Shown here: piece after piece, positions 1-64,000 of the stretch | Layout of the letters: each line of letters opens with the position of its first letter | Numbering within the stretch: the stretch's first letter is position 1 | Source of the DNA: Acidobacteriota bacterium | GTDB taxonomy: Bacteria > Acidobacteriota > Thermoanaerobaculia > Gp7-AA8 > JAHWKK01 | Assembly: GCA_019347945.1 (NCBI GenBank) | Contig: JAHWKK010000003.1 | Span: 31,059-95,058, forward strand | Direction: 5' to 3' | DNA length: 64,000 nucleotides | The notes under the pieces: generated by a model | Database searches by the model: none | Told to the model about the DNA's origin: nothing | What the model saw: only the letters and a program-made list of their open reading frames with translations | Position numbers and translations under genes: made by a program

Positions 1-1575
1 GGCGTAGGAATCGCCTTCGAGTGCGAGGCGGTCGCGTTCCTCCAGCTCGAATCGATGCGTCTGCTCCGCGACCTTCGAGAGCTTGCCGGCCCCATCCGAC
101 GCTGCGATGAGGACCGTGAAGGCACCCTCGAGACCTCTGTCGCCGCTGTGAAGGACGAGCTCCTCGTACGGGATGCTCAGCTCGAGCGACACGATGTTCC
201 GTCGCCAGCTCTCGCGCTCGACTCCCAATACGCGTGATTCGAACCGGAGCTCCTCCGGCTGCTCGATCGTCTCCGGAAGAACGAGGCTCGCGATCGTCTG
301 GAGCTCCGCCCGTTCACGCGGAGTGATTCTCAGCACCTCCAGCCGGTGGCGGACGGTGACGCCGGGCTGGTCGACCTCGACCCGTATCGAGCTTCGCCGG
401 GGCGACGACTCGGACCGGAACCCGAGCGAGTAGTAGAAGCTGACGTCGTCCGCGGCCTTGCGGTTGATGTGCTCGAAGCCATTCGTCGGGGGAGCGGTGA
501 GCCCGCCGGTCTCACGCGCCAGGTAGTTGAACACTTCACGGACGGATTGGAACTCGAACAGCGGATAATCGCCCATTCGACCTCTCGTGTGCTCGAAAGG
601 AGCGAGGGTGTTGCCGGGGCCATCCCACATGAGCTCTGCGCCGCTGATCCCGGACTCGAGCTCCGAGAGTCCCCCTCCGAAGACGGGATAGAACGTCACG
701 TCCGCCTCGTTCGCCGAGGCGACGAGCCCCCGGATCAGGGAACGGGCGTTGGTGAGCTCCACGATCTCCGGTTCGGCCTGCGGCTGCGACGCGTACTCCG
801 TTTTATCGCTGCCACCGAGCATGCCAGCCATCTCCTGCTGTTTACCCTCGAGGGTCTGGATCGAGTCCGTGAAGGCGAACCTGAGACCCGGCCCGAGGTA
901 AGCGACCATCGCCTTTCTCCCTTCGAGTCCTGCCACGCTGCGAACGACGCTTTCGAGCGCGAGGAATCGGTGACGAAGGAACGGCGTCATTTCGTTCGGC
1001 CGTCGAGTCTGGAACGCATGCCGGCTCGACGCGATCTTTTCGACCATCGCTTCGAGTTGCTCGCTGTCCGTCGTGAAGGAAATCAGATCATCGGCCTCGC
1101 CGCCAAAACCCCTCAGGACCATCATGACGGGTATCGAACGATCGCTCAGCGTCCGGACGAGCTCTCTGAGGTCCTCCGCAGCGTGGTCGCGACTGAAACG
1201 GTTCAGCGCCGAAGACTCGACGTAGATGATGAAGTGCTGCTGGGTTGAGGTGGGAACGAGATCGGTCGAAAAAACAGGAGTTTCCGGAACGCCGGCGTCG
1301 ATGGCGACGGGCGCGTTCGCGTCGGTCACGTTGGCGTCGGTCACCGCGACCTCCGAGAAGTTCGAGATCTCCCGCTCCACGCCATCTTCGTAGATCTTGA
1401 AGTCCTCGGCGGTCAGTCCTCGAACGGGATTGCCGTCGGCATCGCGAACGAAGACGTCGACGCTGGTGACTTCGACGTCGATCCGCTCGACGAAACCGCC
1501 TTCGTCCTGGGTCGCGGCGGGGGAGGCCATCATCGCCGCCACCAGCGACATCGAGAGTCCTTGTGCGAGCTTCAT
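1..1575 (-). CDS. Secreted VWA domain-containing protein (acidobacterial VWFA-related family); C-terminal end lies outside the window
   Basis: Minus-strand ATG at 1575..1573 with a GGAGGT RBS 5 nt upstream. N-terminal signal peptide MKLAQGLSMSLVAAMMASPAA. The reading frame stays open to position 1 (>520 aa). VWA-like core (FIIYVESSALNRF...DLRELVRTLSDRSIPVMMV). Absent from the ORF track because the stop is outside the window. The listed + ORF 346..1248 is its antisense shadow. Confidence 0.6.
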   Translation of the reverse strand, partial: MKLAQGLSMSLVAAMMASPAATQDEGGFVERIDVEVTSVDVFVRDADGNPVRGLTAEDFKIYEDGVEREISNFSEVAVTDANVTDANAPVAIDAGVPETPVFSTDLVPTSTQQHFIIYVESSALNRFSRDHAAEDLRELVRTLSDRSIPVMMVLRGFGGEADDLISFTTDSEQLEAMVEKIASSRHAFQTRRPNEMTPFLRHRFLALESVVRSVAGLEGRKAMVAYLGPGLRFAFTDSIQTLEGKQQEMAGMLGGSDKTEYASQPQAEPEIVELTNARSLIRGLVASANEADVTFYPVFGGGLSELESGISGAELMWDGPGNTLAPFEHTRGRMGDYPLFEFQSVREVFNYLARETGGLTAPPTNGFEHINRKAADDVSFYYSLGFRSESSPRRSSIRVEVDQPGVTVRHRLEVLRITPRERAELQTIASLVLPETIEQPEELRFESRVLGVERESWRRNIVSLELSIPYEELVLHSGDRGLEGAFTVLIAASDGAGKLSKVAEQTHRFELEERDRLALEGDSYA

Positions 1576-1829
1576 GGGTGACCTCCCGTCCGGTCTGATT
1601 GTGATCGATCTATAGGTCACAGCAGGTGTGTGGAGTCAGGTATTCCGGGAGTCTTCATCTCGGAGGTGGAACGCGCGGAGACCCCCCGGTGGTGCGGGAC
1701 GGTGCGCAAAGTTCGCGACGGTGTGGCTCGGCAGACCCCCGCGGTTGTTTACAAGGTCTGACGAATCTCGTGGAGAGGTTTTGAGTGATCTCGAGAGCTC
1801 CTGATCCGGTCCTTAGGTAAAATGATCGT

Positions 1830-2144
1830 ATGACAGACGAAAGGGATGAGCTGCTGACCCGGATTCTGGACGAAGTGGTCAATGGCCGGAAGGCCGTCGA
1901 AGATCGAATCGACGGTGTTGCCAGCGAAGTGACCGATATGCGGCGAGATATGCTGTCGCACTTCGATGCCCTTTATGCTCGATTTGATCGTCTCGAGACG
2001 GAATATCATGCGCTCGCGAACGCGGTCGACCGACTCGAAAAGCGCTCGATGAGCAGGGAGGAGTTCGAGCAGAAAATTGCCGACCTCAAAGCTCGCGTTC
2101 ATCAGCTCGAAACCAAAATCCTCGAGCTCGAAAAAACGTCCTGA
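1830..2144 (+). CDS. Small coiled-coil hypothetical protein (104 aa)
   Basis: ATG ORF with strong heptad/coiled-coil character (RLETEYHALANAVDRLEKR...KIADLKARVHQLETKILELEK). Converges on the GH15 gene. No recognisable family. Confidence 0.4.
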   Translation: MTDERDELLTRILDEVVNGRKAVEDRIDGVASEVTDMRRDMLSHFDALYARFDRLETEYHALANAVDRLEKRSMSREEFEQKIADLKARVHQLETKILELEKTS

Positions 2145-2188
2145 TCCAATCTCCAGGGGACGGCGAAGACCTCACACCCGGTCCGGTG

Positions 2189-4114
2189 TCACAGCTTCAG
2201 CATCGACTGCTTCGAGGACCAGAACCGCCCCAGGCGCCCTGACTGCCGGAACGCATCCCACAGCGCCATCGGACCGGACGTCGCACCGATGAGCTGCTTT
2301 GCGCGGCTCGTATTGCTGCCGCGAATGCCATCGACTCCCTCTTTTTCGAAGAGCTCGAAGAGTGACGCCGTGCGGATCACCGCCATGTGTGTGAATGCCT
2401 GCGGAAAGTTGCCGAGAAAAATCTTTGAGTCCGGATCGATTTCTTCCGAGTAGAGCCCGACGTCATTCGACGCAGCGAGCAGCTCGTCAAGCCGGTCCCG
2501 GGCCTCCTTTTCTCTCCCCAGCCAGAGCAACGCATCGACGAGCCAGAAGCTGCAGAGGAGAAATGCGCCTTCCCCCCCTTCGAGCTGGTCATCAGTTCGA
2601 TACCTGTAGACGAACGGTCCATCCGACAGCTCCTCGCGGATTGCATCGACGGTGCGGCCGAACACGCCGGCATCGATCGGGAAGCCTGTGAACGGTATGG
2701 CGAGCAGCGAGCCGTCCAGATCGCCGCTCTCGAACGATTGCATGAGAGTGCCGCGGTTCGGATCGATCCCTCTCGCGAGGACCGTCTCGACGATCTCGTC
2801 CGCGGTCCGTCGCCATCCGCGTTTCTGCTTTCGGGATCCGGTCAATGCCGTCGCGCGGTCGAGGGTCACCCACGTCATCACCTTCGAGTAGACGTGATTC
2901 ATCGGCTCTCCGCGCATCTCCCACAGACCGCTGTCTGGCTCCGACCAGTTCTCAGCGGTCCGGTCCGCGAGCTCCGCGAGAAAGTTTCTGGTGCGCCGTC
3001 GGGGGCGGCTCCCGAGGGCGCGCTGGAGGTGAGCCCAGTCGAGAATCTCACCCGGCACGTCGTGCTGCGTCTGCTGATATGCACCATTTCCTATGCGCAC
3101 GGGACGACTCCCCGCATAGCCCTCGAGATGATCGAGTGACCGTTCCGGGAGCTCGGCTTCCGAGTCGATGCCGTACATGATCTGGAGGCGTGGGTACGAG
3201 GCGTGGCAGGCCACCATGAGGTACTCGCCGAAGCGCCGGGCTTCGCCGCTGTATCCGAGGACCGACAGCGCATACAGAGTGAGCGCTGAATCGCGCATCC
3301 AGCAGAACCGATAGTCCCAGTTTCGCCCAAACCCGATTGCCTCGGGAACAGAGGTGAGAGGCGAAGCCACCAGCGCTCCCGTCGGGGCGTACGTCATCAG
3401 CTTCAACGCCATCGCACTCCGCACGACGGCGGCATCGTGCGGTCCACCGTAGCGGGAGTACTCCATCCACTCCTCCCAGAATGCCCGTGTGACGTCGAGA
3501 AGCTGCTGCACGGGAATGTCGGGAACGCGAGCCATCGCGGGATAGACGAGCAGCTCCCGGCGATCTCCCGCGTGCAGCTCGATCTGAGCCGCCGCGCCTT
3601 CCGTCTCGTAGACGTGAAAGTCGATGCCTGTCCGGAGCTGCGTCCCGTCGGAAGCCGTCACGCCCCCTTTCATCGTCGTCAGAAGGGAGCGATGGCGGCC
3701 GTAATCGCTGGTCGGATCGTACAGCAGCTTCATGGGGACAGTTCCCTCGACGCCCTCGAGAATGCGCACGAGCGCGAATGGCGCCTCGAGCGTGACGTAG
3801 TCATGCATGCTCGATCCTGGCTTGCGACCGACCGGCATGAAGTCCGTCAGCCGAACAGACCCCGATGAGGTGCGGAAGAGAGTCTCGAGAATGTTGGTCC
3901 CTTCGAGGTAGCGGCGTTCCGATTCGAATTCTCCCGCGGGGTTGATCGAAAATGATCCCCCTCGTGTCGCGTCGAGGATGCGGCAGAACGCCGGCGCGGC
4001 ATCGAACCGGCCGAATGTGCACCAGTCGATGCTTCCTGTCCGGGAGACGAGCGCTGCGCCGTGACAGTCGCCGATCAGCGCGTAGTCACGGATCGGTGCG
4101 TAAGGTTCGTTCAC
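2189..4114 (-). CDS. Glycoside hydrolase family 15 protein (glucoamylase/trehalase-like)
   Basis: 641 aa ORF with the GH15 signature region GFGRNWDYRFCWMRDSALTLYAL and an N-terminal glucoamylase-like beta-sandwich. Confidence 0.85.
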   Translation of the reverse strand: MNEPYAPIRDYALIGDCHGAALVSRTGSIDWCTFGRFDAAPAFCRILDATRGGSFSINPAGEFESERRYLEGTNILETLFRTSSGSVRLTDFMPVGRKPGSSMHDYVTLEAPFALVRILEGVEGTVPMKLLYDPTSDYGRHRSLLTTMKGGVTASDGTQLRTGIDFHVYETEGAAAQIELHAGDRRELLVYPAMARVPDIPVQQLLDVTRAFWEEWMEYSRYGGPHDAAVVRSAMALKLMTYAPTGALVASPLTSVPEAIGFGRNWDYRFCWMRDSALTLYALSVLGYSGEARRFGEYLMVACHASYPRLQIMYGIDSEAELPERSLDHLEGYAGSRPVRIGNGAYQQTQHDVPGEILDWAHLQRALGSRPRRRTRNFLAELADRTAENWSEPDSGLWEMRGEPMNHVYSKVMTWVTLDRATALTGSRKQKRGWRRTADEIVETVLARGIDPNRGTLMQSFESGDLDGSLLAIPFTGFPIDAGVFGRTVDAIREELSDGPFVYRYRTDDQLEGGEGAFLLCSFWLVDALLWLGREKEARDRLDELLAASNDVGLYSEEIDPDSKIFLGNFPQAFTHMAVIRTASLFELFEKEGVDGIRGSNTSRAKQLIGATSGPMALWDAFRQSGRLGRFWSSKQSMLKL

Positions 4115-4117
4115 CGT

Positions 4118-5674
4118 TCACTCGAGCTCAGCGGTCTTTCCGGTCATCGCCCGTCCCGCCGCACGCAGTTCGCGGACGACGAGCGGGACCGTTGCGAACG
4201 TCGCACCCGCCGCAAGGAGGCACCAGAAGCAGAAGGCTTTGTGTTTGGTCCACTGATCGAGCGTGAGTTTCCCCGCATTGGCGGCATCGAAGGCGACCTT
4301 CGCACCGAGCGCGAGCGGAACCCACGGCATCGTCCGGTACCGATCGGGACCACCCATGGCGGCAAGCGACATCGTCGCTGCGTAGCTGCCGAGGCCGAGA
4401 ACCGCATCGGGCATCGAGAATCTCTCGTACGCTTCCGCCGACGCATCGACCTTGTCTGCATCCATCATCGGAAGCGGCGGCTCGGGCAGATGCCGGATGA
4501 TCCCCATCTGATAGAGCGCGATGAACCCCATCGAGGCGGAAGCGAGAGCTGACAGCCCCACGATGCCGCGCCTGTCCTTCAGATACTTCGACTCTCCCCT
4601 GCGGAGGTCGCGGCTCAGCCTGGACGCCTTCTTCTTCGCCCGCTTCTTCTCTTTCCGCTGCTGACCATTCCCTGCAGCCTTCAGACTCACGGCCACGGCG
4701 CCTAACGCGATCGCAGCAGCACGACTCAGCCAACCGCGGTGCAGATTGGCCTTCGTATACCAGTCGTGTTTCTGCGCTCTGTCGTCGAACCGGCCATGAG
4801 CTCCATGATCACCGGGGACTGGTGCCCACAGATTGTGCGGACGGTCCGGATCTTCCGGCTCGTCGGTCATCTGATCGTAGCCGTTGTCGGCGAGATAGGT
4901 GTCTCCGTAGCCGGGAAAGAATGCGTTTCCGACGATCGCCTTCGTGGTATTCCACGCGACGTTCACTTCCCTGCGATCGTTGTCTACGGCCCACATCACC
5001 GCGCGGGCGGCGATCTCGGGCTGGTAAATCTCCCCCACCGGCGCAGCCCGGCGCGGCAGCTTGCTTTTCACCCAGTCGAACTGCGGAGTATTGACTGCGG
5101 GAAGGTTCACCATCGTCAGACGCACAGCGCTCCTGTCGTGGATGAGCTCCGCGTACAACGAATCGTTGAAGCCCTGGATCGCGTGTTTGGCTCCGCAATA
5201 AGCCGCCTGCAACGGAATGCCCCGGTAAGCCAGAGCAGAGCCGATCTGGACGATCACGCCGTGATCGCGCGGAAGCATCCGACTGAGGGCGGCCATCGTT
5301 CCATGAACGACACCGAGGTAGGTCACCTCCGTGACCCGTTTGACTTCGTCAGGCCGCAGTTCTTTAACCGGCGAGAAGACAGAGACCATCGCGTTGTTGA
5401 CCCAGACGTCGATTGGACCGAAGGTCTCTTCGACCGTTTTCGCTGCGGCCTCGACCGCATCAGCATCCGCGACGTCCAGAGGGAGAATGATCGCCTCCCC
5501 GCCGAGCTCTTCGACATCGCGCTTCGCGCCTTCGAGGCCATCCCCTCCGCGCGCGATCAATCCGATCCGAGCACCACGGACTGCGAGCTCCCGCACGATC
5601 GCGCGACCCACACCCGCCGACGCACCGGTGACGACGACCACCTCGCGTTTCTCATCCTGCGCACGCTTCTTCAT
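4118..5674 (-). CDS. SDR family oxidoreductase fused to a C-terminal membrane domain with a CxxC motif (VKOR/DUF4126-like)
   Basis: Rossmann motif VVVTGASAGVGRAI and catalytic YCGAKHA in the N-terminal half. A Lys-rich linker follows, then ~200 aa of hydrophobic helices containing CFWC. Probable true start is the ATG at 5674 (MKKRAQDEK), which has a GGGAGAAAGGA RBS. The track start at 5809 is probably too long. Confidence 0.7.
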   Translation of the reverse strand: MKKRAQDEKREVVVVTGASAGVGRAIVRELAVRGARIGLIARGGDGLEGAKRDVEELGGEAIILPLDVADADAVEAAAKTVEETFGPIDVWVNNAMVSVFSPVKELRPDEVKRVTEVTYLGVVHGTMAALSRMLPRDHGVIVQIGSALAYRGIPLQAAYCGAKHAIQGFNDSLYAELIHDRSAVRLTMVNLPAVNTPQFDWVKSKLPRRAAPVGEIYQPEIAARAVMWAVDNDRREVNVAWNTTKAIVGNAFFPGYGDTYLADNGYDQMTDEPEDPDRPHNLWAPVPGDHGAHGRFDDRAQKHDWYTKANLHRGWLSRAAAIALGAVAVSLKAAGNGQQRKEKKRAKKKASRLSRDLRRGESKYLKDRRGIVGLSALASASMGFIALYQMGIIRHLPEPPLPMMDADKVDASAEAYERFSMPDAVLGLGSYAATMSLAAMGGPDRYRTMPWVPLALGAKVAFDAANAGKLTLDQWTKHKAFCFWCLLAAGATFATVPLVVRELRAAGRAMTGKTAELE

Positions 5675-5830
5675 CTCTGAATGTCCTTTCTCCCGTTCAG
5701 CCGCAGCAAGAAAAACTCCAGCCGGCGATTCGCTCGCTGAACTGAGATTGTCGAAATTGACGTTCACCAGGGCTCGATGTGTGGCGGCCAGTTTCGAGGC
5801 AGCAGCCATCGAATGACCAGAAGCTCTCAG

Positions 5831-6649
5831 TCAACGGTTGGCCTCAACGAGATCATTGATACCGCGGGCGATGATGTCGGGGTGATCTTCAGGAGTGAAA
5901 TGTTTTCCTCCCTCGATGCGCTCGAGAGGCGCATCGAGGTCATGAGCGAAGCGCTCGCCATATTTCACCGGCTGGAAAGGATCGGCGGCTCCCCAGATCA
6001 ATCGTGACGGAGTGCCGCGCAGGCGCGGAAGGTCGTCCGCTACTGACAGTGTGTCGTTGACGTCCAATGATCTCATCTGCCGGATGAGAGCCACTCCAGC
6101 ACGGTCGCGCTCGTAGCGGGACCAGTGGATACGAAATGATTCGCGCGCGACGTCCTGATCATCATGGCCGCGCACGAACAGCGGAGCCACCATCGCTTTG
6201 ACCACGCCTGCAGGAAGATGCCGTACCAGACCACCGATCGCCCGCATCATTTTCACGCTCGGTATCGGCCACGAGTCGTATCCGATTGCATTCGTGAGCA
6301 GAATTCCGGCCGCGAGTGAAGCGCGTCGGACGGCTGCGATCTGCACGACTCCGCCACCCAGATCATGCCCGACGAGAATTGCACGCTCGACCTGCAGAGC
6401 GTCCAGCCAGTCGAGGAGGTAGTCCGCTTGACGCGCGACTGATATCTCCCGTTCTGCGCCCGCCGCAATCGAGTCGCCATAGCCGATCATCTCGAAGCAG
6501 AGTTTGCGGGCGTTGGGAACGAGCGGCGTCACTTTTCGCCACAGATCGGGTGAGGTCGGTATTCCGTGGACGAGAACGACGGGAATGCCGTCGCCATCCT
6601 CCTCCCAGCGTGTCGGCGTGCCGTTGATCACTTCGGTACGCGATCGCAT
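5831..6649 (-). CDS. Alpha/beta hydrolase fold protein (haloalkane dehalogenase-like)
   Basis: Nucleophile elbow GHDLGG in VLVHGIPTSPDLW...ILVGHDLGGGV. Likely start MRSRTEVINGTP at 6649; the track ORF extends to 6745. Confidence 0.7.
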   Translation of the reverse strand: MRSRTEVINGTPTRWEEDGDGIPVVLVHGIPTSPDLWRKVTPLVPNARKLCFEMIGYGDSIAAGAEREISVARQADYLLDWLDALQVERAILVGHDLGGGVVQIAAVRRASLAAGILLTNAIGYDSWPIPSVKMMRAIGGLVRHLPAGVVKAMVAPLFVRGHDDQDVARESFRIHWSRYERDRAGVALIRQMRSLDVNDTLSVADDLPRLRGTPSRLIWGAADPFQPVKYGERFAHDLDAPLERIEGGKHFTPEDHPDIIARGINDLVEANR

Positions 6650-6788
6650 CTGGCGGTCCCTTCGTTTAATGCACGTGCGGTGCTGTCCTCGTTTCTCAGG
6701 CAGACGGCTTATCCTGCCCGCATCTCGTCCGTTTCTCGAATGCAAGCCGCATACGTGCTGTCGTGGTGATCCACCCGAGACGCTGCGG

Positions 6789-7031
6789 TCAGGAGGGCTC
6801 TCGCCGCTGTGCGTCCGCCAGAGCCGCGGAGGCGAGTGACACGAGAAACGGAACCGCGAACGTCAGCGAGATCCGCAGCAGGGCAATGCGTGCAACCGCT
6901 CCGCCGGACAACAGCATCCAGACCGTTTCGGTCTGGTTGATCACGGCGAGGATCGGTCCGACGATGAGGGCCGTGAGAGTCGCGCGGCGAAGATTTCGAG
7001 GGGCGCGCGCCGCCGCGAGAAACCGATGCAT
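6789..7031 (-). CDS. Small membrane protein, NrtS-like (putative nitrate/nitrite transporter family)
   Basis: 80 aa with two hydrophobic helices. Pattern RRATLTALIVGPILAVINQ...TFAVPFLVSLASAA resembles the short NrtS family as I remember it, so the assignment is tentative. Confidence 0.45.
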   Translation of the reverse strand: MHRFLAAARAPRNLRRATLTALIVGPILAVINQTETVWMLLSGGAVARIALLRISLTFAVPFLVSLASAALADAQRREPS

Positions 7032-7149
7032 GGCCTGTTCTTACCGAATGCCCAGCGCACTGTCCAGTGGTTGATGGAAATCAGTGCAATCAAATCCGCA
7101 CCCGGATCGTAACGCGGCTGAGGCACGTAGCCGTGCCCAGGAGGAAGGA

Positions 7150-7878
7150 ATGACCGAACCGACGTATGTGAGGCAGACGAAAATCAACTGGAGCTCGGCA
7201 CTGATCGCCGGATTGATCGCTACTGTCGTGATCACGATTACGATGGCGATCTTCGGGCAGAACATCATGAAGATGCTCGGCTCGACGATGCTCGGCGAGG
7301 ACGCGAGCGTGGGCGCACAGTATCTCGTCGGAGGAATGTTCCATCTGATGGTCGGCCTCATCTGGGGCGTGCTCTACGCGTGGCTGTTCGGTCCCGTGCG
7401 CGTGTGGAATCCGCTCCTGAAGGGAATCGTGTACGGTCTGGCCATCACCGCCATCGCCCTCGCGACCATGCCGATCATGATGGCAATGATGGGCGGAGGG
7501 GGAGCCGGAAACCCATGCGCCGCCAACCCGTGCGCCGCCGGAAACCCGTGCGCCGCCGCCAATCCGTGCGCTGAAGCGCCCGGCAATCCCTGCCAGCCTT
7601 CGGATGTCGCGGGGAACCCGTGCAATCCATGCGCTGCCAATGCGAGCTCTTCGCCCGACCACGCCGGCAATCCGTGCAACCCCTGCGCGGCGAAGGCCGC
7701 ATCCAATCCATGCGCGGCGAAGGCCGGGTCCAATCCCTGTTCTGCGTCAGCCGGAAATCCGTGCAATCCATGCGGCGGATCCGGAGGAGACACCTATTCG
7801 GCGATGATCAGCCTGATCAATCATCTCGTCTTTGCCCTGGCGCTGGCGTTCATCTACAGGCCGCGGGTGGCAGAATGA
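7150..7878 (+). CDS. DUF1440-like polytopic membrane protein with an inserted Cys-rich NPC tandem-repeat loop
   Basis: ATG at 7150 sits directly after an AGGAGGAAGGA RBS; the track start at 7084 is probably too early. Three N-terminal TM helices and one C-terminal helix (INHLVFALALAFIY), homologous in outline to the paralog at 12948..13481. Between them is a ~100 aa loop of repeats: GNPCAANPCAAGNPCAAANPCAEAPGNPCQPSDVAGNPCNPCAANASSSPDHAGNPCNPCAAKAASNPCAAKAGSNPCSASAGNPCNPCGG. The stop TGA overlaps the ATG of the next gene (ATGA). Confidence 0.6.
   Translation: MTEPTYVRQTKINWSSALIAGLIATVVITITMAIFGQNIMKMLGSTMLGEDASVGAQYLVGGMFHLMVGLIWGVLYAWLFGPVRVWNPLLKGIVYGLAITAIALATMPIMMAMMGGGGAGNPCAANPCAAGNPCAAANPCAEAPGNPCQPSDVAGNPCNPCAANASSSPDHAGNPCNPCAAKAASNPCAAKAGSNPCSASAGNPCNPCGGSGGDTYSAMISLINHLVFALALAFIYRPRVAE
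7501..7790 (+). repeat. In-frame 15-18 bp nucleotide tandem repeat encoding the NPC/Cys loop
   Basis: Repeated units aa(c/t)cc(a/g)tgcgc(c/g)gcc occur at least 12 times. Unit length is a multiple of 3. The reverse strand yields the mirror HGLHGFPA repeats seen in spurious ORF 7374..7793. Confidence 0.6.
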
Positions 7879-8810
7879 CATTCCCTCCCCCAATTCGTCT
7901 CGCGGGAGTATTCGCCGGCGCAGTCCTTCTCCTGGGAGGTACCGGCTACTGGCTGGAGCGGAGCTCCGCATCGCTGGATGCCGAAGGGCTGGCGTGGGGA
8001 AGCGGGACGGACCTGACGCGTCCCGCGAGCTCCGGTGAGATGGTGATGATTCCTGGCGGCACGTACCGGATCGGGGACGACTCCGACCATGCGGCTGCGG
8101 ATGCGCCATTGCGCGAGGTCGCCATTCAACCCTTCTATATCGACACGCACGAGGTCACCAACCGCCAGTTTCGCGAGTTCGTCGAGGCGACCGGCTACCG
8201 AACGACCGCGGAACGTCAGGGGGGAGGTTGGGGCTACCGATCGGGAGCATCGGACTGGGAGTATCTCCGCGGTGCCAGCTGGCTTGAGCCGCTCGGTCCT
8301 GGAAGCTCGATCGACGGCGCACTCGATCATCCCGTCGTTCTCGTTTCATGGGAAGACGCACGCGCGTATTCCGCGTGGGCCGGCAAGCGGCTTCCGACCG
8401 AAGCGGAGTGGGAGGTCGCCGCCCGCGCCGGTGTATCGGCAGGCAACACCACTTCCCGTCATCGCGACCCCTCGAAGGATGGATCTGCGAATGTCTGGCA
8501 GGGAACCTGGCCGCGCAGGAACGAGCTGGTGGACGGATTTTTCTACACTGCACCCGCCGGTACGTTCGAGCCGAACGACCTCGGCCTTTACGACATGATC
8601 GGGAACGTCTGGGAGTGGACCGAAGATCCGTACGATCGGGTCAACGCGCCGGAGATGCGTGTCGCCCGCGGTGCCTCGTGGTTCTGCTCGGCAAGCTACT
8701 GCGGTGCCTATCGTCCCGGGTTTCGCGGCAAGAGTCCGATCTCGCGCGGGTTCAACAATGTCGGGTTCCGCTGCGTGAAAGATGCGGTGTCACTGAGCAA
8801 TGAGAGTTGA
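7875..8810 (+). CDS. Formylglycine-generating enzyme family protein (SUMF1/EgtB/PvdO family), secreted or periplasmic
   Basis: ATG at 7875 overlaps the upstream stop. N-terminal signal anchor AGVFAGAVLLLGG. FGE-sulfatase domain hallmarks: RGASWLEP...HPVVLVSWEDARAYSAWAGKRLPTEAEWE...GNVWEWTED...RGASWFCSASYCGAYRPGFRGK. It lacks the DinB-type N-terminal domain found in EgtB. Confidence 0.85.
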   Translation: MTFPPPIRLAGVFAGAVLLLGGTGYWLERSSASLDAEGLAWGSGTDLTRPASSGEMVMIPGGTYRIGDDSDHAAADAPLREVAIQPFYIDTHEVTNRQFREFVEATGYRTTAERQGGGWGYRSGASDWEYLRGASWLEPLGPGSSIDGALDHPVVLVSWEDARAYSAWAGKRLPTEAEWEVAARAGVSAGNTTSRHRDPSKDGSANVWQGTWPRRNELVDGFFYTAPAGTFEPNDLGLYDMIGNVWEWTEDPYDRVNAPEMRVARGASWFCSASYCGAYRPGFRGKSPISRGFNNVGFRCVKDAVSLSNES

Positions 8811-9876
8811 TTTCAGTCCTATGCGAGATTTGATGCGTCTCCGCGTGATTGCTCCGCTCGTTCTGACACTTACGGTTTCTGCCTGTGCAGCGCCAAACGT
8901 CGACGATCCGAGGAGGGAGCCGAAAACGAGGGACGGATTGCCGCACATCACCGAGGTTGAAAACGATCCCGTTCACACGCTGCTCGCTCCCGACGCGATC
9001 CCCGCCATCGACGAGCCGGAGTTCGTTCGGGCGGCCGATGCGACGTTCATGGATGACGACGAGCCGGTCATCGGTGTCGTCTTGGACGGGGTGGCGAGGG
9101 CGTACTCCACATGGCACCTCGACCGCCACGAGATCGTCAACGATACGATCGCCTCGAAGCCGCTCGCGGTCACCTGGTGACCGCTCGCGCATACGGGCGT
9201 CGTGTACGCCCGACCGGAAGTCGACGACGGTCCGACCACCCTGGGCGTGTCGGGGATGCTGTGGCGTGATTCTCTCGTGATGTACGATCGTGCGACGCGC
9301 TCGCTCTGGAGCCAGGTCAATGGCCGGGCTGTCGCCGGGCCGATGAAAGGACGGCGGCTCGAAGAGTTTCCGTCCGAGCAGATGACGTGGGCCGAGTGGA
9401 AGCGCCGCCATCCGGACACACTGGTCCTCGTCAAGCCCCGCCTTCGCGGTTCGACGTACGATCGATACTTCGATGATCCCCGCATGATCGGGGTCCGCGG
9501 GTCGCGGAACCCCGATCCTCGCCTGCCGGGAAAGGAGCTCGTTCTCGGCCTCGAGCACGATGGCCGCTTCGCCGCCGTGCCGATCTCTGCGCTCCGACAG
9601 CGTCCGATCCTTCTGACCACAGCGCTCGACCGTCCAATCGTCGTCACCCGCACCGCCGCCTTCGACCGGCGTCATGGCGATCGCTCGCTCACATTCGAGC
9701 CTTTTGACGGAGCGCGGATGCGCGATCGGGAAACCGGTTCGATCTGGTCACTGGACAGCGGAGAAGCGATCGACGGACCGCTCCAGGGGCAGCACCTCGC
9801 GCGCATCTCGGCGAAGACTGTCTACTGGGCGATCTGGGCGAAATTTCATCCCGAGACCGCGGTGATCGAACCATGA
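8800..9876 (+). pseudogene. DUF3179-like lipoprotein reading frame interrupted by a single in-frame TGA (9178..9180): either a nonsense pseudogene or a selenocysteine/readthrough site
   Basis: ORFs 8800..9180 and 9202..9876 are in the same frame and together form one ~350 aa secreted protein. Lipobox LTLTVSAC near the N-terminus; candidate starts at 8800, 8821 and 8833. The sequence reads ...KPLAVTW-TGA-PLAHTGVVYARPE... with no frameshift. Start overlaps the FGE gene stop (8808..8810). Confidence 0.5.
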
Positions 9877-9936
9877 AAGTGCTGGAGGGTATACGCTTCG
9901 GGCTGTCGAGTACGCACCGCTGCGCCATCCCTCAGC

Positions 9937-10521
9937 TCACGCAGTCCTGGCGAGCGCCATGACGAGCCCCTTCTCTTTCCAGACATCGATTCGAAGTCCA
10001 TCGATGACGAACTGCTGCGAGGAGCCGATTCTCGCAAGTCGCTCGTCGGCCCGCACCTGAATCAGAGTGCAGATCCCTCCGGACGGCTCGACGAGCTTGA
10101 TTTCTATCGCAGACAACCCGCCGACCGACGAGTATCGCGCGCCGACTACGCGCAGCGACATCTCTGCGGCGCGCTGAGGCATTACCGGATTGAAGTCGAG
10201 ACGCGCCATCTTTGCGCGCAGCTCGTCGTAATCAGAAGCTCGTACTTCGACAGCGAGACGGCGGTTGTGATCCCGGGCCGCGATCATCGCAATCTCCTCC
10301 GCCGCCCCGTGATCGCGAGGGACCAGCAGAAGTGCGGTGGCCGCGATCAGGATTGCAATGACCGCAGCGATCGAAAGCCAGCGAACCGAAAACCGGCTGG
10401 ACCTCCGCTCGCGCTCGCTCCCCTTTCGGAGAATGCGGATCTCGTCGATCATGGACGAGGAGAGACGCTTCGATTCGTAGTGAGTGCGAATCTGCTGTTC
10501 CAGGTTCTTTTCCGGTTTCAT
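9937..10521 (-). CDS. Anti-sigma factor, single-pass membrane protein
   Basis: ATG at 10521 (MKPEKNLEQQ...) overlaps the ECF sigma stop as ATGA. Cytoplasmic N-terminus, TM helix WLSIAAVIAILIAATALLLV, periplasmic C-terminal domain. Partner of the upstream ECF sigma. Confidence 0.5.
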   Translation of the reverse strand: MKPEKNLEQQIRTHYESKRLSSSMIDEIRILRKGSERERRSSRFSVRWLSIAAVIAILIAATALLLVPRDHGAAEEIAMIAARDHNRRLAVEVRASDYDELRAKMARLDFNPVMPQRAAEMSLRVVGARYSSVGGLSAIEIKLVEPSGGICTLIQVRADERLARIGSSQQFVIDGLRIDVWKEKGLVMALARTA

Positions 10522-11037
10522 ATGCTTCCCTCTGCGCCGGTCCGGCAATTCAGAAGGGTCCTCAGTTTCGATTTTGTTCGATGCAGCAGACTCAGCACCG
10601 TCCCCCGCGGCCGGCGCGTCAGATCGGCGATCTCCTGCGCGGTATAGCCCTCGACCACGGCCAGAAAAAGCGTCTCCCGCTCCTCCGCCCTGAGCTCGCC
10701 GAGCGCCTGATCGAGTGCGCCGGAAAGGAGATAGTCCTGCTCCTTCAGCGAGACAGCCGGCAGATCGGCGTCTTCTTCGATTGGAACGAAAAGAATGCGC
10801 CGATTGCGCCGGTACCTGTCGATGAACCGGTTCCGGATCGTCGTCAGGAGATACGCCTTATCCCAGGAGCCGCCCGAGCGGACGACAGCCACGCAGGCAT
10901 CATGGACCAGATCTTCCGCCTCTTCCACCGCGTGGGTGAGCGCCATTGCATAGCGGAATGCAGCGTGCAGCAGATCTTCGAAATCTGCGTCGTCAGACCA
11001 CTCCGCCGAGACATCTGTCGGCACGGTTTCATTCACC
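10518..11037 (-). CDS. RNA polymerase sigma-70 factor, ECF subfamily
   Basis: Sigma-70 region 2 (DLVHDACVAVVRSGGSWDKAYLLTTIRNRFIDRYRR) and region 4 (LFLAVVEGYTAQEIADLTRRPRGTVLSLLHRTKSKLR). The track ORF (to 11222) extends into GC-rich nonsense. Most plausible start is the GTG at ~11037 (VNETVPTDVS); exact start is uncertain. Confidence 0.7.
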
Positions 11038-11288
11038 GGTTCTTGCTCTGCATCGGAAACGCCCGGCCGCGAGCTTTGATTGCAGCGGAAGAGCCCCGCG
11101 CATCGACCCCTCGCCCCGCTCGCGGGTAGAGGGGCCGTACAACTCCGATGCGGGCTACCACACGCAGAGGCTGCAAGCCCCCCGACTCCGTCTCCCGGCG
11201 CGCGTTGATCGCGCAAGCTCATCCGCGAATGCCGCGCGCCACTTCTTGTCTCGCCGACTTCGCGGGGAGAGGGGAGCGGCGGTGGTGC

Positions 11289-12314
11289 TCATCTTCGAAC
11301 CGGACGTCTTCGCGCGGGCGCGTCGTTCCGAAACCAGCCCCGTGCCGTCGGCTCTGACTTCAGGAACCTCAGAAGCAGCGCTCCCACTTTCTGTTCGCCC
11401 GATTGCGCGGGATGCGTTCCGTCGCTCTGAAAATCGCCGGGCTCCCATACCAGCCCGTCGCTGCGCGGGTTCTGGCCGTCTGCCCAGAGATACGGCCCCC
11501 ACGCCATCCATGGAGCGGCCGTGGCCCAGGACAGATCGCCCGCGCGGGGATTCGTCACCTCTCCGTTGCGCATTTGTTCGATCTGCGCTTCGACCGCCCA
11601 CTTGACTGCAAACGCAGACTCGTAGGCGTAGGGTTCCGGATTCAACATCGTCGTTGCATAGCCGGCGTAGATCCGGCTCGACAGATAGATGATCTTCAGG
11701 TTCGGATAGCGGAGGCGAAGCGCGCGTGCGATGTCGCCGATCTGGGTCACGAGCCGGTATGCGTCGGCCTGGCCATCGGGAAGCGATCGCGTCGGACGCG
11801 GGTTGGCCACCTTCACCCACGCCACCTGAACCTGCGCTTCCGAGAGTCCACGCGGCGCCAGCACCGTGTCTCGTATGCGGTCGTAGTTCCTGTCGCCCGC
11901 CGAGTCCCACGTCTCCGCGGCCTGCCCGCCCTTCGCACCATTTGCGAAGACCAGAGAGGTCCGATTCACCTCCGGGTCGGCGAGCGCCTGGCCTACGAAC
12001 GACCACACCTCGCAGCGGGTTGGATTTCCCTGGGAACAGAACTCCTGAGTCGTATTCGACATCCCGACCGATAGAAGAACGATCTTCCCTGATGATGATG
12101 GAACGCCGACAGTATCCCGCGGCACGATCTCCCGCGCGAACGACATGCCGGCCGCCGCGTGATCGAGTGGCATCTCGTTCCGGCCACCGGGATACAGACC
12201 ACCGGGAAATCCGAGATAGTTCTGCGATCCCATGTCGGTGAGGGGCGTCAGAGCCGATGCGACTGTGGCGAATCCCGCGAACATCAGAGTGACGCGTGTC
12301 AGCTTCATGCTCAT
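11289..12314 (-). CDS. Secreted hypothetical protein, possible SGNH/GDSL-like hydrolase
   Basis: Signal peptide MKLTRVTLMFAGFATVASALTP. A GKIVLLSVGMSNTTQ block resembles SGNH block I. The larger overlapping ORF 11155..12510 in another frame is rejected. Confidence 0.5.
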   Translation of the reverse strand: MSMKLTRVTLMFAGFATVASALTPLTDMGSQNYLGFPGGLYPGGRNEMPLDHAAAGMSFAREIVPRDTVGVPSSSGKIVLLSVGMSNTTQEFCSQGNPTRCEVWSFVGQALADPEVNRTSLVFANGAKGGQAAETWDSAGDRNYDRIRDTVLAPRGLSEAQVQVAWVKVANPRPTRSLPDGQADAYRLVTQIGDIARALRLRYPNLKIIYLSSRIYAGYATTMLNPEPYAYESAFAVKWAVEAQIEQMRNGEVTNPRAGDLSWATAAPWMAWGPYLWADGQNPRSDGLVWEPGDFQSDGTHPAQSGEQKVGALLLRFLKSEPTARGWFRNDAPARRRPVRR

Positions 12315-12560
12315 TGGACGGATTGAGGGGCCGTTCGTTTACTCGTACTGGCTGCAAATATTGTCCAGCTGTAGACTTGAATCCTTCGGAAGATTTTTTT
12401 CTCCGGGCCTGACGTACGTCGTGCAACTCTCCGCGACAAAGAGGTTTAAAAAAGCAGGACGGGCTTTCGTGCAGTAAGAGTAGGGGCCTGATGGGAAGTG
12501 GCGCAATCACTCCTGTGACTTACTCGTCTCTCTACCGAGATTAATAGTAGGGGCCAGGTC

Positions 12561-12830
12561 TTTTGGGGGTTGTTGCTCAAACCCGGGATAGAGACGATGG
12601 CGGGGAAAAGTCCGCCCCTTGTCATCCTGAGCCGCCGAAGGACGGCGAAGGATCTGGGGGTGGCTCGCGAATCATCGTCATGGCGGGCTGGAGGATCATT
12701 CATGAGCCCCCGCCCAGATCCTTCGCCGTCCTTCGGCGGCTCAGGATGACGAGTTGTGAACGCGTCGAACCTGGGGTAAATCTGGACGGGTGATCCTCTC
12801 GGCTTGTCGGTTTGAGCAACAACCCGTTTT
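12561..12830. repeat. Nested-palindromic MITE-like repeat element (~270 bp) in a divergent intergenic region
   Basis: Terminal inverted repeats GGGTTGTTGCTCAAACC at 12565..12583 and 12810..12826. Inner perfect 38 bp inverted arms gtcatcctgagccgccgaaggacggcgaaggatctggg at 12621..12658 and 12713..12750, separated by a 54 bp spacer. Member of the widespread GTCATCCTGAGC...GAAGGATC repeat class. A partial second copy lies at 63685..63776. Confidence 0.7.
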
Positions 12831-12947
12831 AATTTCTACTCTGCGGGAAGGAGAAACAGAGATTCCAGACCTAGTTCCTGCTCTAGACTCTACTTGGGGC
12901 TCGAGACGATCGATCAGAAGGAGCAATCGGAAGGAGCGGCAGTTTCG

Positions 12948-13481
12948 ATGAGAACCCGATCACGACGCATCCGTGAGCGCAGCCTGGCCACCGACCTGCT
13001 GGTCGGTACGGCTGCAGGAGTGGCCGCTACATGGGTGATGGACTGGGTAACGACCATCATGTACGAGCGGGAGCCGCAGCAGGCAAAGGATCGCGAGAAC
13101 GCAGCCCGCGGCGACCAGATGGCGTACGAGACAGCGGCCGAGAAAGCCGCTGAGCTGCTCGGTCACGAGCTCTCCGAGGAGCAACGAAAGACGCTCGGCG
13201 CCGGCATCCACTGGACGCTCGGCGTTTCTGCCGGTACGGTTTACGGCCTCGCTCGGAACCAGGTTCCTGCCGCCGGGCTCGGATCAGGTCTCGCCTACGG
13301 TGCGCTCTTCTGGCTGGCGATGGATGAGGCGGCGCTCACCCTTCTCGGCCTCACTCCGCCGCCGCCCGAGTTTCCATGGCAGACGCACATGCGCGGACTC
13401 GTTGGCCATCTCGTCTTCGGCGTGGTCGTCGAGGCGGCGTTCGCCATCGCGGACACCGCGCAGGACCGGCTCTCCGACTGA
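12948..13481 (+). CDS. DUF1440 family membrane protein
   Basis: ATG at 12948 (MRTRSRRIRE) downstream of GGAAGGAG; the track gives a TTG start at 12894. Four predicted TM helices. YGALFWLAMDE and HLVFGVVVEAAF blocks parallel the NPC-repeat protein at 7150 but without its Cys loop. Confidence 0.6.
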   Translation: MRTRSRRIRERSLATDLLVGTAAGVAATWVMDWVTTIMYEREPQQAKDRENAARGDQMAYETAAEKAAELLGHELSEEQRKTLGAGIHWTLGVSAGTVYGLARNQVPAAGLGSGLAYGALFWLAMDEAALTLLGLTPPPPEFPWQTHMRGLVGHLVFGVVVEAAFAIADTAQDRLSD

Positions 13482-13590
13482 ATGAAGCGGAGGAGGGGAG
13501 CCCGTGCGCTTCCTGCAGTCGACACCGCTTCCTCGTGGCTACGAAGAGTGACGGCTCCCGGGCTCCGGCAGATCCGCCGGGCGGTGGAGA

Positions 13591-13889
13591 GGCACAACTT
13601 CCGCACGATCCGGAGAGATGGGCGAGTTCGGAAAAGTTCTTCTGCTCGCGCTGATTCCAGCTGCCGGAGTGATCGGCGGGGGGCTCGTCGGGGAACTGAT
13701 GGCGATCAGCCGCAAGGCGAGAAGCATGGCGCTTCATGCCGCGGCCGGTATCGTCCTTTCAGTAGTTGCGGTGGAACTGTTGCCGGAGGCCATCACGGTC
13801 GATCCGCCCTGGGCGGCAATCGTTGCGTTCGCGTGCGGCGGGCTCTTCTTCGTCGGCATCGATCGCGCGGTCGATCTCATCGCAAGTCG
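13591..13889 (+). repeat. Truncated duplicate of the 5' end of the ZIP transporter gene (direct repeat copy A; gene fragment)
   Basis: 13625..13889 matches 16930..17194 with 1 mismatch in ~265 bp (first ~95 codons of the ZIP gene, MGEFGKVLLLALIPAAG...). Similarity decays upstream. Copy A keeps an ATG and reads into unrelated sequence (ORF 13618..13962). Confidence 0.8.
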
Positions 13890-14023
13890 GGATGGGGAAA
13901 GTTGGGGTCAGAGCCAGAAACGCAACTTAACGAGGTGGCGAGTGAAAAGTCCGCCGAGGTAAAATCCCTCTGCGGCCTGCCACCGGTCAGTCGCCGGCAC
14001 AGCTCCGGGGTGCTTCCGGACGA

Positions 14024-16627
<2,604 letters not shown>

Positions 16628-16922
16628 GCGTAGGAGACAAGCTTACCCCGGATCATCTCGGTCGGTGGAGTCCGGAGCCGGCGCGGCACCCCGACATCCG
16701 GTCCGGAGGCCCTACCCTCACCTGCGGTCCGAAGGAAAAGGAGGAAAAGTGGAGCCAACTCCAAGACCTTACCGCAAGTGCCTGCGTCGCCGAGCTCGTC
16801 GCGCGCCTCGTATCCACACCACTTTCCACCTCCTCGCGACACATCTCATGAATCATCCTGGCTGAGCTTCCATGCTCTGGGTCCTGGCGGTCGCGAGGCA
16901 CAATTCCCGCACGATCCGGGCC

Positions 16923-17648
16923 ATGGGGGAGTTCGGAAAAGTTCTTCTGCTCGCGCTGATTCCAGCTGCCGGAGTGATCGGCGGGGGGCTCGTCGGGGAA
17001 CTGATGGCGATCAGCCGCAAGGCGAGAAGCATGGCGCTTCATGCCGCGGCCGGTATCGTCCTTTCAGTAGTTGCGGTGGAACTGTTGCCGGAGGCAATCA
17101 CGGTCGATCCGCCCTGGGCGGCAATCGTTGCGTTCGCGTGCGGCGGGCTCTTCTTCGTCGGCATCGATCGCGCGGTCGATCTCATCGCAAGTCGCGAGGA
17201 GAATGGCGGGCGCGGGCCGTGGATGATCTACGTGGCGGTCGCCATGGATCTTTTCACCGACGGCATCATGGTGGGGTCCGGCAGCACCGTTCGCTTCAGT
17301 CTTGCTCTGATGCTGGCGACCGCGCAGATTCCGGGTAACCTTCCCGAAGGTTTTGCGACCGCCGCAACGATGAAGCGTTCCGGAGTCGCCCGGAAGTCTC
17401 GTCTTGCAGCGCTGCTCGCTCTGACGCTCGTTGCAGTCGCAGGAGCCTGCAGCGGCTACTTTCTCCTGAGGGACCAGCCACTGGTCTGGCGAATGGCCAC
17501 GCTGGCCTTTACAGCAGGAATCCTGACGACTGCAGTCGTCGAAGAGATCATTCCCGAATCCCATGAGAAAGGCGAGGCGCGCGCTGCAGTGCTCTTTTTC
17601 ATCGGAGGCTTCGTTCTCTTCATGGCCATCGCGTCCTACGTCGGGTGA
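16923..17648 (+). CDS. ZIP family metal transporter (ZupT-like)
   Basis: Eight predicted TM helices. ZIP signature region with His/Glu pairs (HNFTDGIMVG-like MDLFTDGIMVG; EEIIPESHEKGE). N-terminus MGEFGKVLLLALIPAAGV. Alternative upstream ATG at 16872. Confidence 0.8.
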   Translation: MGEFGKVLLLALIPAAGVIGGGLVGELMAISRKARSMALHAAAGIVLSVVAVELLPEAITVDPPWAAIVAFACGGLFFVGIDRAVDLIASREENGGRGPWMIYVAVAMDLFTDGIMVGSGSTVRFSLALMLATAQIPGNLPEGFATAATMKRSGVARKSRLAALLALTLVAVAGACSGYFLLRDQPLVWRMATLAFTAGILTTAVVEEIIPESHEKGEARAAVLFFIGGFVLFMAIASYVG

Positions 17649-17991
17649 CAGCCCTTATTGCAGTTCCGCCCATTTCCCGGAGCTGGAGATCGACCTGATC
17701 CAAAAAGCGGGGATCCAGTTCGCGGCTCATGAGATTCGCCCTGGAACAGAGGAGGAGCGTTTTTCAGATGTGGCAGGTGACGGAACCGCGGATCAGCTCC
17801 CGAACCGAGATTCCAAAATTGCCCGGATAAATGCGCGGATATTGAGTGATATCCTCTTCCAGGATGGTGCAACGCACCCCGATGCGCATCTGGTGGTTGA
17901 AAATCGACCAGCGCTAGAGGTCACTGAATGACGCAGACGTCGTGACCCACGCTCACCACCCTCAGCGGCTGGGTGCAGACCACCGGCTCAT

Positions 17992-20900
17992 ATGATGGGA
18001 ACCAGACGGAGCAGCAACCGCTTTCCTGGCAGAACCGTTTCTCGATCCGCTCACCTGGTGTTGCCCATTCTCTTTCTGCTGTTGGCCGGCCTTTCTCTGT
18101 TTGGGTTGAGCCCTTCGAAAGCGCTTACTCAGTACAGCCACCAGTCATGGACGGTGCGGCAAGGACTTCCGCAAAACAGCGTTCGCGCCTTGCTGCAGAC
18201 GCGTGACGGCTACATCTGGCTCGCCACCGGCGCCGGTCTGGTCCGATTCGATGGCGTCCGCTTCACCGTCTTCGACAAGACCAACACGCCCGCAATTCGC
18301 GACGATGACGTTCGAGCGCTGGCAGAAGACCAGGAGGGAAATGTCTGGATCGGTACCTACAGCGGCGGGCTGACCCGCATGAACAGTGCCGGTTTCACAT
18401 TCTACGGCGAGAAGGAGAGCGGGCTTCCATCGGAGATGATCCGGGGGCTCTACGTGGACCGCTCGGGCAGCCTCTGGATCTCGACCTTCGGCGGTGGGCT
18501 GAGCCGTTTTCGTGATGGAAAGTTCACGACGCTGACCACCGCCGACGGCCTCGCCGATGACAAGGTCAAGACCGTCATTGAGGATCGAGCCGGGGCGTTG
18601 TGGGTTGGTACATACAGCGGTGGAGTGAGCCGGATCGCCGGGGGCGAGATCACCAATTTCACCACGGATGACGGATTGCCGGCGATGTTCGTGCTCGACA
18701 TTCTCGAAGACAGCAGTGGCGCCATCTGGTTCGCGACCTACGGGGGCGGCATGGCGCGACTCCAGGGCGGCCGGTTCACCGTCCTCTCGGTCGATGAAGG
18801 CCTTGGGGACAGCCGGGTGGTCGCCCTCGAAGAGGATCGGGACGGGAATCTCTGGATCGGACTCTACGGCGGAGGCGTTCAGAGGCTCACGGATGGAGAG
18901 TTCACCGGATTCACTCCAGCCGACGGGCTTACTGGCGATCTCGTTTTCGACCTGATGGAGGACAGGGAAGGCAGTCTCTGGATCGGATCATTCAACGGAG
19001 GGCTCGACCAGCTCCGCGACGAGCCTTTCACCACGTTCACCTCCAGAGAGGGATTGACGGGCGACATCGTTTTCAGCGTCTCAGCGGCACGCAAGGGCGG
19101 TGTCTGGGTCGGTATCGAGGGTGGCGGGGTCAATCGCGTGAGGGAGGGAGAGGTCGAGGCGATCTACACCAGCCGGCAGGGTCTTTCGAGCGACAACGTG
19201 GTTGCAGTGCTCGAGGATCGTCGCGGCGACGTCTGGATCGGCACATTTGACGCGAGGCTTCACCGCCTGAGGGGCGGTCAGCTATCGAGCGACACGGCAG
19301 TGGATGAGATCGGTGACGATCACGTCTGGTGCATCTACGAGGATGCCGACGGCGTGATCTGGCTGGGGACCCGCACGGGAGGTGTGATCCGGTACGATGG
19401 CCGCGACTTTTCCAGACTCACCAGCGCCGACGGCCTCGTCGGCAACGGCGTGCGCGCGGTTCACAAAGACCGCTCGGGTGTGATCTGGATCGGGACCGAC
19501 AGCGGGGTCAGTCGTCTGGTCGGCGAGCGGATCGAGAACATCACCAGAGCCGACGGCTTGCCGACCGACGCGATCGTCGCGTTTCACGAGGACGCCGAGG
19601 GTGTGATCTGGATCGGCACGCGCGGCGGCGGGCTGAGCCGCTGGGAAGACGGCGAGATGTTTAATTTCAGCCGCAGCAACGGGCTTCCCGACGACAGCAT
19701 CTTCCGGATTCTCGAAGACGATCAGGGCAACCTGTGGATGAGCAGCCTCCGGGGGGTATTCCGTGTCAGCAGGACAGAACTGAACGAGTTCGCCGCGGGA
19801 GACCGGGACGATTACGACTCGAACCTCTACGACACCGCCGACGGAATGGAGGATAGTCAGACCGCTGGTGGTTCTCAACCGGCGGGAGCGAAAGCGGCCG
19901 ACGGGAGCCTCTGGTTCCCTACTGTAAAGGGAGTCGTCCGCGTCGATCCTGACAGCATGCCCGAGAACGATGTTCCCCCTCCCGTCTACATCGAGCAGCT
20001 GATCGTCGACCGCAAGGCGTATCCGCTGGGCGAGACAACGCTGCCGGCAGGGAGCAGGAATATAGAGATTCACTACACCGCACCCAGCTTTCAGGCTCCG
20101 GAAAAAATGAGATTCCTCTATCGCCTCGAGGGCTTCGATCCGGAGTGGGTCGATGCGGGGCCACGCCGTATCGCCTACTACACGAACCTCTCTCCAGGCT
20201 CTTACCGGTTCTCGGTTCAGGCGTTCAACAGCGACAACGTTGCCAGCGAGGGGATAGCCTCGACGAGCTTCGAGATCGGACGGTTGTTTTACCAAACCCT
20301 TTGGTTCTATCTGTCGATCGCGGCCGTACTCGCGACCTTCACATTTCTGATCGTCCGCGGGCGCCTCAGTGTGATTCGTGCCGAAGCAGACGCTCGGGCT
20401 GCCAACCTGGAGCGTTCCCTGATCGAATCGCAGAAGATGGAAGCACTCGGACAGATGGCTTCCGGAGTCGCTCACGATTTCAATAACACGATGATGACTG
20501 CTCTCCCGTGGGCCGACATCCTCGCGAGGCAGTATCCCGATATTCCACTCGTTCAGAAAGCGGCTCGGAACATTCACGATTCAGTGATTCGCGCACGTGG
20601 GGTGACACGCCAGCTTCTCGATTTCGCACAGCCGAAAAAACCAGAAATGAGGCCCGTCGATCTCGCCTCACTGCTGGAGAATCACCTCCAGCTTATTCGT
20701 CCCTCGCTCTCGCCGGAGATAAAGATCGATCTCGATTCCAGGGGGACGGATCTGATCGTTCTGGCCGATCCGGACCAGATTCAACAGGCAATCCTGAATC
20801 TGTCGCTCAACGCCCGCGACGCGATGCCGCGAGGCGGCACGCTGCAGTTCAAAGTGAGGCCCATCACGCGACGTGAGATCGAGGAATGGAACCTCGATCT

Positions 20901-21582
20901 GGCGGACGGCGTCGTCCTGTCGATCTCCGATACAGGGACCGGCATCGAACAGAGCAGACGGTTGCATGTGTTCGATCCTTTCTTCACCACAAAAGAGGTC
21001 GGCAAGGGAACGGGGCTGGGGCTGGCGGTGGTGCACCGGATCATCGAGGAGCACGGGGGGAAAATCGTGCTCGATTCCCCTCGGCACGGTGGGACTGTGT
21101 TTCACATTATCCTGCCGGCATACCAGGCCTCACCCGAGCAAGCCCCGCCAGAACAGCCGGCTCGGCAGGAGGGTGGAAAGCTGAGCGGCCTGCGAATCGT
21201 GATCATCGATGACGAAGTCGAGCTGGCCGAAGGGGTGAAGATGATGCTCGAGATGGACGGAGCAGAGGTCGTGCTGCGTGGCAGTGGTGTCGACGCTCTC
21301 GCGGAGATCGATGCAGGACTTCAGCCGGACCTCATCATTCTGGATCTCGGCATGCCGGGGATGACCGGAGATGAGGTCCATGCCGAGGTGCGCAAGCGAT
21401 TCCCGCTGCTGCCGCTCCTCATCTCGTCCGGCTACGGCGACCGCGCAAGACTCGATCCGCTTCTGGCAGATGGCCATACTCGGTTCAAGCAGAAGCCGTA
21501 TACTCTCGACGAGCTGATCGACGAGATCGTGCGGTGGGTTCAGCCGTCAAAAGCAAACGCAGCATCGCGCCGTGGAGAGTAA
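17992..21582 (+). CDS. Hybrid sensor histidine kinase/response regulator with periplasmic two-component-regulator propeller repeats and a Y_Y_Y domain
   Basis: About 12 Reg_prop repeats (WIGTxxGGLxRF pattern). Y_Y_Y-like segment RFLYRLEGFDPEWVDAGPRRIAYYTNLSPGSYRF, then a TM helix. HisKA (VAHDFNNTMM), HATPase_c (DTGTGI, GTGLGLAVV), C-terminal REC (IIDDE...LDLGMPGMTG). Confidence 0.85.
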   Translation: MMGTRRSSNRFPGRTVSRSAHLVLPILFLLLAGLSLFGLSPSKALTQYSHQSWTVRQGLPQNSVRALLQTRDGYIWLATGAGLVRFDGVRFTVFDKTNTPAIRDDDVRALAEDQEGNVWIGTYSGGLTRMNSAGFTFYGEKESGLPSEMIRGLYVDRSGSLWISTFGGGLSRFRDGKFTTLTTADGLADDKVKTVIEDRAGALWVGTYSGGVSRIAGGEITNFTTDDGLPAMFVLDILEDSSGAIWFATYGGGMARLQGGRFTVLSVDEGLGDSRVVALEEDRDGNLWIGLYGGGVQRLTDGEFTGFTPADGLTGDLVFDLMEDREGSLWIGSFNGGLDQLRDEPFTTFTSREGLTGDIVFSVSAARKGGVWVGIEGGGVNRVREGEVEAIYTSRQGLSSDNVVAVLEDRRGDVWIGTFDARLHRLRGGQLSSDTAVDEIGDDHVWCIYEDADGVIWLGTRTGGVIRYDGRDFSRLTSADGLVGNGVRAVHKDRSGVIWIGTDSGVSRLVGERIENITRADGLPTDAIVAFHEDAEGVIWIGTRGGGLSRWEDGEMFNFSRSNGLPDDSIFRILEDDQGNLWMSSLRGVFRVSRTELNEFAAGDRDDYDSNLYDTADGMEDSQTAGGSQPAGAKAADGSLWFPTVKGVVRVDPDSMPENDVPPPVYIEQLIVDRKAYPLGETTLPAGSRNIEIHYTAPSFQAPEKMRFLYRLEGFDPEWVDAGPRRIAYYTNLSPGSYRFSVQAFNSDNVASEGIASTSFEIGRLFYQTLWFYLSIAAVLATFTFLIVRGRLSVIRAEADARAANLERSLIESQKMEALGQMASGVAHDFNNTMMTALPWADILARQYPDIPLVQKAARNIHDSVIRARGVTRQLLDFAQPKKPEMRPVDLASLLENHLQLIRPSLSPEIKIDLDSRGTDLIVLADPDQIQQAILNLSLNARDAMPRGGTLQFKVRPITRREIEEWNLDLADGVVLSISDTGTGIEQSRRLHVFDPFFTTKEVGKGTGLGLAVVHRIIEEHGGKIVLDSPRHGGTVFHIILPAYQASPEQAPPEQPARQEGGKLSGLRIVIIDDEVELAEGVKMMLEMDGAEVVLRGSGVDALAEIDAGLQPDLIILDLGMPGMTGDEVHAEVRKRFPLLPLLISSGYGDRARLDPLLADGHTRFKQKPYTLDELIDEIVRWVQPSKANAASRRGE

Positions 21583-21621
21583 TGCTTTCTCCGGCAGTCG
21601 GCGCGCAGTTCGGGCTGACGC

Positions 21622-22476
21622 ATGCGTGTGATGATTGCAGGGGCCGGCGGTCTGATCGGAGCTGCTCTTTCCCGTCATTTCTCCGCCCGCGGCGAAACGG
21701 TCCCGCTGCTTCATCGTGACCTCAATATCGATGATCCGCAGCAGGTCCGGAAGATGGTAGCTTCGATCGCGCCCGATCTCATCGTCAACTGCGCTGCCGT
21801 CGGAGTCGACGAGTGCGAGCGCGATCCGGAGCGCGCCACGGCTCTGAATGTTCGAGGTCCGACCCTGCTGGCTCGAGCCGCCTCCGGGGCGGGCGCGGCA
21901 TTCGTCCACTTCAGCACAAACTACGTCTTCAGCGGCGATCGGACCGACCGCGGCTTCTATCTTCCATACGACACGCCCGAGCCGATCAATACGTACGGCC
22001 GCACCAAACTGGCAGGCGAGCGGCTCGTTTCCGCGGAATGTTCCCAATCCTGGATCATTCGCACGTCCTGGGTCTTCGGTCACGGGAAGGAGAGCTTTCT
22101 CGCAACGCTCCCGCAAAAGCTGATGGCTGGAGTGCCGGTCGTCGCGACCACAGACATCTTCGCCAGTGTCACGTACGTGGACGATCTGGTCACGCAGCTC
22201 CACCACCTCATCAGACTGGGAGATTACGGCATTCATCACATCACCAATGAGGGCGTCTGTTCCCACGCCGAGTTCGCGAAGACGGCAGCACAGATTCTCG
22301 GTCTGACCCCGTCTGAACATGATGATCTGATCGAGCCCAGATCTGCCGATGCTCTGATCCGTTCGGCACCACGGCCGCGATGGACGCCGATGCACTCCGC
22401 GAGTAGCGCGCACATCAAGCTTCCACCCATGCGACCGTGGCAGCAGGCTCTCGCCGCCTACATCGCTACCTTCTGA
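21622..22476 (+). CDS. dTDP-4-dehydrorhamnose reductase-like SDR (RmlD/RfbD family)
   Basis: N-terminal MRVMIAGAGGLIGAAL glycine-rich NAD(P) loop. YGRTK catalytic Tyr/Lys motif. ~284 aa. Confidence 0.7.
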   Translation: MRVMIAGAGGLIGAALSRHFSARGETVPLLHRDLNIDDPQQVRKMVASIAPDLIVNCAAVGVDECERDPERATALNVRGPTLLARAASGAGAAFVHFSTNYVFSGDRTDRGFYLPYDTPEPINTYGRTKLAGERLVSAECSQSWIIRTSWVFGHGKESFLATLPQKLMAGVPVVATTDIFASVTYVDDLVTQLHHLIRLGDYGIHHITNEGVCSHAEFAKTAAQILGLTPSEHDDLIEPRSADALIRSAPRPRWTPMHSASSAHIKLPPMRPWQQALAAYIATF

Positions 22477-22597
22477 CTGGGTCGGGCAAGGGGCTTCGCC
22501 GTCGACGGTCGTCAAAAGTGCTGGCAGCTCGGCTCGTGGATTTGGGCACAGCTCCCGAAGATCTGATCCAAATCAGCGATCCCGAATCACCCGTCTA

Positions 22598-22741
22598 TCA
22601 GATCCTCTGCATCTCTTTTCCACAGCAGCAGCGCGGGGCGAGATCGCCTCCCTGACCCTCTTTTGCTCCTTTTGTCACTTCGATCTCGCAGCCACAGTTC
22701 GGATCCGGACAACGGTACTTCTCGCCTCTCTTCAATGCCAT
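22598..22741 (-). CDS. Small Cys-rich metal-binding protein (47 aa, metallothionein-like), not in ORF track
   Basis: ATG at 22741 with RBS GGAGATCACG. MALKRGEKYRCPDPNCGCEIEVTKGAKEGQGGDLAPRCCCGKEMQRI, stop TGA at 22598..22600. Paralog of the next gene; conserved YRCPxxxCGCxIEV...PRCCCG pattern. Confidence 0.5.
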   Translation of the reverse strand: MALKRGEKYRCPDPNCGCEIEVTKGAKEGQGGDLAPRCCCGKEMQRI

Positions 22742-22773
22742 CGTGATCTCCTTTCGCCCGGGGCGTGACCTCG

Positions 22774-22932
22774 TCAGCCCGCGGATTCAGTCGTTACCAT
22801 GTCGCGCCCACAGCAGCAGCGCGGTACGTGTGTACCCGAACAGTCGGACGGAGCACCCTCGATCACCTCGATGATGCAACCGCAGCCGGCTTCCGGGCAG
22901 CGATATCTCTGACCCTTCTCGTATCTGGCCAA
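22774..22932 (-). CDS. Small Cys-rich metal-binding protein paralog (~52 aa, metallothionein-like), not in ORF track
   Basis: TTG at 22932, 5 nt after a strong AAGGAGGAA RBS; alternative ATG at 22950. (M)ARYEKGQRYRCPEAGCGCIIEVIEGAPSDCSGTHVPRCCCGRDMVTTESAG, stop at 22774..22776. Confidence 0.5.
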   Translation of the reverse strand: MARYEKGQRYRCPEAGCGCIIEVIEGAPSDCSGTHVPRCCCGRDMVTTESAG

Positions 22933-22969
22933 GTCGGTTCCTCCTTTCATGAAGCGAGAACAGAACCTC

Positions 22970-22979
22970 TACCCGGGTA
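22970..22979 (-). promoter_or_regulatory. Candidate MerR-type operator: perfect 10 bp palindrome TACCCGGGTA
   Basis: Lies in the 57 bp gap between the MerR-family stop and the first small Cys gene. Reading the minus strand, a TTGGAA hexamer is followed by a 19 nt spacer containing the palindrome, which is the MerR-family promoter architecture. Confidence 0.35.
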
Positions 22980-22991
22980 CATATTTCCAAT

Positions 22992-23390
22992 CTACCGGTC
23001 GGAGGGCTCGAGGGTATCGAGAATCGGACACTCGAGGTGGTCGTCCGCACAGAGGCATTGCTCGAGCAGATCTCGCAGTGTCGTCCGCAGCGTGTCGAGT
23101 CGTTTGATCCGCTGCTCGATGTCCTCGAGGCGGACGCTCGCCATCCCGCGGATCTTCTGGCGATCGCGTCCGGCTCGGGTGCGGAGAGAAAGAAGATCTT
23201 CGATCTCGGTCAGTGTAAAGCCGAGCTCCTGCGCGGATTTGATGAAGCGTGTGATCCGCACCGCATCCCGATCGTAGACCCGGTGACCCGACACCGTGCG
23301 GGGTGGAGCGGGCAGAAGCCCGCGCCGCTCGTAATAGCGGATCGTCTGCACGTTGACGTTTGCAGCCCGGGCGACTTCAGAGATCTTCAT
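22992..23390 (-). CDS. MerR family transcriptional regulator, heavy-metal-responsive type (CueR/ZntR/CadR-like)
   Basis: HTH MKISEVARAANVNVQTIRYYERRGLL at the N-terminus (ATG at 23390). Dimerisation coiled coil, and C-terminal metal-binding cysteines CLCADDHLECP. The track ORF extends to 23492. Confidence 0.75.
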   Translation of the reverse strand: MKISEVARAANVNVQTIRYYERRGLLPAPPRTVSGHRVYDRDAVRITRFIKSAQELGFTLTEIEDLLSLRTRAGRDRQKIRGMASVRLEDIEQRIKRLDTLRTTLRDLLEQCLCADDHLECPILDTLEPSDR

Positions 23391-23701
23391 GGCTTCTGTA
23401 ATGCGAGGACGATCCCATGTATTCGGAGAGCTGCCCGGGCTGGTGGATGTGACTCTGGCGCCCTCCAGAATGCCGAGATGTGACGCTCTCACTTACCGGG
23501 ACATATTCTTGCACCAGAGATTGAATGGATCTCCGCGCGCAGAGGCGGGAGGAATCGCGCAAAACGACTCTGTCACGGTCACCAGCACGAGCAGGAGCCG
23601 GCTCATCGCCGCCGGGAGCTCGAATGATTCGGGCGGGGCATTCTGCTCTTGCCCGGAAACGTGGCGCGTCTCGTCGCAGTGATTGAAGGGAACAAGCACA
23701 A

Positions 23702-25093
23702 ATGGCGGGAGAAAAGCTGAAGCCGGAGGAAGCGGCCCCGCAGGCCGACCAGGTTCATGTCGAATTCCCTCCCAATCTGGCGCGCGAGCATCTGATTGCG
23801 CTCGCAGCCGAGCTCCGGGAGCGGCGGGATCTGATCCTCGATGCGTGGCGCGCATACGGCGACGCCATACCGGGCCGGAACATCGCGGAATCGCTCTCGC
23901 GGGTGCAGTTCAACGACCACATTCCGACCGTGCTCGAGACCCTGTCACAGAACCTCGAAGCGTGGCCCGACGGCATCGCCCCGCCCACAGAAGAGATGTC
24001 CGAGGAAGTTTCGGAACACGGGCTCCAGCGCTGGCAGCAGGGCTACTCGCTGAACGAGGTCCTGCGAGAATGGGGATATCTGCAGATGTGCGTCGCCGCG
24101 GAGCTCGAACGATATGCGGTCGATCACCCATCACTCGAGCCCAGCGTGATGCCGATTGCACGGCGCGCATGGGCGTTGCTGTGCGCCGACGGCGTCACCT
24201 CGAGCGCAACCCAGTACGGCCGTCTTCAGCAGACGGAGTCGACCGGCCACGTGAAGGCGCTCGAGCTTGCTCTGAGTGCGCTGCAGACGATGGAAAACGC
24301 GCGCGCTGAGGCGTGGCGGACAGCGGCGCACGACCTTCGCGGCAGCGTTACGGTCGTCAAAGGCGCGGCGTCGCTCAACGCGAGCGCCGCCCTTTCGGAT
24401 GACACGCGCGCCGAGGTGGCGGAGATGCTCAGCAAGGGGGTTTCGTCGCTCCACGAGATGCTCACCGACCTTCTCAGTCTGGCGCGGCTCGAGGCAGGAC
24501 ATGAGCAACGCTCCGTCACATCGTTCGACGCTGCCGTGCTGATTCGGGATTTTGGAGCCGCGTCGCAGGCGGCCGCGACGGACCGCGGGCTCTATCTCAA
24601 AATGGATGGCCCGAGCACGCTCCCCGTCGAGGGCGACGGTCCAAAGATTCTTCGAATCCTGCAGAACCTCCTTCTCAACGCGGTCAGGTACACCGAGCAT
24701 GGTGGAATTTCGTTGAGCTGGGGCATCGACACGACGAGGGACACCGATCGATGGACGTTCTCCGTCCAGGACACCGGACCGGGAATCGATGAGGCAGGAG
24801 TCGCCACGATAGGGAAGGATCTCCAGGACGCGACTGAGGTTTCCGACGATTCTCGAGACGCGAGCGACGACCGTCGCCGCGACATGGCCGGCGCACCGAC
24901 GGTGGATTCCGAGTCTGACGCCTCACCGCCGGAAAACTCACAACAACACGGCGAAGGTGTCGGGCTGTCGATCGTGAAGCGGCTGTGCGAGCTTCTGGAT
25001 GCGAGCCTGGAACTGGCGACCAGGCCGGGACAGGGAACGACCTTCCGCGTCATCCTTCCGCGCAGATACACGGAGGAAAATGACGAGAGCTGA
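23702..25093 (+). CDS. Cytoplasmic sensor histidine kinase with an RsbRD_N-like N-terminal sensing domain
   Basis: HisKA H-box AAHDLRGSVT. HATPase_c motifs (LLNAVRYT, QDTGPGI, GEGVGLSIV). An acidic ~45 aa insert lies between the G1 and G2 boxes. No TM segment. Confidence 0.8.
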   Translation: MAGEKLKPEEAAPQADQVHVEFPPNLAREHLIALAAELRERRDLILDAWRAYGDAIPGRNIAESLSRVQFNDHIPTVLETLSQNLEAWPDGIAPPTEEMSEEVSEHGLQRWQQGYSLNEVLREWGYLQMCVAAELERYAVDHPSLEPSVMPIARRAWALLCADGVTSSATQYGRLQQTESTGHVKALELALSALQTMENARAEAWRTAAHDLRGSVTVVKGAASLNASAALSDDTRAEVAEMLSKGVSSLHEMLTDLLSLARLEAGHEQRSVTSFDAAVLIRDFGAASQAAATDRGLYLKMDGPSTLPVEGDGPKILRILQNLLLNAVRYTEHGGISLSWGIDTTRDTDRWTFSVQDTGPGIDEAGVATIGKDLQDATEVSDDSRDASDDRRRDMAGAPTVDSESDASPPENSQQHGEGVGLSIVKRLCELLDASLELATRPGQGTTFRVILPRRYTEENDES

Positions 25094-25359
25094 GTGGGAT
25101 GAATGCTGAATGCGACAGACACCAGTCATTGCATCGCCTCATTGCTCTCTGTTCGGAGGGCCCTGCGCTGTTGATCGTCAACGGCGCCATCGATATCGAG
25201 ATTCGCGCAGAGGGCTGTCGGAACAGAGCTGCAGCTTCACCTGAAACTCGAGCTGAACGGAGCTCCTCAGGAGATCACCCTCCCGGCGCGAGTCACAGAA
25301 GCCACCGTCCGCCCGATCTATTACTGAGCTCGCTCCGAAACGGGCGACCAGGGTGCTAA

Positions 25360-25431
25360 GACGCGACCTGGGAAGGGCGAGCCCTGGCGACGAACGACGT
25401 GACACTGACGGACTCGATCACGACCGGGTGA
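25360..25431 (+). pseudogene. Remnant of the C-terminus of a DUF3494 ice-binding-like paralog
   Basis: Translates DATWEGRALATNDVTLTDSITTG*. Compare TTWEGRALANDDVTLTDSIITG in the intact gene at 29114..29935. A TAA stop lies immediately upstream, so only a fragment remains. Confidence 0.3.
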
Positions 25432-25611
25432 TCCGATCACCTCGAGCACGCAGGGGCATTTCCCTCGCGTTTTACGGGAGTGGGATCATTCCGCCCCGCC
25501 AACTCGACTCCTCCTCCTTCGACAGAACAGAGGCTGTCGTGGCGCATTTATTGCGCAGAAACTCCCGATAGTCGTAAATTGAAGCAGGTCAGACTATATT
25601 GAGGAGCTGCT

Positions 25612-25884
25612 ATGCAAAAGTACGTGATTGAACGGAAGATCCCGAATGCGGGCAGCCTCACGACAGAAGAGCTGGAAGAAGTTTCCCGTCGTTCCCTCGC
25701 CGCTCTTGAAAAGCTGGGGCCTCGGATCCAGTGGCTACATAGCTTCGTCACTGACGACAAGGTCTACTGCGTCTATCTGGCACCCGACGAAGAAACGATT
25801 CGGTCGCACGCTGAGCAGGCTGGACTCCCCGCCGACCGAATCTCAGCGGTGCGGCGGTTGCTCGATCCGGTGAATGCGGTCTGA
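25612..25884 (+). CDS. DUF4242 domain-containing small protein (90 aa)
   Basis: GAGGAG RBS before the ATG. Pattern MQKYVIERKIPNAGSLTTEELEEVSRRS...IQWLHSFVTDDKVYCVYLAPDEETIRSHAEQAGLPADRI matches the DUF4242 family as I remember it, so the name is not certain. Confidence 0.6.
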   Translation: MQKYVIERKIPNAGSLTTEELEEVSRRSLAALEKLGPRIQWLHSFVTDDKVYCVYLAPDEETIRSHAEQAGLPADRISAVRRLLDPVNAV

Positions 25885-25897
25885 AGCTCCGCCGGAG

Positions 25898-28800
25898 CTA
25901 TGCATCACCCTCCCGCAGTGCGTAATCGATGGCCTCACTCACTCCCATACATTGTCCGCACTGGTAAAGACGTCTGCTGTCGGCCTGATCGAGTGACTTC
26001 CGCGCTCTTTCGATCCCCGCAGAAAGCTCTGCCTGCTCGCCCTCCGGGAGAGGCGATCCGATGATGTCACGCAGCCGGGATGCGGCGCCGGCGAGCGTGA
26101 GAGCCCGCTCGTAACGGCCCTGGTCGGCGTCGAGCAGGGCCATCGCCTCGAGCACCCGCGCGATTCCTCTCCTGTGAGTGAGTCGCGAGAATTCCGCCAG
26201 TGCCTCACGATAGGCGGTGTCCGCCTTGTCGGGTTCTCCTCTCCGCCGGAACAGCCCGCCGAGGTCGACGAGGGTGCTGGCGGTCCCCCATTGATCATTC
26301 AACTCGCGAAACGACGACAAGGCTGCGGTGTACAGACTGAAGGCATCGTCCAGCCGATCGGTCTCGCGGGCGACGTCTCCCTGATGATTCATGACCCACG
26401 CCGTACTGGTGTCGTCTCCCAGACGCCGGAACAGCGCTTCCGTCTGCTGGTACATCTCTCGAGCAGCGTCGTGGTCGTTCTGAAGCCTTCGAACCATCGC
26501 GAGATTCGTGAGAGATCTCGCGAGGCTGGCATCGTCGCCGATCGTTTTCCAGATCTCGAGGCTCTCCTCGAGATACTCCGAGGCTCGTTCGAGTTGACCG
26601 AGATCCTTGTAAGTCAGACCGAGGCAGTTGCAGCCGATGGCGATTCCGCCGGGGTCCCCCAGTCGCCGATAAAGTGCGAGGCTCTCTTCCGCGCGTTCCG
26701 CCGCGATTTTGTAGTCGCCCTGGGTGCCGGAGAGAACCGAGACGGCGAACAGGGCTCGCGCTCTCAGGATGTCGTCGCCGCCGGAGCTGGGAAGAGCCAG
26801 GAGAGCATTCAGACGTTTCCTTCCCTCCGAGAGATGTTCGCTCCTCTCCCAGAATGGGAAGATGCCGACCGCCAGCCGGAGGCCCCACTCGGTCATGCCG
26901 GCCGCGGTGACCCATTCGAGAGCAGCACGAAGATTGTCGTTCTCGCGTGCAAACCTGGAAAGCCAGCGAACACTGTCTCCCTGGGAAAGCGCCTGTCCCC
27001 CTTCTTCAGTCAGGACCAGAAGATACGCGGCGTGAGCCTTTCGCGTCACATACTCGTCACCACTCGCCTCCAGCCGCTCTGCTGCGTAGTCCCGCACAAT
27101 GCCCAGCATCGTGAATCTCGGTTCTTCCTGGTCGTCACCAACCTGGACCACGAGGCTCTTGTCGACGAGCGAACCGATCCCGTCGACCACGTCGACACCA
27201 AGCCGCTCGAAGGGATCTGCGACGGCCTGAGCGTGTTCCAGCGTGAAAGATCCCGCAAACACCGCGAGTCTCCGAAAGATCGTCTGCTCATCGGCACTGA
27301 GCAACTCGTGACTCCAGTCGAGCGTCCCTCGCAGAGTCTGCTGTCGTCCTGGAAGATCGCGAGCACCTCCCGTCAGCAGCTTGAGTCGCTTATCGAGCCG
27401 CTTGAGCATCGCATGAGGCGTCATCAGCCGAGTCCGTGCCGCAGCGAGCTCGATCGCCAGAGGCAGGCCATCGAGCTGCCGGCACACCTCGATGACCGCT
27501 GCCAGATTCTCGTCGTTGAGATCGAATGAAGAAGCGGTCGCACGAGCCCGCTGAACGAAGAGCATTACGGCGGGATTCGCCAGAGCTTCGTTCACGCTCA
27601 GTGCAGCTCCAGGCTCCGGGACCGGAAGAACAGACACGGAAAGAGCTCTTTCCGCATAGAGGTGCAGGATCTCACGACTCGTCACCAGGATCGACACGGT
27701 CGGGCACGCGGCAAGGATCTCGGTAAGGATCGAAGCCGCTTCGATGACCTGCTCGAAATTATCGATCACCAGCAGCGTTCTGGCCGAGCTCGCCTGCAGT
27801 TCAGTGATCACTCCCGAAATCGGTTCCCGTCCCCGATCAAAGCCTCCGAGCGCCTGCGCGATCGCTGCTCCCACGAAATCTCTGTTCGATATGGCGGCAA
27901 GCGGTACGTAGAAGACGCGGCCGCCATACCACGGAAGAAGCTGTTCCATTGCTGCGATCGCGAGGCGCGTCTTCCCACTTCCTCCGGGCCCGGTAAGGCT
28001 TACCAGGCGGACTCCCTGCTCGACGATCAGCTCATGGATTGCCCGGAGCTCCCTCTCGCGACCCAGCAGGGGAAAGTCAGCCTCGGGAAGCTTCGGGGTC
28101 GGACGCGAGACGTGCAGCGCGGCAGAATCCGCACCGGCGAGAGCCGCGAGCGTTTTGCGAACGTCATCGGTCGAGCGATGGCGATCCCGAGGATCCTTCT
28201 GAAGCATCGTCTCGATCAGAGTCGAGATCATCGGTGGCAGGTCAGGACGGGTCTTCACGACCGGGGGTGGTCTCTCACTCAAGGTCGTTGCGATTATCTC
28301 GACGCCGCTGGCGCCTTTGAAGGGGCGGGATCCGGTCGCCATTTCGTACAGGATGCAGCCAAACGAAAACATATCGGATCGGAAGTCGGCCGCTCCTCCC
28401 GCGATGACCTCTGGTGCCATGTAGCCGAGCGTTCCGACCGCGGAACCCTCGAGCGTCAGAGGCTCCTTCGGCGACGCATCATGGCGAATGGAAGCCACTC
28501 CGAAATCGAGAATCTTGGTGACGCCGTGCCGGGTGACGAAAATGTTGTCGGGCTTGAGATCGCGGTGGAGGATCTCTCGCTCATGAGTCGCCGACAACGC
28601 GTCCGCGATCTGGAAGGCAATCCGGAGAAACTGCCCCGCCGCAACCGGCTGCCGCACGAGCTCCCGAAGACTCTGGCCTTCGAGCAGCTCCATGACGATG
28701 AACGGCTGACCAGCCTCCTCTCCGATATCATGAATGGTCACGATATTGGGATGGTTGAGGGCGGATGCTGCTCGAGCTTCTTGTTCGAATCGCGCCCGTG

Positions 28801-29035
28801 TGGCTGCCGTGAGAGAGCGCGATCCCCGGATGACCTTGATGGCAACCTGGCGGCCGAGTCGGCTGTCGTCTGCGACGTACACCTCGCCCATCGCTCCCGC
28901 TCCGAGAGGCCGGAGAACCCGATATCGGCCCAGGACCGATCCGGGACCGAGGGGACAATCGGGGATTACCGCCGGTTCCGCGACCGGCCGTTTCGAGGTC
29001 GGAAACTCGTCCGTCGATATACCTTCATTCGACAT
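25898..29035 (-). CDS. Serine/threonine protein kinase fused to an AAA/STAND ATPase and TPR repeats (PknK-like regulator)
   Basis: Hanks kinase (GAGAMGEVY, VAIK, HRDLKPDNIF, DFG). Walker A GPGGSGKTRLA with an NB-ARC-like ATPase. Long C-terminal TPR array. 1045 aa. Confidence 0.85.
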   Translation of the reverse strand: MSNEGISTDEFPTSKRPVAEPAVIPDCPLGPGSVLGRYRVLRPLGAGAMGEVYVADDSRLGRQVAIKVIRGSRSLTAATRARFEQEARAASALNHPNIVTIHDIGEEAGQPFIVMELLEGQSLRELVRQPVAAGQFLRIAFQIADALSATHEREILHRDLKPDNIFVTRHGVTKILDFGVASIRHDASPKEPLTLEGSAVGTLGYMAPEVIAGGAADFRSDMFSFGCILYEMATGSRPFKGASGVEIIATTLSERPPPVVKTRPDLPPMISTLIETMLQKDPRDRHRSTDDVRKTLAALAGADSAALHVSRPTPKLPEADFPLLGRERELRAIHELIVEQGVRLVSLTGPGGSGKTRLAIAAMEQLLPWYGGRVFYVPLAAISNRDFVGAAIAQALGGFDRGREPISGVITELQASSARTLLVIDNFEQVIEAASILTEILAACPTVSILVTSREILHLYAERALSVSVLPVPEPGAALSVNEALANPAVMLFVQRARATASSFDLNDENLAAVIEVCRQLDGLPLAIELAAARTRLMTPHAMLKRLDKRLKLLTGGARDLPGRQQTLRGTLDWSHELLSADEQTIFRRLAVFAGSFTLEHAQAVADPFERLGVDVVDGIGSLVDKSLVVQVGDDQEEPRFTMLGIVRDYAAERLEASGDEYVTRKAHAAYLLVLTEEGGQALSQGDSVRWLSRFARENDNLRAALEWVTAAGMTEWGLRLAVGIFPFWERSEHLSEGRKRLNALLALPSSGGDDILRARALFAVSVLSGTQGDYKIAAERAEESLALYRRLGDPGGIAIGCNCLGLTYKDLGQLERASEYLEESLEIWKTIGDDASLARSLTNLAMVRRLQNDHDAAREMYQQTEALFRRLGDDTSTAWVMNHQGDVARETDRLDDAFSLYTAALSSFRELNDQWGTASTLVDLGGLFRRRGEPDKADTAYREALAEFSRLTHRRGIARVLEAMALLDADQGRYERALTLAGAASRLRDIIGSPLPEGEQAELSAGIERARKSLDQADSRRLYQCGQCMGVSEAIDYALREGDA

Positions 29036-29113
29036 GGTCGCCGTAGAAATACCCGCCGGGTCGGTGGTCGGCGGGTTCTGGTTTCCCGACCGGGATGCCG
29101 ACTTCGGCGCGCC

Positions 29114-29935
29114 TTAGATGGAGAACCTCCGGAGGGCGACCAGCCCGATGATCGCGATCAGGGCGACGAGGGTCGCCATGCCGATCGGTCCGAGGGTCGG
29201 AATCTGCTCCACCGGCGGACGCGCCACCGCCGGCACGCACCCGGTGATGATCGAGTCCGTCAGTGTCACGTCGTCGTTCGCCAGGGCTCGACCTTCCCAG
29301 GTCGTGTCGGTCATCGTGGCCGAGGTCCCGGCGAGGACGTTTCCTGCGAAGGCCGCATCGGTCACCGTAAAGGCCTCGGCGGTCCACCAGTAAACGTTGC
29401 ACGCCTGCGCGGTGCCGCCCATGACAACATTGAAGCCAGGGCCGGTGCCGGTGAATGCGCCCAGCCCGCCGGTTCCGACCCTGAAGACCCAGACGTCGTC
29501 GGCGTCTCCGTCGAGTGTGATCGTGACGCCTGCGCCGATCGTGGTCCCTGCAGTGGAGCAGTAGACACCGGGCGCGAGCGTGGTCGTGGTGGTCGGAATG
29601 GTCCCGGTGCACGGGTTGGCCGTCGGGACCGCGTTGTAGGCGTTGTCGAAGTCATTGACGACCGTCCCGGAGACCGGCGCGTCAATGCTCCCCGTGATCG
29701 TACACGGCCCGGTGTTGGTGATCGAGTTGCCGGTGGTGCCCACGTTTCCATCGATTGTTGAAGTCGTACAGGTCACCGTACCGGAAGTCGGGATGTCGTT
29801 CGTACCGAGGACCGTGTAGTTCCCCGCCGTACCCAGTGGCGGCGCCACCTGGGCATCTGCCGTGGTGGCGAGTGCAAACGAAACCAGGGTGGCGAATGCG
29901 AAGCTGGCAATGAGTCTCGGGTGCGTGAGGTTCAT
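29114..29935 (-). CDS. Secreted DUF3494 (ice-binding-like) protein with an IPTL-CTERM sorting signal
   Basis: Signal peptide. DUF3494 pattern AGNYTVLGTNDIPTSGTVTCT...IDGNVGTTG. Thr/Gly-rich beta-solenoid. C-terminus EQIPTLGPIGMATLVALIAIIGLVALRRF matches the IPTL-CTERM motif (motif, TM helix, basic tail). Confidence 0.7.
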   Translation of the reverse strand: MNLTHPRLIASFAFATLVSFALATTADAQVAPPLGTAGNYTVLGTNDIPTSGTVTCTTSTIDGNVGTTGNSITNTGPCTITGSIDAPVSGTVVNDFDNAYNAVPTANPCTGTIPTTTTTLAPGVYCSTAGTTIGAGVTITLDGDADDVWVFRVGTGGLGAFTGTGPGFNVVMGGTAQACNVYWWTAEAFTVTDAAFAGNVLAGTSATMTDTTWEGRALANDDVTLTDSIITGCVPAVARPPVEQIPTLGPIGMATLVALIAIIGLVALRRFSI

Positions 29936-30233
29936 GGTGATTCCTCTTCTTCCTGCGCCAGGAGCCTTTTGCCGGCTCCTGGGAAGTCGTCCGTCATTAG
30001 ATTAGCGTGCTTCCTGAACCACGCCTTTTCCTGTTTCCTTCTTATTAGTATAGACCATATCCTACGGGGGAATAGGAAAAAACGGGCCCAGGTCCCGACC
30101 TGACCCCGCTCACCGAAAAACACGGGTTGTGAGCGGCATGCGTACGGGTGACAATCCCTCGTCCTGGGCCGTCTCTCCTGATGAGCGCCGCTGCATGCCC
30201 TCTGAACTGAATGACGAAGAAGAGCTGGTCAAC

Positions 30234-31208
30234 CTACTCCAGCGGAACGTCGTCCATCGGCAGGAAGTGCGGCACGACCACGCTCAGGCGTCTGGTCGAT
30301 GCCGGCGGGCTGGTGAGCTTGGCCCACAGCTCGATCTTCTCCCCTTTTTTCAACTCCCTGAGTTCTCCGCTGCAGGAGCATTTATTGTCAGGGTCTCGTA
30401 TCACGCCGTGCTTCTGCCGTTGTTCCGAATCAAGAAGATAGACGCCGCCGACGGTATTGAAGTCCGGAACCTCGTAATTGGTGTCCGCGAAGTCGTAGCC
30501 GAAGCCAATCGGCTCATCGCTGTCGTTGATGATCGCGAAGCGAAGATCGACGATGTCGCCACTTCCGCGGGAGAGTTTACGAACGACGACGCGTTGAGCC
30601 GGAATCTCACCCGCGGCCGAAGCAAGAGCTCCGTCCGAGGGCGGAGCCACCGGTGCAGCGATGCCGATCGGCACCTCGTCGATCGGCAGAAACTTCGGAA
30701 CGATCACCGACACCCTTTCAACGCCGACCGGCGGAGCGGGATACTTCGCCCAGAGAAGCGAGCGGCCTCCCGGCGGGATCGATTCGATCTTCCGGCTGCA
30801 GATGCAGCGGCTGTCGGCATCCCGCATCACCATGTGCTTCTCGCGGTTGGCTGCGTCGATCAGATGGACGCCGCCGATTCCGCTGTAGTCCAGTACATCG
30901 TGTGCGGGATCGGTGAATGTGTATCCGAAGTCGAGGTTCGCATCTCCCCCGTTGATCACCGAGAACACAAGCGTGAGAACGTCGTCGCTGCCGCGGTCGA
31001 GACTGTGGATCTCGGCGCGAACACCAGGGATCTCCGACTCGCCACGCGCGATGATGGGCCCGGGACCGCTCACGGGCGTGGTGGCGGATGGCGGTGTTTC
31101 GGCCGGCGTGTCCGCCTCGGGTTGAGCGGCGGAAGATGGGGCTTGCTCCTCTCCGCAGCTCGAAAGTAGCAGGAGCAGACAAATGACAACCAGACGATTC
31201 CCATTCAT
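30234..31208 (-). CDS. Lipoprotein with two tandem homologous ~135 aa domains (internal duplication)
   Basis: Lipobox LLSSCG; GGGAGGG RBS. Both halves share RGSxDxLxLxFxxINxxD...FGYxFxD...GGVxLxD...KHxVxRDxDxxCxCS...LWAK...PP...VPxFLPxDxVP. Family not recognised. Confidence 0.6.
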   Translation of the reverse strand: MNGNRLVVICLLLLLSSCGEEQAPSSAAQPEADTPAETPPSATTPVSGPGPIIARGESEIPGVRAEIHSLDRGSDDVLTLVFSVINGGDANLDFGYTFTDPAHDVLDYSGIGGVHLIDAANREKHMVMRDADSRCICSRKIESIPPGGRSLLWAKYPAPPVGVERVSVIVPKFLPIDEVPIGIAAPVAPPSDGALASAAGEIPAQRVVVRKLSRGSGDIVDLRFAIINDSDEPIGFGYDFADTNYEVPDFNTVGGVYLLDSEQRQKHGVIRDPDNKCSCSGELRELKKGEKIELWAKLTSPPASTRRLSVVVPHFLPMDDVPLE

Positions 31209-32089
31209 GATGAACCCTCCCGTTGGTTAAGATCTAATCTACATCCAGGAGCCGCTGGAGGAGAAGAGATATTCGGGGCGGTGGCCCCGCTTCGCGGGAA
31301 GAAGAGGAGAGGTGGGTGGGGTCTGACCTGACCCCATTCCGACGCCGCCCACAGCCTTGGCTCGAGCACGATCTTCCTCTTCATGCTGAAGATCATGACG
31401 CTGAGCAGTCCGCGAAGTCCTCCCGCCCGCTCTTGCGCCTGCCAATCAGACTGGATCGATTCGATTGAAAGAGTGAACTGTAAAAATTTGCTGTCTGCGA
31501 ACCAGTCGCAGTTTCGACGCCCGCCATTGTCGAACATCGACGCGGGTTGGACCGGCACTCCGCACCACCCGGCCGGTTCAGGTGAACTCCTGCGGCGGCC
31601 GCTCGTCAGTCGCGCTCTACTTTCAGGCCTGCTCTACGTATCAATGGTTGCAGCTGGTGTCAGTGTGAGGCACTACCTCTTCGCAGCGATGAATCTATTG
31701 CCGGAGAAAAGACCAGCAATCGAGGAGATGATCGCATTCGAGATCGACTACATCTTTAACCTCATGTTCATCCTCATCAGTGAACTGATGGTCTGGCTGC
31801 ACATCCACGAAACGAAGAAAAGTCCTGCTTCGGGACGATGACTGAATTCGAAGGAGCTTCAGTGCTCGTAGCGGCACGGTCACGCCTCTCGGCAGATTCA
31901 GGGACGCCAGTCGGGGAATGTACGGTTGCGCCGGCCCTCGCTTCCCATTCTGAGCCCCGAATGCCGCCACAAGGATCTGACCCCCGAAGATACGGACTCT
32001 GATCGCGAACGCCTCCGCGCGGATCTCCTCGATGCGCCTGAGGCCGTGAAGAGGACGGCGCCGGACACGAGCGGAACAGAAGGCGGCAC

Positions 32090-35000
32090 TCACGGCAGTC
32101 GGATCAGGTTTGCTCTGAACCCAGCGGAAGTGAGCTTCTCCCTGGCTGCCTCAGCCGCCTTTCTGGAGTGATACGGACCCGATCGGACGAGCTGAAAATT
32201 ACCCGAGCTCTCCGTGTACACCTCGTCCAGAATACGCGAGGCTTTCAGCCTGATCTGCTCGGCGTGTCCAGGATGGTTGGTGATCGCCAGGTGGAGCAGC
32301 CAGGACTCACGCGTCTCGGGTCTCGATAAGCGGGAGGGCGTCCGCGGTCGATCCTGCGGATCTCGTGGCTTTTCGGCAGCAGTCCGGCCGAGCGGTCGCG
32401 GATTCCTTTCGGATCGATTCACCGTCACGGTACCAGCAGCTGGCTGTTCTTCTTTCGGATCCTCCGGAATTCCGGCAGCTGATTCCGAGAGCGCCCGCTG
32501 ATCCGATTCCCCTCGATTGACCGCGACGGGACCAGTAGGCAGCTTTCCCGTCTCCTCACGTATCTGCGCTCTTTCGATCGCGATTGCTTCGAAGCCGGCC
32601 TTGCGAAGAGTGTCGCGAACCTCGATCGCCCTTGCCCTGCTGGGATAGCCGTCGGTTGCGACAATATAGAGCTCGCCGCGTTTCTCGACGACGGTGCGCT
32701 CGACGAGCTCCTGTTTCTCGACCCGGTCTGCGAGACTCAACGCATTGTCCTCGATGGAAAAAGCTCCGAGCTGTACGCGGAACGGCGCGGCGCCGGACTC
32801 CGCGGCCACTTGAGCCGAGCGCCGACCGTAGCCGCCGCGCATGACGAGCGAATCGAATCCCCGCGCCTTCAGGGCGTGCGACAGGGCAGTGGCTTCGGGC
32901 CTGGTGCGGCCAGCGGTCGTTCGTACGACATGAAGCTCTCCCGACCGGAGGATTCTGGCATCCGGAGCGATGTCGCTGATTGCCTCGAGCTGCTGCTTCG
33001 CATTCGCGGGCACTGCAAACGCCCCAGTCTGGACGATATATCTCGCCGAGCGCATAACGAGCGCTTCCCCCCCCCGCTCCTCCAGTTGCCGTGAGAGCGC
33101 GATCGCCTCGGTACGCGGAAGAGGACCAGTACGGATGATGTGATATTCGCCGCTCTGGATCACTGCCGCCCCGGGGGCCAGATCCCGCACTGCCTCGAGC
33201 TGATTGGTCGCGTTCTCGGCGATGCTGAATGCGCCGAGCTGAACCACCCAGCCTTGGCCGGAATCGACCTGGCGGGGTCGCGAGAAGACTGGCCGGGGGA
33301 TCGCTCCAACGTCTGTCTCACTAAGCTCCGGAAGTTCGGATTCAGCGACAGAGGCTCTCTCTGGCTCATTCGGTGCTTCGGCGATCTGGACTGGAGGCTC
33401 GTCCGCGGACGGCAGCACGAAATCGACCACGATCACAAACGGCGCATCCTCCGGAACCGGAAGCGGTTTTTGAAGAGCTCCCTTCGTGGAGACGAGATCG
33501 AAGGCGCTGCGAGAAGAGACTCGAAGGACGTACATCCCAGGCCGTACGTGTGTGAGCACGTAGAACCCGTCATAGGCACTCACCGTGCTCTGGACGATCT
33601 CGCCTCCGCGGTCGACCAGCTCGACCCTTACCCCCGCGAGCCCTTCCTTTCGTCCCCTTCTCGTGGTCCACACCGTTCCCTCGATTTCCGTCGTTTCGAT
33701 GATTGGCACATCGATGGCAGCCACCTTTCCCGGCCGCGGGATGATTCTGGTGCCCTCCTGCATGGGTATCCATTGGGGGCTTTCGAGAGTGGCCGTGGAC
33801 ACTGCGATGTCTGTCGGCTGGAGCGGTGAGAGATCGTCCACGAAAAGGATTCCCGACTCAGAGCTTCGCTGCGGCCGCTCGGCTCCATTGATCGTCACGC
33901 CGACTCGAGGAAGAAGCTCGTCCGCAGCGTCGAGAACCCCGTTGTGATTGCGGTCGAGAAAGACACGGAGTGATACGGCTCCGAACGAAGCCTTGTGCTG
34001 TGCGGCGGTGACCCATTCGTCCTCTCGGGGCTCGTGTCCGATCCCGGCGGAAAGATTGAGATTGCCCGAGATGACGCCATCGGCTCTCCTCGTGGTCTCC
34101 AGACCGGCAGCGAAGGCTCCCGTCGTCTTGCCGATACCGATGCTGTAAATGTGGGATTCGGAGAGAAAGGAGCGGCTCACGTTGGCGTAGACTCGATATT
34201 GCGAGCCGATCAGGCGTTCGAGAGTAAGGTTGACGGTGGATGCTCTTGCCGGCCGGAGAGTGTAGAGGAGCTCTCCCCGGACACCCAGATCGCGGATGTA
34301 GCGGCTCAACTGGAGCGAGCCTTCCAGCAGCGTTTCCTCACCAGTCACTTCCCTCCAGACGGCGATATTCGAGACCGAGAGCCCCTTGTAATTCGCAGAG
34401 ATACGGTTCCGGGCGACTGTCTCGGTCTTCCCCGAGGCAAGACTCCGGCGTTCCACCTGCAGACTGATGGGGATACGCGGGAGGACCCATGCCGGGATCG
34501 CGGTATCGAGCCGCAGCCGGTCGATCGTCACGACGGGATCCACGGCGAACGGGAACACTTGGCTGAAGAAGCCGGGACTGAGCTCGGTGCGATTCAGCAG
34601 TACGTTCGTCCCGATCAGACGCGTCTGCAGCCCTCCCTCCCACGCGTGAGCGCCCGACTCGTCCTGAACGTAGTCGCCATAAGCGTAGACGGCGTCCCAG
34701 AAGGTTCGCAGCCCGAGCTTTCCGTAGCTGCGAGAGCCGAGCTCCGTCGGTATGGATGCCACTTCGGCGATCCCGGTCAGGTGACGGTTGAGCCCGTAAC
34801 TCAGAAGCATCGATCCCCGCCGCGTCTCTTCGCTCTCGACGTTTGCCACGAGACGGTACTCGAACCTTCCGGGAAGTGTCAGCGATTCTCCGAGAAGGAA
34901 CCGATGCTCTTCTTCCCGCCGCTGCCCCTGCGGCCCGTAGAAGACGAGACGGAAAAAATTCATCCCGAACAGCAGAGGCACATCGACAAACTCGTACTGC

Positions 35001-36028
35001 CCGTCCGGGCGCGACTGCTGGTAACCGATGAGTGAGCCATTGTGATAGAGCTCGACGTCCCAACCGGGAGGGAGGTTGCCCCGGAACGAGTGCCGGTCGA
35101 ACTCGTCGGGACGGTGCAGAGGCATGTTGGTCAGAAGGAGCCCTGGTTCCGGCGCGCTGCTGTTGGTGAGAAGGCTGCTGCTCGGGTGGATGACGTGGCC
35201 GAGCGCGACCTCGGTGGCCCCGAGCCGCCCGCCCAGTTCACCGTACGGATCACGCCTCCGCAGCGTCAGTCTGGAGGTGTCGAAAAAATCATCGTCAGTT
35301 CCTGACAGATAAATCTCCGATTCCATGAACAGGAGATCTCCTGTTGCGTAGGTCGAATAGTTGGCCTGCGACTCGCTCTCGTCGAGTGTAAATCGCAGCG
35401 TCTGATCGATCGTGGGGATCTCCCAAAGGCGAAAACCTGTAGACACTCGCGGGTAACCGGGATCGCGAGTCATCAGACGGAGACGCCAGTGACGGATCTT
35501 TCGTTCGCGCTCGAGCCGTCTCTGCAGCGGCAGGGGCTCTCGTGGCCGCACCTGGACCCTCAGAGCGAACAGATCCACGTCGAAGGTAATCGGCAGCCAG
35601 TCACTGAGAAGCGTCGATTCCACGTAGATGTCATCCGCGTATACCTCGACCAGGGTGTCGGGAAATTTCCGGACTTTTCCCGAGATGGTCACCTCGCGCC
35701 GCGCGACATCGAGGTGAAAAGTTCGACTCTCCTCGAGGATGAACCCGGTTGCGAGTCCTTCAGGAGGATCCACAGACACGGCCAGCCCGACCACGTCGCT
35801 CATCGCTTCGAGCGGCAGAAAGGTTCCGCCCCCGGGACCGGAGTAGGCAGCCACTGCATCGGCCAGGACAGTGCCCTCGAGCACCACCTCGAGCAGAAGA
35901 AGGTCTTCGTCGGCCGGATCGACGATGGTGATCGGTTGTGCGTGTGTGACCGATGCTGAAAGCATGGCGAACAGCACAGCAGAGAGAAGGCCACTGCACT
36001 GGAGCCACACCTCGCAACGATACCTCAC
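32090..36028 (-). CDS. Outer-membrane usher-like protein of a chaperone-usher pilus pathway fused to four C-terminal SPOR domains
   Basis: 1312 aa immediately downstream of a PapD-like chaperone gene. Signal peptide. Large beta-rich core with a carboxypeptidase-regulatory-like fold (VRVELVDRGGEIVQSTVSAYDGFYVLTHVRPGMYVLRV). Then four SPOR-like repeats (VVQLGAFSIAENATNQLEAV; IVQTGAFAVPANAKQQLEAI; RVQLGAFSIEDNALSLADRV; LLHLAITNHPGHAEQIRLKASR). The usher assignment rests on operon position and size; sequence motifs are weak. Confidence 0.6.
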   Translation of the reverse strand: MRYRCEVWLQCSGLLSAVLFAMLSASVTHAQPITIVDPADEDLLLLEVVLEGTVLADAVAAYSGPGGGTFLPLEAMSDVVGLAVSVDPPEGLATGFILEESRTFHLDVARREVTISGKVRKFPDTLVEVYADDIYVESTLLSDWLPITFDVDLFALRVQVRPREPLPLQRRLERERKIRHWRLRLMTRDPGYPRVSTGFRLWEIPTIDQTLRFTLDESESQANYSTYATGDLLFMESEIYLSGTDDDFFDTSRLTLRRRDPYGELGGRLGATEVALGHVIHPSSSLLTNSSAPEPGLLLTNMPLHRPDEFDRHSFRGNLPPGWDVELYHNGSLIGYQQSRPDGQYEFVDVPLLFGMNFFRLVFYGPQGQRREEEHRFLLGESLTLPGRFEYRLVANVESEETRRGSMLLSYGLNRHLTGIAEVASIPTELGSRSYGKLGLRTFWDAVYAYGDYVQDESGAHAWEGGLQTRLIGTNVLLNRTELSPGFFSQVFPFAVDPVVTIDRLRLDTAIPAWVLPRIPISLQVERRSLASGKTETVARNRISANYKGLSVSNIAVWREVTGEETLLEGSLQLSRYIRDLGVRGELLYTLRPARASTVNLTLERLIGSQYRVYANVSRSFLSESHIYSIGIGKTTGAFAAGLETTRRADGVISGNLNLSAGIGHEPREDEWVTAAQHKASFGAVSLRVFLDRNHNGVLDAADELLPRVGVTINGAERPQRSSESGILFVDDLSPLQPTDIAVSTATLESPQWIPMQEGTRIIPRPGKVAAIDVPIIETTEIEGTVWTTRRGRKEGLAGVRVELVDRGGEIVQSTVSAYDGFYVLTHVRPGMYVLRVSSRSAFDLVSTKGALQKPLPVPEDAPFVIVVDFVLPSADEPPVQIAEAPNEPERASVAESELPELSETDVGAIPRPVFSRPRQVDSGQGWVVQLGAFSIAENATNQLEAVRDLAPGAAVIQSGEYHIIRTGPLPRTEAIALSRQLEERGGEALVMRSARYIVQTGAFAVPANAKQQLEAISDIAPDARILRSGELHVVRTTAGRTRPEATALSHALKARGFDSLVMRGGYGRRSAQVAAESGAAPFRVQLGAFSIEDNALSLADRVEKQELVERTVVEKRGELYIVATDGYPSRARAIEVRDTLRKAGFEAIAIERAQIREETGKLPTGPVAVNRGESDQRALSESAAGIPEDPKEEQPAAGTVTVNRSERNPRPLGRTAAEKPRDPQDRPRTPSRLSRPETRESWLLHLAITNHPGHAEQIRLKASRILDEVYTESSGNFQLVRSGPYHSRKAAEAAREKLTSAGFRANLIRLP

Positions 36029-36046
36029 GGTTCTGGCCTCACCACG

Positions 36047-36874
36047 CTACTGGACCGTGACCACTCCCTCGGCACTCACAGGGTCCGTCTGATCGGGTCT
36101 TTCCTCGAAAGTGACGCGCAGGCGCCCCGGGGGCACGCCATTGGACAGAACAGGAAGAGGAACGCGTGCCCGACGCAGCGAGTTCGGGGTGTAAACGGCG
36201 ACACCGCTCGCTCGCCCGACGACTCTTTCGGGACCATCACCGGTCTTCAGATAAACGGTCACATCCCCGTACACCGAACGGGTCCCCTCCCGTTCGAGCA
36301 CGAAACTGACGTCCGGGGTTCCGTCGGTATTCTCCCGCAGTCCGATTTCCCGGACCGAGACGCTGACGCTCAGGTCTCCATGCCGGACGATGACGGGAAT
36401 GGATGCACTGTAGATCGCGGTCAGCCTGATTTTCAGGTCTTCCTCAGCTTCGTCATCGGGCAACGTTGCATCTTCCTCTGTCGGCGGGAGTGCCTGAAAG
36501 AGCAGATGCGACCGGTACTCCCCCTGTTCCAGATCGGGTGGCTTCCGCAACTGCAGCCGCACCGTTTGCGCGACTCCCGGCTGCAGCACGACCTGCCGGG
36601 GGGAAAACCGAATCATTCCATCGGCGAAATTTTCCTCCGGAAGAGGTTCCTCCACCGGCACAAAAGCGCCGGTCTCCGTCATTCGCCGCTGGATCAGTGA
36701 GACCCGGTAGATCGCAGCCTCACTTCCGGAATTGATCAGGTCGATCTGTGCCGTTCTCGAGTTGCCCTCGAAGACCACTCTCGTGGGGTGAACCATCAAC
36801 TCGCTGGCCGCCCAGGCCTGGGCCGTGCCGAATGCGACGATGATGGCGAGAACTGACCATTTCAATCGGTTCAT
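36047..36874 (-). CDS. Pilus assembly periplasmic chaperone (PapD-like)
   Basis: Signal peptide MNRLKWSVLAIIVAFGTAQAWA. PapD N-terminal pattern LMVHPTRVVFEGNSRTAQIDLINSGSEAAIYRVSL. Two Ig-like halves. The track start at 36910 is probably too long. Confidence 0.6.
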   Translation of the reverse strand: MNRLKWSVLAIIVAFGTAQAWAASELMVHPTRVVFEGNSRTAQIDLINSGSEAAIYRVSLIQRRMTETGAFVPVEEPLPEENFADGMIRFSPRQVVLQPGVAQTVRLQLRKPPDLEQGEYRSHLLFQALPPTEEDATLPDDEAEEDLKIRLTAIYSASIPVIVRHGDLSVSVSVREIGLRENTDGTPDVSFVLEREGTRSVYGDVTVYLKTGDGPERVVGRASGVAVYTPNSLRRARVPLPVLSNGVPPGRLRVTFEERPDQTDPVSAEGVVTVQ

Positions 36875-36983
36875 CTCGATTCTCCTGTCGTACCTGGTCA
36901 ATTTCAGCATCCAATGTCATGCCGTTTCCAATAATAGTATGCCGAACTGATGCCCTCCACCTCATCGGGGGAAGGATCAGACA

Positions 36984-37014
36984 TGAAAAAAGGGCAGGGA
37001 CGAATCCCTGCCCT
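36984..37014 (-). terminator. Rho-independent terminator after pilin gene copy 1
   Basis: On the minus strand: AGGGCAGGGA ttcgtc CCTGCCCT followed by TTTTTT. Confidence 0.6.
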
Positions 37015-37038
37015 CGAGAAAGCGGATGATCGAGATGC

Positions 37039-37548
37039 TCAGTTGTACTCGACTCCGACGTTGAAGGTGCCGGTGTAGCTGCCGGTGGTCTGCGCGCTGG
37101 CAACGGTGAGCGTGCCGCCGACACCGACGGTCTGCGCTCCGCTCGCGCTCAGTGTGCCCGTACCGGAGGGGTTGCTGGTGAACGTGCCGACGCTCATCGT
37201 CTTGGTGGTGTCGGTTGCGTGCGTGATGGTCACTGCGCTCGCCGGCAGCGTGATGGCGTAGGTGGCGTTGTTGTCACCGGTGACATTGAACGATGCCGCG
37301 CCGCCCACATTGGACGAGGAGAGGATAACCGCCCCCGTTGCACTGCGCGTCCCGGCGGGGGCGATGACGACCGTTCCGCCGGTGCCAGCGGCGAACTTGC
37401 CGAATTTGAGATCCGCGGCCTTCGAGATGGCGATTGGCGTGATGACTTCGGCCGTGGCGTTGGCGGTGGCCTCGGCGGCTTCACCGTCTGCGACGAACAT
37501 GGCTGAGGATGCGAGAACCAGAGTGAGGATGATGACTGTTTTTTTCAT
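37039..37548 (-). CDS. Pilin/fimbrial subunit (DUF4402 / spore-coat-U-like), copy 1
   Basis: Signal peptide MKKTVIILTLVLASSAMFVADGEA. Pattern EVITPIAISKAADLKFGKF...GTVVIAPAG...VGVEYN is typical of DUF4402 pilins. 169 aa. Confidence 0.6.
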   Translation of the reverse strand: MKKTVIILTLVLASSAMFVADGEAAEATANATAEVITPIAISKAADLKFGKFAAGTGGTVVIAPAGTRSATGAVILSSSNVGGAASFNVTGDNNATYAITLPASAVTITHATDTTKTMSVGTFTSNPSGTGTLSASGAQTVGVGGTLTVASAQTTGSYTGTFNVGVEYN

Positions 37549-37713
37549 TTTCGTTTCTCCCTTGTTTGTTGTTGTCCGGCGCTAACCGGTTCTGCTAATA
37601 AGTCGGCGGGAAGCGGGAAAAAATACAGCCGGGTCATTTTTCTTTCGCTCTGGAAAAAGTCGACGTCCGATGAGCTGGATTCGGAGCCATCCTGAAGTGG
37701 TCAATCACACGCA

Positions 37714-37743
37714 AAAAAAGGGCAGGGACGAATCCCTGCCCTT
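37714..37743 (-). terminator. Rho-independent terminator after pilin gene copy 2 (same hairpin as 36984..37014)
   Basis: Identical GGGCAGGGAcgaatcCCTGCCCT hairpin plus a T-run on the sense (minus) strand. Confidence 0.6.
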
Positions 37744-37766
37744 TGAAAAACGGATGGTCGAGATGC

Positions 37767-38276
37767 TCAGTTGTACTCGACTCCGACGTTGAAGGTTCCG
37801 GTGTAGCTGCCGGTGGTCTGCGCGCTGGCAACGGTGAGCGTGCCGCCGACATTGACGGTCTGCGCTCCGCTCGCGCTCAGGGTGCCCGTACCGGAGGGGT
37901 TGCTGGTGAACGTGCCGACGCTCATCGTCTTGGTGGTGTCGGTTGCGTGCGTGATGGTCACTGCGCTCGCCGGCAGCGTAATGGCGTAGGTGGCGTTGTT
38001 GTCACCCGTGACGGCGAACGATGCCGCGCCGCCCACGTTCGACGAGGAGAGGATAACCGCCCCCGTTGCACTGCGCGTCCCGGCGGCGGCGATGACGACC
38101 GTTCCGCCGGTGCCAGCGGCGAACTTGCCGAATCGGAGATCCGCGGCCTTCGAGATGGCAATCGGCGTGATGACTTCGGCCGTGGCGTTGGCGGTGGCCT
38201 CGGCGGCTTCACTGTCTGTGACGAACATGGCTGAGGATGCGAGAACCAGAGTGAGGATGATGACTATCTTTTTCAT
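37767..38276 (-). CDS. Pilin/fimbrial subunit (DUF4402 / spore-coat-U-like), copy 2 (tandem duplicate)
   Basis: ATG at 38276 with AAGGGAGAAAC RBS. Protein ~97% identical to copy 1 (MKKIVIILTL...VGVEYN). The track ORF to 38402 overextends. Confidence 0.6.
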   Translation of the reverse strand: MKKIVIILTLVLASSAMFVTDSEAAEATANATAEVITPIAISKAADLRFGKFAAGTGGTVVIAAAGTRSATGAVILSSSNVGGAASFAVTGDNNATYAITLPASAVTITHATDTTKTMSVGTFTSNPSGTGTLSASGAQTVNVGGTLTVASAQTTGSYTGTFNVGVEYN

Positions 38277-38836
38277 TTTTTGTTTCTCCCTTGTTTGTTG
38301 TTGTCCGGCGCTAACCGGTTCTGCTCCATAGGTCGGCGGGAGAGGAGAAAAAATACAGGCGGGCCAATTCTTATTTTGCGGAGCTCGATCCGGATCAGCC
38401 AAAATGAGGGGCGACCTGGAGATCTGCGCGAGCAGCGGCGTCGAAGAAAAACCTCAGTGGTGCTCGATCAGCAGGGGAAGACCGTTTGGTACCTTCCCTC
38501 GGGGCGCGTGATTGATGCGAGCTCGAAAGTGTTCTCACCGCTGGGATCGATCCGCGATCCGCCATTGTTCTCCGGCAGCCGTGGATGAGGATGTCAGACG
38601 CGCCCGTATTTTTTTTGATCCCTGGCGGACTCATGAGTTGAGAACCGTACCGGGCGGGCAGCGCAGCCCGGTGCTCCCGCGCTGGCGCTAACCGGTATTT
38701 TCACCGGGTGGAGCCGGCTCGTCCGGTACGGTTCTCCTTGGGATGCTTCTGATCGCGTAACTGTCGGGAAATTCGACGTTTGTCGGATTATGAACAGGTA
38801 CGCCAAAGCTGTTTTTCATGCTAGCTCTCTTGTTTA

Positions 38837-39778
38837 GTGCCACTTAAGCTCATCTTCGGGATGGCAGCGCCCTTGGAATGTATCGAGGCATCAAATGGAG
38901 GGTACGAGTTGCAGAAAATCCTGATGGTTGATGATGAAGTCCTGGTGGCCGAGGCGCTCGCAGAGCTGTTTCGTGATGAACAGATCGAGCTCATCTCTGC
39001 GGAGGACGCCCAAAGCGCCGCCACACTGATGGAGGCGGAGTTTTATCCAGTGATTCTCGCCGACGTGCGGCTGCGTACCGAGGCGGAGGGGCTCCAGCTG
39101 CTCGAGTCGATTCGCAGGCTGAGCCCAGGTTCTCGTGTTGCCAGCGTCACCGGATTTGCGACGCCGGCGCTGGAAGCTCAGCTCAGGGAGCGGGGCGCGG
39201 AGCTGGTTCTCTACAAGCCGGTCGGGTTCGACGAGCTTCTGCGCGTGGTCCGCGAGCTCCTGGAAGCCAGGGAAGAGGATGAAGAGACAGAAGTCCCGGT
39301 CGATTTCGACGAGCTCTACACCAATCTGCAGAAGCTTCTTTACTCTCTGCCCGGGCGGCGATACGGTCTCACCGCAGACGAGACTGAGGAGGTCGTGCAG
39401 CAGGCGTGGTGCCTCCTGATCGAAAAACAGTCGCAGATCAAAAATCCGAAGGCATGGCTTGCGGGGACGGTCGTGAACCTGTGCAAGCAGGAGATCCACC
39501 GGAAAATGAACAAGCGCGAGGTCGAGACAGAGGAAGCCGCTCTGGAGCTCGAATACGGCGGAGACGCCGGTTCCGGTCCCGACGATGTGCTCATCGTACG
39601 GCAGGCGCTCGATCGCGTCGATCAGCGCAGTCGCGATCTTTGTCAGCTCATCGGGATGGAAAAACACTCATACGAAGAGGTCAGCGAGATCCTCGACCTG
39701 CCGCTCGGATCGGTCGGACCGCTATTCATCCGCGCGAAGGCAAAGTTGAAGAGAGAAATCGCAGCGGGCGCAAGCTGA
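38837..39778 (+). CDS. Response-regulator receiver domain fused to an ECF-type sigma-70-like C-terminal domain
   Basis: REC: KILMVDDEVLVAEAL...PVILADVRL...VTGF...K. C-terminal sigma region 2-like (EVVQQAWCLLIEKQSQIKNPKAWLAGTVVNLCKQEIHRK) and region 4-like HTH (SYEEVSEILDLPLGSVGPLFIRAKAKLKRE). Divergent from the pilus operon. Confidence 0.6.
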   Translation: MPLKLIFGMAAPLECIEASNGGYELQKILMVDDEVLVAEALAELFRDEQIELISAEDAQSAATLMEAEFYPVILADVRLRTEAEGLQLLESIRRLSPGSRVASVTGFATPALEAQLRERGAELVLYKPVGFDELLRVVRELLEAREEDEETEVPVDFDELYTNLQKLLYSLPGRRYGLTADETEEVVQQAWCLLIEKQSQIKNPKAWLAGTVVNLCKQEIHRKMNKREVETEEAALELEYGGDAGSGPDDVLIVRQALDRVDQRSRDLCQLIGMEKHSYEEVSEILDLPLGSVGPLFIRAKAKLKREIAAGAS

Positions 39779-40106
39779 TAAGCCGCGGGACAATCAGGAG
39801 AGGAGAGGTGTGTTCGCAGTCGTACTCCTGACGAACGCGGCAGACCCGCAGGTGGCGCTCACGGAGTCGAAGTCGCCCGCGGTCTGAGAAGACACTCCGC
39901 ATGCTCTTTGACAGCCTCTGAGATCCGGAAGGCGGTGGGGGGAGGGTTTCCCGGACGCTTTCGCGGGGCCTGTCAACTTGCATGCTCCCGTCGCTGGAAG
40001 TCGAGACAGGTGAGCGAAGCACGGTGGGCGTGATGGGTGGTCGCTCCGCCCGAGTCAGGCTCTCTCCGCGTTTCGTGTATTCTCAGAAGATTCGAAGGTG
40101 ATCGGT

Positions 40107-43100
40107 ATGACTCTTTCTGAAAAGCGCCCTGGAACATGGAGGCTTGTTCTCGCGCTGTTCCTCGCTGCGCCTACGACTGCGGGCGCGGCTGAGAAGCCTG
40201 CGGCGCTCGATCCGACGGGGCCGATCCGCCAGTACGTCCACCAGAAGTGGGGACAGGAGTCGAAGCTGCCGGTGACAACTCTGCTCTCACTGGCTCAGAC
40301 TTCGGACGGCTATCTCTGGATCGGCACTGAAGAGGGGCTGGTTCGGTTTGACGGAGTTACCTTTGAAACATTCACGACCGGCGACAGTCCAGGGCTGGCC
40401 GGAAACTACATCAACACACTCCTCGTGACCCGTGAGGGTTCGCTGCTGATCGGCACGGGCGAGGGTGGTTTCTCGCTCCTCGACGACGGACGATTCACTG
40501 CATTCGGACTCGCACACGGTCTGCTGAGCGAGAAGGTTTCGGCTCTTCTGGAGGCTCGGGACGGGACGATCTGGATCGGCACCGGGGAAGGGCTGCAGGC
40601 CTGGGACCGAAAGACCTTTCGCTCCTTCACGGGTGAGCACGGGCTTCCTTCAGGAAAAATCACTGCTCTCGCGGAGGATCGGTCCGGAGACCTGTGGGTC
40701 GCCGCCGCGGACAAGATTTCGCGCTTCGACGGCCGGAACTTCACGACCTACGAGCCCGCCGGGGGAGCCCCGGTCAAGGCGCTCCTGGCCGTCGAGGATT
40801 CTCTCTGGATCGGGACGAGCGGTGGAGGCCTCGTACGGCTCGAAGATGGCAACTTCCACAAGTTTTCCACAGCCGACGGGCTATCGGGTGACAACGTTCT
40901 CTCTCTCGCACAGGGAACCGGGGCAATCTGGATCGGGACAGGTGGGGCAAGCCTGGACCGATACGCCGGCGGAGAGTTCGCTTCATTCGATTCGGCTGAT
41001 GGGCTCGTCGGCGAGAACGTCTGGACGATCCTGGAAGATCGCGACGGGAGCGTCTGGAGCGGAGGGGCCGGAGGGCTGAACCGGTTCAAGACCTCGACCG
41101 TCCTCACCTATGGTACGCGCGACGGGCTGTCCCATCAGGTCGTCCTCCCGATTCTGCAGACCAGATCCGGAGATGTCTGGATCGGCACCGCTGGCGGCGG
41201 ACTCAATCGTTACAGGAAGGGTTCGTTCGACACCTTCACGACACGCGAGGGTCTGTCGGGTGACATCATTCTCTCGCTCTGGGAAGAGGCGGACGGAAGT
41301 CTGCTGGTTGCAACGGTCGGAGGGCTCGACCATTTCCACGACGGTCGTATCGACCGCTATGAACATGCAGATCAGATGTTTCAGGCGATCCCGCAGTCAC
41401 TGCATCGGGATCGGGACGGCGCCCTCTGGATCGGGACGACCGACCGAGGAGTGATCCGGATCGAGGATGGCGAAATCGCTCTCTTCACCACACGGGAGGG
41501 AATCGCAGGGAACAGCATTCTCGATATCCATGAAGATCGTGAAGGAGCTCTCTGGTTCGCGAGCGATGGTGGGGGACTGACCCGGTACAGCGAAGGGAGG
41601 TTCAGTACCATCACCACCCGCGAGGGACTGCCGACGAATGTGATCCTTTCAATCACCGAAGGCTCCGACGGCTCCCTCTGGCTCGGCTCGGTGGGAGCGG
41701 GCCTGATCCGGATCTTCGACGGCGCGATCACGTCCTACGGGCCGCGGGAGGGGTTCTCCGAGCATACCGTGTATCGAGCTCTCGAGGACGATCTTGGTCG
41801 GCTCTGGCTGAGCTCCACCCGAGGGATTACAGCGGTGGAAGTGAGCGCTCTCGATGAGCTCGCTGCCGGTCGTATCGACTCGATCAGTCCGCTTCGATTC
41901 GACCGGGACCACGGTATGAAGAGCAGTGAGTGCAACGGCGGCGTGGATCCGGCGGGGTGGAAGATGCGTGACGGGACCCTCTGGTTTCCCACGATGGACG
42001 GCGTCGCGGTGATCGATCCCGTGACTGCCGTACGGCGCATGGTGCCCCCCTCACCTGTGGTGATCGAGCGGGTTGTGATCGAGGGAGCTCCCGTCGATCC
42101 GGGTGAAGCGCGACTGATCGAGCGTCTCGCCGGCAAGTACGACGTCGAGATCGCGTACACCAGTCCGAGCCTTTACGACCCCGAGGGCGTGGAGTTTCGC
42201 TACCAGCTCGTGGGATTCGACCCGGGATGGATCGACGCGGGAGCTCGACGGGCGGCGTATTACACGCAGCTTCCGCCAGGGAATTACCATTTCCGGGTCG
42301 CTGCCGTGAACGGGGCGGGAGTCGTGGAGATGTCCGGAGACCCGATCGAGCTTCGTATTCGTCCTCGTCTCACCCAGCGACCTCTTTTCTACATCGGACT
42401 GCTGCTGGTTGCCGCGGCGGCAGTCATCGCCATCTACCGCTATCGCCTTCGCGCTTACGAGAAGCGACAGTCGGAGCTGGTGGCTCTGATCGAGGAGCGG
42501 GCAAGAGCGGAAGAGGCACTGCGGCAGAGCGAACAGCACTTCCGCTCTCTGATCGAGAATGCCTCCGACATTATCCTTGCCCTCGACCTGGATGGGCGAA
42601 TCCTCTACGCAAGTCCGTCCACCGCGCGAGTTCTCGGGTACCGTCCGGAGCAGATCGTGGATCGGCTGCTTTCGGATCTCGTGCATCCCGAGGACGAAGC
42701 TGCAGCGATGGTGGCACTGCGGGAGAAGACCAGCTCGAGCTCGTCGGTCTCCGTCTCGTTCCGCCTGCGGCATTCCGACGGCTCCTGGCGCTCTCTCGAG
42801 GCGGTCGCACGAAGACTGGCCGAGACTGGTGCAGCGGACTCACTCGTGGTGAACTGTCGCGACGTCACGGATCGAAATCTTCTGCAGTCTCAACTGGAGC
42901 AGGCACATCGACTGACGAGTCTCGGCAGCCTCGCTGCGACTATAGCTCACGAGTTCAATAATGTTCTGATGGGTGTTCAGCCGTTCACCGAGATCATTCA
43001 GCAGAAGAGCACCGGAGATCCTCTGCTTCAGAGCGCTGCAAAACAGATTTCCTCTGCGGTCGATCGTGGCAGGCGGATCACTGGCGAGGTCCTCCGTTAC

Positions 43101-44027
43101 GCGAGACCTTCGGAAGCTACGACGGCACCGTTCGACGTAGAGGCCTGGCTCCGAAACCTCGAGCCGGAGCTTAGAGCGCTCGTCGGCCCCGACATTGAGC
43201 TTCTGATCAGCGTCGATGACGCCGTCTCCGGAATCACAGGTGACGTACTGCAACTGAACCAGGTGATGACGAACCTCGTTCTGAATGCACGGCAGGCACT
43301 GGGGGATTCCGGAAGAATCGAGATCGACGCTCTCTCTCCGCGCCCGGGCGAACGTTACCACTTCGGTGTCGTCGACTCACCGGAGCAGTTCGTCCATCTG
43401 CTCGTTCGGGATTCCGGCACCGGAATGTCCGATGAGGTGCGGCGGCGGGTTTTCGAGCCGCTCTTCACCACGAAACGAACTGGAGGTACGGGGCTCGGAT
43501 TGACGGTCGCGCATCAGGTGGTTCAGGGGCACGGCGGCGAGATCATCGCCGAAAGCACACCGGGCGAAGGCTCCGTCTTTCACCTCTTCCTTCCACGTTC
43601 CGAGAATGCGGTCGCTCAATTCCCCGAACAGGAGACTCCTCTTCCCGAATCTTCTGGAAGAGCACTTTCCGGTCTTCGAATCGTGCTCGTCGAAGATGAC
43701 GAAAGCGTTCGTCTCGGCGTCGAGTCACTCCTGAAGAGTGAGAACATGGAGGTGGAAAGCGTCACCACGGGTCGAGATGCACTTCCTGCCATCGCCCAAT
43801 TTCGTCCCGATCTGGTCATCCTCGATCTCGGCCTGCCGGATATGGACGGCATCGACGTTTACAGGGACATCAACGGCCGATGGCCCGAGCTTCCGGTGAT
43901 CTTCTCGTCTGGCCACGGCGATCAGTCCCGCCTGGAGAAGTGCCTGGACAACCCCAGGGTCGGATTTCTCCTCAAGCCGTACGACGGCGAACGGTTGTTT
44001 CAGGAGATTCGGGTCCGCCTCGGTTGA
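40107..44027 (+). CDS. Hybrid sensor histidine kinase/response regulator with periplasmic propeller repeats, Y_Y_Y, PAS, HisKA, HATPase and REC (paralog of 17992..21582)
   Basis: ATG at 40107 after GAAGGTGA; the track gives GTG at 40098. Signal/TM segment, Reg_prop repeats (WIGTGEGL...), Y_Y_Y segment (FRYQLVGFDPGWIDAGARRAAYYTQLPPGNYHF), TM, PAS. H-box IAHEFNNVLMGVQPF. G-boxes DSGTGM and GTGLGLTVA. REC (VEDDESV...LDLGLPDMDG). Confidence 0.85.
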   Translation: MTLSEKRPGTWRLVLALFLAAPTTAGAAEKPAALDPTGPIRQYVHQKWGQESKLPVTTLLSLAQTSDGYLWIGTEEGLVRFDGVTFETFTTGDSPGLAGNYINTLLVTREGSLLIGTGEGGFSLLDDGRFTAFGLAHGLLSEKVSALLEARDGTIWIGTGEGLQAWDRKTFRSFTGEHGLPSGKITALAEDRSGDLWVAAADKISRFDGRNFTTYEPAGGAPVKALLAVEDSLWIGTSGGGLVRLEDGNFHKFSTADGLSGDNVLSLAQGTGAIWIGTGGASLDRYAGGEFASFDSADGLVGENVWTILEDRDGSVWSGGAGGLNRFKTSTVLTYGTRDGLSHQVVLPILQTRSGDVWIGTAGGGLNRYRKGSFDTFTTREGLSGDIILSLWEEADGSLLVATVGGLDHFHDGRIDRYEHADQMFQAIPQSLHRDRDGALWIGTTDRGVIRIEDGEIALFTTREGIAGNSILDIHEDREGALWFASDGGGLTRYSEGRFSTITTREGLPTNVILSITEGSDGSLWLGSVGAGLIRIFDGAITSYGPREGFSEHTVYRALEDDLGRLWLSSTRGITAVEVSALDELAAGRIDSISPLRFDRDHGMKSSECNGGVDPAGWKMRDGTLWFPTMDGVAVIDPVTAVRRMVPPSPVVIERVVIEGAPVDPGEARLIERLAGKYDVEIAYTSPSLYDPEGVEFRYQLVGFDPGWIDAGARRAAYYTQLPPGNYHFRVAAVNGAGVVEMSGDPIELRIRPRLTQRPLFYIGLLLVAAAAVIAIYRYRLRAYEKRQSELVALIEERARAEEALRQSEQHFRSLIENASDIILALDLDGRILYASPSTARVLGYRPEQIVDRLLSDLVHPEDEAAAMVALREKTSSSSSVSVSFRLRHSDGSWRSLEAVARRLAETGAADSLVVNCRDVTDRNLLQSQLEQAHRLTSLGSLAATIAHEFNNVLMGVQPFTEIIQQKSTGDPLLQSAAKQISSAVDRGRRITGEVLRYARPSEATTAPFDVEAWLRNLEPELRALVGPDIELLISVDDAVSGITGDVLQLNQVMTNLVLNARQALGDSGRIEIDALSPRPGERYHFGVVDSPEQFVHLLVRDSGTGMSDEVRRRVFEPLFTTKRTGGTGLGLTVAHQVVQGHGGEIIAESTPGEGSVFHLFLPRSENAVAQFPEQETPLPESSGRALSGLRIVLVEDDESVRLGVESLLKSENMEVESVTTGRDALPAIAQFRPDLVILDLGLPDMDGIDVYRDINGRWPELPVIFSSGHGDQSRLEKCLDNPRVGFLLKPYDGERLFQEIRVRLG

Positions 44028-44401
44028 AAGGACATGAGGCATCGCAGAGGAAGCGCGCATTGCCCTCGCAGGCTGCGCACCTGGCCCTCAGGCCGAGGCT
44101 CGGAGCTCTCGCGATCCCGGCCCGTGGTGAAACAGAGCGCGCTGATGCGCGGTGCGGGACACTCGGCCGGAAGCGAGCGACGGCACGCCCGGCTCGTCGA
44201 TGCTCGTCGCGGAGAGAGTCGAAGGAGACGTGACCTCAATCACTGACGAGGAACGAAAGCGCATTCGATCGAGAAGCTCACACACACAACGATTGCGTGA
44301 GTAGAGCCACCAAAACGAAGCCTCGAGTACTGAGCTTCTGCGCCTGCGAACAGGATGTCGTGGCGTCAATTTCGCAAAGTGCTCCTGGCGGACCAGATGA
44401 C

Positions 44402-44980
44402 ATGACTGGTGCCGGGCCGGCGGTCGCCCGAAGGTCTCTAAAACTGGTGACCGGAGCTGCCCCGGGGGTCCTTGATTTCCTCCTTCAGTCCGGGCTCCGC
44501 CCGCAGCTCGCAGGTTGTCTCCGCTTCAGGCAAGTCAAGGCGAAAGGCGAAGATTTTCTGAAACAAACCAGACAAGAGTACGAGCGTCCTCACCCGTCGG
44601 AGGGTTCGCGCCTGCGGTCCCTCATCTGGAGCATCGTCTCGCTTTTTTTCGGCTGGACGATTTTCTTTTACTGGTGGTCGATCGTTCTGAAGGAGACGAC
44701 GAGCGGAGCGTTCATCGACGTCATCGCCGGGCTGATGTTCGTCCTGGCGGTGCTGTTCATCGTCTCTATCTTCTGGATCGCCCACAACCTGCGACTCGCC
44801 CGGCGAGGGCGGCGCAGCAGTTCGACGCCTTATTTCCCGGGGTCGCGAGGCCGGGACAAGTTTGATCGATCACCGGTGATCGAGAACCTCGAGACGCTTC
44901 GGACTTGGCCGGTGGTAGTCGTCGATACTGATGAGGAGGGGAAGTCGTACGTTCGGGGTGACGAGGAGAGGGAGGCGTGA
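44402..44980 (+). CDS. PgaD-like two-TM inner-membrane protein (accessory subunit of a beta-glycan synthase); start uncertain
   Basis: Two TM helices (LIWSIVSLFFGWTIFFYWWSIVL; FIDVIAGLMFVLAVLFIVSIFWIAHNL) and a short basic tail. The stop overlaps the GT2 gene start (ATGA at 44977). The FYWWS-TM-TM arrangement resembles E. coli PgaD. Confidence 0.4.
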   Translation: MTGAGPAVARRSLKLVTGAAPGVLDFLLQSGLRPQLAGCLRFRQVKAKGEDFLKQTRQEYERPHPSEGSRLRSLIWSIVSLFFGWTIFFYWWSIVLKETTSGAFIDVIAGLMFVLAVLFIVSIFWIAHNLRLARRGRRSSSTPYFPGSRGRDKFDRSPVIENLETLRTWPVVVVDTDEEGKSYVRGDEEREA

Positions 44981-46236
44981 CGATCCTCTACAACGTCGTG
45001 CAGGCAATCGAAGCATCATTCATTTATCCGTACCTCCTTCGCTTCTACGGTTTCTATCCAATATTGATGGCGTTTACCTGGGTGGTGATGGCGATCTTCT
45101 TCTTTCGTCGCCGTGAGGCTGGAGCCGAGGCAACGCCGTACGCGGATGTGACCCCCTTCGTTTCAATCATCGTTCCGGCGTTCGACGAGGAGGCGTCGAT
45201 CGAACGGACCATTGAAGCTCTCCTGCAGCTCGACTATCCCGACTACGAGGTGGTCATCGTCAACGACGGCTCCCGAGACGGCACAACCCAGGCCGTGCGG
45301 CGTCATCTGAACGATTCTCGTGTCCGCCTCCTCGACAAGCGGATCAACGAAGGGAAGGCGATGGCGCTCAACGACGCCGTTCCGATCTGTCGCGGCGAGA
45401 TTCTTGTGTTTCTCGATGCCGACATTCTGACGACGCCAATGCTTCTTCATGCGCTGGTACCGCATTTTCTCTCGCCTCGCGTTGCAGCGGTGACAGGAAA
45501 TCCGCGCGTACTCAATCGTGGCTCGCTGCTCCGCGACCTTCAGACTCTGGAGTTCGCGTCGATCATCTCCGTGCAGCGTCGCGCCCAGCGCGTGTGGGGT
45601 CGAATACTGACGGTTTCAGGGGCGGTTTTTGCGGTACGTCGAACTGCTCTGATCAAAGTCGGCATGTTCAACCCGGAGATGGCAACCGAAGACATCGATC
45701 TCACCTGGAAACTGCAGCGAGATCTCTGGGACGTTCGTTACGAAGCGAGTGCCGTGGCGTGGATGCATGTACCGCCGACACTTCGAGAGCTCTGGAAGCA
45801 GAGACGGCGCTGGGCACGCGGGCTCGCTCAGGTGCTGAAGCGTCACTGGCGAGTACTCTTCACCTGGCAAGAGCGGCGAATGTGGCCGGTGTATTACGAG
45901 GCTTGTCTGTCGATCCTCTGGGCTTACACGTTTCTATTCGTCACCCTCTATTGGCTCGTGAGCTGGTTCGTCGGCTATCAGCCGGGGGGAGCATCACCGA
46001 TCCCGAACCTCTGGGGAATGATGATCGCGACCGCATGTATCACGCAGCTTCTCACCGGAGTGCTCATGGACAAGCGGTATGACGATGATCTCCCGCATCA
46101 CTTTCCCGTGGCAATCTTCTACCCGCTCGTCTACTGGATCCTGATGACGCTCATCACCGCGACATACACGATCGACGCGCTGGTGCGAAAGCCGCCGAAG
46201 ATGCAGACATGGAAGATAAGGAGGGCCTCCGAGTGA
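44977..46236 (+). CDS. Family 2 processive glycosyltransferase, PgaC/IcaA-like poly-beta-1,6-GlcNAc synthase
   Basis: N-terminal TM helices. GT-A core with IIVPAFDEE, DYEVVIVNDGSRDGT, FLDADI (DxD) and the QRRRWARG (QxxRW) processivity motif. Two C-terminal TM helices. 419 aa. Confidence 0.8.
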   Translation: MTILYNVVQAIEASFIYPYLLRFYGFYPILMAFTWVVMAIFFFRRREAGAEATPYADVTPFVSIIVPAFDEEASIERTIEALLQLDYPDYEVVIVNDGSRDGTTQAVRRHLNDSRVRLLDKRINEGKAMALNDAVPICRGEILVFLDADILTTPMLLHALVPHFLSPRVAAVTGNPRVLNRGSLLRDLQTLEFASIISVQRRAQRVWGRILTVSGAVFAVRRTALIKVGMFNPEMATEDIDLTWKLQRDLWDVRYEASAVAWMHVPPTLRELWKQRRRWARGLAQVLKRHWRVLFTWQERRMWPVYYEACLSILWAYTFLFVTLYWLVSWFVGYQPGGASPIPNLWGMMIATACITQLLTGVLMDKRYDDDLPHHFPVAIFYPLVYWILMTLITATYTIDALVRKPPKMQTWKIRRASE

Positions 46237-47813
46237 GACTCTTCGCTCTTTCCTGTCTGATGCTTCTCGGGGCCGTGAGTGTGACTGCGCAATCACCGGC
46301 GGATCTGATCCAGCGTGGAGACGAGGCAGCAAGACAGGATCGTCATGATGCAGCGATCGAAGCGTACGAAGCGGCAGTGGAGCTCGACCCTGCAATCCGG
46401 CCAGACCTGCTGCTTCGAATCGGACGCCAGCAACTGTGGGCTGGCCATACGGAAGAGGCCGCCGAGATCCTGGGGTCGTTCGTCGATCTGAATCCGGACC
46501 ACTGCGCCGGCCGCAACGACCTCGGGCTGGCTCTGGCCTGGGGCAACCGTCTCACCGAGGCACTCGAGCAGTACCGCTTCGTAGCCGGCCGCTGCCCTGA
46601 CCAGAGGATGACGGCGCTCCTGCGAACAGCGCTCGTGCTCCGATGGCTCGACCGTCCGGCCGAGGCCTCGGATGCATATGAGCAGGTATCGATCGAAGGG
46701 AACGCCGCGGACAGGCGCGAAGCGGAGACGGGTCTGGGTTTCATCGCTCTGTTGCTCGACCGCAATCGATCAGCCTTCCGGCGCTTCCTCGAGCTGTACG
46801 ATCCGTCCACAACTGATGGGGCAGCCGAAGGTCTGGCGATCTCCAACTACAGGCTTGGTAGAGTTGCGGCTGCGCGAGGACTGATCCGCGCGGCGGAAGA
46901 TCGGGGCGATCTGTCGCGCGACCTGCTGAATCTCCGGCAGTCGGTGGAATCGTTCGATCGATGGCAGGTTCGGTCCGATGGGACCGTTTTCGAAGATGGT
47001 GACGGAACCGGTTATCGGGGGGGAAAGCTCGGGCTTTCGAAGGGGTGGGATCTGCGCGGACGGGCGGAGCTCGCCACCGGACGATCAACGCTGGAAAATG
47101 GTTCCGACGAGATCGCGGGTACGTGGGTGGAGCTGACGGGCGAGCACCGCTGGAGTGATTCCGGGGCCGCCCGAGCTCGTCTTCGCAGGTCGAGCTTCGA
47201 TACCGGATGGGACCCCTGGAGCGGAGAGCTGCACTGGATTGCGACGCCCGACGACAATCATCGTTTCGACGTCGCGGTCGCACGTCTTCTCGTCACCGAC
47301 AATCTCGCAGCGATCGAGAACGACCTGCGCGGGGATTTCCTCTCGGCCGGTTTCGACCGGGATGTCGGATACCGGTTCACTCTCTCGGCTTCCGGGGATC
47401 TCACCCGATGGTCCGCCGGAAACGAGCGGGCGAGGATCCGGGCCTCTGTCGCAAAAATTTTCGACGGCGTTCCGCGGATGACCGTCTCCTGGCCCACGAT
47501 GGTCCAGTGGTACGACGAGCCGTTCCCCTTCAGGCTGTGGTCACCGGAGTATTACGTGGAGACCGGACCAGGGGTCAACGTCTATCGCCGATGGAAGCAG
47601 GTGTGGAATGTGAGCGCCTACGGTCGCACCGGCGTGCAAAAGGAGGAGGATCAGGACTGGAGGGTTCTCGGTGTGGCCCGTGTCGCGGTCGAGCGCGATC
47701 TGCGCGACTCGTGGGCACTGCGATTGAGCGCCGGCTGGTCGAACTCGAACGCTGCCGGGAGCGGAGGATTTCGCCGATCATCGGCTCAACTCGAGCTCGT
47801 TCGAAGATTCTGA
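46233..47813 (+). CDS. Outer-membrane export protein with N-terminal TPR repeats and a C-terminal beta-barrel (PgaA-like porin)
   Basis: GTG at 46233 overlaps the GT2 stop (GTGA) and gives signal peptide (M)RLFALSCLMLLGAVSVTAQ. TPR-like helical N-terminal half. C-terminal half has alternating beta-strand patterns and ends with an aromatic residue (..ELVRRF). The last ~170 bp is duplicated at 50774..50947. Confidence 0.5.
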   Translation: MRLFALSCLMLLGAVSVTAQSPADLIQRGDEAARQDRHDAAIEAYEAAVELDPAIRPDLLLRIGRQQLWAGHTEEAAEILGSFVDLNPDHCAGRNDLGLALAWGNRLTEALEQYRFVAGRCPDQRMTALLRTALVLRWLDRPAEASDAYEQVSIEGNAADRREAETGLGFIALLLDRNRSAFRRFLELYDPSTTDGAAEGLAISNYRLGRVAAARGLIRAAEDRGDLSRDLLNLRQSVESFDRWQVRSDGTVFEDGDGTGYRGGKLGLSKGWDLRGRAELATGRSTLENGSDEIAGTWVELTGEHRWSDSGAARARLRRSSFDTGWDPWSGELHWIATPDDNHRFDVAVARLLVTDNLAAIENDLRGDFLSAGFDRDVGYRFTLSASGDLTRWSAGNERARIRASVAKIFDGVPRMTVSWPTMVQWYDEPFPFRLWSPEYYVETGPGVNVYRRWKQVWNVSAYGRTGVQKEEDQDWRVLGVARVAVERDLRDSWALRLSAGWSNSNAAGSGGFRRSSAQLELVRRF

Positions 47814-47869
47814 CCTTCGAGACCGGTCGCGAATCTACCTTTTAACCCGCCACTCAACTGTCGTAAAGT
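47697..47869 (+). repeat. Direct repeat copy A' (3' end of the porin gene plus 55 bp downstream)
   Basis: About 88% identical to 50774..50947. Together they bracket the DUF5916 gene. Confidence 0.75.
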
Positions 47870-48085
47870 TCGACGATCTACAGATCGTTGGCCTGAAGGG
47901 AACGAAGCGCGACCTACGCTGTCAATTCGTGAGAGTTGCATGACCGGGCGGGCGAGCCGCCGCCAGGAGCTCGCGTGAATCAAGCCTCCGGCCAGACGTT
48001 GCATCGCGCAAGCTGTATCGCGTCGGCGTCTCCCAATCCGGTATTCTTCTTCACGACAGACGTAATGTGGGATGGAATTGTGCGA

Positions 48086-50686
48086 ATGAGACTCTTCTTC
48101 GTGGTCGGGGGTATGGCGCTGGCGATCTTTTCTTCGCAGCGCGCTCTGGCGACGTCCGACCTCAGCCTGCGGGGGGAGTACCGGGCAGTCCGGACCGACG
48201 AGACGCCGCGGATCGATGGCGAGCTTTCGGAGCGGATCTGGGAGACGGCCCCGGCGATCACGGACTTCGTCCAGCAGGAACCGGAGACCGGAAACGCTCC
48301 GACGGAGCGCACCGTCGTGCGGTTCATTTACGACGACAGCGCTCTCTACGTCGGTGCATCGCTCCGCGACAGCCATCCCGTGACGTCGAAGCTTGCCCGG
48401 CGCGATTCTTATCTCGCCTCCGACTGGCTCGCGGTGTATCTGGACACCCATTACGACCGCCGCACCGCACGAATGTTTCGCGTTAATCCCCTCGGCGTCC
48501 AACGCGATTCTCTCGTCGTCGAAGAAGACGAGGAGGATCGGAGCTGGGATGCCGTCTGGACGGCGGCAACGCGGGTCGTCGATGGCGGATGGACCGTCGA
48601 GATGCGGATTCCATTTGCGCAACTGCGATTTCCCGAGCGGGAGTCGCATGTGTGGGGATTCAACGTTGAACGCGAGATCTCCAGGAACAATGAAGTGATC
48701 CGACTCGTCCACGTGCCGCGCAACGAGACCGGCTTCGTGAAGCGCTTCGCTCGTCTCGTCGGGATCGAATCGGTTAATCCTCCGCGTCGCCTCGAGGTCC
48801 TTCCGTACGTCGTCGGCCGGGTCGGGTTGCGGAGCGCGGACGATCCATCCAACCCGTTCGACGGCGGAACCGAAGAGATGGAGCTCGGCCTGGATCTCGA
48901 GTATGGGCTTTCGTCGAATCTGACGCTTACGGCGGCTCTCAATCCGGACTTCGGGCAGGTCGAGGTCGATCCCGCGGAGGTGAATCTCACCGCATTCGAG
49001 CTCTTCTATCCCGAGCGGCGGCCGTTCTTTCTCGAGGGAGCGGACCTGCTTTCGTTCGGCGGACCGAGCCTGTTCTATTCACGGCGGATCGGGCGAAGTC
49101 CTCAGGGCCGGCCCGCTGCCTTCGACTTTGCCGAGCTTCCCGGACAGACGACGATCCTTGGAGCTGCGAAGATCACCGGCCGGACCGAGTCCGGCTGGTC
49201 GATCGCGGCTCTCGATGCGATCACCGAAGAAGAAGAGGCGCCGTTTCTTCTCGAGGGGGAGCGTGACTCGGCCGTCGTCGAGCCTCTGACCAATTACTTC
49301 GTCACCAGAGTCTCGAAGGATCTCAGCGGGGCCGGGCAGGTCAGTGCGATGTTGACGTCGGTCCATCGTTCGGGAACGACCATCCAGCCCGAGCTGCACG
49401 ATGAAGCTTACTCGGCGGGAGCCGATGGATATCAATACTTCGGCGAGCGCGAATACCTGCTCGACTGGTCGGCCTACGGATCGTACGTCGCGGGATCAGC
49501 CGAATCGATTCTGAGAACACAGCGATCATCGGCGCGATACTTCCAGAGACCGGATGCGACTCACCTCGAGATCGATCCCGGCCGGACGTCGCTCACTGGG
49601 TGGGGCGGATCGATGCGCTTCCGGAAGGTGAGCGGAAATCTCCGATATACGCTCACCGGACTTGCCGCATCGCCGGAGCTGGAGATCAACGACGCCGGCT
49701 TTCTCGGCAGGGTCGACGAATGGGCATCGCTGAATTCGATCGCGTGGGTCGATCCGGTTCCGCGCGGACGGTTGCGCAGTCGCTCGTATATCTTATGGAA
49801 GATCGATCGATTCAATTTCGGTGGAGATCACTTGCTCGACCGGAGCATGGGCATCGTTCGGTTCACCTACTCCAACTACTGGCAGACGTCGTGGAGAGTG
49901 ATTCACGATGCCAAGGCGTTCGACGATCGCTCGACTCGGGGAGGACCCCTCATCCGGACGCCGTCCAACACGTTCTATCAGGCATCAGTCAGCACGGACT
50001 TCAGAAAGAGGTGGTACGGGACCCTCCGCGGGAACATCGAGCACGGGGGTATGGATCTGGAGGCGCGAAGGTTGAACGTCGAGGTTTCCTATCGCCCGTC
50101 GCCGGCCATGACGATGAGTGTGGGCCCGTCGTGGTCACAGGTTCGTTTTCCATACCAGCACGTTCGTACCGTGGCGGACAGCACGGCCGGTCACACGTTC
50201 GGTTCACGGTACGTCTTCGCACCGATCGAGCGTAAGACACTCGAGCTTGCAACGCGCTTCGACTGGGCAATCAGCCGTACGCTCACTCTCGAGCTGTTTC
50301 TTCAGCCGTTTGTCTCGAGCGGTGACTATCTCGAGTTTCGAGAGCTGGAACGCCCTTCCTCTCGCGACTATGACTCCTACTCGGAGATCGGAGACGTGAG
50401 TTTCGATGAGGAGGCAAACCGATACACGATCGATCCGGACGGGAGCGGCCCCGCGCAGCCTTTTTCATTTCAGAACCCCGACTTCAACGTGCGTAGCCTG
50501 CGAGGCAATGTCGTCGTGCGGTGGGAGTTCCGGCCCGGTTCCGCCGCCTACCTCGTCTGGACTCAGAACCGGGCGGAGCGGGCACTCGTCGGCGATTTCG
50601 ACGCGGGCCGGGATTTCGATGCCCTCCTCGGCCTTGATGCCGATGACGTCATCCTGGTGAAGGTGAGCTACTGGCTCGGATTGTAG
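48086..50686 (+). CDS. DUF5916 family protein with an N-terminal CBM9-like carbohydrate-binding domain
   Basis: Signal peptide MRLFFVVGGMALAIFSSQRALA (ATG at 48086; track start at 47936). CBM9/DOMON-like N-terminus (RIDGELSERIWETAPAITDF...). Large beta-rich C-terminal region typical of DUF5916, as I remember that family. 867 aa from the chosen start. Confidence 0.7.
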   Translation: MRLFFVVGGMALAIFSSQRALATSDLSLRGEYRAVRTDETPRIDGELSERIWETAPAITDFVQQEPETGNAPTERTVVRFIYDDSALYVGASLRDSHPVTSKLARRDSYLASDWLAVYLDTHYDRRTARMFRVNPLGVQRDSLVVEEDEEDRSWDAVWTAATRVVDGGWTVEMRIPFAQLRFPERESHVWGFNVEREISRNNEVIRLVHVPRNETGFVKRFARLVGIESVNPPRRLEVLPYVVGRVGLRSADDPSNPFDGGTEEMELGLDLEYGLSSNLTLTAALNPDFGQVEVDPAEVNLTAFELFYPERRPFFLEGADLLSFGGPSLFYSRRIGRSPQGRPAAFDFAELPGQTTILGAAKITGRTESGWSIAALDAITEEEEAPFLLEGERDSAVVEPLTNYFVTRVSKDLSGAGQVSAMLTSVHRSGTTIQPELHDEAYSAGADGYQYFGEREYLLDWSAYGSYVAGSAESILRTQRSSARYFQRPDATHLEIDPGRTSLTGWGGSMRFRKVSGNLRYTLTGLAASPELEINDAGFLGRVDEWASLNSIAWVDPVPRGRLRSRSYILWKIDRFNFGGDHLLDRSMGIVRFTYSNYWQTSWRVIHDAKAFDDRSTRGGPLIRTPSNTFYQASVSTDFRKRWYGTLRGNIEHGGMDLEARRLNVEVSYRPSPAMTMSVGPSWSQVRFPYQHVRTVADSTAGHTFGSRYVFAPIERKTLELATRFDWAISRTLTLELFLQPFVSSGDYLEFRELERPSSRDYDSYSEIGDVSFDEEANRYTIDPDGSGPAQPFSFQNPDFNVRSLRGNVVVRWEFRPGSAAYLVWTQNRAERALVGDFDAGRDFDALLGLDADDVILVKVSYWLGL

Positions 50687-50693
50687 GGCGCGC

Positions 50694-50780
50694 TGTCAGC
50701 TGCGTGTCAGCGGCTTATAGCTCAGCATGAGAGGTTTCACGCCCAGAGACGCCAGCTCGGAAATCGCTACGGCGATCTGC
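50694..50780 (+). repeat. ~85 bp repeat L (tgtcagctgcgtgtcagcggcttatagctcagcatgagaggtttcacgcccagagac...), direct-repeat partner of 63803..63885
   Basis: About 90% identical to the copy at 63803..63885, same orientation. The two copies delimit a 13 kb segment that is almost entirely two-component signalling genes. Confidence 0.7.
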
Positions 50781-50947
50781 GCGATTCGTGGGCAATGTGA
50801 TTGAGCGTCGGCTGGTCGGACTCGAACGCCGCCGGGAGCGGAAGATTTCGCCGAACTTCGGCTCAACTCGAGCTCGTGCGAAAAATTCTGACCTTCGAGA
50901 TCGGTCGCGAATCTACCTTTTAACCCGCCACTCAACTGTCGTAAAGT
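50774..50947 (+). repeat. Direct repeat copy B' (displaced duplicate of the porin gene 3' end)
   Basis: Matches 47697..47869. Non-coding in context; it only generates spurious minus-strand ORFs. Confidence 0.75.
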
Positions 50948-51072
50948 CATGACGAAGTGGTAGAGAGGCATCTCTGGCGGGAGGAATTCTGTCCGACAAG
51001 CGCAGCCCTGATTCTCTGAAGCTGGCCCGACTCAGAATCGGTTCAGCAGTAACGGCGACGCTTCTGTATCTC

Positions 51073-52305
51073 GTGTTTGGTCTGCTCTGGATCGCGGTCA
51101 ACGGCGCGATCGTCGACAGGTTGTTCGACAATCCGGACCAGATCGTTGGTTTCGAGCTTCTGAAGGGAATCGTCTTCGTCCTGGTCTCGACGGCGCTGCT
51201 GTACCTCTTCATCACCCGGCACGCACGGCGGGTTCTCGAGTCGGAGATGGAGAGTGAGTCGAAGCTTTCGATGATGGTCGACCAGCTCCCCGCAATCCTG
51301 TGGACGATTGATTCTGATCTGATCATCGATTCGATCACGGGATCGGGGCTTCGCCTGCTCGGACCTGCGGCAAATCAGAGTCTCGGGAGGAATGCGACCG
51401 ACCTGGTTCCACGATTTGCCGCAGACGTGCTCGAGAAGGCAGTTAGGGGGACTCCAGGGACGTATGTCATCGAGTTTGAAGATCGAATATTGCGGACGTG
51501 GGTCGAGCCGATGCGAAGCGATGGGGATCTCGTCGGTGCGATCGCGCTGTCGATCGACATCACGGAGCAGGAAGCAGTCCGCAGGAACCTGGAGGCTTCC
51601 ATGCGGGCACTCTGGCGGGTCCAGGACGAGCTGGTCGAGAAGAGCCGGGCACTCGAAAGATCCTCGGCGCAGCTGATCGACGCTCAGGAATCAGAAAGAG
51701 AGAGGATCGCCCGCGAGCTTCATGACGAGCTCGGCGGGATCTTCACCTCCCTCAGTTTCGACGTTGCGCTGATCGGCGAGAACGCTGCTGATCCGGCACT
51801 CGTGACCGAGCGAAGCAGTGAAATGCTCCGCCGCATCGACGGTGCGATGAAGCGAGTGAGAGAGATTGCCCACGACCTCCGGCCGAAGGTGCTCGACGAC
51901 TTCGGGCTGGTCGCCGCGATCGAGGATCTCGTCGCTGCGTTCTCCGACCGCTACGGCATCGAGACGAATCTGTCGAGTCGCCCGGAGGAGATCACCGTCG
52001 GGAGGGGTTACGACATCATGCTCTACCGGATCGTTCAGGAAGCACTGACGAACGTCGTGAAACATGCCGCGGCGACTCGTGCTGAAGTGAGGTTGAGGTT
52101 GTCTGATCACCATGTGGTTGCGGAGATCCGGGACGACGGAAGGGGCATCCGACCGGAAGAGATGGATGCGACGGGCTCACTCGGACTCGTGGGGATGCGT
52201 GAACGAGCCGATATCCTGGGAGGGGACCTGGCGATCGAGCCATTCGCGGGGAAAGGAACGATCGTGAGAGTGAAGGTGCCGCTGAGCAGGAGGGAGCAGT
52301 CATGA
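51073..52305 (+). CDS. Sensor histidine kinase, NarL/LuxR-partner type (PAS + HisKA_3 + HATPase_c)
   Basis: GTG start. TM N-terminus, PAS-like segment. HisKA_3 H-box ERERIARELHDELGG. HATPase_c motifs (EALTNVVKHA, DDGRGI, GSLGLVGMRERA). The stop overlaps the next gene's start. Confidence 0.85.
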   Translation: MFGLLWIAVNGAIVDRLFDNPDQIVGFELLKGIVFVLVSTALLYLFITRHARRVLESEMESESKLSMMVDQLPAILWTIDSDLIIDSITGSGLRLLGPAANQSLGRNATDLVPRFAADVLEKAVRGTPGTYVIEFEDRILRTWVEPMRSDGDLVGAIALSIDITEQEAVRRNLEASMRALWRVQDELVEKSRALERSSAQLIDAQESERERIARELHDELGGIFTSLSFDVALIGENAADPALVTERSSEMLRRIDGAMKRVREIAHDLRPKVLDDFGLVAAIEDLVAAFSDRYGIETNLSSRPEEITVGRGYDIMLYRIVQEALTNVVKHAAATRAEVRLRLSDHHVVAEIRDDGRGIRPEEMDATGSLGLVGMRERADILGGDLAIEPFAGKGTIVRVKVPLSRREQS

Positions 52306-52934
52306 TCCGGATCCTTCTCGTCGACGATCACGCCCTGGTCCGGGCCGGCCTGCGCCGGATCCTCGAGACGCAGCAGGATATGGAAGTGGCGGGGGAAGCA
52401 GGAACTGGTGCCGAGGCGCTCGACCTGATCCGAGCCGGCGAGCTCGACATCGTTCTTCTCGACCTGTCGCTTCCCGATTTCAGCGGGATCGATCTGATGA
52501 AGTCGATCCTGGCTGCAGATCCATCGAGGAAGATTCTCGTTCTGAGCATGCATCCCGAGGAGAGCTACGCCCGGCGGGTGATGCGCTCAGGGGCCGTAGG
52601 TTACCTCAACAAGGAAGCCGCTCCGGAGCTCCTGATCACGGCGATCCGTAAGGTTGCCGCAGGTGGCCGCTTCGTCAGTCCCGGTCTCGCGGAGCTTCTC
52701 GCAATCGACCTCGCCGAAGATGACACCGAGTCGCCCCACGAGCGGCTCTCCGATCGGGAGTTCGAGGTGTTCGAGAGAATCGTCCGCGGTGAATCCGTCT
52801 CCCAGATAGCGGCCACACTCGATCTGAGCCCGAAAACCATCTCGACCCATCGGAGCCGGATCCTCCAGAAGATGGACCTCCGCAACAACGCCGATCTGAT
52901 CCGTTACGCGATCGATCAGGGACTGCTGAGCTAG
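52302..52934 (+). CDS. LuxR/NarL family response regulator
   Basis: REC (ILLVDDHALVRAGL...LLDLSLPDFSG) plus a C-terminal LuxR HTH (LSDREFEVFERIVRGESVSQIAATLDLSPKTISTHRSRILQKMD). ATGA overlap with the kinase gene. Confidence 0.9.
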   Translation: MIRILLVDDHALVRAGLRRILETQQDMEVAGEAGTGAEALDLIRAGELDIVLLDLSLPDFSGIDLMKSILAADPSRKILVLSMHPEESYARRVMRSGAVGYLNKEAAPELLITAIRKVAAGGRFVSPGLAELLAIDLAEDDTESPHERLSDREFEVFERIVRGESVSQIAATLDLSPKTISTHRSRILQKMDLRNNADLIRYAIDQGLLS

Positions 52935-53184
52935 GGCAGCAGGGATGAAAAATTGAAAGTGGTTTTTGCTCCGGTTGGAGGGAAATGAACTGAGTCGGAT
53001 GCTCGGCAACAGCCTCCGGTCTCCCCGTTTTCTCCTTCCTCAATCATTGTCAGACATCCCCTACACGATCGGGGGACATCGACCGATACCGCACGTCGGG
53101 CCGACGCCCTATCGTGGTGTACATGGAAAACCAGTGTATTGACGCTTCATCCGGGTGCGCGGCGCCGCGAGGAGCTGACCGCCG

Positions 53185-53604
53185 ATGAGCTTCAACGACA
53201 GACAGCCGAGGATTCTCATCGCCGACGACGACGACGTGATGCTCATCGGCGTTGCGGAGCTTCTTCGCAGACGGGGCTACGAGGTCGAGGCGACTGACCG
53301 GCTCGAGCTCAGCAATGGCTCCGGACCGTTCGACCTAATCATCTTCGACCCGCTGGTCGAGGGAGACCTCGATGCCGCACGACAGTTCGTTGCATCCGCA
53401 CGTCAGTCGAACCCTCCGCCGTTCCTGATCGTCGTCTCCGAATTCATCGAAAGTCTCAGGGATGTCGGTGCGCGTGATGAGCGACGCGCACTTCTCCATG
53501 TGAAACCTGTCCGGGTTGCAGAACTGGCCGAATCTGTCGAATCGCTGTTGCGCGAGCGCGAGATGTCCGAGGTCCTCACGATCATCGAGGGGGATACGGC
53601 GTGA
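53185..53604 (+). CDS. Single-domain response regulator (CheY-like receiver)
   Basis: GAGGAG RBS. Acidic pocket ILIADDDD; phospho-acceptor in LIIFDP; conserved K in HVKPV. 139 aa. The stop overlaps the next kinase gene. Confidence 0.65.
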   Translation: MSFNDRQPRILIADDDDVMLIGVAELLRRRGYEVEATDRLELSNGSGPFDLIIFDPLVEGDLDAARQFVASARQSNPPPFLIVVSEFIESLRDVGARDERRALLHVKPVRVAELAESVESLLREREMSEVLTIIEGDTA

Positions 53605-55088
53605 ATCGCCTGAGCGAAAGACTGACGAGCCGCCACGGGCGCGCTCCATTCATCTGGCGTTCCGTGTTACTGGGCGGTGCTTCGCTGATGATCGCTTTAT
53701 CGGTCGCGAATCTCGCCGGGTGGGTGATCGGGTCGGAGATACTGACGAGCTGGATCGACCTGAGTGTCGAGGCCATGCTCCTCATCACCATTCTCTCCAC
53801 CATCATTCTCGTGATGGTCTTGAACCTCCATACACGCGACGAACGGGAGCGCGCGCTGCGCAGGGAACGCGACCGGGAGGCCGAAAAACGACAGGTGATG
53901 TGGAATCTCTCCCGAGACATGATGGTGATCGCGAATCCGGAAAGGAATCTCGTGGACGTCAACCCCGCCTGGACCACCACCCTCGGATGGTCCCGCGAAG
54001 AGCTTCTGGGCCGGCGGTACGAGGAGCTCCTCCATCCGGACGATCGTGCGAGGACGGAAGAAGAGATCGGACGCATTTCCGACAGTCAATCGACGGTTCT
54101 CTTCACCAATCGTTACCGCAGTAGGGACGGAAGCTACAGGTCGCTGCAATGGCACTCGGTACGTGAGGAAAAGGGCGAGATATTCGGAGTCGCGCGGGAT
54201 GTCACCGAGATCGTCAGGGCGAGCGAGACACTCCATAATCTCAACCGGGAGCTCGAGAGCCGAGTCAGACTCCGCACCCGTGACCTGGAGACCGCCAATC
54301 GCGAGCTCGAATCGTTCAGCTATGCAGTCTCGCACGACCTGCGGGCACCCCTTCGGGCGATCGAGGGATTCAGTCGGATGGTGATTGAGCGGCACAGCGA
54401 GGATCTTCCCGAGCAGGCCCGCCACTACCTCGAACGGGTACGCACCGCCTCGAGTCGCATGGGAGAGATCATCGACGGGCTCCTCTCGCTGTCGAAGTTC
54501 AGCCGCGGCGATTTGCGAACCGAGACCGTGAACCTCAGTGAGATCGCGTCAGACATCGTCGAAGATCTTCGTGTCGCGGATCCTGATCGGAATGCAAAAG
54601 TCACCATCGAACGGAAGATGCACACCACAGGAGATCGAAGACTGCTTCAGTCGCTGCTGCTGAACCTGATCTCGAATGCCTGGAAGTTCAGCTCTGAAAG
54701 AGATCCGGCAGTCATCGAAATCGGGTCCAGTGTCAATGGCCGCATCACCGAGTTCCATGTTCGCGACAACGGCGCTGGATTCGACCAGAAACATGTGGAA
54801 AAACTGTTCAAGCCGTTTCAGCGTCTTCATTCGATCGAAGAATTCGATGGCACCGGACTCGGCCTGGCCACAGTCCAACGGATCGTATCGAGACACGGTG
54901 GCGCTGTCTGGGCAGAGGGTGAGCTCGAGAAGGGAGCGACCTTCCGGTTCACGCTCCCGTACGCGGAAACTCCCGAACATTCGATTGAGGGCGCGCAGAG
55001 TGCAGGCTCTCAGTCATCGACAGGTCGAGAACCCGACAACATAAACTACTCAGAATCTACCGGACAAGGAGTCAGTACTGATGCCTAA
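53601..55088 (+). CDS. Membrane-bound PAS sensor histidine kinase
   Basis: GTG start overlapping the upstream stop (GTGA). Two TM helices, PAS ([41 protein letters not shown]). HisKA ([16 protein letters not shown]). HATPase_c ([27 protein letters not shown]). Confidence 0.8.
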
Positions 55089-55503
55089 GAGCAAAAAGCG
55101 AATCCTCCTCGTCGAGGACAACCCCGACGACCGGGAGCTGATGAGGGTCGCCCTGGAGGAGAATCGGCTGGTCAATGAGGTTCTCGTAGCAAAGGATGGT
55201 GAAGAGGCGATCGAGATTCTCGAGGGGGACGAGGACTTTGCGCTGATTCTGCTCGATCTTCAACTGCCAAAGATCAACGGTCATGAAGTGCTGCGGTTCA
55301 TCCGCTCGAGGACACGACGCGTTCCGGTCGTCGTACTCACCTCGTCCGATGAAGACCGTGACATCGTGGAGAGCTACGATCTCGGGGCCAACAGCTACGT
55401 CCGGAAACCGGTCGCGTTCGACGAGTTTCTCGAGGCGACCCGCCAGCTCGGAATGTACTGGCTTCTGCTCAACTCGGGACCACCTGCACGGAGCTCGGGA
55501 TGA
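55081..55503 (+). CDS. Single-domain response regulator (CheY-like)
   Basis: [14 protein letters not shown]...[15 protein letters not shown]...VVVLTSS...SYVRKP. The start overlaps the kinase stop; the stop overlaps the next gene (ATGA). Confidence 0.85.
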
Positions 55504-57791
55504 AGGTTCGCATCCTCATACTCGAGGATGAGATCGACGACCTCACACTAATCCTCGAATCGCTCCGCGACTACGGGTTCGATCCGGAATGGGATCGTGT
55601 CGAGACCGCAGAGGGCCTCCGGTCCATGCTGCCGGAGCGGCAGTGGGAGGCGGTGCTTTGCGACTACAACATGCCGAAGGTGACTGCCGAGGAGGCAATC
55701 CGCATCGTAAAGGAGTTCGACTCCAATCTTCCCTTCATCCTCGTCTCCGGGACCGTCCATGCGTCCGTCGCGGTTCAGATGATGCGTCAGGGAATGCACG
55801 AGTACGTCATGAAGGACGAGCTCGAGAGGCTCGGTCCTGCTCTGGAGCGTGAGATCCGGGACGCCACACACCGTCGAAGCGAGCGCGTCGCAAAAGCAGA
55901 GCTGTTCGAACTGCAGAACCGGTTCCGCGACACGTTCGAGCAGTCATCGGTCGGAATCGCCCACCTCGATCGGGAGAGTCGGGTGATATGGATCAATCGT
56001 CAGCTCGCGGAGCTCCTCGGCTATGACCGGGACGAGATCGTCGGCCTCCCCTGCGAGAGGTTCACCTGGCCCGAAGACTGGCCTGAAGAGCAGGCCAGGC
56101 AGAAAGCGCTTCTCGCCGGCGAGATGCGCGAGTATCGCGTCGAGAAGCGATATCGCCGCCGGGACGGCACTCCGATCTGGACCTTTCTCACGCTCACCGC
56201 GATCCGGACCGAAGATGGTCAGCTCTCGTACCTCTCGGCGGTCGTTCAGGACATCACCGACAGAAAAAGGGCCGAAGAACGGGTCAGGACCAGTGAAATG
56301 TTCACTCGGGCGATCCTTGACTCGCTCCCCTTTCAGGTTGCAGTCGTCGACCAGGAGGGGATCATTCGCCACATCAACAGTGCATGGGAAGGGTTTGCGC
56401 TCAGGAACGGCCTCACGTCTCTCCACGCGGTCGGTATTGGAGCATCCTATCTGTCGGTCTGCCCTGAGGATATTCGCGCCAGGTTGATCGAGGTAATCGA
56501 CGGAACCCGAAGCTCCTTCGTCATCGAATATCCCTGTCACTCCCCGGAGTAGGACCGGTGGTTTCTCATGCAGGTCGCTCCGCTGACGTGGGGAGATCGC
56601 GGAGCGGTCATCTCGCACGTCGACATCAGCTCGCGCGTCCTGACCGAACAAGCCCTCGCGCGGCGTGAGCGCGAATACCGGTCCATCGTCGAGACGATGG
56701 GCGAGGGGCTGATAAGTTTGGACGTCGAGGGACGTCTTCTTTCGGCCAATCCGCGCTTCACCGAGATGGTCGGCTATGAGCTGGACGAGCTTCGCGGGCA
56801 CAACCTGGTCGATTTCTTCCTCGACCCTGACGAGCGGGACGAGGTCCGGAAACACATCGCGATTGCCCTGGCAGGAAGCCTCTCGAAATTCCGACTTCGG
56901 ATTCATCACAAGGAGGGACGCGAGATCTGGCTCGAGATCACCACCGTGCCGCGTTTCGACTCGGAGGGCAACGTCGTCGGCCGGCTGAGCGTCGCCAGCG
57001 ACGTCACCGAAAAGCGCGCGGCCGAGCAGGAACAGGATCGGCTCCGCACACGGATCGAGGAGCTCAACCGGATCGAAAGTCTCGGAAAGCTTGCGGGGAA
57101 CATGGCGCACGAGTTCAACAACGTGCTGATGGGCATCCAGCCCTTCACCGAGGTGATCCGGCGCTCTTCATACGGAAACGAAAAGGTCGACCGGGCGACC
57201 GATTTCATCGTGGAAGCGGTGCAGCGCGGCCGGCATATTTCTCAGGAGATCCTCCGCTTCGCGCGGCCGACACCCCCCGAAAGAACGGAGCTCGAGGTGA
57301 ATACGCTTCTCATGCAGGTCGAGCAGGCCGGTCGAGGAATCGTCAATGGCTCGCACGAGCTCGCGATCGAACCGATGGGAGAGCGGGCGACGATCAGCGC
57401 GGACAGGGATCAGCTCGTGCAGATCTTCACGAACCTGCTGCTCAACGCCAAGGCTGCGATGGAACACGGCGGGCGCATCCGAATCCGGGCTCGAAGAGAC
57501 GATCCCTCGACGCATTCCGAGGCCGGCGTGATCGATCATCCGCAGCGTTATGTCCATCTGGAGATTTCCGACACGGGGTGCGGCATGCCTCCCGAGGTGA
57601 CTCAGAAGATTTTCGAGCCGATGTTCACCACCAAACGTACGGGAACAGGCCTGGGGCTCGCCATCGTGCATCAGATCGTGACGGCCCATCACGGATACAT
57701 CTTCGTCGAAAGTGAGCTTGGTGAAGGGACGACGTTTCACCTGTTTCTCCCCTTGAGCGGAAGCACGTCACCGGAGAGACGGGCGGCTTGA
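55500..57791 (+). pseudogene. REC-PAS-PAS-HisKA-HATPase hybrid kinase interrupted by one in-frame TAG at 56550..56552 inside a PAS domain
   Basis: ORFs 55500..56552 and 56568..57791 are in the same frame. The sequence reads ...SFVIEYPCHSPE-TAG-DRWFLMQVAPLTWGDRGAVISHVDIS..., one continuous PAS fold (the 'EY.CHSP..RWF.M.V.PL' core). The downstream part has an intact kinase (HEFNNVLMGIQPF, LLLNAKAAMEHGG, DTGCGM, GTGLGLAIV). Confidence 0.6.
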
Positions 57792-57804
57792 TCATCGTCA
57801 GCGG

Positions 57805-60800
57805 ATGTGCATGGAGATGAACCGATTCTCTCCGGAGACCGCTGTTCTGCGCCTCGGTGATGATGGCCACATCCTCACCGCGACAGCGGCCGCGGCAGAC
57901 CTTTTCGGCGCTCGATCTCTCGAGAGGATTCCTTTCAATGAGATTCTGAAGCGTTCGTTCGGGCGGGGGGAGTGGAAGCGCGGCGATGGCGGCTCTTTCG
58001 AAGCGGAGACGTTCGGTATCAGGAGAGACGGACGGCCACTGGAGCTTCGCGTGGTGCTGCCCGATCCTGACGACGACCCGATCACCCGGCGCAAGCGCGA
58101 CAGCCTGCTCAGCATCACCGCGGACGTATTCCGCGCCGGGAGTGACGATCTGGATGAGGCGATCGTCGATGCGCTCGGCCGGATGGGACGGCTGATCCGG
58201 GTCGATCGCGCATACGTCTTCCTGATGTCGGATCAACAGACCGCCACGAACACTCACGAGTGGTCACGAGCAGGAACCGACCCGCAGATCGATCGCCTCG
58301 GGGAGGTGTCTCGAACCGTTTTCCGCTGGTTCGAGGAGCAGCTCCGCCAGGACTCCTGCCTCGTCATCCATACCGTGGATGAGATGCCTTCCTCCGCCTC
58401 CGATGCGAAAGCTCATCTCGAGGATCAGGGAATCCGCTCCCTTCTGCTGGTCGGAATGTTCGAGAGAGACGAGCTCCTGGGATTCGTTGGGTTCGACGCC
58501 GTTTCACGAAAGCGGAAATGGTCGTCCCGGACGATCGAGCGCCTTCGGTGGATCGCCGAGCTGTTCATTCAGTCCCTGTTACGGGCGAAGTCGCAGCGGG
58601 AGCTCGAGCAAACGAAGGAGCTCTTCGACCGCGTCAGGATGGCGACCAACGACATCATCTACGACTGGAACCTCGAGGAGGGTTCAGTCATCCAGGGTGA
58701 GGGTCTGGAGCGCATTCTGGGCTATGCGCCGTCGAGAGAGACGGCCGATCCGGACTGGTGGATGGGACTGATTCACCCCGACGATCGTGAGAGGATCATC
58801 CGCGAGACCGACGCAGCGTTCGCTGATCCGGCAGCGAGTGTCTGGTCGGGAGAATATCGGGTTCGCCGTGCCGACGGAGGCTGGACGTACATGCTCGATC
58901 GCGCCTGTATCATCCGGGACGAGACCGGAAAGGCTCTTCGCTCGATCGGTACCGCCTCGGATATGACCGACAGAGCCCGGGCGGAAGAACGCCTCAGAAA
59001 GCAGGAGGAGCTTTTCCAGTACGTCCGTCTTGCGACGAACGACATCATCTGGGATCTCGATCTGGTCAGCAGAACAGTCTGGCGCAGCGAGGCGCTCGAA
59101 GCGGTTCTCGGATTTCCTCCCGGCACCGACCAGGGGTTGGAGTGGTGGTTGGAACGAATCCATCCCGAAGACGTCGGTGAACATCGCGCCATGCTGTCCG
59201 AAATGTTCAACGAGCCCGGCTCCACGTTTCTCGAGCACACGTATCGGATCCGGCACCGCGACGAACACTGGGTCTACATTCTCGATCGCGGGTACGTCAT
59301 CCGGAACGAGGAGGGTCGTGCCATTCGGATGATCGGAACGTCGACCGACCTGACCGAACGGATGCGAGCCACCCGCGATCTCGAGACGTCCGAAGCACGC
59401 TTCCGCGCAGTCGTCGAGAACGTTTCCGACGTCATCGCCATCGTCAGTCTGGGTGGTGTGATCATTTATCAGAGTCCCTCATCCGCCAGAGTCTTCGGTT
59501 ACGCTTCGGCAGAACTGGTCGGGCAGAATATGTTCTCGAATGTTCACCCTGACGACCGGGAGCGCGTGGAATCGATCTTCGTCGGGGCAGTCACGAGCCG
59601 GCTTCCCGAAGCTCGAGCGACGTTCCGTTACCGTCATGCCGCGGGGCACTGGCTTCGGGTGGAAACCGTCGGATCGAACTTCATCAACCGTGAGCAGATG
59701 GGCGGTGTCGTTCTGGTCTCGCGCGACATTTCGCAGCGGCGCCAGATCGAGCAGCAGCTCGAGCGTTCGGCCCGGCTCGCCAGCCTCGGTCATCTCGCAT
59801 CGTCGGTCGCACACGAGTTCAACAATGTCCTGATGGGCGCACAACCGTTCATCGAGGTGATTCGGCGAACGAGCGATCCCGCCAGAATCGGTGCTGCTGC
59901 CGATCGGATCGAGGAAGCAATCGACCGGGGGAAGGATGTTTCCCGGGGCCTCCTCCAGTTCGCTCGTCCGATGGCCGTCTCGATCGACACGTTCGATCTT
60001 CGCTCATGGCTGCAGTCGCTCGAAGACGAGATCCAGCGGATCGTTCCCGAGAGGATGCGTGTCGTGGTCACCGTCCCGAACCAACCACTTCCGACGATCG
60101 GAGATCCTGCCGGTCTTCACCAGGCTCTGCTGAATCTCGTTCTGCACGCGGGCGAAGTACTGGAGAACCGCCCGGATGGAACGATCGAGATTGCTGCCAG
60201 GAAGGCTGATGCTCGTGATCGGGCCGAGAACCTGATCTCGGGCGACCCCGAGGACTTCGTGGCTCTCAGCGTTGGGGACAACGGGCCCGAGATCGACGCT
60301 TCGGTTCTCGAGCACATCTTCGAGCCGATGTTCAAAGCGCATCACGCTTCTCCCGGAGGACTGGATCTGACCGTTGTGCACCAGCTCATCATGGCGCAGG
60401 GGGGACAGGTGCGAGCCGTCAGCACGAAGGACGGGACGACATTTCACGTGTTTCTCCGATCGCGACGGGACGTGACAGCCACGGAGCGCGCCGCTCCCCG
60501 AATCGATTCCTCTGAAACGACGCTCTCTGTGATCCTTCTGGTCGAGGACAACGCGATCGTCGCATCGGGAATCGCGGCGGTCCTCGAGCTCGATGAGCAG
60601 AAGGTGGAGGTTGCACACAGCGGTGCCGCCGCAGTCGAGCGACTCTTACGCGACCGGCCCTCGGTCGTCATCCTCGATATCGGTCTGCCCGACATGAGCG
60701 GAGTCGAGGTCTATGAGCAGATCGAGAAACTCTACCCCGACCTGCCGGTAGTGTTCTCGAGCGGTCACGGAGACCAGCAGGAACTGAAGCGATATCTCGA

Positions 60801-60897
60801 TCGGCCGAACGTCGAATTCCTCCTCAAGCCGTACGATGCCGAGACGCTGATGACGATCGTCGAACGTCTGCGGAGTGGAAACAGGAACGAGGGTTGA
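57805..60897 (+). CDS. Multi-PAS/GAF hybrid sensor histidine kinase with C-terminal REC; ATP-binding motifs are degenerate
   Basis: At least four PAS/PAC modules and a GAF-like region. H-box VAHEFNNVLMGAQPF. In HATPase_c the N-box Asn is replaced (LLNLVLHAGEV), G1 reads DNGPEI and G2 reads GGLDLTVV. REC at the C-terminus (LLVEDNAIVA...LDIGLPDMSG). 1030 aa. Confidence 0.8.
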   Translation: MCMEMNRFSPETAVLRLGDDGHILTATAAAADLFGARSLERIPFNEILKRSFGRGEWKRGDGGSFEAETFGIRRDGRPLELRVVLPDPDDDPITRRKRDSLLSITADVFRAGSDDLDEAIVDALGRMGRLIRVDRAYVFLMSDQQTATNTHEWSRAGTDPQIDRLGEVSRTVFRWFEEQLRQDSCLVIHTVDEMPSSASDAKAHLEDQGIRSLLLVGMFERDELLGFVGFDAVSRKRKWSSRTIERLRWIAELFIQSLLRAKSQRELEQTKELFDRVRMATNDIIYDWNLEEGSVIQGEGLERILGYAPSRETADPDWWMGLIHPDDRERIIRETDAAFADPAASVWSGEYRVRRADGGWTYMLDRACIIRDETGKALRSIGTASDMTDRARAEERLRKQEELFQYVRLATNDIIWDLDLVSRTVWRSEALEAVLGFPPGTDQGLEWWLERIHPEDVGEHRAMLSEMFNEPGSTFLEHTYRIRHRDEHWVYILDRGYVIRNEEGRAIRMIGTSTDLTERMRATRDLETSEARFRAVVENVSDVIAIVSLGGVIIYQSPSSARVFGYASAELVGQNMFSNVHPDDRERVESIFVGAVTSRLPEARATFRYRHAAGHWLRVETVGSNFINREQMGGVVLVSRDISQRRQIEQQLERSARLASLGHLASSVAHEFNNVLMGAQPFIEVIRRTSDPARIGAAADRIEEAIDRGKDVSRGLLQFARPMAVSIDTFDLRSWLQSLEDEIQRIVPERMRVVVTVPNQPLPTIGDPAGLHQALLNLVLHAGEVLENRPDGTIEIAARKADARDRAENLISGDPEDFVALSVGDNGPEIDASVLEHIFEPMFKAHHASPGGLDLTVVHQLIMAQGGQVRAVSTKDGTTFHVFLRSRRDVTATERAAPRIDSSETTLSVILLVEDNAIVASGIAAVLELDEQKVEVAHSGAAAVERLLRDRPSVVILDIGLPDMSGVEVYEQIEKLYPDLPVVFSSGHGDQQELKRYLDRPNVEFLLKPYDAETLMTIVERLRSGNRNEG

Positions 60898-61169
60898 TGA
60901 GCAGCGGGAGTTGCATGAACGGAAGGGGCGAGCTGCACCGTTTCGAACTTGCCGAGCCGCACCCTGTCGAACCTGCGTGAATCAGGCCTCATCGCCCTCC
61001 CGGTCAATATTGCTGCGTTTCCAGCGTCGGAGGCGCGACATCAAGTAGCGACCGAGAGTGGGAAAAACAGGGTCAGGGCAGATGAGGAAGAGTTGGCTTA
61101 TCGCTTTGGGAAATAATCAAAAGTTAACTTTCCAGCTCCGACGTTAACTTTAGATCGTATGATTTTCAC

Positions 61170-63479
61170 GTGCTCAAGGCTGGTTCACGGCTCGGCCCGT
61201 ACGAGGTGCTCGCCCCTCTGGGCGCGGGCGGGATGGGAGAGGTATGGCGGGCGCGCGATCAGCGCCTGCATCGCGACGTGGCCATCAAAGTCCTTCCCGA
61301 GGCCATGGTCGAGAACGAGATGGCCCGGGAGCGTTTCGAGCGCGAGGCCCAGGCGGTGGCCGCGCTGTCCCATCCGAACATCCTGGCCATCCACGACTTC
61401 GGCCATGACAGCGGCATTGCGTACGCGGTCATGGAGCTTCTGGAAGGGGCCACCCTGCGCGAACGCATGCAGCAGGCCGAGATCACATCGGCCCGCGCTC
61501 TGGAGTGGGCCCATCAGATTGCCCAGGGTCTGGCCGCCGCGCACGAGCGAGGCATCATTCACCGCGATCTCAAGCCCGACAACATCTTCGTCACTCGCGA
61601 CGCGGTGGTGAAGATTCTCGACTTCGGTCTTGCTCGCATCGACGAACCGGCCGTGCGCGATACCGCGGAGGGCACCACCGTCATCGCGCGCACTTCGCCC
61701 GGCACGATCATGGGCACCTTGGGCTATCTCGCACCCGAGCAGGCGCGCGGCGAGACCTCCGATGCGCGCTCCGACATCTTCTCGTTCGGTGTGGTCTTCT
61801 ACGAGATGCTTGCCGGAAAGCCGGCCTTCGTGCGCAGCTCGAAGATGGACACAATCATGGCCATTCTGCGCGAGGAGCCGAAGCCGCTCGCCGATACGGG
61901 ACGCAGCGTCCCGGGCGAGGTCGAGGATATCGTGCGCCACTGTCTGGAGAAGGCTCCGGAGGACCGGTTCCGCTCGGCGCGCGACCTCGCCTTCGCGCTG
62001 CGGTTGGCCATGCGCTCGAGCTCCGCGAGCGGGTCCGATCTCGTCAGCCGCCACACTCCGCGACCCGACGAAACCTCGCGTCGGGGCGAGGTCTCGATCG
62101 CCGTTCTCCCGTTCCGCAACATCAGCTCGGCCGCCGACGGCGAATACCTCAGCGACGGGATGACAGAGGAGATCATTAACTCCATCTCCAACATCCCGAA
62201 TCTGCACGTTGCTGCGCGAAGCTCCTCGTTCGCATTCAAAGGGAGCTCGGACGACGTGCGGAAAATCGGGCGCGAGCTCGGCGTGGGCATGGTCCTGGAA
62301 GGGAGTCTCCGCCAGCTCGGCTCGCGACTGCGCGTCTCCGCTCAATTGATCAACGTGGAGAGCGGCTTCCAGGTCTGGTCCGAGCGGTGGGACCGCGAGC
62401 TCGCCGATGTCTTCGCTGTGCAGGACGAGATCGCCCAGGCCATCGCCAGCGCGTTCAAGCTCCGCATCGCGCCCGAGGATGCAGGGGCGGGGACGGGAAA
62501 GACGCAGAACGTGGACGCGTACGACCGCTATTTGAAGGGACGGTACCTTCTGGTGCGACGTCGAACGCGCGAAGCCATCGAGGAGCTGCAGGCGGCGGCG
62601 GAAACGGATCCCGATTTCGGCGACGTCCATACCGCGCTCTCGGACGCCTGGGCCATTCACGGTTTTTACAGCGGCGTCTCGACGTGGGAGGCGTGGGCGC
62701 GCGCACAAGCGGCCATCGACGAAGCCGAACGCGTCGCGCCCGACTCAGCGAGCGTCGCCCTTTCCCGGGCCATCCTCGAGCACTACTACGGATGGAACAC
62801 TGCACGAGAACAAGCGTTCTGCCGGCAGGCCATCGAGCGCAATCCGAAGTCGGCCGACGGGTGGAACTGGCTGGGTCTTTGTCTCGGGTTGACCGGACGA
62901 ACGAAAGAGGCGCTCGAGTGCACGGCCCGCGGCATCGAGCTCGAGCCCTACGACGCGAACGTGCGCGCCTCCGCTGCCTGGGCCTCCGCGACGATCGGCG
63001 ACTTCGAGACGGCGGCACGGGTGCTGTCGAGGACACTCGAGATCGCGCCGGACAGCGGCTACGCCCTCTGGAGTTACGCCACAGCGCTGCGCTTCCTCGG
63101 CCGCTATGAGGAGTCCATTGCCGTCTTCGACAAGCTCGTCGAGGCGAGCGGCCGCGAGGTCCCGTTCTATCTGGCTCGCCTCGGTGCAGCGCTGGCAGAC
63201 GCGGGCGAGCGATCGAAAGCCGAGGAGATCCTCCACGACCTGCAGTCCCGTCGCGACCGCAAGGTGTTCGTCGCCTCCCGCGATCTGGCCACACTGCTCA
63301 CCGCGCTGGGCTACCACGAGCTCGCCCTCGACGCGTTGGAGCTCGCGCGGCAGGAGCGCAATGCGCTCATGTGGGCGTGGATCTACCAGGCCGAGTACCG
63401 TCCGCTTCAGAGCCATCCGCGATGGCACACTCTCGCGCAGCAAGTCGGCAGGACCGCGCCCATGACGATCGCGATCTGA
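61170..63479 (+). CDS. Serine/threonine protein kinase with a TolB-N-like domain and C-terminal TPR repeats
   Basis: GTG start. Hanks motifs (GAGGMGEVW, VAIK, HRDLKPDNIF, DFGLA, GTLGYLAPE). Then VSIAVLPFRNISSAADGEYLSDGMTEEIINSIS, which I recognise as a TolB-N-like module, and a TPR array. 769 aa. Confidence 0.85.
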   Translation: MLKAGSRLGPYEVLAPLGAGGMGEVWRARDQRLHRDVAIKVLPEAMVENEMARERFEREAQAVAALSHPNILAIHDFGHDSGIAYAVMELLEGATLRERMQQAEITSARALEWAHQIAQGLAAAHERGIIHRDLKPDNIFVTRDAVVKILDFGLARIDEPAVRDTAEGTTVIARTSPGTIMGTLGYLAPEQARGETSDARSDIFSFGVVFYEMLAGKPAFVRSSKMDTIMAILREEPKPLADTGRSVPGEVEDIVRHCLEKAPEDRFRSARDLAFALRLAMRSSSASGSDLVSRHTPRPDETSRRGEVSIAVLPFRNISSAADGEYLSDGMTEEIINSISNIPNLHVAARSSSFAFKGSSDDVRKIGRELGVGMVLEGSLRQLGSRLRVSAQLINVESGFQVWSERWDRELADVFAVQDEIAQAIASAFKLRIAPEDAGAGTGKTQNVDAYDRYLKGRYLLVRRRTREAIEELQAAAETDPDFGDVHTALSDAWAIHGFYSGVSTWEAWARAQAAIDEAERVAPDSASVALSRAILEHYYGWNTAREQAFCRQAIERNPKSADGWNWLGLCLGLTGRTKEALECTARGIELEPYDANVRASAAWASATIGDFETAARVLSRTLEIAPDSGYALWSYATALRFLGRYEESIAVFDKLVEASGREVPFYLARLGAALADAGERSKAEEILHDLQSRRDRKVFVASRDLATLLTALGYHELALDALELARQERNALMWAWIYQAEYRPLQSHPRWHTLAQQVGRTAPMTIAI

Positions 63480-63684
63480 GGGCGCCTCCTAATGAAACGA
63501 CCACGAAATTGCGAGGACTTCGACCTTTGCAGCGCTTCGCTTGGCCTGATGTCCCACCCTGCAAGGTCCCTCGCTTGCCCGCCCGACCGCCCGCTCGGGA
63601 CGACGTCGGTTTGAGTATGGGGTGCGGAGTTTTGCGGCCTCCGGTTTTCATTCCCTCTTCACCGGCGCAACGCGCCGGTCAATT

Positions 63685-63776
63685 GCTCAGGATGACGAGT
63701 TTGTGAAGCGTCGACCGTGTCCGGCTCGCGGGAACTTAACCGGTTCTCTCGGCTTTTCGATTTGGGCAACAGCCCG
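63685..63776. repeat. Partial (single-arm) copy of the 12561..12830 palindromic element
   Basis: gctcaggatgacgagtttgtgaagcgtcga...ggttctctcggctt..ttgggcaacagcccg aligns with the right arm of the element at 12739..12826, with indels. Confidence 0.6.
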
Positions 63777-63802
63777 CGAAGATCTGGCCCTCAATCACCG
63801 AA

Positions 63803-63885
63803 TGTCAGCTGCCTGCCAGCGGCTTATAGCTCAGCATGAGAGGTTTCACGCCCAGAGACACCAACTCGGAAATCGGTACAGTCTG
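63803..63885 (+). repeat. ~85 bp repeat R, partner of 50694..50780
   Basis: tgtcagctgcctgccagcggcttatagctcagcatgagaggtttcacgcccagagacaccaactcggaaatcggtacagtctg. Diverges from L on both sides. Confidence 0.7.
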
Positions 63886-64000
63886 ATTCGGTCGGAGGTG
63901 ATAGGAGCCGAGCTCCACAGGTTGCAACTTCGACTGGTCCGTCGTGAAGCGTGCTGCCTCTCCCCGCTTCGTCGCCATCCCGTACACCTGCACGCGGGCA

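Follow-up and report, generated by a model that had tools for sequence, protein, structure and literature searches.

Pairing of a predicted membrane-anchored FGE-clade enzyme with Asn-Pro-Cys repeat proteins: a putative envelope stress system linked to an ECF sigma factor

The window analysed here is a 64,000-nucleotide stretch of DNA from an Acidobacteriota bacterium (GCA_019347945.1 JAHWKK010000003.1:31059-95058), and it carries three genes on one strand (+) that we call g1, g2 and g3. g1 (7150-7878) encodes a 242-aa, DUF6789-type membrane protein with four transmembrane (TM) helices and Asn-Pro-Cys (NPC) repeats in the TM3-TM4 loop. It is followed by g2 (7875-8810), which encodes a 311-aa enzyme of the formylglycine-generating enzyme (FGE) clade (PF03781) with an N-terminal membrane anchor, and by g3 (8800-9876, alternative start 8833), which encodes a DUF3179 selenoprotein and probable lipoprotein. 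The TGA stop of g1 (7876-7878) overlaps the ATG of g2 (7875-7877), and this ATGA junction indicates that g2 is translationally coupled to g1. Across 18 loci, the g2 start lies between -4 and +24 nt from the g1 stop. An earlier note on this DNA had described all three genes as coupled, which holds for g1 and g2 but is not a conserved feature of g3. An in-frame ATG of g3 is present at 8800, before the g2 stop (8808-8810); however, 8833 is the g3 start in an independent gene call, and about 326 nt separate g2 and g3 in a close relative (L007). No separate promoter motif was seen for g3 in the window, and so this gene is probably transcribed together with g1 and g2. A recurrent neighbour of the gene set is an SDR-VKOR fusion (adh_short plus VKOR domains; 4118-5809, - strand), found by tblastn in six other loci (L002, L009, L016, L017, L021 and L022) and located directly upstream of a Sec-containing DUF3179 gene in L021. 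The nitrite connection once proposed through NirV and an NrtS-like gene found no support: no nitrite-reductase genes were seen in the scanned parts of the window. The NrtS match is weak, scoring 17.9 bits where the cut-off is 25 (E = 0.002), and conservation of the NrtS-like gene is confined to close relatives.

The NPC array of g1 (7507-7773, + strand) is predicted to be disordered and periplasmic. It occupies approximately residues 120-208 and contains 13 NPC motifs and 13 cysteines, rather than the roughly 18 cysteines first counted in what was otherwise correctly seen as a four-TM protein with an NPC loop. AlphaFold2 places TM helices at residues 14-34, 54-80, 88-114 and 215-235 (pLDDT > 90), while residues 118-211 score below 50. 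A positive-inside reading of the g1 sequence predicts an N-in orientation, which would put the TM3-TM4 loop in the periplasm. The TM helices have no cysteines, and the fold has no PDB match. Two TM histidines at similar depth, H65 and H225, are among the invariant residues. Assignment of g1 to DUF1440 was not borne out: Pfam gave no match to PF07274 and a sub-threshold match to DUF6789 (16.9 bits, cut-off 27.1). Among 575 g1 homologues, a precomputed PF20587 match accompanies about one quarter of those listed. Nor could we support the view that the DUF1440 protein encoded at 12948 is a paralogue of the same fold, since comparison with the g1 family profile (hhalign) gave only 3% probability. 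The two families may nevertheless be distantly related, because a loop-less relative in locus L112, which aligns with TM1-3 of g1 homologues (E down to 5e-8), matches DUF6789 and, weakly, DUF1440. The loop itself was present in all 120 homologues listed of the 575, which contradicts the idea of a lineage-specific insert. In the two NPC families together, Asn-Pro precedes 93-96% of 1,980 cysteines, and CxPxR occurs at only one of them, in agreement with the earlier remark that the canonical motif is missing from the repeats. Proline at +2 follows 41-44% of NPC cysteines and arginine at +4 follows none. Many homologue loops read MNPCHPKE. Other proteins with NPC tails are SoxA/TsdA-type cytochromes c, cytochrome P460, and YHS and LysM proteins, a point that weighs against the explanation favoured below.

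That g2 encodes an exported FGE-family protein was upheld by a full-length match to PF03781 (E = 9e-70) and by its N-terminal anchor, from which we predict an exported, membrane-anchored enzyme. In the PDB it is matched best by true FGEs, with E-values from 1e-53 to 1e-75 (the latter with the family profile). Cys271 and Cys276 (codons within 8685-8702, + strand) are invariant in 16 orthologues and align with the Cu(I) ligands Cys269 and Cys274 of Thermomonospora curvata FGE (tcFGE). Trp246 and Ser268, also invariant, align with the O2-pocket residues Trp228 and Ser266, Tyr275 is nearly invariant, and the tcFGE residue Tyr273 is conserved (residue roles in tcFGE from PMC6676471). In contrast, alignments show that Arg276 of tcFGE is replaced by Ala in the g2 family, that Trp84 and Ser290 are replaced by Gly, and that loop 91-108 is deleted. 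In tcFGE, Arg276 hydrogen-bonds the substrate thiolate, and Trp84 and Ser290 contact the substrate Arg(+4) (PMC6676471). Judged by these alignments, the g2 family has lost the residues that read the Arg of CxPxR and has kept the Cu-binding Cys pair. Its signature is GSWFCSxxYC[GSA][AS][YF], whereas 72 of 78 control FGEs retain C-x-R-[YF]. The 23 NPC-linked FGEs form one neighbour-joining clade, apart from 79 generic FGEs and tcFGE.

In the loci compared, the association of this enzyme with NPC repeats is strict. Each of the 23 NPC-linked FGE loci contains exactly one ORF with at least three NPC motifs. Among 80 loci retrieved with a generic FGE pattern, such an ORF was found only in L031, which is itself one of the 23 and therefore lies outside the controls; the other 79 had none. 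The FGE gene is immediately downstream of g1 in 18 of 19 non-window g1-homologue loci, with 50-87% identity to g2, and L027 to L030 have the same arrangement. The repeat also occurs on a different scaffold: at least three NPC motifs are present in 102 of 120 YceI homologues, these carriers have signal peptides, and all five YceI-NPC loci encode the same kind of FGE inside the operon. Because the pairing persists on a secreted YceI scaffold instead of the DUF6789 loop, we regard the NPC repeat as the partner of the enzyme and, most probably, as its substrate. In L112, a 151-aa loop-less DUF6789 protein is encoded in the same operon as a YceI-NPC protein and an NPC-linked FGE, which we count as evidence of fusion. 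The best explanation is that an envelope system, widespread and so far undescribed, is present in the window in fused form. The core of the earlier note, an FGE-family thiol enzyme paired with a Cys-repeat partner, survived on the three points set beforehand as able to refute it: the g1-FGE gene pair recurs in several phyla, the two Cu-binding cysteines never vary, and the repeat is not slippage junk, since its motif is conserved although the repeat number varies. Proteobacterial g1 homologues, for example in L011, have no adjoining FGE, and this counts against the explanation we favour. Genes for thiol-redox proteins (VKOR, DsbH, AhpC/Redoxin, DoxX and DsbD_N) are frequent nearby, and the type-B (YceI) loci have these rather than metal genes as neighbours.

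An ECF-type promoter motif, GCAATCA-N14-TCGT (7086-7110, + strand), ends 39 nt before the g1 start codon. The window contains two exact copies, where chance alone would give 0.2. The family-wide form, GCAATCA-N13-16-TCGT, is found ahead of g1, at a distance of 19-125 nt, in 16 of 20 distinct type-A loci; related loci have two to four copies each, and none occurs in the 80 loci of the generic-pattern scan. An ECF sigma factor of 172 aa with Sigma70_r2 and r4_2 domains is encoded at 10518-11036 (- strand, GTG start at 11036), next to a single-TM anti-sigma factor (9937-10548, - strand) with a weak NCBIfam match. Orthologues of the sigma factor (48-61% identity) adjoin g1-FGE in at least seven loci, and anti-sigma orthologues (38-43% identity) adjoin the sigma gene in L002, L009, L012, L014, L015 and L017. 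Upstream of the sigma gene in the window is a promoter-like motif with one -10 mismatch, GCAATCA-N14-GCGT (11059-11083, - strand); the exact motif precedes orthologous sigma genes in those six loci and in L029. A linked sigma/anti-sigma pair and a -35/-10 motif common to the member genes, the marks of an ECF regulon, were thus found, and we infer that the linked sigma factor recognises GCAATCA. The second exact motif in the window (12503-12527, + strand) lies 420 nt upstream of the DUF1440 gene (12948-13481, + strand; PF07274, E = 9e-13), with a palindromic insert between, so this protein is possibly in the same regulon. In sister genomes, genes for the linked sigma factor, DUF3179, MerA, MerT and ArsM-like proteins have the motif upstream as well, which points to a thiol/soft-metal envelope-stress regulon. 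The MerA of L021 is a true MerA (505 bits, cut-off 454), and a radical SAM fusion matches ArsM (241 bits). Sister loci with mer genes are L018, L021, L023 and L027; in L027, MerC-HMA-MerT-CopZ-CsoR genes are divergent from g1, and the same families occur in L018.

The third gene, g3, was described earlier as a TGA-interrupted DUF3179-like lipoprotein. The family assignment stands (PF11376), but we read the TGA as a selenocysteine (Sec) codon in an already known selenoprotein family rather than as an interruption. The UGA (9178-9180, + strand) lies in the motif W-U-P-L-A-H-T-G and splits the PF11376 match, which stops at profile position 64 and resumes at 66, so that the codon aligns with the conserved Cys at position 65. 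The same in-frame TGA is kept in four orthologues with intact frames (L007, L009, L010 and L018; 54-84% identity), L008 has TGC, and Cys forms read WCPLC or WCPLA. A candidate bacterial SECIS hairpin, CGGGCGU-CGUGU-ACGCCCG (9194-9212, + strand), begins 16 nt and ends 34 nt past the UGA. It is the consensus fold of five orthologues, with a nearly invariant 7-bp GC stem and a 5-nt loop containing GU. It is very improbable, in our judgement, that the TGA is a true stop in a pseudogene or between two separate genes. Gene callers do split the ORF, no tRNA was found in the 64 kb and no sel genes among the ORFs scanned, and the hairpin has no Rfam SECIS match, no covariation and a stability no greater than that of shuffled sequences (z-score about 0). 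Against this, synonymous sites are constrained directly downstream: of the 12 amino acid-invariant codons among the first 13 past Sec, 9 are nucleotide-identical in all five orthologues, versus 22 of 99 elsewhere. The motif is absent in 51 of the best 120 g3 matches, mostly C-terminal fragments starting just past the TGA, and about 50 clusters of such fragments begin there. DUF3179 is also a published selenoprotein family (PMC9312934, PMC13188914), and NCBI names one member '(seleno)protein'. The predicted fold is Rieske-like. DUF3179 had been taken for a fixed third gene; it is instead a variable accessory, found in 6 of about 20 g1 loci, where neither its position nor its orientation is constant.

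Taken together, the NPC array and its FGE look like an undescribed envelope stress system. NPC arrays are predicted to be displayed outside the cytoplasm, on the DUF6789 TM3-TM4 loop here and on tails of secreted YceI domains elsewhere, and we propose that the enzyme would use Cu(I) and O2 to oxidise its partner's NPC cysteines in the periplasm. If the reaction resembles that of FGE, it could yield formylglycine, with H2S released via a thioaldehyde. Once modified, or simply as a rich source of thiols, the array might then take part in a defence under ECF control against oxidants or thiophilic metal(loid)s, with the Sec-containing DUF3179 protein as a putative accessory redox or metal site. 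We give this explanation as a whole, oxidation by the enzyme within an ECF-controlled envelope defence, about an even chance of being right. Several points weigh on the other side. To our knowledge, there is no use for conversion of Cys to formylglycine in a disordered repeat. FGE requires O2, and several host lineages come from low-oxygen settings, which counts against the oxidation reading. Recognition of NPC would have to be new, given that only 41-44% of its cysteines have the +2 Pro usually read by FGE and that none has Arg at +4, and the enzyme could be impaired or repurposed because the thiolate-binding Arg276 is missing. Translational coupling fits a stoichiometric complex equally as well as an enzyme-substrate pair. 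Finally, mer/ars genes sit in sister genomes and none was found in the window, which counts against the metal-defence reading.

The simplest alternative is that g2 is a standard FGE maturing sulfatases encoded elsewhere and that its adjacency to g1 is meaningless. Its best matches are indeed true FGEs and the catalytic Cys pair is kept; however, the pairing with NPC repeats (23/23 versus 0/79), its persistence on a different scaffold, the clade-specific signature with loss of the Arg(+4) contacts, and the lack of a sulfatase in the scanned parts of the window leave this reading with hardly any credibility. It is more plausible, although still unlikely, that the array supplies cofactor or electrons, capturing Cu(I) and/or acting as the thiol reductant required by FGE so as to metallate and recycle the exported FGE, whose true substrate would be another protein or a small thiol. 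FGE needs Cu(I) on its two cysteines (PMC5324649, PMC6676471), and the Met, Cys and His of the MNPCHPKE loops are classic Cu(I) ligands. Translational coupling suggests a 1:1 complex, and the invariant TM histidines of the DUF6789 domain and the thiol-redox neighbours can be counted on the same side. Nevertheless, no alternative substrate is visible, including any sulfatase in the annotated loci or the scanned parts of the window, the CxPxR recognition residues are lost, and the strict Asn-Pro before each Cys would suit a motif read by an enzyme better than a tail that binds metal. Cytoplasmic FGEs, as far as we know, need no such partner.

We consider equally doubtful a non-catalytic role as a soft-metal sponge or relay, in which the poly-Cys array and the bis-Cys site of the enzyme would act in the periplasm as ligands of Hg(II), Cu(I), As(III) or Cd(II) and either sequester the metal or hand it to the membrane domain for MerA/ArsM-type detoxification, with the Sec of DUF3179 as a high-affinity, MerP-like periplasmic ligand. 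The promoter shared by g1, DUF3179, MerA, MerT and ArsM-like genes in sister genomes, the mer gene families in L027 and L018 and the true MerA in L021 favour it. Further, the two FGE cysteines accept Ag(I) and Cd(II) besides Cu(I) (PMC6676471), several selenoproteins on the discovery list of DUF3179 are metal binders (PMC9312934), and Bufferin domains are likewise fused to MerC (PMC12452194). However, the invariant O2-pocket Trp and Ser argue for retained catalysis, the g1 helices offer no cysteines for Hg transfer, the window is without mer/ars genes, and the type-B loci have thiol-redox neighbours.

Several known systems bear comparison. Like MerP, MerT and MerC, the proteins described here are exported or membrane proteins that could offer paired thiols to soft metals, and in sister genomes they are adjacent to mer genes and have a promoter motif in common with them. 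In contrast, there is no sequence relationship, g1 lacks TM cysteines and the window lacks mer genes. DsbB/VKOR proteins have four TM helices and a periplasm-facing CxxC, which g1 resembles in having C-N-P-C just before its last helix; yet no homology or PDB fold match was detected, and the cysteines of g1 are spread over a long disordered repeat. Only a guess would place a quinone or haem site at the two invariant TM histidines of g1. Canonical FGE/SUMF1 (T. curvata, S. coelicolor, human) shares with g2 the PF03781 domain, the Cu(I) Cys pair, the O2-pocket Trp and Ser, and Tyr273, and human FGE also works outside the cytoplasm, in the ER lumen. The NPC-linked enzymes differ in forming a separate, membrane-anchored clade without Arg276, Trp84, Ser290 and groove loop 91-108 (PMC6676471). 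Canonical FGE acts on a single CxPxR in sulfatases, whereas the presumed target here is N-P-C in a repeated, disordered array encoded with the enzyme in place of sulfatases.

Bufferins are RiPP metallophores that contain Cys, leave the cytoplasm by the Sec route and are modified by MNIO (DUF692) enzymes, all under SigF/NrsF control; fusions that join their Cys domain to membrane proteins (MerC|Buf1), or even to an FGE-sulfatase domain, have been reported (PMC11626156, PMC12452194). Both systems place a periplasmic Cys polypeptide beside an O2-dependent metalloenzyme, with Cys oxidation demonstrated for bufferins only, and both combine ECF sigma/anti-sigma control, DoxX and MerC in some clusters, and a proposed role in metal stress. 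The enzymes differ, being MNIO and DUF2063 there and FGE here; DUF692 and DUF2063 were absent from all annotated neighbourhoods. The FGE is also extracytoplasmic, and its partner is a low-complexity array on large scaffolds instead of a small folded peptide. With the DUF3179 selenoproteins described by Zhang and Gladyshev (2007; tables in PMC9312934 and PMC13188914), g3 shares PF11376 and Sec at the conserved Cys of C-P-L-C, and its candidate SECIS-like hairpin stands at the expected distance. The motif given in those tables is UxxC/T, whereas the window and four orthologues have U-P-L-A, for which C-P-L-A Cys forms exist. What is new for DUF3179 is its membership of an ECF regulon with the NPC-linked FGE and its partner, the SDR-VKOR fusion and mer genes, together with the prediction of a Rieske-like fold.

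Three ORFs lie on one strand between 7150 and 9876. The first, g1 (7150-7878, +), encodes a 242-aa four-TM protein with NPC repeats, and its TGA stop overlaps the ATG of g2 (7875-8810, +; 311 aa), as the earlier note had observed. The second overlap that it reported is less certain: it would span 11 nt if g3 (+) starts at 8800, but the gene call of an independent assembly starts at 8833. The g3 frame runs through an in-frame TGA at 9178-9180 and ends at 9876. The same 7.2-kb stretch, with the TGA retained, is present in Logan assembly L001. Pfam searches of the three proteins recovered the expected FGE-sulfatase (formylglycine-generating enzyme) domain in g2 (E = 9e-70) and DUF3179 in g3, but gave no match to the DUF1440 family proposed for g1, which has a sub-threshold match to DUF6789.

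Our analysis of g1 counted 13 NPC motifs and 13 cysteines, every one within residues 123-208, rather than the roughly 18 loop cysteines claimed before. The repeat DNA has imperfect periodicities of 18 and 27 nt. A homology search returned 575 proteins, and all 120 of those listed share the architecture and carry a Cys-rich loop of NPCNPC, NPCAAK or NPCHPK units, so the loop is not the lineage-specific insert it was taken for. In most of these 120, a near-invariant GNPCNPCGGGG closes the loop. The repeat does vary among g1 homologues, from 4 to 22 copies, but the motif itself is constant. In the AlphaFold2 model of g1, four TM helices are predicted with confidence and the loop is disordered; a fold search against the PDB gave no match. 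Charged residues fit an N-in topology, which by prediction puts the NPC loop in the periplasm. Residues H65 (TM2) and H225 (TM4) are invariant. The gene at 12948-13481 (+), described earlier as a g1 paralogue of the same fold, is DUF1440 by Pfam, and a profile comparison with the g1 family detected no significant similarity; a paralogue relationship is thus not supported.

An FGE of the g2 type lies immediately downstream at 18 of the 19 g1-homologue loci outside the window, which shows that the neighbourhood is conserved. The FGE start falls -4 to +24 nt from the g1 stop, and the hosts are Thermoanaerobaculia, Pyrinomonadaceae, Acidobacteria gp7, Fimbriimonadales and Opitutia; L027 to L030 are further g1-FGE cases. 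In L011 (4148-7281) no FGE adjoins the gammaproteobacterial g1 homologue, which has 14 NPC motifs and is preceded by an ECF sigma gene, an anti-sigma-like gene and a gene for a DUF3106 protein. That lineage may use the array differently, or its FGE gene may lie elsewhere.

Controls were taken from a metagenome scan with an FGE alignment (80 listed loci, identity only 36-45%). Generic FGEs account for 79 of the 80 matches listed, so the scan gives no probability of an NPC array given the NPC-linked clade that includes g2 (FGE*). The C-x-R-[YF] pattern is kept in 72 of 78 of the scanned FGEs, and, L031 excepted, none of the listed loci has a g1 neighbour. This locus is also the sole one of the 80 with the clade signature C-G-A-Y, and the gene upstream of its FGE encodes a secreted YceI-domain protein that carries NPC repeats at either terminus. 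The YceI-NPC family occurs in Zixibacteria, KSB1, GN15 and Acidobacteria, with at least three NPC motifs in 102 of the 120 listed members. All five YceI-NPC operons examined encode an FGE of this type together with a small two-TM protein. The latter has 111-136 aa, no family assignment and no counterpart in the window; it adjoins FGE* in each case (L031 4038-4385; L111 8027-8374; L112 8024-8359; L113 2828-3187; L114 5537-5947).

A neighbor-joining tree groups all 23 NPC-linked FGEs as a single clade, separate from the 79 controls and the T. curvata FGE (tcFGE). A single NPC-rich ORF is present at each FGE* locus and none at the control loci, which bears out the co-occurrence that the earlier note had proposed to check. 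The pairing is thus specific and tracks the repeat, not the scaffold. In the KSB1 locus L112, a loop-less DUF6789 protein shares an operon with YceI-NPC and FGE*; the window's g1 therefore appears to combine two components in one fused protein. Among 1.84 billion representatives, a profile search returned 580 proteins (E <= 0.001), some of which match in the repeat region only. These have NPC tails on other periplasmic domains, namely SoxA/TsdA-type cytochrome c, cytochrome P460, YHS and LysM (P0415, P0425, P0434, P0467, P0469, P0481, P0492 and P0499). The NPC repeat is thus a portable module, present on redox and metal proteins of the periplasm.

To our knowledge, FGE is known from one job, sulfatase maturation at CxPxR. 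The best matches of g2 and 15 orthologues are true FGEs (T. curvata, human and S. coelicolor; E down to 1e-75), with weaker matches to SUMF2 (an inactive paralogue), EgtB, PvdO and PorK. The Cu-binding Cys pair, whose loss would have spoken against the idea, is present and conserved in the g2 family as Cys271/Cys276, corresponding to the Cu(I) ligands C269/C274 of tcFGE. Ser268, Trp246 and Tyr275 (S266, W228 and Y273 of tcFGE) are conserved as well. On the substrate side, Arg276 of tcFGE is replaced by Ala, Trp84 and Ser290 are replaced by Gly, and groove loop 91-108 is deleted. In tcFGE, Trp84 and Ser290 hold the substrate Arg(+4) (PMC6676471). All FGE* members begin with a hydrophobic N-terminal anchor, and both FGE* and the NPC arrays are predicted to face the periplasm. 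Across 1,980 cysteines of both NPC families, N-P precedes 93-96%, and CxPxR occurs at one. We considered, and rejected, a general rule of Pro(+2) recognition kept with Arg(+4) lost, since Pro stands at +2 of only 41-44% of these cysteines.

Both halves of g3 match DUF3179 in Pfam, and the TGA falls exactly at profile position 65. The protein had been described as a TGA-interrupted, DUF3179-like one; the family and the in-frame TGA stand, but the TGA is better read as a Sec codon, kept within W-U-P-L-A-H-T-G by four orthologues (L007, L009, L010 and L018; 54-84% identity). A Pyrinomonadaceae homologue has TGC instead, in F-C-P-L-C, and the full-length forms with Cys have WCPLC or WCPLA. The motif is missing from 51 of the 120 top database matches, most of which are C-terminal fragments beginning just past the TGA; these are Sec forms split by gene callers. 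One DUF3179 homologue carries the NCBI name '(seleno)protein', and the family is on published selenoprotein lists with the motif UxxC/T (PMC9312934, PMC13188914).

The candidate SECIS is a hairpin 16-34 nt 3' of the UGA, with a 7-bp GC stem and a CGUGU loop. We argue for it from position and conservation: of the codons whose amino acid is invariant, 9 of 12 within the 13 codons that follow Sec are identical in all five sequences, compared with 22 of 99 elsewhere. Its stability was not above that of shuffled sequence and is not counted as evidence; the five sequences showed no covariation. Rfam returned no SECIS or other RNA family around the TGA, nor window-wide at the gathering threshold, and the lone match, to a miRNA model, was rejected as a reflection of a local palindrome. 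The spurious match came from a perfect 8-bp stem, GCGGTCAC/GTGACCGC (9167-9185), which has the UGA within its 3' arm; L010 and L018 conserve it. This stem may delay decoding of the UGA, or it may be no more than a consequence of the V-T-W-U-P codons. We conclude that g3 is very probably a selenoprotein.

Of about 20 loci, only 6 have DUF3179 near g1-FGE*, and the gene order varies among them. Elsewhere DUF3179 follows a fusion of a short-chain dehydrogenase (SDR) to a VKOR membrane thiol oxidoreductase, or lies in DUF547-VTT-DUF3179-MerA-like-MerT-HMA-CopZ-CsoR clusters. The window encodes this fusion at 4118-5809 (-). It lies directly 5' of Sec-DUF3179 in L021, was found by tblastn in L022, and is near g1-FGE* in L002, L009, L016 and L017; this recurrence suggests a redox partnership between SDR-VKOR and DUF3179.

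The window holds two copies of a putative ECF-type promoter motif, GCAATCA-N13-16-TCGT, against 0.2 expected. One ends 39 nt 5' of g1, the second (12503-12527) is upstream of the DUF1440 gene, and a one-mismatch copy precedes the sigma gene. Of 20 distinct loci with repeats in the DUF6789 loop, 16 have the motif upstream of g1; related loci have 2-4 copies and the 80 generic-pattern FGE scan loci have none. Matching motif positions to gene calls placed directly 3' of it the linked ECF sigma genes, DUF3179 (L009, L018, L021, L022), MerA (L021), MerT (L023), an rSAM-ArsM-like fusion (L021, L027) and DUF547-VTT operons. The L021 reductase passes the MerA cut-off, and the methyltransferase half of the rSAM fusion scores 241 bits against arsenite methyltransferase. 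By tblastn, the regulon families recur around g1-FGE* and none do so in controls. The window has a reduced set: SDR-VKOR, g1-g2-g3, anti-sigma/sigma and DUF1440.

Several neighbours deserve mention. The radical-SAM/SPASM-ArsM-like fusion (~825 aa; L027 9599-13140; L029 4349-6832 and 8562-9668; L021 586-4145) bears the promoter motif, adjoins a PHO4-family transporter and is the commonest g1-FGE* neighbour in Thermoanaerobaculia loci; the window is without it. Just upstream of the window's sigma gene, on the same strand, 11289-12314 (-) encodes a secreted protein of 341 aa that matches nothing in Pfam or NCBIfam, and L017 has a 61%-identical copy near g1. A 46-nt inverted repeat (93% complementary, 44-nt spacer; 12618-12753) between the second promoter motif and the DUF1440 gene looks like a MITE/REP-type insert. 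Further on are a short membrane ORF (13618-13962, +), which may be a ZIP fragment, a convergent Ser/Thr kinase gene (14024-16627) and a ZIP-family zinc transporter sequence (16872-17648, +). A nitrite link through NrtS and NirV, raised in the earlier note, was dropped: the NrtS match is below cut-off and the window ORFs scanned showed no nitrite-reductase context. An FMN_red neighbour was rejected as ArsH, having no NCBIfam match.

Our studies have shown a dedicated FGE clade tied to NPC arrays, placed with them in an ECF-type regulon and, in sister genomes, with mercury- and arsenic-related genes. Because the catalytic core is intact, the substrate groove is remodelled and the one constant feature of the partner is N-P-C, we infer that the most economical reading is oxidation of NPC cysteines by FGE*. 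The main rivals, each of them plausible, are that the array supplies FGE* with copper or reducing power, and that all these genes together form a soft-metal relay without catalysis. Going beyond cysteine oxidation as such, a fuller proposal, to which we would give somewhat poorer than even chances, is that FGE* is the first FGE-type enzyme with a non-sulfatase client. With Cu/O2 it would turn the cysteines of whole NPC arrays in the periplasm into formylglycine or thioaldehyde-derived groups. The scaffolds that carry the arrays would be interchangeable: the DUF6789 loop, YceI tails and, possibly, cytochrome c, cytochrome P460 and YHS proteins. Chelation of soft metals or cross-linking of envelope proteins by the modified arrays would then provide an ECF-controlled defence, evolved in parallel to bufferins.

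If this is true, an FGE clade with another, repeated target motif would widen copper-thiolate oxygenase chemistry and bring to light an envelope stress system that is common in the poorly studied Acidobacteriota, Armatimonadota, Verrucomicrobiota, Zixibacteria and KSB1. FGE is widely used as an 'aldehyde tag' tool, and a new tag/enzyme pair for protein engineering would be gained. The shared ECF promoter connects the system with mercury and arsenic genes and a selenoprotein, and thus places DUF3179, DUF6789 and the SDR-VKOR fusion in a physiological setting that can be tested. Our literature search, which covered NPC repeats, DUF6789, FGE with YceI and non-sulfatase FGE substrates, found no earlier description of the system. 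The nearest conceptual precedent is the bufferins, in which a polypeptide with Cys is exported and a metalloenzyme that depends on O2 modifies the Cys, with ECF control and a link to metal stress; the bufferin domain is also found fused to MerC and to FGE-sulfatase domains (PMC11626156, PMC12452194).

Follow-up and report, generated by a model that had tools for sequence, protein, structure and literature searches.

A conserved in-frame UGA as a probable selenocysteine codon in a DUF3179 lipoprotein gene of an Acidobacteriota bacterium

A DUF3179-family gene of an Acidobacteriota bacterium carries a TGA codon within its reading frame. Comparison of the sequence with its relatives makes it very probable that this codon (9178-9180) specifies selenocysteine (Sec) in an intact selenoprotein gene, and that the hairpin at 9194-9212 is its SECIS element. 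Positions are those of the window, the whole stretch of 64,000 nucleotides that was analysed. The codon is conserved among relatives and corresponds to a cysteine of homologues, purifying selection acts on the gene on both sides of the codon, and the hairpin covaries. The finding corrects an annotation; it is no new kind of system. Modestly new are a UxxA motif with Sec as the sole redox residue of the mature protein, its setting in a lipoprotein with a predicted Rieske-like fold, and the location of the gene in an operon with an FGE-like enzyme. The features are collected in table 1.

Table 1. Coordinates of the predicted selenoprotein gene, its elements and its operon partners.
Feature	Position	Strand	Basis
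Membrane protein with Cys-rich 'NPC' repeat region; first operon gene	7084..7878	+	ORF, translation
Membrane-anchored FGE-sulfatase-domain protein; upstream operon partner	7875..8810	+	PF03781, E 1.8e-69
Predicted selenoprotein gene, complete; DUF3179-family lipoprotein precursor, Sec at residue 127	8800..9876	+	frame, Pfam, dN/dS
Predicted signal peptide ending in lipobox V-S-A-C, Cys29 (TGT at 8884-8886)	8800..8886	+	motif read from sequence
Putative UGA selenocysteine codon, U127; first residue of U-P-L-A motif	9178..9180	+	aligned to Cys in homologues
Spacer from UGA to SECIS stem, 13 nt	9181..9193	+	sequence
Putative bacterial SECIS hairpin: 5' arm 9194-9200, apical loop 9201-9205 (CGUGU), 3' arm 9206-9212	9194..9212	+	energy, covariation

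Reading frame and family assignment

Translation of 8800-9876 on the forward strand yields a single frame of 358 codons plus a TGA stop. It reads 126 residues, the internal TGA, 231 residues and the terminal stop, and contains no frameshift. The context of the internal codon is SKPLAVTW-TGA-PLAHTGVVYARPE (AVTW-TGA-PLAHTGVVYA). Mechanical ORF listing cuts the gene at this point into 8800-9180 and 9202-9876. A preceding reading of the DNA, made from the sequence alone and here called the sequence-only reading, had described these two ORFs as contiguous in one frame with TGA between them and no frameshift, and had named the protein as DUF3179. The translation bears out the first statement and a Pfam search the second. 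The joined product matches DUF3179 (PF11376) with an E value of 1.9e-80 and 270.9 bits (cut-off 27), over profile positions 2-292 of 292. Because this match runs end to end across the TGA, the codon lies inside one domain and not between two genes. A search of NCBIfam with the joined protein was negative.

TGA has its usual meaning elsewhere in the operon. It ends all three genes as a normal stop (7876-7878, 8808-8810 and 9874-9876), and genome-wide reassignment of the codon is therefore excluded. The window was also scanned for other in-frame TGA codons with coding-like GC3 on both sides. Judged on GC3 and local context, none of these, including one at 13286 on the reverse strand, was comparably convincing.

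Conservation of the codon and its cysteine counterpart

The best database matches to the protein, at 65-88% identity, are nearly all C-terminal fragments of 196-248 aa that begin a few codons past the TGA. Such fragments are the output expected of gene callers at a conserved TGA. In MBI5248745.1 (P0055), for instance, the recorded protein is a 247-aa fragment that begins two codons past the TGA (L010, 3241; Desulfomonile tiedjei MAG JACRDE010000135.1), and P0003, P0008 and other NCBI-derived entries share this truncation. Remoter entries, at 40-48% identity, are full length and carry Cys. In these full-length homologues, the first Cys of a W-C-P-L-C/A motif aligns with the TGA. This column is an invariant Cys between an invariant Trp and an invariant Pro in an alignment of 15 sequences, and is at least 90% Cys in an alignment of 68. 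Which residue occupies the position in DUF3179 homologues had been raised as a question by the sequence-only reading; it is Cys. The closest pair of Cys and Sec forms consists of P0022 (ATWCPLANTGVVYVR) and L011 (ATW-TGA-PLANTGVVYVR).

Nucleotide sequences of relatives carry the TGA itself. It stands at the exact codon in all 11 fetched loci, which come from Thermoanaerobaculia, Syntrophales, Desulfomonile tiedjei and other Acidobacteria MAGs. The orthologues nearest to the gene lie in the Thermoanaerobaculia MAGs JBGTDX01 and JBGSYJ01. These fetched relatives were pooled with 80 loci added by a metagenome scan. The pooled set holds 87 loci with TGA (40 U-P-L-A and 47 U-P-L-C) and seven, in more distant relatives, with TGC or TGT. 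Since its members were gathered as the closest relatives of a query that itself contains Sec, the ratio of 87 to 7 is biased and is no family-wide figure. Sec forms are by far the more common among such query-like sequences. The 87 TGA loci derive from independent assemblies, extend down to about 40% identity and include Acidobacteriota and Desulfobacterota. Ala at the fourth motif position, as in the 40 UxxA loci, also occurs in some Cys forms, among them P0022, P0026 and P0058.

Two contigs carry paralogues. On L072, two Sec-containing DUF3179 genes are present (TGA at 1427 and 4351), and on L070 a Cys form and a Sec form lie side by side (TGC at 2059, TGA at 3280). Gene duplication and switching between the Sec and Cys forms thus both occur in this family inside one genome.

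Both halves of the DUF3179 gene are under purifying selection. Pairwise dN/dS lies between 0.14 and 0.3 on either side of the TGA, for dS values that range from about 0.3 (0.34) to saturation.

The hairpin downstream of the UGA

The element following the codon, CGGGCGU-cgugu-ACGCCCG, has a stem of 7 bp and a loop of 5 nt. Folded alone, it has an energy of -11.3 kcal/mol, and its apical loop lies 20 nt from the UGA. The bSECISearch model of bacterial SECIS elements, as quoted in PMC13188914, describes an apical loop of 3-9 nt on an upper stem of 4-16 bp; a G at the first or second loop position, the next base being mostly G or U; a UGA-to-loop distance of 16-37 nt; and a minimum free energy of -7.5 kcal/mol or lower. 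The hairpin at 9194-9212 agrees with all four elements of this description, the G being at loop position 2 and followed by U. No SECIS family of Rfam was found, either in a permissive scan of 8700-9900 or at the gathering threshold in the whole window, where no family of Rfam matched at all.

In a single sequence the structure does not stand out. The fold of 71 nt at 9170-9240 is no better than that of shuffled sequences (z = -0.23). The sequence-only reading had pointed to a 7 bp hairpin here and had allowed that it might be due to chance. The hairpin is real, but the distance from the TGA to its stem is 13 nt and not 15. The suspicion of chance is in keeping with the single-sequence score, yet the relatives show a helix far from chance.

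The covariation alignment comprised 81 Sec loci, 78 of them distinct, and was ungapped over 51 nt. Across the 78 distinct sequences, 98.5% of cells in the helix are standard pairs. Compensatory changes occur in five of the seven pairs, and both sides have changed in 45 cells. In 500 column shuffles, the observed percentage of pairing, number of both-side changes, pair types and covariation score were never equalled, and the number of pairs with compensatory changes was equalled once. Displacing the partners by 1-3 columns reduces pairing to 24-50%. An independent prediction by RNAalifold contains six of the seven pairs. The changes can be followed at the level of codons. Thr ACG and Arg CGN become ACU and AGA, both silently, with 10 U-A pairs in the alignment as the outcome. 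A change of Val GUC to Ile AUC is matched in 18 of 18 cases by a silent change of Tyr UAC to UAU. Silent replacement of Gly GGC by GGU or GGA tracks the replacement of Ala GCC by Thr ACC or Ser UCC.

The helix goes with the Sec form. All seven pairs are present in 79 of the 87 Sec-form genes and six in the other eight. Cys-form genes encoding similar peptides keep three or four of the seven pairs in six genes out of seven. The remaining gene, in L035 (about 3220-3265), has TGC and six pairs; its hairpin may be the remnant of a SECIS in a gene that has only recently gone from Sec to Cys. In 76 Sec-form genes, no stretch of the gene has a lower synonymous-codon entropy than the six codons of the stem-loop (0.53; mean 0.78; Mann-Whitney p = 0.005). 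About a quarter of relatives have the loop GGUCU in place of CGUGU. The G-U of the loop is invariant, and a conserved Val codon begins with it; because of this codon, the dinucleotide is no independent evidence for a SECIS.

Alternative explanations

The genes for Sec insertion are not to be found near the locus. No selA, selB, selD or tRNA-Sec was detected within the 64-kb window: Pfam shows no SelA, SelB or SelD domain in its 30 largest ORFs, ARAGORN no tRNA and Rfam no tRNA-Sec. The sequence-only reading had likewise seen no sel genes there. Acidobacteria have been reported to have selenoproteins. The absence from the window is a point in favour of the view that the gene is a nonsense pseudogene, in which a recent mutation of TGG or TGC produced the TGA and the hairpin arose by chance in GC-rich DNA. 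A lone in-frame stop without a frameshift does resemble a fresh nonsense mutation, and this view also gains from the insignificant fold of the single sequence. Conservation of the TGA in 87 independent loci, in two phyla and to about 40% protein identity, is hard to reconcile with it, as is the covariation of the hairpin. Moreover, sequence 3' of a true nonsense mutation would lose constraint, so that the low dN/dS downstream of the stop, found at dS values from 0.3 to above 1, speaks against a pseudogene. The chance that the gene is one is very slight. Pseudogene and Sec site were the two alternatives put forward by the sequence-only reading: the former is refuted by the 87 loci and by purifying selection on both halves, and the latter is upheld by the Cys column, the conserved TGA, selection and the covarying hairpin. 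Slighter still, close to negligible, is the chance of a sequencing or assembly error, or of two separate genes at 8800-9180 and 9202-9876. Gene callers do cut the locus in two, in this sequence as in many public records. An error would have to recur as the same TGA in 87 independent assemblies. As for two genes, the GTG called as a start at 9202 falls within the hairpin loop, and the Pfam domain is continuous over the junction. The 'starts' of the fragments also vary among records (MYARP, VYARP, MLWRD, MAHTG), which marks them as an artefact of ORF finding.

The UGA might also be decoded, though not as Sec. It could be read as Cys by a selC* tRNA(Cys) or by an acidobacterial allo-tRNA suppressor, or be passed by low-level near-cognate read-through. 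TRNAs of this kind are on record: selC* tRNA(Cys) species, possible opal suppressors, are reported from anaerobic deltaproteobacteria, and unusual suppressor-like tRNAs from Acidobacteria (PMC5389517). Against such decoding stands the hairpin, which is conserved, covaries and has the geometry of a SECIS bound by SelB. Were Cys all that is needed here, mutation of a single base, giving TGC or TGT, would supply it; this is seen in relatives, in which the hairpin is then mostly lost. The retention of TGA and SECIS together in 87 loci argues that Sec itself is selected. Decoding as anything else is quite improbable, if somewhat less so than a pseudogene. The reading preferred here is that of a Sec codon in an intact gene.

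Features of the predicted protein

The N-terminus, MRDLMRLRVIAPLVLTLTVSAC, resembles a lipoprotein signal peptide with a lipobox. Similar N-terminal lipoboxes (ending in VAC, IAC, FAC, AAC or LAC) are found in eight of ten distinct orthologues. A lipid anchor, with the mature protein outside the cytoplasm, is accordingly the predicted arrangement. Apart from the putatively lipid-modified Cys29, Sec127 is the only Sec or Cys residue of the mature protein. Our best guess is that this lone selenol would serve as an extracytoplasmic redox nucleophile or as a soft-metal ligand.

The fold was considered through a structure model made on the Cys homologue P0022. In this model, of which the matching half was not discerned, the fold appears to be of the Rieske type and not of the thioredoxin type. 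Sequence searches gave no counterpart: a search of the PDB with the family profile found no relative, the Rieske family of Pfam matched none of 67 family members even at E = 10, and hhalign against an approximate Rieske ferredoxin sequence returned a probability of 0.1%. With no Pfam or hhalign match, the link to Rieske proteins is that of the fold comparison only. DUF3179 is, on the model, Rieske-like in fold and not a member of the Rieske family.

Operon and genomic neighbourhood

The putative selenoprotein gene is the third of an apparent operon in which stops and starts overlap. The first two genes share an ATGA start/stop at 7875-7878, and the stop of the FGE-like gene overlaps the DUF3179 start by 11 nt (8800-8810), a case of translational coupling. 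The product of the first gene contains about 14 NPC units (GNPCNPCAA...), with tandem arrays at 7504-7571 and 7677-7736, and matches DUF6789 weakly. It may bind metal. The FGE-like protein retains a CxxxxC pair (FCSASYC), which we take to be the copper-binding catalytic pair of FGE.

This arrangement recurs. An FGE-like gene lies beside Sec-DUF3179 in five other loci (L004, L008, L017, L018 and L021), twice on the opposite strand downstream, and orthologues of the NPC-repeat gene adjoin it in L004, L008 and L021. From this recurrence we infer a functional link between the FGE-like protein and Sec-DUF3179. None of the window's 30 largest ORFs is a sulfatase gene. Sulfatases carry the motif CxPxR. 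DUF3179 itself was considered as a substrate of the FGE-like enzyme and rejected, its motif being U-P-L-A and not CxPxR.

Family-wide, the neighbourhood is variable. A census of the directly adjacent genes in 80 loci, based on crude ORF picking that at times took the wrong strand, gave a mixed set of histidine kinases, pyridine nucleotide-disulfide oxidoreductases, DUF547, DedA/VTT and ECF sigma factors, and no single partner common to the family.

Several other genes of the window may be recorded. A fusion of a short-chain dehydrogenase with vitamin K epoxide reductase (SDR-VKOR) is encoded on the reverse strand at 4118-5809, some 3 kb away from the selenoprotein gene. In L002 (4102-5613) and L003 (2-544), the orthologue of this fusion stands immediately upstream of the selenoprotein gene. 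This proximity hints at a link to extracytoplasmic disulfide/quinone redox chemistry. On the other side, reverse-strand genes for an ECF sigma factor (10518-11222) and for what is probably an anti-sigma factor (9937-10548) are convergent with the selenoprotein gene at its 3' end, and orthologues of the pair adjoin Sec-DUF3179 in L020 and L022. Signalling genes are unusually numerous in the window. Three Ser/Thr kinases are fused to PD40 or TPR repeats (14024-16627, 25898-29035 and 61170-63479), and many two-component genes lie at 17992-60897, among them at least eight histidine kinases or response regulators. All of these signalling genes are unrelated to the Sec finding, as is an ice-binding-like protein with an IPTL-CTERM sorting signal at 29114-29935.

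A bolder reading of operon and protein together is doubtful. On this reading, the UxxA subclass would be a distinct lipid-anchored extracytoplasmic selenoprotein derived from the Rieske fold, with a lone selenol at the site of the first Fe-S ligand, and would form an undescribed periplasmic redox or copper/metalloid system with the FGE-like (copper-oxidase-type) and NPC-repeat proteins.

Proposed mechanism

We infer SelB-dependent decoding in this Acidobacteriota bacterium, export of the product and the chemistry of the protein from the features above. Synthesis and function would proceed as follows. (i) With the ribosome at the UGA, the apical loop of the hairpin would be bound by SelB-GTP carrying Sec-tRNA(Sec). 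(ii) Sec would be inserted at the UGA in place of termination by release factor 2, yielding a precursor of 358 residues. (iii) Signal peptide and lipobox are predicted to direct export and lipid anchoring outside the cytoplasm. (iv) Sec127 would be positioned on a loop of the Rieske-like beta-sandwich. (v) Being a lone selenol, it would most likely function there as a nucleophilic redox centre or else bind a soft metal or metalloid as a ligand.

Significance

The main value of the result lies in annotation. The correct product of the locus is very probably a selenoprotein of 358 residues, and many of its relatives in public records are split or truncated. The 81 aligned Sec loci also provide a clean SECIS alignment with strong covariation, which no current Rfam family covers. 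The lone Sec in UxxA, the predicted Rieske-like fold, the lipoprotein signal and the association with an FGE-like gene are starting points for work on DUF3179 function. For a selenoprotein specialist, there is little surprise.

Comparison with known systems

The hairpin can be compared with the consensus bacterial SECIS, whose archetype is that of Escherichia coli fdhF. Both lie within the coding sequence, just 3' of the UGA, and both have a stable upper stem and a small apical loop that holds G and then U. SelB needs a bulged U and a GGUC loop, both present in the fdhF element. The element described here is, in contrast, a perfect 7-bp stem without a bulged U, and no Rfam model recognizes it.

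Rieske [2Fe-2S] domains are the likely structural relatives, the modelled DUF3179 fold sharing their beta-sandwich. The Rieske ligands CxH...CxxH are absent from DUF3179, which has one conserved Cys or Sec in the region. Rieske proteins show the pattern CPH...FD..TG, and DUF3179 shows W-C-P-L-x-x-T-G ... V-M-Y-D-R-x-T-G. The order of strands and this local resemblance of motifs suggest that Sec127 stands in the place of the first cluster-ligand Cys of Rieske proteins.

Thioredoxin-fold selenoproteins with UxxC or CxxU (DsbA-like, thiol:disulfide interchange and peroxiredoxin-like proteins) offer a functional parallel. There, too, Sec takes the place of the first Cys in a CxxC-like motif, both groups are predicted to be extracytoplasmic, and some DUF3179 loci have genes of thiol/disulfide redox nearby (the VKOR fusion, pyridine nucleotide-disulfide oxidoreductase). 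The fold of DUF3179, however, appears not to be thioredoxin-like, and U-P-L-A has no resolving Cys. Since the second motif Cys is absent, dithiol or selenylsulfide exchange within the motif is impossible.

The closest known system is the DUF3179 selenoprotein family itself (PF11376). It is listed among prokaryotic selenoprotein families, with the motif UxxC/T, in the reviews PMC9312934 and PMC13188914, both of which credit it to Zhang & Gladyshev 2007 (PMC1976440). The accessible part of PMC1976440 does not use the name DUF3179, and a matching family name is not discernible in it. As far as the accessible parts of these three papers extend, DUF3179 selenoproteins appear in them as computational predictions only. 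One homologue bears the NCBI name 'DUF3179 domain-containing (seleno)protein'. The present gene shares with the family the Pfam domain, Sec as the first residue after Trp in W-[U/C]-P-L-x, Cys-containing homologues and a stem-loop just past the UGA. It differs from the published UxxC/T in being UxxA, with no resolving Cys nearby, and whereas the two reviews credit the first identification of the family to a deltaproteobacterial worm symbiont, the gene here belongs, as its nearest MAGs also indicate, to Thermoanaerobaculia (Acidobacteriota). The locus is a member of a known selenoprotein family, and its small variation is the Ala at the fourth position of the motif.

Follow-up and report, generated by a model that had tools for sequence, protein, structure and literature searches.

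A putative chaperone-usher-type fibre assembly locus of an acidobacterium with a predicted SPOR-bearing usher and a divergent receiver-ECF sigma gene

The subunits of chaperone-usher (CU) pili are marked by an N-terminal extension together with a C-terminal pattern of a glycine at position -14 (Gly(-14)) and a penultimate tyrosine, and in the classical systems terminators follow the genes fimA and papA. Surveys generally collect CU systems via an usher HMM; archaic ushers do match the usher model PF00577. For type IV pili (T4P), modules of the AMIN and LysM type are known to anchor the pore and to recruit it to septal or polar peptidoglycan, and SPOR domains attach to denuded glycan at septa. 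ECF sigma factors are typically autoregulated. According to reviews, N-terminal extensions of such factors are rare and uncharacterised.

Here we analysed a window of 64,000 nucleotides (the whole stretch of DNA studied) from an Acidobacteriota bacterium of the Thermoanaerobaculia. A preliminary description had placed two duplicated pilin genes, a PapD-like chaperone gene and a gene for a 1312-aa usher-like protein on the minus strand, in this order, with a REC-ECF sigma gene encoded divergently, and all of these features were found at the same positions (Table 1). We consider it likely, judging from genes and models, that the locus encodes a complete chaperone-usher-type fibre assembly system that is tethered by SPOR domains, driven by the REC-ECF sigma and expressed in part by read-through. 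A further ORF (30234-31208) was dropped as a component of the system because no homologue of it was found in any of the related loci.

Table 1. Positions of the features of the locus within the window
Feature	Position	Strand	Evidence or remark
SPOR domains 1 to 4	33047-33256, 32837-33046, 32564-32803, 32093-32302	-	PF05036, repeat mapping
Pro/Glu-rich linker between SPOR3 and SPOR4	32303-32563	-	
Pro/Glu-rich linker before SPOR1	33257-33448	-	
1312-aa ORF (predicted usher core and SPOR tail)	32090-36028	-	ORF list, Pfam, AF2
Predicted usher core, aa 1-860 (about 860-870 aa)	33449-36028	-	AF2 (pLDDT 89.2), Foldseek
PapD-like periplasmic chaperone ORF	36047-36910	-	PapD_N, hhalign, synteny
Tandem duplication	36976-38379	-	units 36976-37648 and 37704-38379
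Intrinsic terminator after pilin gene 1	36990-37015	-	11-bp G+C-rich stem, about T6-8
Pilin gene 1 (DUF4402, 169 aa)	37039-37548	-	PF14352
Promoter-like motif CTGTATTT-N16-GAC upstream of pilin gene 1	37602-37628	-	
Intrinsic terminator after pilin gene 2	37717-37744	-	12-bp G+C-rich stem, about T7-8
Pilin gene 2 (DUF4402, 169 aa)	37767-38276	-	PF14352, E 4e-31
Promoter-like motif CTGTATTT-N16-GAC upstream of pilin gene 2	38332-38358	-	
Promoter-like motif CCGTATTT-N16-GAC facing REC-sigma gene	38604-38630	+	candidate autoregulatory promoter
REC-ECF sigma fusion	38837-39778	+	Pfam Response_reg, NCBIfam TIGR02937
Hybrid sensor kinase	40098-44027	+	Pfam: Reg_prop/Y_Y_Y propeller, PAS, HisKA, HATPase_c, REC

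Duplicated pilin genes, promoter motifs and the REC-ECF sigma

The two pilin genes lie in a tandem duplication with a period of 728 nt and 93% identity over 676 nt, each unit of which carries a promoter motif, a leader, the pilin coding sequence and a terminator; the encoded proteins are identical at 162 of 169 residues. A small possible CCGG...CCGG hairpin occurs in the leader; its stem is simply conserved, a pattern that speaks neither for nor against a folded structure. Both terminators begin about 20 nt past the pilin stop codon, that of pilin gene 1 standing about 80 nt ahead of the chaperone ORF, and they were the two strongest sites of a terminator scan that returned 7 terminator-like sites over the whole region vs 6.4 expected, i.e. 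no excess. Rfam contained no family for the pilin leaders or terminators. The proposal that each pilin gene ends in its own terminator thus holds, whereas the attenuator that had been derived from it must allow for the fact that each pilin copy also has its own promoter motif.

Upstream of position 38276, where an ECF-type promoter had been anticipated, we found the bipartite motif TGTATTT-N16-GAC, which differs from the canonical ECF AAC/CGT promoter. Three matches to this motif are present in the window vs 0.28 expected by chance; a sigma-70 promoter scan of the region found none. Among related loci, divergent motif pairs (pilin and sigma side) occur in L002, L083 and L091, the sigma-side motif in L002, L083/L084 and L091, and the pilin-side motif in L005 and L004, and the motif is missing at unlinked REC-sigma paralogues in L090 and L092. 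REC-sigma and CU genes were linked in 5 of the 7 contexts examined, and the motif recurs in relatives only where such linkage exists, which supports an autoregulated, phosphorylation-controlled sigma factor. Because the loci in which the motif recurs are rather close relatives, common descent may account for some of its conservation.

The REC-ECF sigma, for which the NCBI model begins 24 codons later, has more than 120 full-length relatives. Its receiver (aa 28-138; Response_reg PF00072, 61.6 bits) contains D32/D33, D76, T105 and K127, as read from the translation. Sigma regions 2 and 4 (aa 157-307) were matched full-length and above cutoff by TIGR02937 (sigma70-ECF; model positions 3-164 of 165, 45.3 bits vs 42.9), even though the corresponding Pfam models stayed below their cutoffs (Sigma70_r2 19.8 vs 24, r4_2 18.1 vs 25.7). 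The latter scores, together with the non-canonical motif, the existence of paralogues unlinked to CU operons and the text of the ECF classification paper, in which REC fusions are not mentioned, leave a small but appreciable probability that this protein is not the sigma factor of the operon but an anti-anti-sigma mimic of the PhyR kind or a neighbour without relation to it, with the motif read by another factor or serving as a repressor site. However, the PhyR model NF006623 matched the REC part only (40 bits vs a cutoff of 240), and the PhyR order of an N-terminal sigma-like and a C-terminal receiver domain is reversed here. The placement of the motif before both pilin and sigma genes, confined to loci with a linked sigma, also argues against this alternative, as does the autoregulation common to ECF sigmas. 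We regard the REC-ECF sigma as a credible regulator of the operon, as the preliminary description had suggested; it is probably autoregulated, and its intact REC and ECF domains are consistent with sigma activity under the control of phosphorylation. The hybrid sensor kinase encoded directly downstream is a candidate phosphodonor, and a related hybrid kinase core adjoins the locus in L005, L001, L081 and L091.

DUF4402 subunits, chaperone and the predicted usher

Both pilins belong to DUF4402 (PF14352, E 3e-31 to 4e-31). Pilin 2 comprises a signal peptide, an N-terminal extension of ~14 aa before the Pfam domain and a C-terminal ...G(-14)...Y-N end, of which Gly(-14) and the penultimate Tyr are conserved among homologues. 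In Foldseek, CU pilins made up about 45 of the 50 best matches to the AF2 model of the pilin (pLDDT 91, built with database homologues), with modest scores, and the closest solved fold was the archaic pilin CsuA/B. PDB searches with the pilin, by single sequence and by family profile, gave no pilin match.

The chaperone was matched by PapD_N just above the cutoff (24.0 bits vs 23), and PapD_N also matched 33 of 35 of its homologues. Its hhalign comparison with six E. coli chaperones gave a probability of 92% (E 6e-7, 197 columns), and the invariant PTR44VVF of the family aligned with the Arg8 motif of FimC; PDB sequence searches with the single sequence and the family profile gave weak chaperone matches at most. 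The true start of the protein is probably the ATG at 36874 (MNRLKW..., with GGAGAA just before).

In its predicted layout, the core of the 1312-aa protein has a signal peptide, an N-terminal domain (NTD, aa 43-162) and a barrel whose strands 1-6 (aa 206-300) and 7-24 (aa 389-666) flank a plug (aa 312-382); two C-terminal beta-sandwich domains (CTDs) follow at aa 671-860. DSSP of the AF2 model showed 6 long strands after the NTD, then a small domain of 6 strands, another 18 long strands and finally 2 beta-sandwich domains. In a Foldseek search against the PDB, FimD and PapC entries filled ranks 1-18 (E 5.7e-26 to 2e-11), with TM 0.52-0.53 for the translocation-pore entries 2vqi and 3ohn. From rank 19 onward came beta-sandwich proteins (SdrD, TIE protein and SpaA-type pilins, E 4e-10 and weaker), which correspond to the CTDs. 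At the sequence level, PF00577 gave no match to the 1312-aa protein even at E <= 10, neither PapC_N nor PapC_C matched the core, and NCBIfam yielded no usher match either. A PDB search with the usher family profile found no solved usher, and by sequence or profile no solved relative of usher or pilin was detectable. The hhalign comparisons of the family with five E. coli ushers (7.6% probability) and with FimD alone (1.4%) were not significant, the sole stretch aligned being a conserved CTD1 motif. Since HMMs, profiles and hhalign provide no link to ushers, the assignment rests on the predicted structure, from which the large protein appears to be an outer-membrane usher with a plugged 24-strand barrel and periplasmic NTD and CTDs; of the earlier usher claim, the plugged barrel is borne out by the model and the HMM match is not. 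In Pfam, the NTD matched Cu_amine_oxidN1 rather than PapC_N, so chaperone docking may differ, and the CTDs matched CarboxypepD_reg and SdrD_B.

The overall assignment to a chaperone-usher type is upheld by the predicted usher fold, the chaperone homology and the proximity of the pilin to CU pilins, but the label 'archaic' that had been attached to the locus is not. An ordinary archaic system (sigma-clade, Csu/CupE-type) that has diverged too far for HMMs is unlikely, given that SCPU PF05229 and Fimbrial PF00419 matched 0 of 42 subunits even at E <= 1 and DUF4402 matched 42 of 42, that the usher fails the model to which archaic ushers respond, and that Pfam assigns its NTD and CTDs to different families.

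Of still lower probability is the idea that the large protein is another type of outer-membrane barrel, one that exports a surface or coat protein which does not polymerise, or that transports a substrate, with DUF4402 proteins not being pilins. The lack of a sequence-level link to ushers would fit, as would the modest pilin fold scores and the fact that DUF4402 has no characterised member, literature searches for DUF4402 or PF14352 having returned nothing relevant. Yet the first outer-membrane barrel after the ushers in the Foldseek list was LptD (E about 4e-6), so that usher matches lead all other barrels by about 20 orders of magnitude in E-value, and the subunits carry the extension and C-terminal signature of CU subunits. 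Synteny with the PapD-type chaperone is strict: a chaperone homologue adjoins the usher gene in 77 of 80 related loci and DUF4402 genes (1-5 copies) occur in 72 of 80, the mapped loci having the order DUF4402, chaperone, usher, with the chaperone directly upstream of the usher. Many loci encode several subunit paralogues, some without the N-terminal extension and some with two domains, as expected for tip and adhesin subunits.

At E <= 1e-30 the usher family comprises 446 species representatives and 3696 clusters at 50% identity, named 'SPOR domain-containing', 'DedD' or 'carboxypeptidase regulatory-like' proteins in public records; literature searches found no paper on the DUF4402-chaperone-usher trio. 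The locus probably belongs to a large, unnamed CU-type family that is separate from the classical and alternate families and also from the archaic one, from which HMMs set it apart as more divergent.

The putative peptidoglycan-binding tail

The four C-terminal SPOR repeats, already noted in the preliminary description, were matched by PF05036 in four stretches (111.2 bits vs a cutoff of 21, E 3e-32) and map to about aa 925-994, 995-1064, 1076-1155 and 1243-1312; the CwlC SPOR structure (PDB 1x60) was matched as well (E 0.002). The fusion had been considered undescribed, and literature searches for ushers with SPOR or peptidoglycan-binding domains indeed returned nothing relevant, but it is not rare in databases: SPOR was found in 31 of the 120 nearest homologues and in 15 of 150 cluster representatives, with Pseudomonas tumuqii and Marinobacter among the carriers. 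SPOR, LysM and AMIN occur interchangeably on the periplasmic ends of these ushers. The C-terminal modules of relatives are SPOR (1-2 copies), LysM or both, SPOR or LysM being present in about 15% of family representatives, and a few relatives have AMIN at the N-terminus; among the members compared, four SPOR copies occur only in the present protein. By analogy with other SPOR proteins, the tail may bind peptidoglycan and anchor the usher pore, although tethering is not essential to the family, as 69 of 80 genome relatives lack a peptidoglycan-binding tail. It is very improbable that the protein is a DedD/FtsN-like cell-division protein with an incidental N-terminal part, as JGI names for P0004, P0005, P0016 and P0021 ('cell division septation protein DedD') and weak NCBIfam matches to RlpA and FtsN might suggest, because these matches are confined to the SPOR repeats and far below cutoffs, 870 of 1312 residues form the usher-like barrel, most family members have no SPOR, and the gene always lies within a pilin-chaperone operon.

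Proposed mechanism and comparison with known systems

In the chaperone-usher reading that we favour, Sec would export the DUF4402 subunits, which the PapD-like chaperone would capture and which would be polymerised, presumably by donor-strand exchange via the ~14-residue extension, the polymer being secreted through the plugged 24-strand barrel. Both usher termini are predicted to be periplasmic, the C-terminus leading through flexible Pro/Glu-rich linkers to the SPOR domains, which on denuded, septum-enriched glycan might hold the assembly pore to the cell wall and perhaps also determine its place there. Expression would be driven by the REC-ECF sigma upon phosphorylation of its receiver, the neighbouring hybrid kinase being the probable phosphodonor, with transcription from TGTATTT-N16-GAC before each pilin gene and before the sigma gene itself (positive autoregulation). 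The strong terminators would keep pilin mRNA in excess, and chaperone and usher would be expressed by read-through. More tentatively, and with less than even confidence in the combined claim, DUF4402 pilins might form, together with their chaperones and the cryptic ushers, an unrecognised major CU branch (in Acidobacteriota, Pseudomonadota, Nitrospirota, Armatimonadota and others) that has repeatedly gained interchangeable SPOR, LysM or AMIN modules fixing or targeting the pore to the septal or polar wall, and that in Thermoanaerobaculia is driven by a new signalling device in a single polypeptide, an ECF sigma directly phospho-activated via its own N-terminal receiver.

An usher HMM that is blind to a family of thousands of clusters implies that the capacity for adhesive fibres is systematically under-counted, which concerns soil and aquatic bacteria and Acidobacteria especially. 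The fusion of an usher with a peptidoglycan-binding module offers a testable link between sites of pilus assembly and the cell wall or division site, and cultured relatives exist (Pseudomonas tumuqii, Marinobacter, Halomonas, Massilia and Polaromonas). If active as proposed, the REC-ECF sigma would represent a new route of ECF control, by direct phospho-activation without an anti-sigma factor, and could serve as a compact orthogonal switch.

With classical CU pili (type 1 Fim and P pili) the locus shares the operon logic of subunit(s), chaperone and usher, the terminator after the major-subunit gene (the fimR2 3' element is likewise located after fimA), the C-terminal Gly(-14) and penultimate Tyr of the subunits, and a chaperone homologous to FimC/PapD with the Arg8 equivalent conserved. 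The predicted usher resembles FimD/PapC in its NTD, its 24-strand barrel with the plug inserted after strand 6 and its two C-terminal beta-sandwich domains; it differs from them in sequence (10-13% identity and no match to PF00577, PapC_N or PapC_C), in its Cu_amine_oxidN1-like NTD and CarboxypepD_reg/SdrD_B-like CTDs, and in the C-terminal tail of four SPOR domains. The subunits are DUF4402 instead of Fimbrial (PF00419), and a REC-ECF sigma would take the place of invertible switches or Lrp/PapB-type control. Unlike archaic CU pili (Csu of Acinetobacter baumannii, CupE of Pseudomonas aeruginosa), the system lacks both SCPU PF05229 and PF00577. The putative regulator is similar to ECF sigmas with regulatory extensions, being composed of sigma2 and sigma4 only, with a fused domain apparently taking over the control that an anti-sigma factor would exert, but the fused domain is an N-terminal receiver; PhyR has the opposite domain order and a degenerate sigma-like domain. 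PF05036 repeats are shared with FtsN, DamX, DedD and RlpA, even though SPOR makes up only the C-terminal third of the present protein, no FtsN or RlpA match exceeds the cutoff, and the repeats sit on a predicted outer-membrane barrel instead of an inner-membrane anchor or lipoprotein. A parallel to the fusion of an usher with peptidoglycan modules is found in type IV pilus secretins (PilQ with AMIN; the LysM proteins TsaP and FimV), in which an outer-membrane conduit for pili is likewise combined with peptidoglycan modules; the machine and fold are unrelated, and here the module is fused to the predicted usher barrel itself.

Gene content and predicted fold of the locus

ORF calling returned the gene set of the preliminary description, namely two pilin-size genes, a chaperone gene, a gene for a 1312-aa protein and a divergent regulator gene (Table). 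The G+C content is even across the window (around 0.60–0.63) and gives no hint of a foreign island. Identical proteins are found in NCBI, originating from an Acidobacteria MAG, under the names 'SPOR domain-containing protein', 'DUF4402 domain-containing protein' and 'sigma-70 family RNA polymerase sigma factor'.

The large protein, described beforehand as usher-like, is not an usher by sequence but is one by predicted structure. The Pfam Usher model (PF00577) did not match it even at E ≤ 10, while a CarboxypepD_reg/SdrD_B-like domain was recognized at aa 782–843. Neither phmmer nor a 54-sequence family profile found a solved usher, and hhalign comparisons of the family with FimD (1.4%) and with five E. 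coli ushers (7.6%) were insignificant, the conserved CTD1 motif being the sole stretch aligned. By contrast, an AlphaFold2 (AF2) model of aa 1–870, built with the family alignment as input (mean pLDDT 89.2), contained the proposed barrel and plug: 24 predicted barrel strands, as read from the DSSP string, with the plug after strand 6. When this model was searched against the PDB with Foldseek, ranks 1–18 were all FimD or PapC (E 5.7e-26 to 2e-11), with TM-scores of 0.52–0.53 for isolated translocation pores. From rank 19 onward followed the beta-sandwich proteins SdrD, TIE protein and SpaA-type pilins (E 4e-10 and weaker), which correspond to the usher's C-terminal domains; the next outer-membrane barrel was LptD (E ~4e-6).

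For the chaperone-like protein, PapD_N barely reached its gathering score (24.0 versus 23), and it matched 33 of 35 homologues. Profile–profile comparison with six E. coli chaperones covered both domains (92% probability, E 6e-7) and aligned the family's invariant PTR44VVF with the Arg8 motif, by which FimC and PapD anchor the carboxylate of the subunit. Both pilins matched DUF4402 (PF14352, E 3e-31). Their model (pLDDT 91) retrieved nearly exclusively chaperone–usher pilins among the Foldseek top 50, but with weak E-values (≥1e-3); by sequence, the DUF4402 profile matched no solved protein, and the SCPU and Fimbrial models matched none of 42 subunits. The subunits end in G-x12-Y-N, with Gly at −14 and a penultimate Tyr, as in the C-terminal signature of classical subunits. 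Between signal peptide and Pfam domain lie around 14 residues (ATANATAEVITP), a candidate donor strand. A literature search found no paper mentioning DUF4402 or PF14352.

Usher-core relatives occur in 446 species representatives, and of 1.84 billion cluster representatives searched with a profile, 3696 matched at E ≤ 1e-30. The hosts include Thermoanaerobaculia, Holophagales, Nitrospiraceae and Armatimonadota as well as Polaromonas, Massilia, Halomonas, Marinobacter and Pseudomonas. Among the 80 best loci, 77 carry a chaperone homologue and 72 carry DUF4402 genes (one to five copies); in mapped loci DUF4402 comes first, followed by the chaperone and, immediately after it, the usher, and some have a further DUF4402 gene downstream. 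In proteobacterial loci the chaperone-adjacent subunit gene often lacks the N-terminal extension, and in some loci the first gene encodes a two-domain DUF4402 protein of ~340 aa. These two classes, neither of which is present in the window, look as tip or adhesin subunits would and are candidates for that role. From sequence, predicted structure and synteny, on which every function assigned here rests, we infer that the locus works in a chaperone–usher-like manner.

Features of the locus and of related loci (window coordinates unless a related locus, L, is named; aa, residues of the large protein)
Feature	Position	Strand	Basis or remark
Large protein, 1312 aa	32090-36028	-	ORF, SPOR x4
NTD, mixed alpha/beta (after signal peptide)	aa 43-162		AF2 model, DSSP
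Six long strands	aa 206-300		AF2 model, DSSP
Compact six-strand domain	aa 312-382		AF2 model, DSSP
Eighteen long strands	aa 389-666		AF2 model, DSSP
Two beta-sandwich domains	aa 671-860		AF2 model, DSSP
SPOR domains 1-4	~aa 925-994, 995-1064, 1076-1155, 1243-1312		Repeat mapping
Chaperone-like gene, 287 aa	36047-36910	-	ORF, PapD_N
Pilin 1, 169 aa	37039-37548	-	ORF, DUF4402 (PF14352)
Pilin 2, 169 aa	37767-38276	-	ORF, DUF4402 (PF14352)
Pilin units	36976-37648 and 37704-38379	-	93% identical over 676 nt
Motif upstream of pilin 1	37628-37602	-	CTGTATTT-N16-GAC, identical to pilin 2 copy
Motif upstream of pilin 2	38358-38332	-	CTGTATTT-N16-GAC, identical to pilin 1 copy
Third motif copy, facing REC-sigma	38604-38630	+	Motif search, one mismatch
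REC-sigma, 313 aa	38837-39778	+	ORF, divergent from minus-strand genes
Hybrid sensor kinase after REC-sigma	40098-44027	+	Candidate kinase
DUF4402 classes in proteobacterial relatives	L055 572-1612, L061 4397-5437, L068 1141-2142, L071 4084-5112, L079 323-1360; also L008 274-741, L006 714-1175

Peptidoglycan-binding modules on the usher scaffold

The predicted SPOR repeats were recovered by PF05036 in four stretches of the large protein (E 3e-32), with Pro/Glu-rich linkers before SPOR1 and between SPOR3 and SPOR4. An usher tail is absent in 69 of 80 genome loci. Ten of the eleven tails were scanned with Pfam (all except L077, Marinobacter denitrificans), and eight contained SPOR: L001–L005, L009 (Holophagales), L044 (Pseudomonas tumuqii) and L052 (Marinobacter sp. 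ELB17). The tail of L039 is LysM, and the usher ORF of L023 (1998-5714) reads on in frame into HisKA and HATPase_c, so that it is either an usher–kinase fusion or an artefact of assembly or frameshift. Other family members carry a C-terminal LysM, SPOR plus LysM, or an N-terminal AMIN domain. When the 120 nearest homologues were scanned with home-made HMMs, 31 had SPOR, 9 had AMIN and 7 had LysM; of 150 cluster representatives, 15 had SPOR and 7 had LysM. The usher–SPOR fusion is distributed beyond the window, with one or two SPOR copies in relatives and four only here. A literature search for ushers fused to SPOR or another peptidoglycan-binding domain found no relevant paper. In P0065 and L015–L022 (Polaromonas and relatives), an usher N-terminal extension of ~170 aa without Pfam match sits where the family proteins P0040 and P0063 have their AMIN domain.

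Both termini of known ushers are periplasmic, so that SPOR, LysM and AMIN modules would face the cell wall. The recurrence of three unrelated peptidoglycan-binding modules on the same scaffold argues for peptidoglycan attachment as the property under selection. Septal targeting via denuded glycan, as initially suggested, would go one step further, by analogy with SPOR biology and with type IV pili, in which PilQ has AMIN domains and TsaP and FimV are LysM proteins.

Candidate regulation of the pilin genes

The regulator had been read as a receiver fused to an ECF-sigma-like part, and this reading held: Pfam recognized Response_reg and, weakly, sigma regions 2 and 4, TIGR02937 (the NCBIfam ECF model) matched over the full length above cutoff, and the receiver residues D32/D33, D76, T105 and K127 are all in the translation of this protein (REC-sigma). 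According to reviews, N-terminal extensions of ECF sigma factors are rare and uncharacterised, and receiver fusions go unmentioned in the text of the ECF reclassification. The bipartite motif preceding both pilin genes has three matches in the window versus 0.28 expected, with three or more in 0/100 shuffles. With the same spacing it lies 5' of the pilin gene in L002, L004, L005/L081, L083 and L091, with a second copy facing the divergent REC-sigma in L002, L083/L084 and L091. These loci are fairly closely related, and shared ancestry may account for some of the conservation. Of the seven REC-sigma contexts examined, five (window, L002, L005/L081, L083, L091) show divergent linkage to the DUF4402 operon, and the motif is absent at the unlinked paralogues L090 and L092 that make up the other two. 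Such a pattern is as expected of an autoregulated alternative sigma factor and its target promoters, and is comparative evidence, not proof, that REC-sigma has this role at the pilin promoters. The hybrid sensor kinase that follows is a candidate kinase, and related kinase cores adjoin the locus in several relatives.

Each pilin unit comprises promoter motif, leader, coding sequence and terminator, and 7 of 169 residues distinguish the two proteins. Since only one pilin gene is found in close relatives, the duplication is recent and lineage-specific. As described previously, each gene has its own terminator (G+C stems of 12 bp and 11 bp with T-runs), and a strong hairpin of differing sequence occupies the same place in L001, L002, L004, L005 and L083. 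The chaperone starts ~80–115 nt past the terminator with no promoter motif ahead of it, and the usher, 18 nt past the stop codon of the chaperone, has a GGTGAGG ribosome-binding site of its own. Partial read-through to chaperone and usher, as in the pap and fim operons, would be the simplest reading. Of the attenuator initially proposed, the terminators stand, read-through is inferred, and each pilin unit has its own motif.

Further elements were observed in the leaders. Between the sigma-side motif and the REC-sigma start, ~207 nt fold at -94.7 kcal/mol (z -4.8) and include a long imperfect inverted repeat, GAGAACCGTACCGG...CCGGTACGGTTCTC (38640-38736, +); Rfam has no family for this leader. 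Just downstream of the pilin motifs, GAACC(C)CGG-N6-CCGG (37575-37600 and 38305-38330, -) is also kept in the pilin leaders of L002, L005 and L004; the element is possibly a small 5' hairpin or else a binding site, and its stem is conserved without compensatory changes.

The whole window is kinase-dense, with a propeller hybrid histidine kinase (Reg_prop/Y_Y_Y; 17992-21582, +) paralogous to the one after REC-sigma, and STAND/TPR Ser/Thr kinases at 25898-29035, 14024-16627 and 61170-63479. Downstream of the hybrid kinase that follows REC-sigma, genes for a family 2 glycosyltransferase, a TPR protein and a CBM9/DUF5916 protein (44977-50686, +) may constitute a neighbourhood for surface polysaccharide or matrix. 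The minus strand further encodes an ice-binding-like domain protein that bears an IPTL-CTERM sorting motif (29114-29935) and has a lipoprotein-like ORF with an LSSC lipobox and two repeats of ~130 aa (30234-31208); neither Pfam nor NCBIfam matched this ORF, and none of the 80 related loci has a homologue. In L083 (1770-3265 and 9022-16852), CheR and CheB come after the usher, and lasso-peptide-like biosynthesis genes (PqqD, transglutaminase-like, Asn synthase, ABC exporter) come after REC-sigma.

Relation to known chaperone–usher systems

Three points are noteworthy: the cryptic usher family as such, its recurring peptidoglycan-binding fusions, of which the four-SPOR tail is the extreme case, and an ECF sigma fused to a receiver with a conserved candidate promoter. 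The original archaic label had to be dropped, since the two pilins are DUF4402 rather than SCPU proteins and the usher has no PF00577 match; in HMM tests the locus fell outside both the archaic clade and the Pfam usher family. The classification that suits it best is a new, deeply divergent chaperone–usher pathway variant. The predicted usher core follows the same plan as PapC and FimD, which reportedly have a 24-strand barrel with the plug after strand 6. It differs from classical ushers in its NTD, which is weakly Cu_amine_oxidN1-like (a strong match in some relatives), and in its CTDs, which are CarboxypepD_reg/SdrD_B-like and not PapC_C.

Follow-up and report, generated by a model that had tools for sequence, protein, structure and literature searches.

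Transposons and insertion sequences leave target-site duplications that are typically 2 to 14 nt long and identical, on either side of an element that has terminal inverted repeats and a transposase. A second class of segments bracketed by repeats comprises integrative elements such as phage 21 and e14 in icd and the islands that target tRNA genes, which supply their target gene with a surrogate 3′ end, code for a recombinase of the tyrosine or serine type, and possess a short identical att core. Duplicated gene ends also arise by recombination. In the type VI secretion effector-immunity arrays of Vibrio cholerae, homology-facilitated illegitimate recombination leads to what was termed “C-terminal displacement” (PMC5361080); rhs genes belong to the same displacement class (PMC2935791, as cited in PMC5361080), and E. 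coli conjugation provides a further example of homology-facilitated illegitimate recombination (PMC3240628). In transformation-induced merodiploids of Streptococcus pneumoniae, the duplications end in repeats that were already present (IS861 fragments), and each unit measures 100-900 kb (PMC3784515).

Here, we analyze a locus within a 64,000-nt stretch of DNA (the window) from an Acidobacteriota metagenome-assembled genome (MAG), where the 3′ end of an export porin gene recurs behind the next gene, which encodes an outer-membrane protein with a DUF5916 domain. A sequence-only reading of the window had offered two options, namely a target-site duplication made by insertion of the DUF5916 gene or a recombination footprint. 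Our results favor the latter and speak against the former: The scar was probably left by a single duplicative recombination (a duplication of the tandem type or a one-ended integration by homology), together with a second change.

RESULTS

The porin tip is duplicated behind the DUF5916 gene

The features of the locus are listed in Table 1 (source MAG proteins MBW3563656-MBW3563667, locus tags KY459_). The porin, identical to MAG protein P0001 (526 aa), yielded an AlphaFold model with a pLDDT of 90.4, in which TPR repeats (residues 22-239, also matched by Pfam) precede a barrel of ~17 strands (residues 245-525), and Foldseek matched this model to BcsC, PelBC, and PgaA (4Y25, target TM-score 0.80). 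The family-2 glycosyltransferase gene immediately upstream is fused to the porin in more distant relatives (GT-porin homologues P0004-P0007). By its predicted fold, the protein thus qualifies as a PgaA/BcsC/PelB-type export porin, with a TPR domain and a 16-18-strand barrel, beside a family-2 synthase. This agrees with the earlier label of a Pga-like porin, which, however, applies to the fold only, since a search for the rest of the pga operon (PgaB deacetylase, PgaD) turned up no deacetylase, and the 227-aa open reading frame upstream had no Pfam match.

Table 1. Coordinates of the features of the locus within the window.
Feature	Position	Strand	Description
Family-2 glycosyltransferase (PgaC-like synthase)	44977..46236	+	Pfam Glyco_tranf_2_3, E = 7e-35
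Exopolysaccharide export porin, intact	46233..47813	+	Signal peptide, TPR domain, beta-barrel with closing strand ...LELVRRF; stop 47811-47813
Repeat copy 1 (A + tail)	47695..47869	+	Last 38 codons of the porin (final two barrel strands), stop, 56-nt tail
Region upstream of DUF5916	47870..48085	+	Unique in window, no second match
CBM9 + DUF5916 outer-membrane protein, 866 aa	48086..50686	+	Pfam DUF5916 E = 3e-65, CBM9_1
L1 (truncated 3′-end fragment of X)	50694..50772	-	7 nt past DUF5916 stop, same spacing in relative L012
Novel joint	50772..50773	.	G50772 is the last base from X and the first from the porin; 1 nt microhomology
Repeat copy 2 (A′ + tail′)	50772..50947	+	Dead porin 3′ fragment
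12.9-kb signalling block between tail′ and L2	50948..63802	+	Pfam
HisKA_3 kinase	51073-52305		In 12.9-kb block; Pfam
LuxR-type regulator	52302-52934		In 12.9-kb block; Pfam
PAS kinases + receiver proteins	53185-60897		In 12.9-kb block; Pfam
Ser/Thr kinase with TPR repeats	61170-63479		In 12.9-kb block; Pfam
Degenerate palindromic MITE-like element	63540..63776	+	Ends 27 nt left of L2; full copy 12566-12826
L2 + X body	63803..64000	-	L2 = 63803-63881; stop 63806-63808; frame open to window end

The protein encoded between the repeats is identical to MAG protein P0014. Its model (pLDDT 82) matched CBM9 (1I82, target TM-score 0.75) as well as large barrels (MtrB, TonB-dependent receptors) in Foldseek, and a CBM9 module joined to a large beta-barrel is thus the predicted architecture, in line with the carbohydrate-binding outer-membrane protein that had been proposed. 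As had also been stated, it is the sole Pfam-recognizable gene between the repeats: From 47870 to 50693, Pfam returned CBM9/DUF5916 only, and overlapping open reading frames gave nothing. A literature search for DUF5916 gave no papers. Among the homologues that we found, the closest full-length ones (56-58% identity) are encoded in ROK-SIS-MFS-aldo/keto-reductase sugar clusters, i.e., elsewhere than at a synthase/porin pair, and the functional tie to this pair that had been drawn earlier is not supported.

BLAST inside the window aligned the two repeat copies over 174 columns at 92.5% identity, with an E value of 3e-64 that excludes a chance match. The ~175-bp direct repeat derived from the porin 3′ end is therefore real and lies within 2 nt of the coordinates first given, while the earlier identity of ~88% was too low. 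Altogether, the copies differ at 13 of 174 columns (7.5%; 12 substitutions and 1 indel). These differences fall mainly in the coding part (A versus A′, 90.4% identical, 11 substitutions and 1 indel in 114), and only one lies in the 56 nt that follow the stop (tail versus tail′, 98.2% identical). A′ is interrupted by an in-frame TGA (50798-50800), and its frame is shifted by a 1-nt insertion near 50881; it is hence a dead fragment. When we polarized the 12 differences between A and A′, eight were derived in A′ and two in A, and two were ambiguous. Because the changes, the stop and the frameshift among them, fell mostly in A′, the two copies must have been nearly identical at the time of the event, with A′ decaying since. 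Compared to the 75-84% identity to orthologues, the 90.4% between A and A′ makes A′ nearest to its partner.

These values bear on a possible origin of A′ from a second, paralogous porin operon that would have stood between DUF5916 and the kinase gene before nearly all of it was deleted, A′ being what is left. While the window is indeed rich in paralogues (Reg_prop kinases, Ser/Thr kinases), the 98% identity of the tails and the closeness of A′ to A, relative to orthologues with 83-87% protein identity, point to a recent copy, and A′ starts exactly where the fragment of another gene, X (see below), ends. We consider such a remnant barely credible.

The tail has been kept better (1/56) than the neutral expectation of ~7.5%, at marginal significance (Fisher p = 0.06, Poisson p = 0.04-0.08). 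At this level, we did not retain tail conservation as a sign of function; it also counts, as marginally, against the duplicative recombination that we favor.

The L repeat is the tip of a lipoprotein gene

Directly upstream of A′ lies a second repeat, L, which had been described as 85 bp long and which we measured as 79 nt, with 6/79 mismatches (7.6%) between its copies L1 and L2. On the minus strand, L corresponds to the last ~25 codons and the stop of a gene that we call X: The translation ends in ...AISELASLGVKPLMLSYKPLTRS followed by the stop, and a continuation of L1 into the body of X would read ...CTACGG followed by TCTGATTCGG. L is coding sequence, the tip of X, rather than a noncoding element. 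The candidate readings of L as tRNA-like or as a Pho-box promoter were discarded after the coding frame had been recognized. Rfam (at gathering thresholds) and ARAGORN found nothing in the whole window, folding of L and the tail as RNA yielded z-scores close to 0, and a promoter/terminator scan gave nothing above shuffled expectation. GC content and skew showed no compositional step at the DUF5916 insert.

In a relative, full-length X is represented by P0146, a 145-aa lipoprotein, and the annotation of 62 aa in the present genome suggests that X is frameshifted here. No X homologue was found in the genome collection, and neither the tail nor X was found in the JGI metagenomes. L1 and L2 differ from one another at 6 positions, versus 9 and 11 against the orthologues, and both have lost the ancestral stop codon, a derived change that they share.

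DUF5916 and X are native neighbors

Relatives were represented by the contigs L012 (SRR32481277), L001 (SRR22985139), L002 (SRR21412977), and L013 (ERZ28614091). L012 contains the DUF5916 gene (92% nt identity) in convergent orientation with an uninterrupted X (89% nt identity), and the adjacency of DUF5916 and X is therefore native. Colinearity between the window and L012 spans DUF5916, the spacer, and the adjoining part of X and stops exactly at base 50772; L2 with the X body matches L012 at 89% nt identity. Relative to L012, the extra DNA is the 12.9-kb block that follows the joint on the right. Within this block, the Ser/Thr kinase has an orthologue in L013 with wholly different neighbors.

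On the porin side, the contigs L001 and L002 end 72 and 222 nt past the porin stop in unrelated sequence, and three related genomes have three unrelated sequences 3′ of this stop; a 29-aa gene fragment that follows the porin in L002 is not matched anywhere in the window. A sliding-window comparison of the porin with those of L001 and L002 showed no discontinuity of identity near the 3′ end that would mark the mosaic boundary of a donor-derived tract, these outgroups being too distant to be decisive. An empty site was not recovered in the relatives, the genome collection, or the JGI metagenomes, and no genome had either the pre-event order (porin-tail-DUF5916-X) or the alternative one (porin-tail-kinase). 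The synteny comparison that had been suggested thus delivered the DUF5916-X adjacency in L012, and it delivered no relative with the same arrangement minus the repeat.

These data can be held against the model of the sequence-only reading, in which a DUF5916 cassette (~2.9 kb) inserted behind the porin by a mobile or site-specific route and duplicated a target of ~175 nt, with L being the cassette end. Such an insertion would account for repeats that bracket one gene and leave the porin intact, for the variable position of DUF5916 (including the sugar-utilization clusters of its closest full-length homologues found), for the unrelated sequences past the porin stop in the three related genomes, and for the unusually well conserved tail, and there is an analogous kinase “insert” in a ZIP gene of the window. 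However, Pfam found no recombinase or transposase domain in 47786-63479, an inverted-repeat search found no arms at 47870 or 50693, and the segment contained neither an att-like core nor terminal inverted repeats or shared end motifs. The supposed cassette end is a piece of a truncated chromosomal gene that natively adjoins DUF5916 in L012, while the intact X partner, 13 kb downstream, direct, and interleaved with the porin repeat, is left unexplained. The repeats are, furthermore, 7.5% diverged and, at 175 nt, far longer than any target-site duplication known to us. We therefore judge a target-site duplication around a DUF5916 cassette to be very improbable.

Two repeat pairs interleave around a single joint

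Along the window, the order of elements is A, DUF5916, L1, A′, the 12.9-kb block, and L2, such that the porin-tip pair and the X-tip pair, both direct, interleave as A, L1, A′, L2, an arrangement that a duplication-type joint produces and an insertion does not. When the junction was aligned with L2, L012, and the porin, the joint fell at 50772, where the end fragments of two unrelated genes, L1 and A′, meet in divergent orientation; with L being the truncated 3′ end of X, the joint is a head-to-head fusion of two gene ends at their truncated 5′ ends. The repeat copy had been said to follow immediately after L, and the two are indeed adjacent, but they have one base, the G at 50772, in common. 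We thus found an illegitimate joint with short microhomology, namely this single G. Joints of homology-facilitated illegitimate recombination typically show 3-10 nt of microhomology, and the shortfall at this joint is a point against the explanation that we favor. Divergence was equal in the two pairs (7.5% for A/A′ versus 7.6% for L1/L2), and by this measure both pairs are of the same age.

We infer that one event probably produced both pairs. In this event, a segment from inside the porin to inside X (47695-50771, 3,077 nt), containing the porin tip, the tail, DUF5916, and the X tip, would have been duplicated head-to-tail, for which the L1/A′ fusion at 50772 is the single novel junction predicted. 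The duplication may have formed by RecA-independent tandem duplication. Alternatively, a near-identical fragment may have integrated through a homologous crossover on one side and an illegitimate end join on the other, as in homology-facilitated illegitimate recombination and merodiploid formation. Either route would leave the porin and DUF5916 intact and add one superfluous tip each of the porin gene and of X. Today, the two units are unlike in gene content and show no similarity to each other, with DUF5916 in the left one and the 12.9-kb signalling block in the right one, and a second change is hence needed. This change may have happened later in the redundant copy, or it may reflect a pre-existing difference between donor and recipient. 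The unlike units are in themselves a weakness of the duplicative explanation, as a replacement has to be assumed whose boundaries lie at the end of the tail and 2 nt outside the X stop. That a boundary hugs the X stop codon is a coincidence which this explanation leaves unaccounted for.

Since the window comes from a metagenome-assembled genome and its layout resembles two alleles of one locus in tandem, we considered whether the assembler had concatenated two strains, one with porin-DUF5916-X and the other with porin-kinase block-X. An independently assembled Logan contig with an identical DUF5916 gene is 2,898 nt long, exactly the length predicted for the k=31 unitig between the shared runs (47840-50737), and both repeats were hence present as branch points in the reads. 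This assembly ends at both repeats and is therefore silent on the joint itself. Against a chimera, A′, with its premature stop, its frameshift, and differences mostly derived on its side, is a decayed relic and not a working allele; a joint that shares 1 nt offers no k-mer overlap to cause a false join; there are no Ns; and the copies are 7.5% diverged and not identical. A false join of two strains is, in our estimate, highly improbable.

Further scars occur in the window

Instead of a duplication plus a second change, a single complex replication error could have made all three derived junctions (50772, 50947/50948, and 63802/63803) together by microhomology-mediated template switching. At a stalled fork, the nascent strand would copy DUF5916 into X, jump back ~3 kb to the porin tip, copy 175 nt, jump to a distant 12.9-kb template, and return to the X tip. 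The number of junctions, the equal age of the two small repeats, and a visible joint microhomology of ≤1 nt would all fit such a path. So would the short copies of neighbor-gene ends that flank other single large genes in the window, including an inverted pair (25360-25430 versus 29238-29308) of a kind that tandem duplication or Campbell-type integration cannot make; the ZIP case is a further example. On the other hand, the 12.9-kb block is seen only once within the 64 kb. Most documented cases of template switching come from eukaryotes and from amplification in E. coli. We regard it as unlikely for this locus, and we continue with duplicative recombination as the preferred explanation.

The parallel that had been drawn to the ZIP/kinase locus rests on a real flanking duplication: 13575-13892 matches 16880-17197 with 99% identity over 275 nt. 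The flanks of this duplication (131, 99, and 258 nt) had no second copy in the window, and there was no interleaved partner. Similar scars adjoin two kinase genes in the same window. Homology to ~90%-identical relatives ends within a few bases of gene borders; this holds for the Ser/Thr kinase (61154-63482) and for the porin, where it ends precisely on the stop codon.

A more far-reaching reading would be that this lineage has a recurrent, perhaps dedicated process by which single large genes are moved, with copies of neighbor-gene ends (70-315 nt, in either orientation) remaining at the joints. It is based on four scars in 64 kb (DUF5916 and three Ser/Thr kinase genes), and we deem it very unlikely.

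DISCUSSION

Compared to the described systems, the locus most resembles the joints of merodiploids and tandem duplications, with which it shares the interleaved order (A...L, then A...L again), a single novel joint from the distal end to the proximal start, intact genes at the outer edges, and redundant material that is free to decay. It differs from the S. pneumoniae merodiploids in that its joint is illegitimate (1 nt), its unit measures 3 kb, and the contents of its units differ. With C-terminal displacement, it would have in common a homology anchor in a conserved gene, and it shares an illegitimate other end as well as a resident gene that keeps its full 3′ end while the old tip lies downstream as a direct orphan (A′). 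In displacement arrays, however, the new tip brings a different toxin domain along with an immunity gene. At the present locus, the new tip repeats the sequence of the old one, the gene carried along encodes an unrelated outer-membrane protein, and the X tip forms a second orphan at the other end.

The likeness to mobile DNA is more limited. As in the elements in icd and tRNA genes, a diverged copy of a gene 3′ end brackets inserted DNA and the target gene remains intact, but the locus has no recombinase and no att core, and its far boundary is a truncated chromosomal gene. As in the duplications made by transposons and insertion sequences, direct target repeats flank a segment, yet these repeats measure 175 nt, are 7.5% diverged, and come without inverted repeats or a transposase.

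The 175-nt repeat is thus one half of an old duplication or recombination scar, an ordinary kind of event and part of the wear of a genome. This replaces the earlier view, in which a mobile DUF5916 cassette would have produced a giant target-site duplication. The scar dates one duplicative event and reveals the native adjacency of DUF5916 and X. It also calls for caution, in that the position of DUF5916 behind the synthase and porin genes is no ground for a functional link, and annotation pipelines could miscall both the dead porin fragment and the dead X fragment.

Wider interest lies only in the apparent frequency of such scars beside large signalling genes. If their density were to hold genome-wide, with a shared distance (3-4 kb) and the same gene-end rule, they would point to an undescribed gene-shuffling mechanism and not to isolated accidents. 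If the frequency itself were to extend to the whole genome, illegitimate recombination would have left a useful natural record in this uncultured lineage.

The duplicated porin end

The direct repeat of the porin gene's 3′ end was present as the sequence-only reading had described it: the porin tip with its tail (A) and the second copy (A′) are 92.5% identical over 174 columns (E = 3e-64; gapped alignment and BLAST within the window). A direct-repeat search returned it in two halves (47695-47805 versus 50772-50882 at 91%, and 47804-47869 versus 50882-50947 at 97%), which match offset by one register because of a 1-nt indel. In the porin frame, A′ is interrupted by a TGA (50798-50800) and, close to its end, by a 1-nt insertion, and so is a dead fragment. 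Between the copies, identity is 90.4% in the coding part (12 differences) versus 98.2% in the 56-nt tail (1 difference; 47814-47869 versus 50892-50947), a contrast that is only marginally significant (Fisher p = 0.06). The tail could not be aligned with the same position in relatives, and it gave no significant RNA fold, no terminator match, and no promoter match.

A MAG protein from a 228-kb contig labeled “Acidobacteria bacterium” is identical to the product of the porin gene (46233-47813), which has TPR matches in Pfam. Its predicted structure (pLDDT 90) comprises a TPR domain and then a β-barrel of ~17 strands, the last two of which fall within the repeat; the best structural matches are BcsC, PelBC, and PgaA. 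A family-2 glycosyltransferase gene lies directly upstream; in Thermoanaerobaculia relatives that are more distant, the two form a single fused gene. The earlier description of the porin as Pga-like thus holds at the level of the fold, but no further pga genes were found. Between the copies, the gene at 48086-50686 has CBM9 and DUF5916 domains (Pfam), and its modeled product combines a CBM9 module with a very large β-barrel; as had been claimed, the 2.9 kb holds this gene only, in that no other ORF there has a Pfam match. The closest full-length DUF5916 homologues found were 56-58% identical and are located after ROK, SIS, MFS, and aldo/keto-reductase genes.

A second, interleaved repeat

The shorter repeat pair, L1 and L2, differs at 6 of 79 positions, and L1 lies 7 nt beyond the stop codon of DUF5916. 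In minus-strand reading, L2 supplies the final 25 codons and the stop of an ORF that is open to the window end (gene X), and L1 encodes the same peptide (...ISELASLGVKPLMLSYKPL..S*). L1 is therefore a truncated piece from the 3′ end of X. When the 64-residue end of the L2 ORF was used as query, a single homologue cluster was retrieved, whose full-length member (P0146) has 145 residues and a lipoprotein signal (LAGC); among GTDB representatives and JGI metagenomes, X had no match. In the MAG's own annotation, X is a 62-aa hypothetical protein that matches only the N-terminus of the 145-aa homologue, found in a relative, and then diverges. These protein records suggest that X is probably frameshifted just right of the window, or that the assembly has an indel error there.

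Table. Features of the window, in window coordinates.
Feature	Position	Strand	Description
MITE-like element	12566-12826		palindromic, ~260 nt; terminal inverted repeats GGGTTGTTGCTCAAACC; internal 46-nt hairpin, 12618-12663 / 12708-12753
Truncated ZIP ORF	13618-13962		114 aa, from left ZIP copy
Ser/Thr kinase with PD40 repeats	14024-16627	minus	between ZIP copies
Large paralogous gene (1 of 3)	17992-21582		Reg_prop/Y_Y_Y hybrid histidine kinase, confirmed
Ser/Thr kinase-STAND-TPR gene	25898-29035		1,045 aa; intergenic arm 25360-25430 on its far side
Ice_binding-like / IPTL-CTERM gene	29114-29935	minus	contains arm 29238-29308
Large paralogous gene (2 of 3)	32090-36028	minus	
Large paralogous gene (3 of 3)	40098-44027		Reg_prop/Y_Y_Y hybrid histidine kinase, confirmed
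Copy 1 (A)	47695-47869	plus	last 38 codons and stop of intact porin gene, then 56-nt tail
Copy 2 (A′)	50772-50947		
L1	50694-50772		
L2	63803-63881		

The joint at 50772

Along the window the order is A, DUF5916, L1 | A′, a 12.9-kb block of signalling genes, and L2 with X. L1 reads leftward and A′ rightward, such that two truncated gene ends are joined at their broken 5′ ends. In a junction alignment that took in native X (L2 and L012, a contig from a relative) and the native porin, X-derived sequence extends through G50772 and porin-derived sequence begins at G50772, the single base common to both. The joint is illegitimate; it is not a homologous crossover, and it is not an overlap of k-mers either. 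A joint linking the distal marker X to the proximal porin in direct orientation is the product expected from head-to-tail duplication or circularisation of 47695-50771 (3,077 nt). A chimeric ORF of 91 codons (50696-50971, minus strand) runs from sequence antisense to the dead porin fragment into the frame derived from X, where it ends; Pfam gave no match for it, and the source record annotates no gene between DUF5916 and the kinase gene.

We considered whether two strains had been joined into an assembly chimera, which is very improbable. An independent assembly contains a Logan contig with an identical DUF5916 and a length of 2,898 nt. The k=31 unitig predicted between the identical runs in the tail (46 nt) and in L (43 nt), 47840-50737, has exactly this length; both repeats are thus genuine branch points in the reads. 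This contig does not span the joint at 50772, and we count as the stronger argument against a chimera the decay of A′, a pseudogene fragment, together with the lack of overlap at the joint.

Divergence is equal in the two pairs (7.5% for A/A′, 7.6% for L1/L2). A and A′ are 90.4% identical to each other versus 75-84% to L001 and L002, two relatives' contigs, while L1 and L2 have 6 differences from each other and 9 and 11 from L012. L1 and L2 have also both lost the ancestral stop codon (present as ...LMLSY* in L012 and P0146), a derived change that they share. Polarised by two outgroups, the A/A′ differences comprise 8 changes derived in A′ and only 2 in A, with another 2 ambiguous; the copies were therefore near-identical when made, and A′ has decayed since. 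That A′ is instead the remnant of an old paralogue is scarcely credible. Of the L differences, 2 are derived in L1 versus 4 in L2, the latter mostly non-synonymous, which fits relaxed constraint on X itself.

Comparison with relatives

L001 and L002, both Logan contigs, carry the synthase and porin genes at 87-88% nucleotide identity. Their similarity to the window ends at the porin stop codon (47813), beyond which each of the three genomes continues with a sequence unrelated to the others; L002 goes on to a converging gene that the window lacks. L012 (SRR32481277, 2,175 nt) holds an uninterrupted X and, convergent with it, the final 510 codons of DUF5916, at 91.9% identity to 49152-50772 and 89.4% to 63803-64000, and its colinearity with the window stops exactly at the joint. 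This arrangement shows DUF5916-X to be a native adjacency. The native DUF5916-X order, the illegitimate joint, and the interleaved pairs bear out one half of the earlier proposal, a recombination footprint, and speak against the other, a giant target-site duplication around a DUF5916 cassette, which we regard as improbable.

In L013 (14 kb), the orthologue of the Ser/Thr kinase at 61170-63479 is 91% identical, with homology limited to 61154-63482 and all neighbours different; the kinase-X adjacency is thus not conserved. Homology to these ~90% identical relatives ends within 3-16 nt of gene borders, both for the kinase in L013 and for the porin stop in L001/L002. No empty-site genome was found among GTDB representatives or JGI metagenomes, from both of which the source genome is absent.

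Proposed mechanism

Three junctions are derived relative to any single-copy ancestor, namely 50772, 63802|63803, and one or the other boundary of the tail. Because a duplication yields just one junction, a second change is needed to explain how unit 1 came to hold DUF5916 and unit 2 the 12.9-kb block (50948-63802), which encodes histidine kinases, response regulators, one Ser/Thr kinase, and nothing else. All three junctions could also have arisen together through one template-switching error of replication, but we consider this unlikely. The locus probably reflects one duplicative recombination scar plus a change of content, for which two orders fit equally well. A tandem duplication of 3,077 nt may have come first, after which the redundant second DUF5916 would have been replaced. 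Alternatively, strains may already have been polymorphic for DUF5916 versus the block between the same flanks, and near-identical DNA would then have integrated by a one-ended homologous route, i.e., homology-facilitated illegitimate recombination. This type of recombination has been put forward to explain the orphan arrays of T6SS and rhs loci (PMC5361080; PMC3240628), and transformation-driven merodiploidy is a related route (PMC3784515). The scar at 50772 adds a case to an already known class of event.

Similar scars elsewhere in the window

The parallel drawn earlier with the ZIP/kinase locus is real, the ZIP 5′ end being duplicated on either side of a Ser/Thr kinase gene. The first 92 codons of the ZIP transporter gene and ~43 nt upstream occur at 13575-13892 and 16880-17197, the left copy lying 3.3 kb from the intact gene, with 99% identity over 275 nt and ~80% in the upstream 43 nt. 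A 71-nt inverted repeat (25360-25430 versus 29238-29308) is 90% identical; its inverted copy at 25360-25430 can be neither a target-site duplication nor a tandem joint. No interleaved partner was found for the ZIP repeat or for the 71-nt inverted repeat.

The ~126-nt internal repeats of the three large paralogues, two of which were checked, explain most short direct-repeat families in the window. A tandem duplication at 36976-38352 (period ~728 nt; 300 nt at 95% and 84 nt at 80% identity) covers DUF4402 subunit genes adjoining a PapD-like chaperone gene (36047-36910), and has the look of ordinary tandem paralogy within a chaperone-usher-type cluster. A decayed copy of the MITE-like element (63540-63776) stops 27 nt short of L2, on its left side.

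Overall, the window holds four scars within 64 kb, which, on this stretch alone, hint that illegitimate recombination is frequent around large signalling genes.
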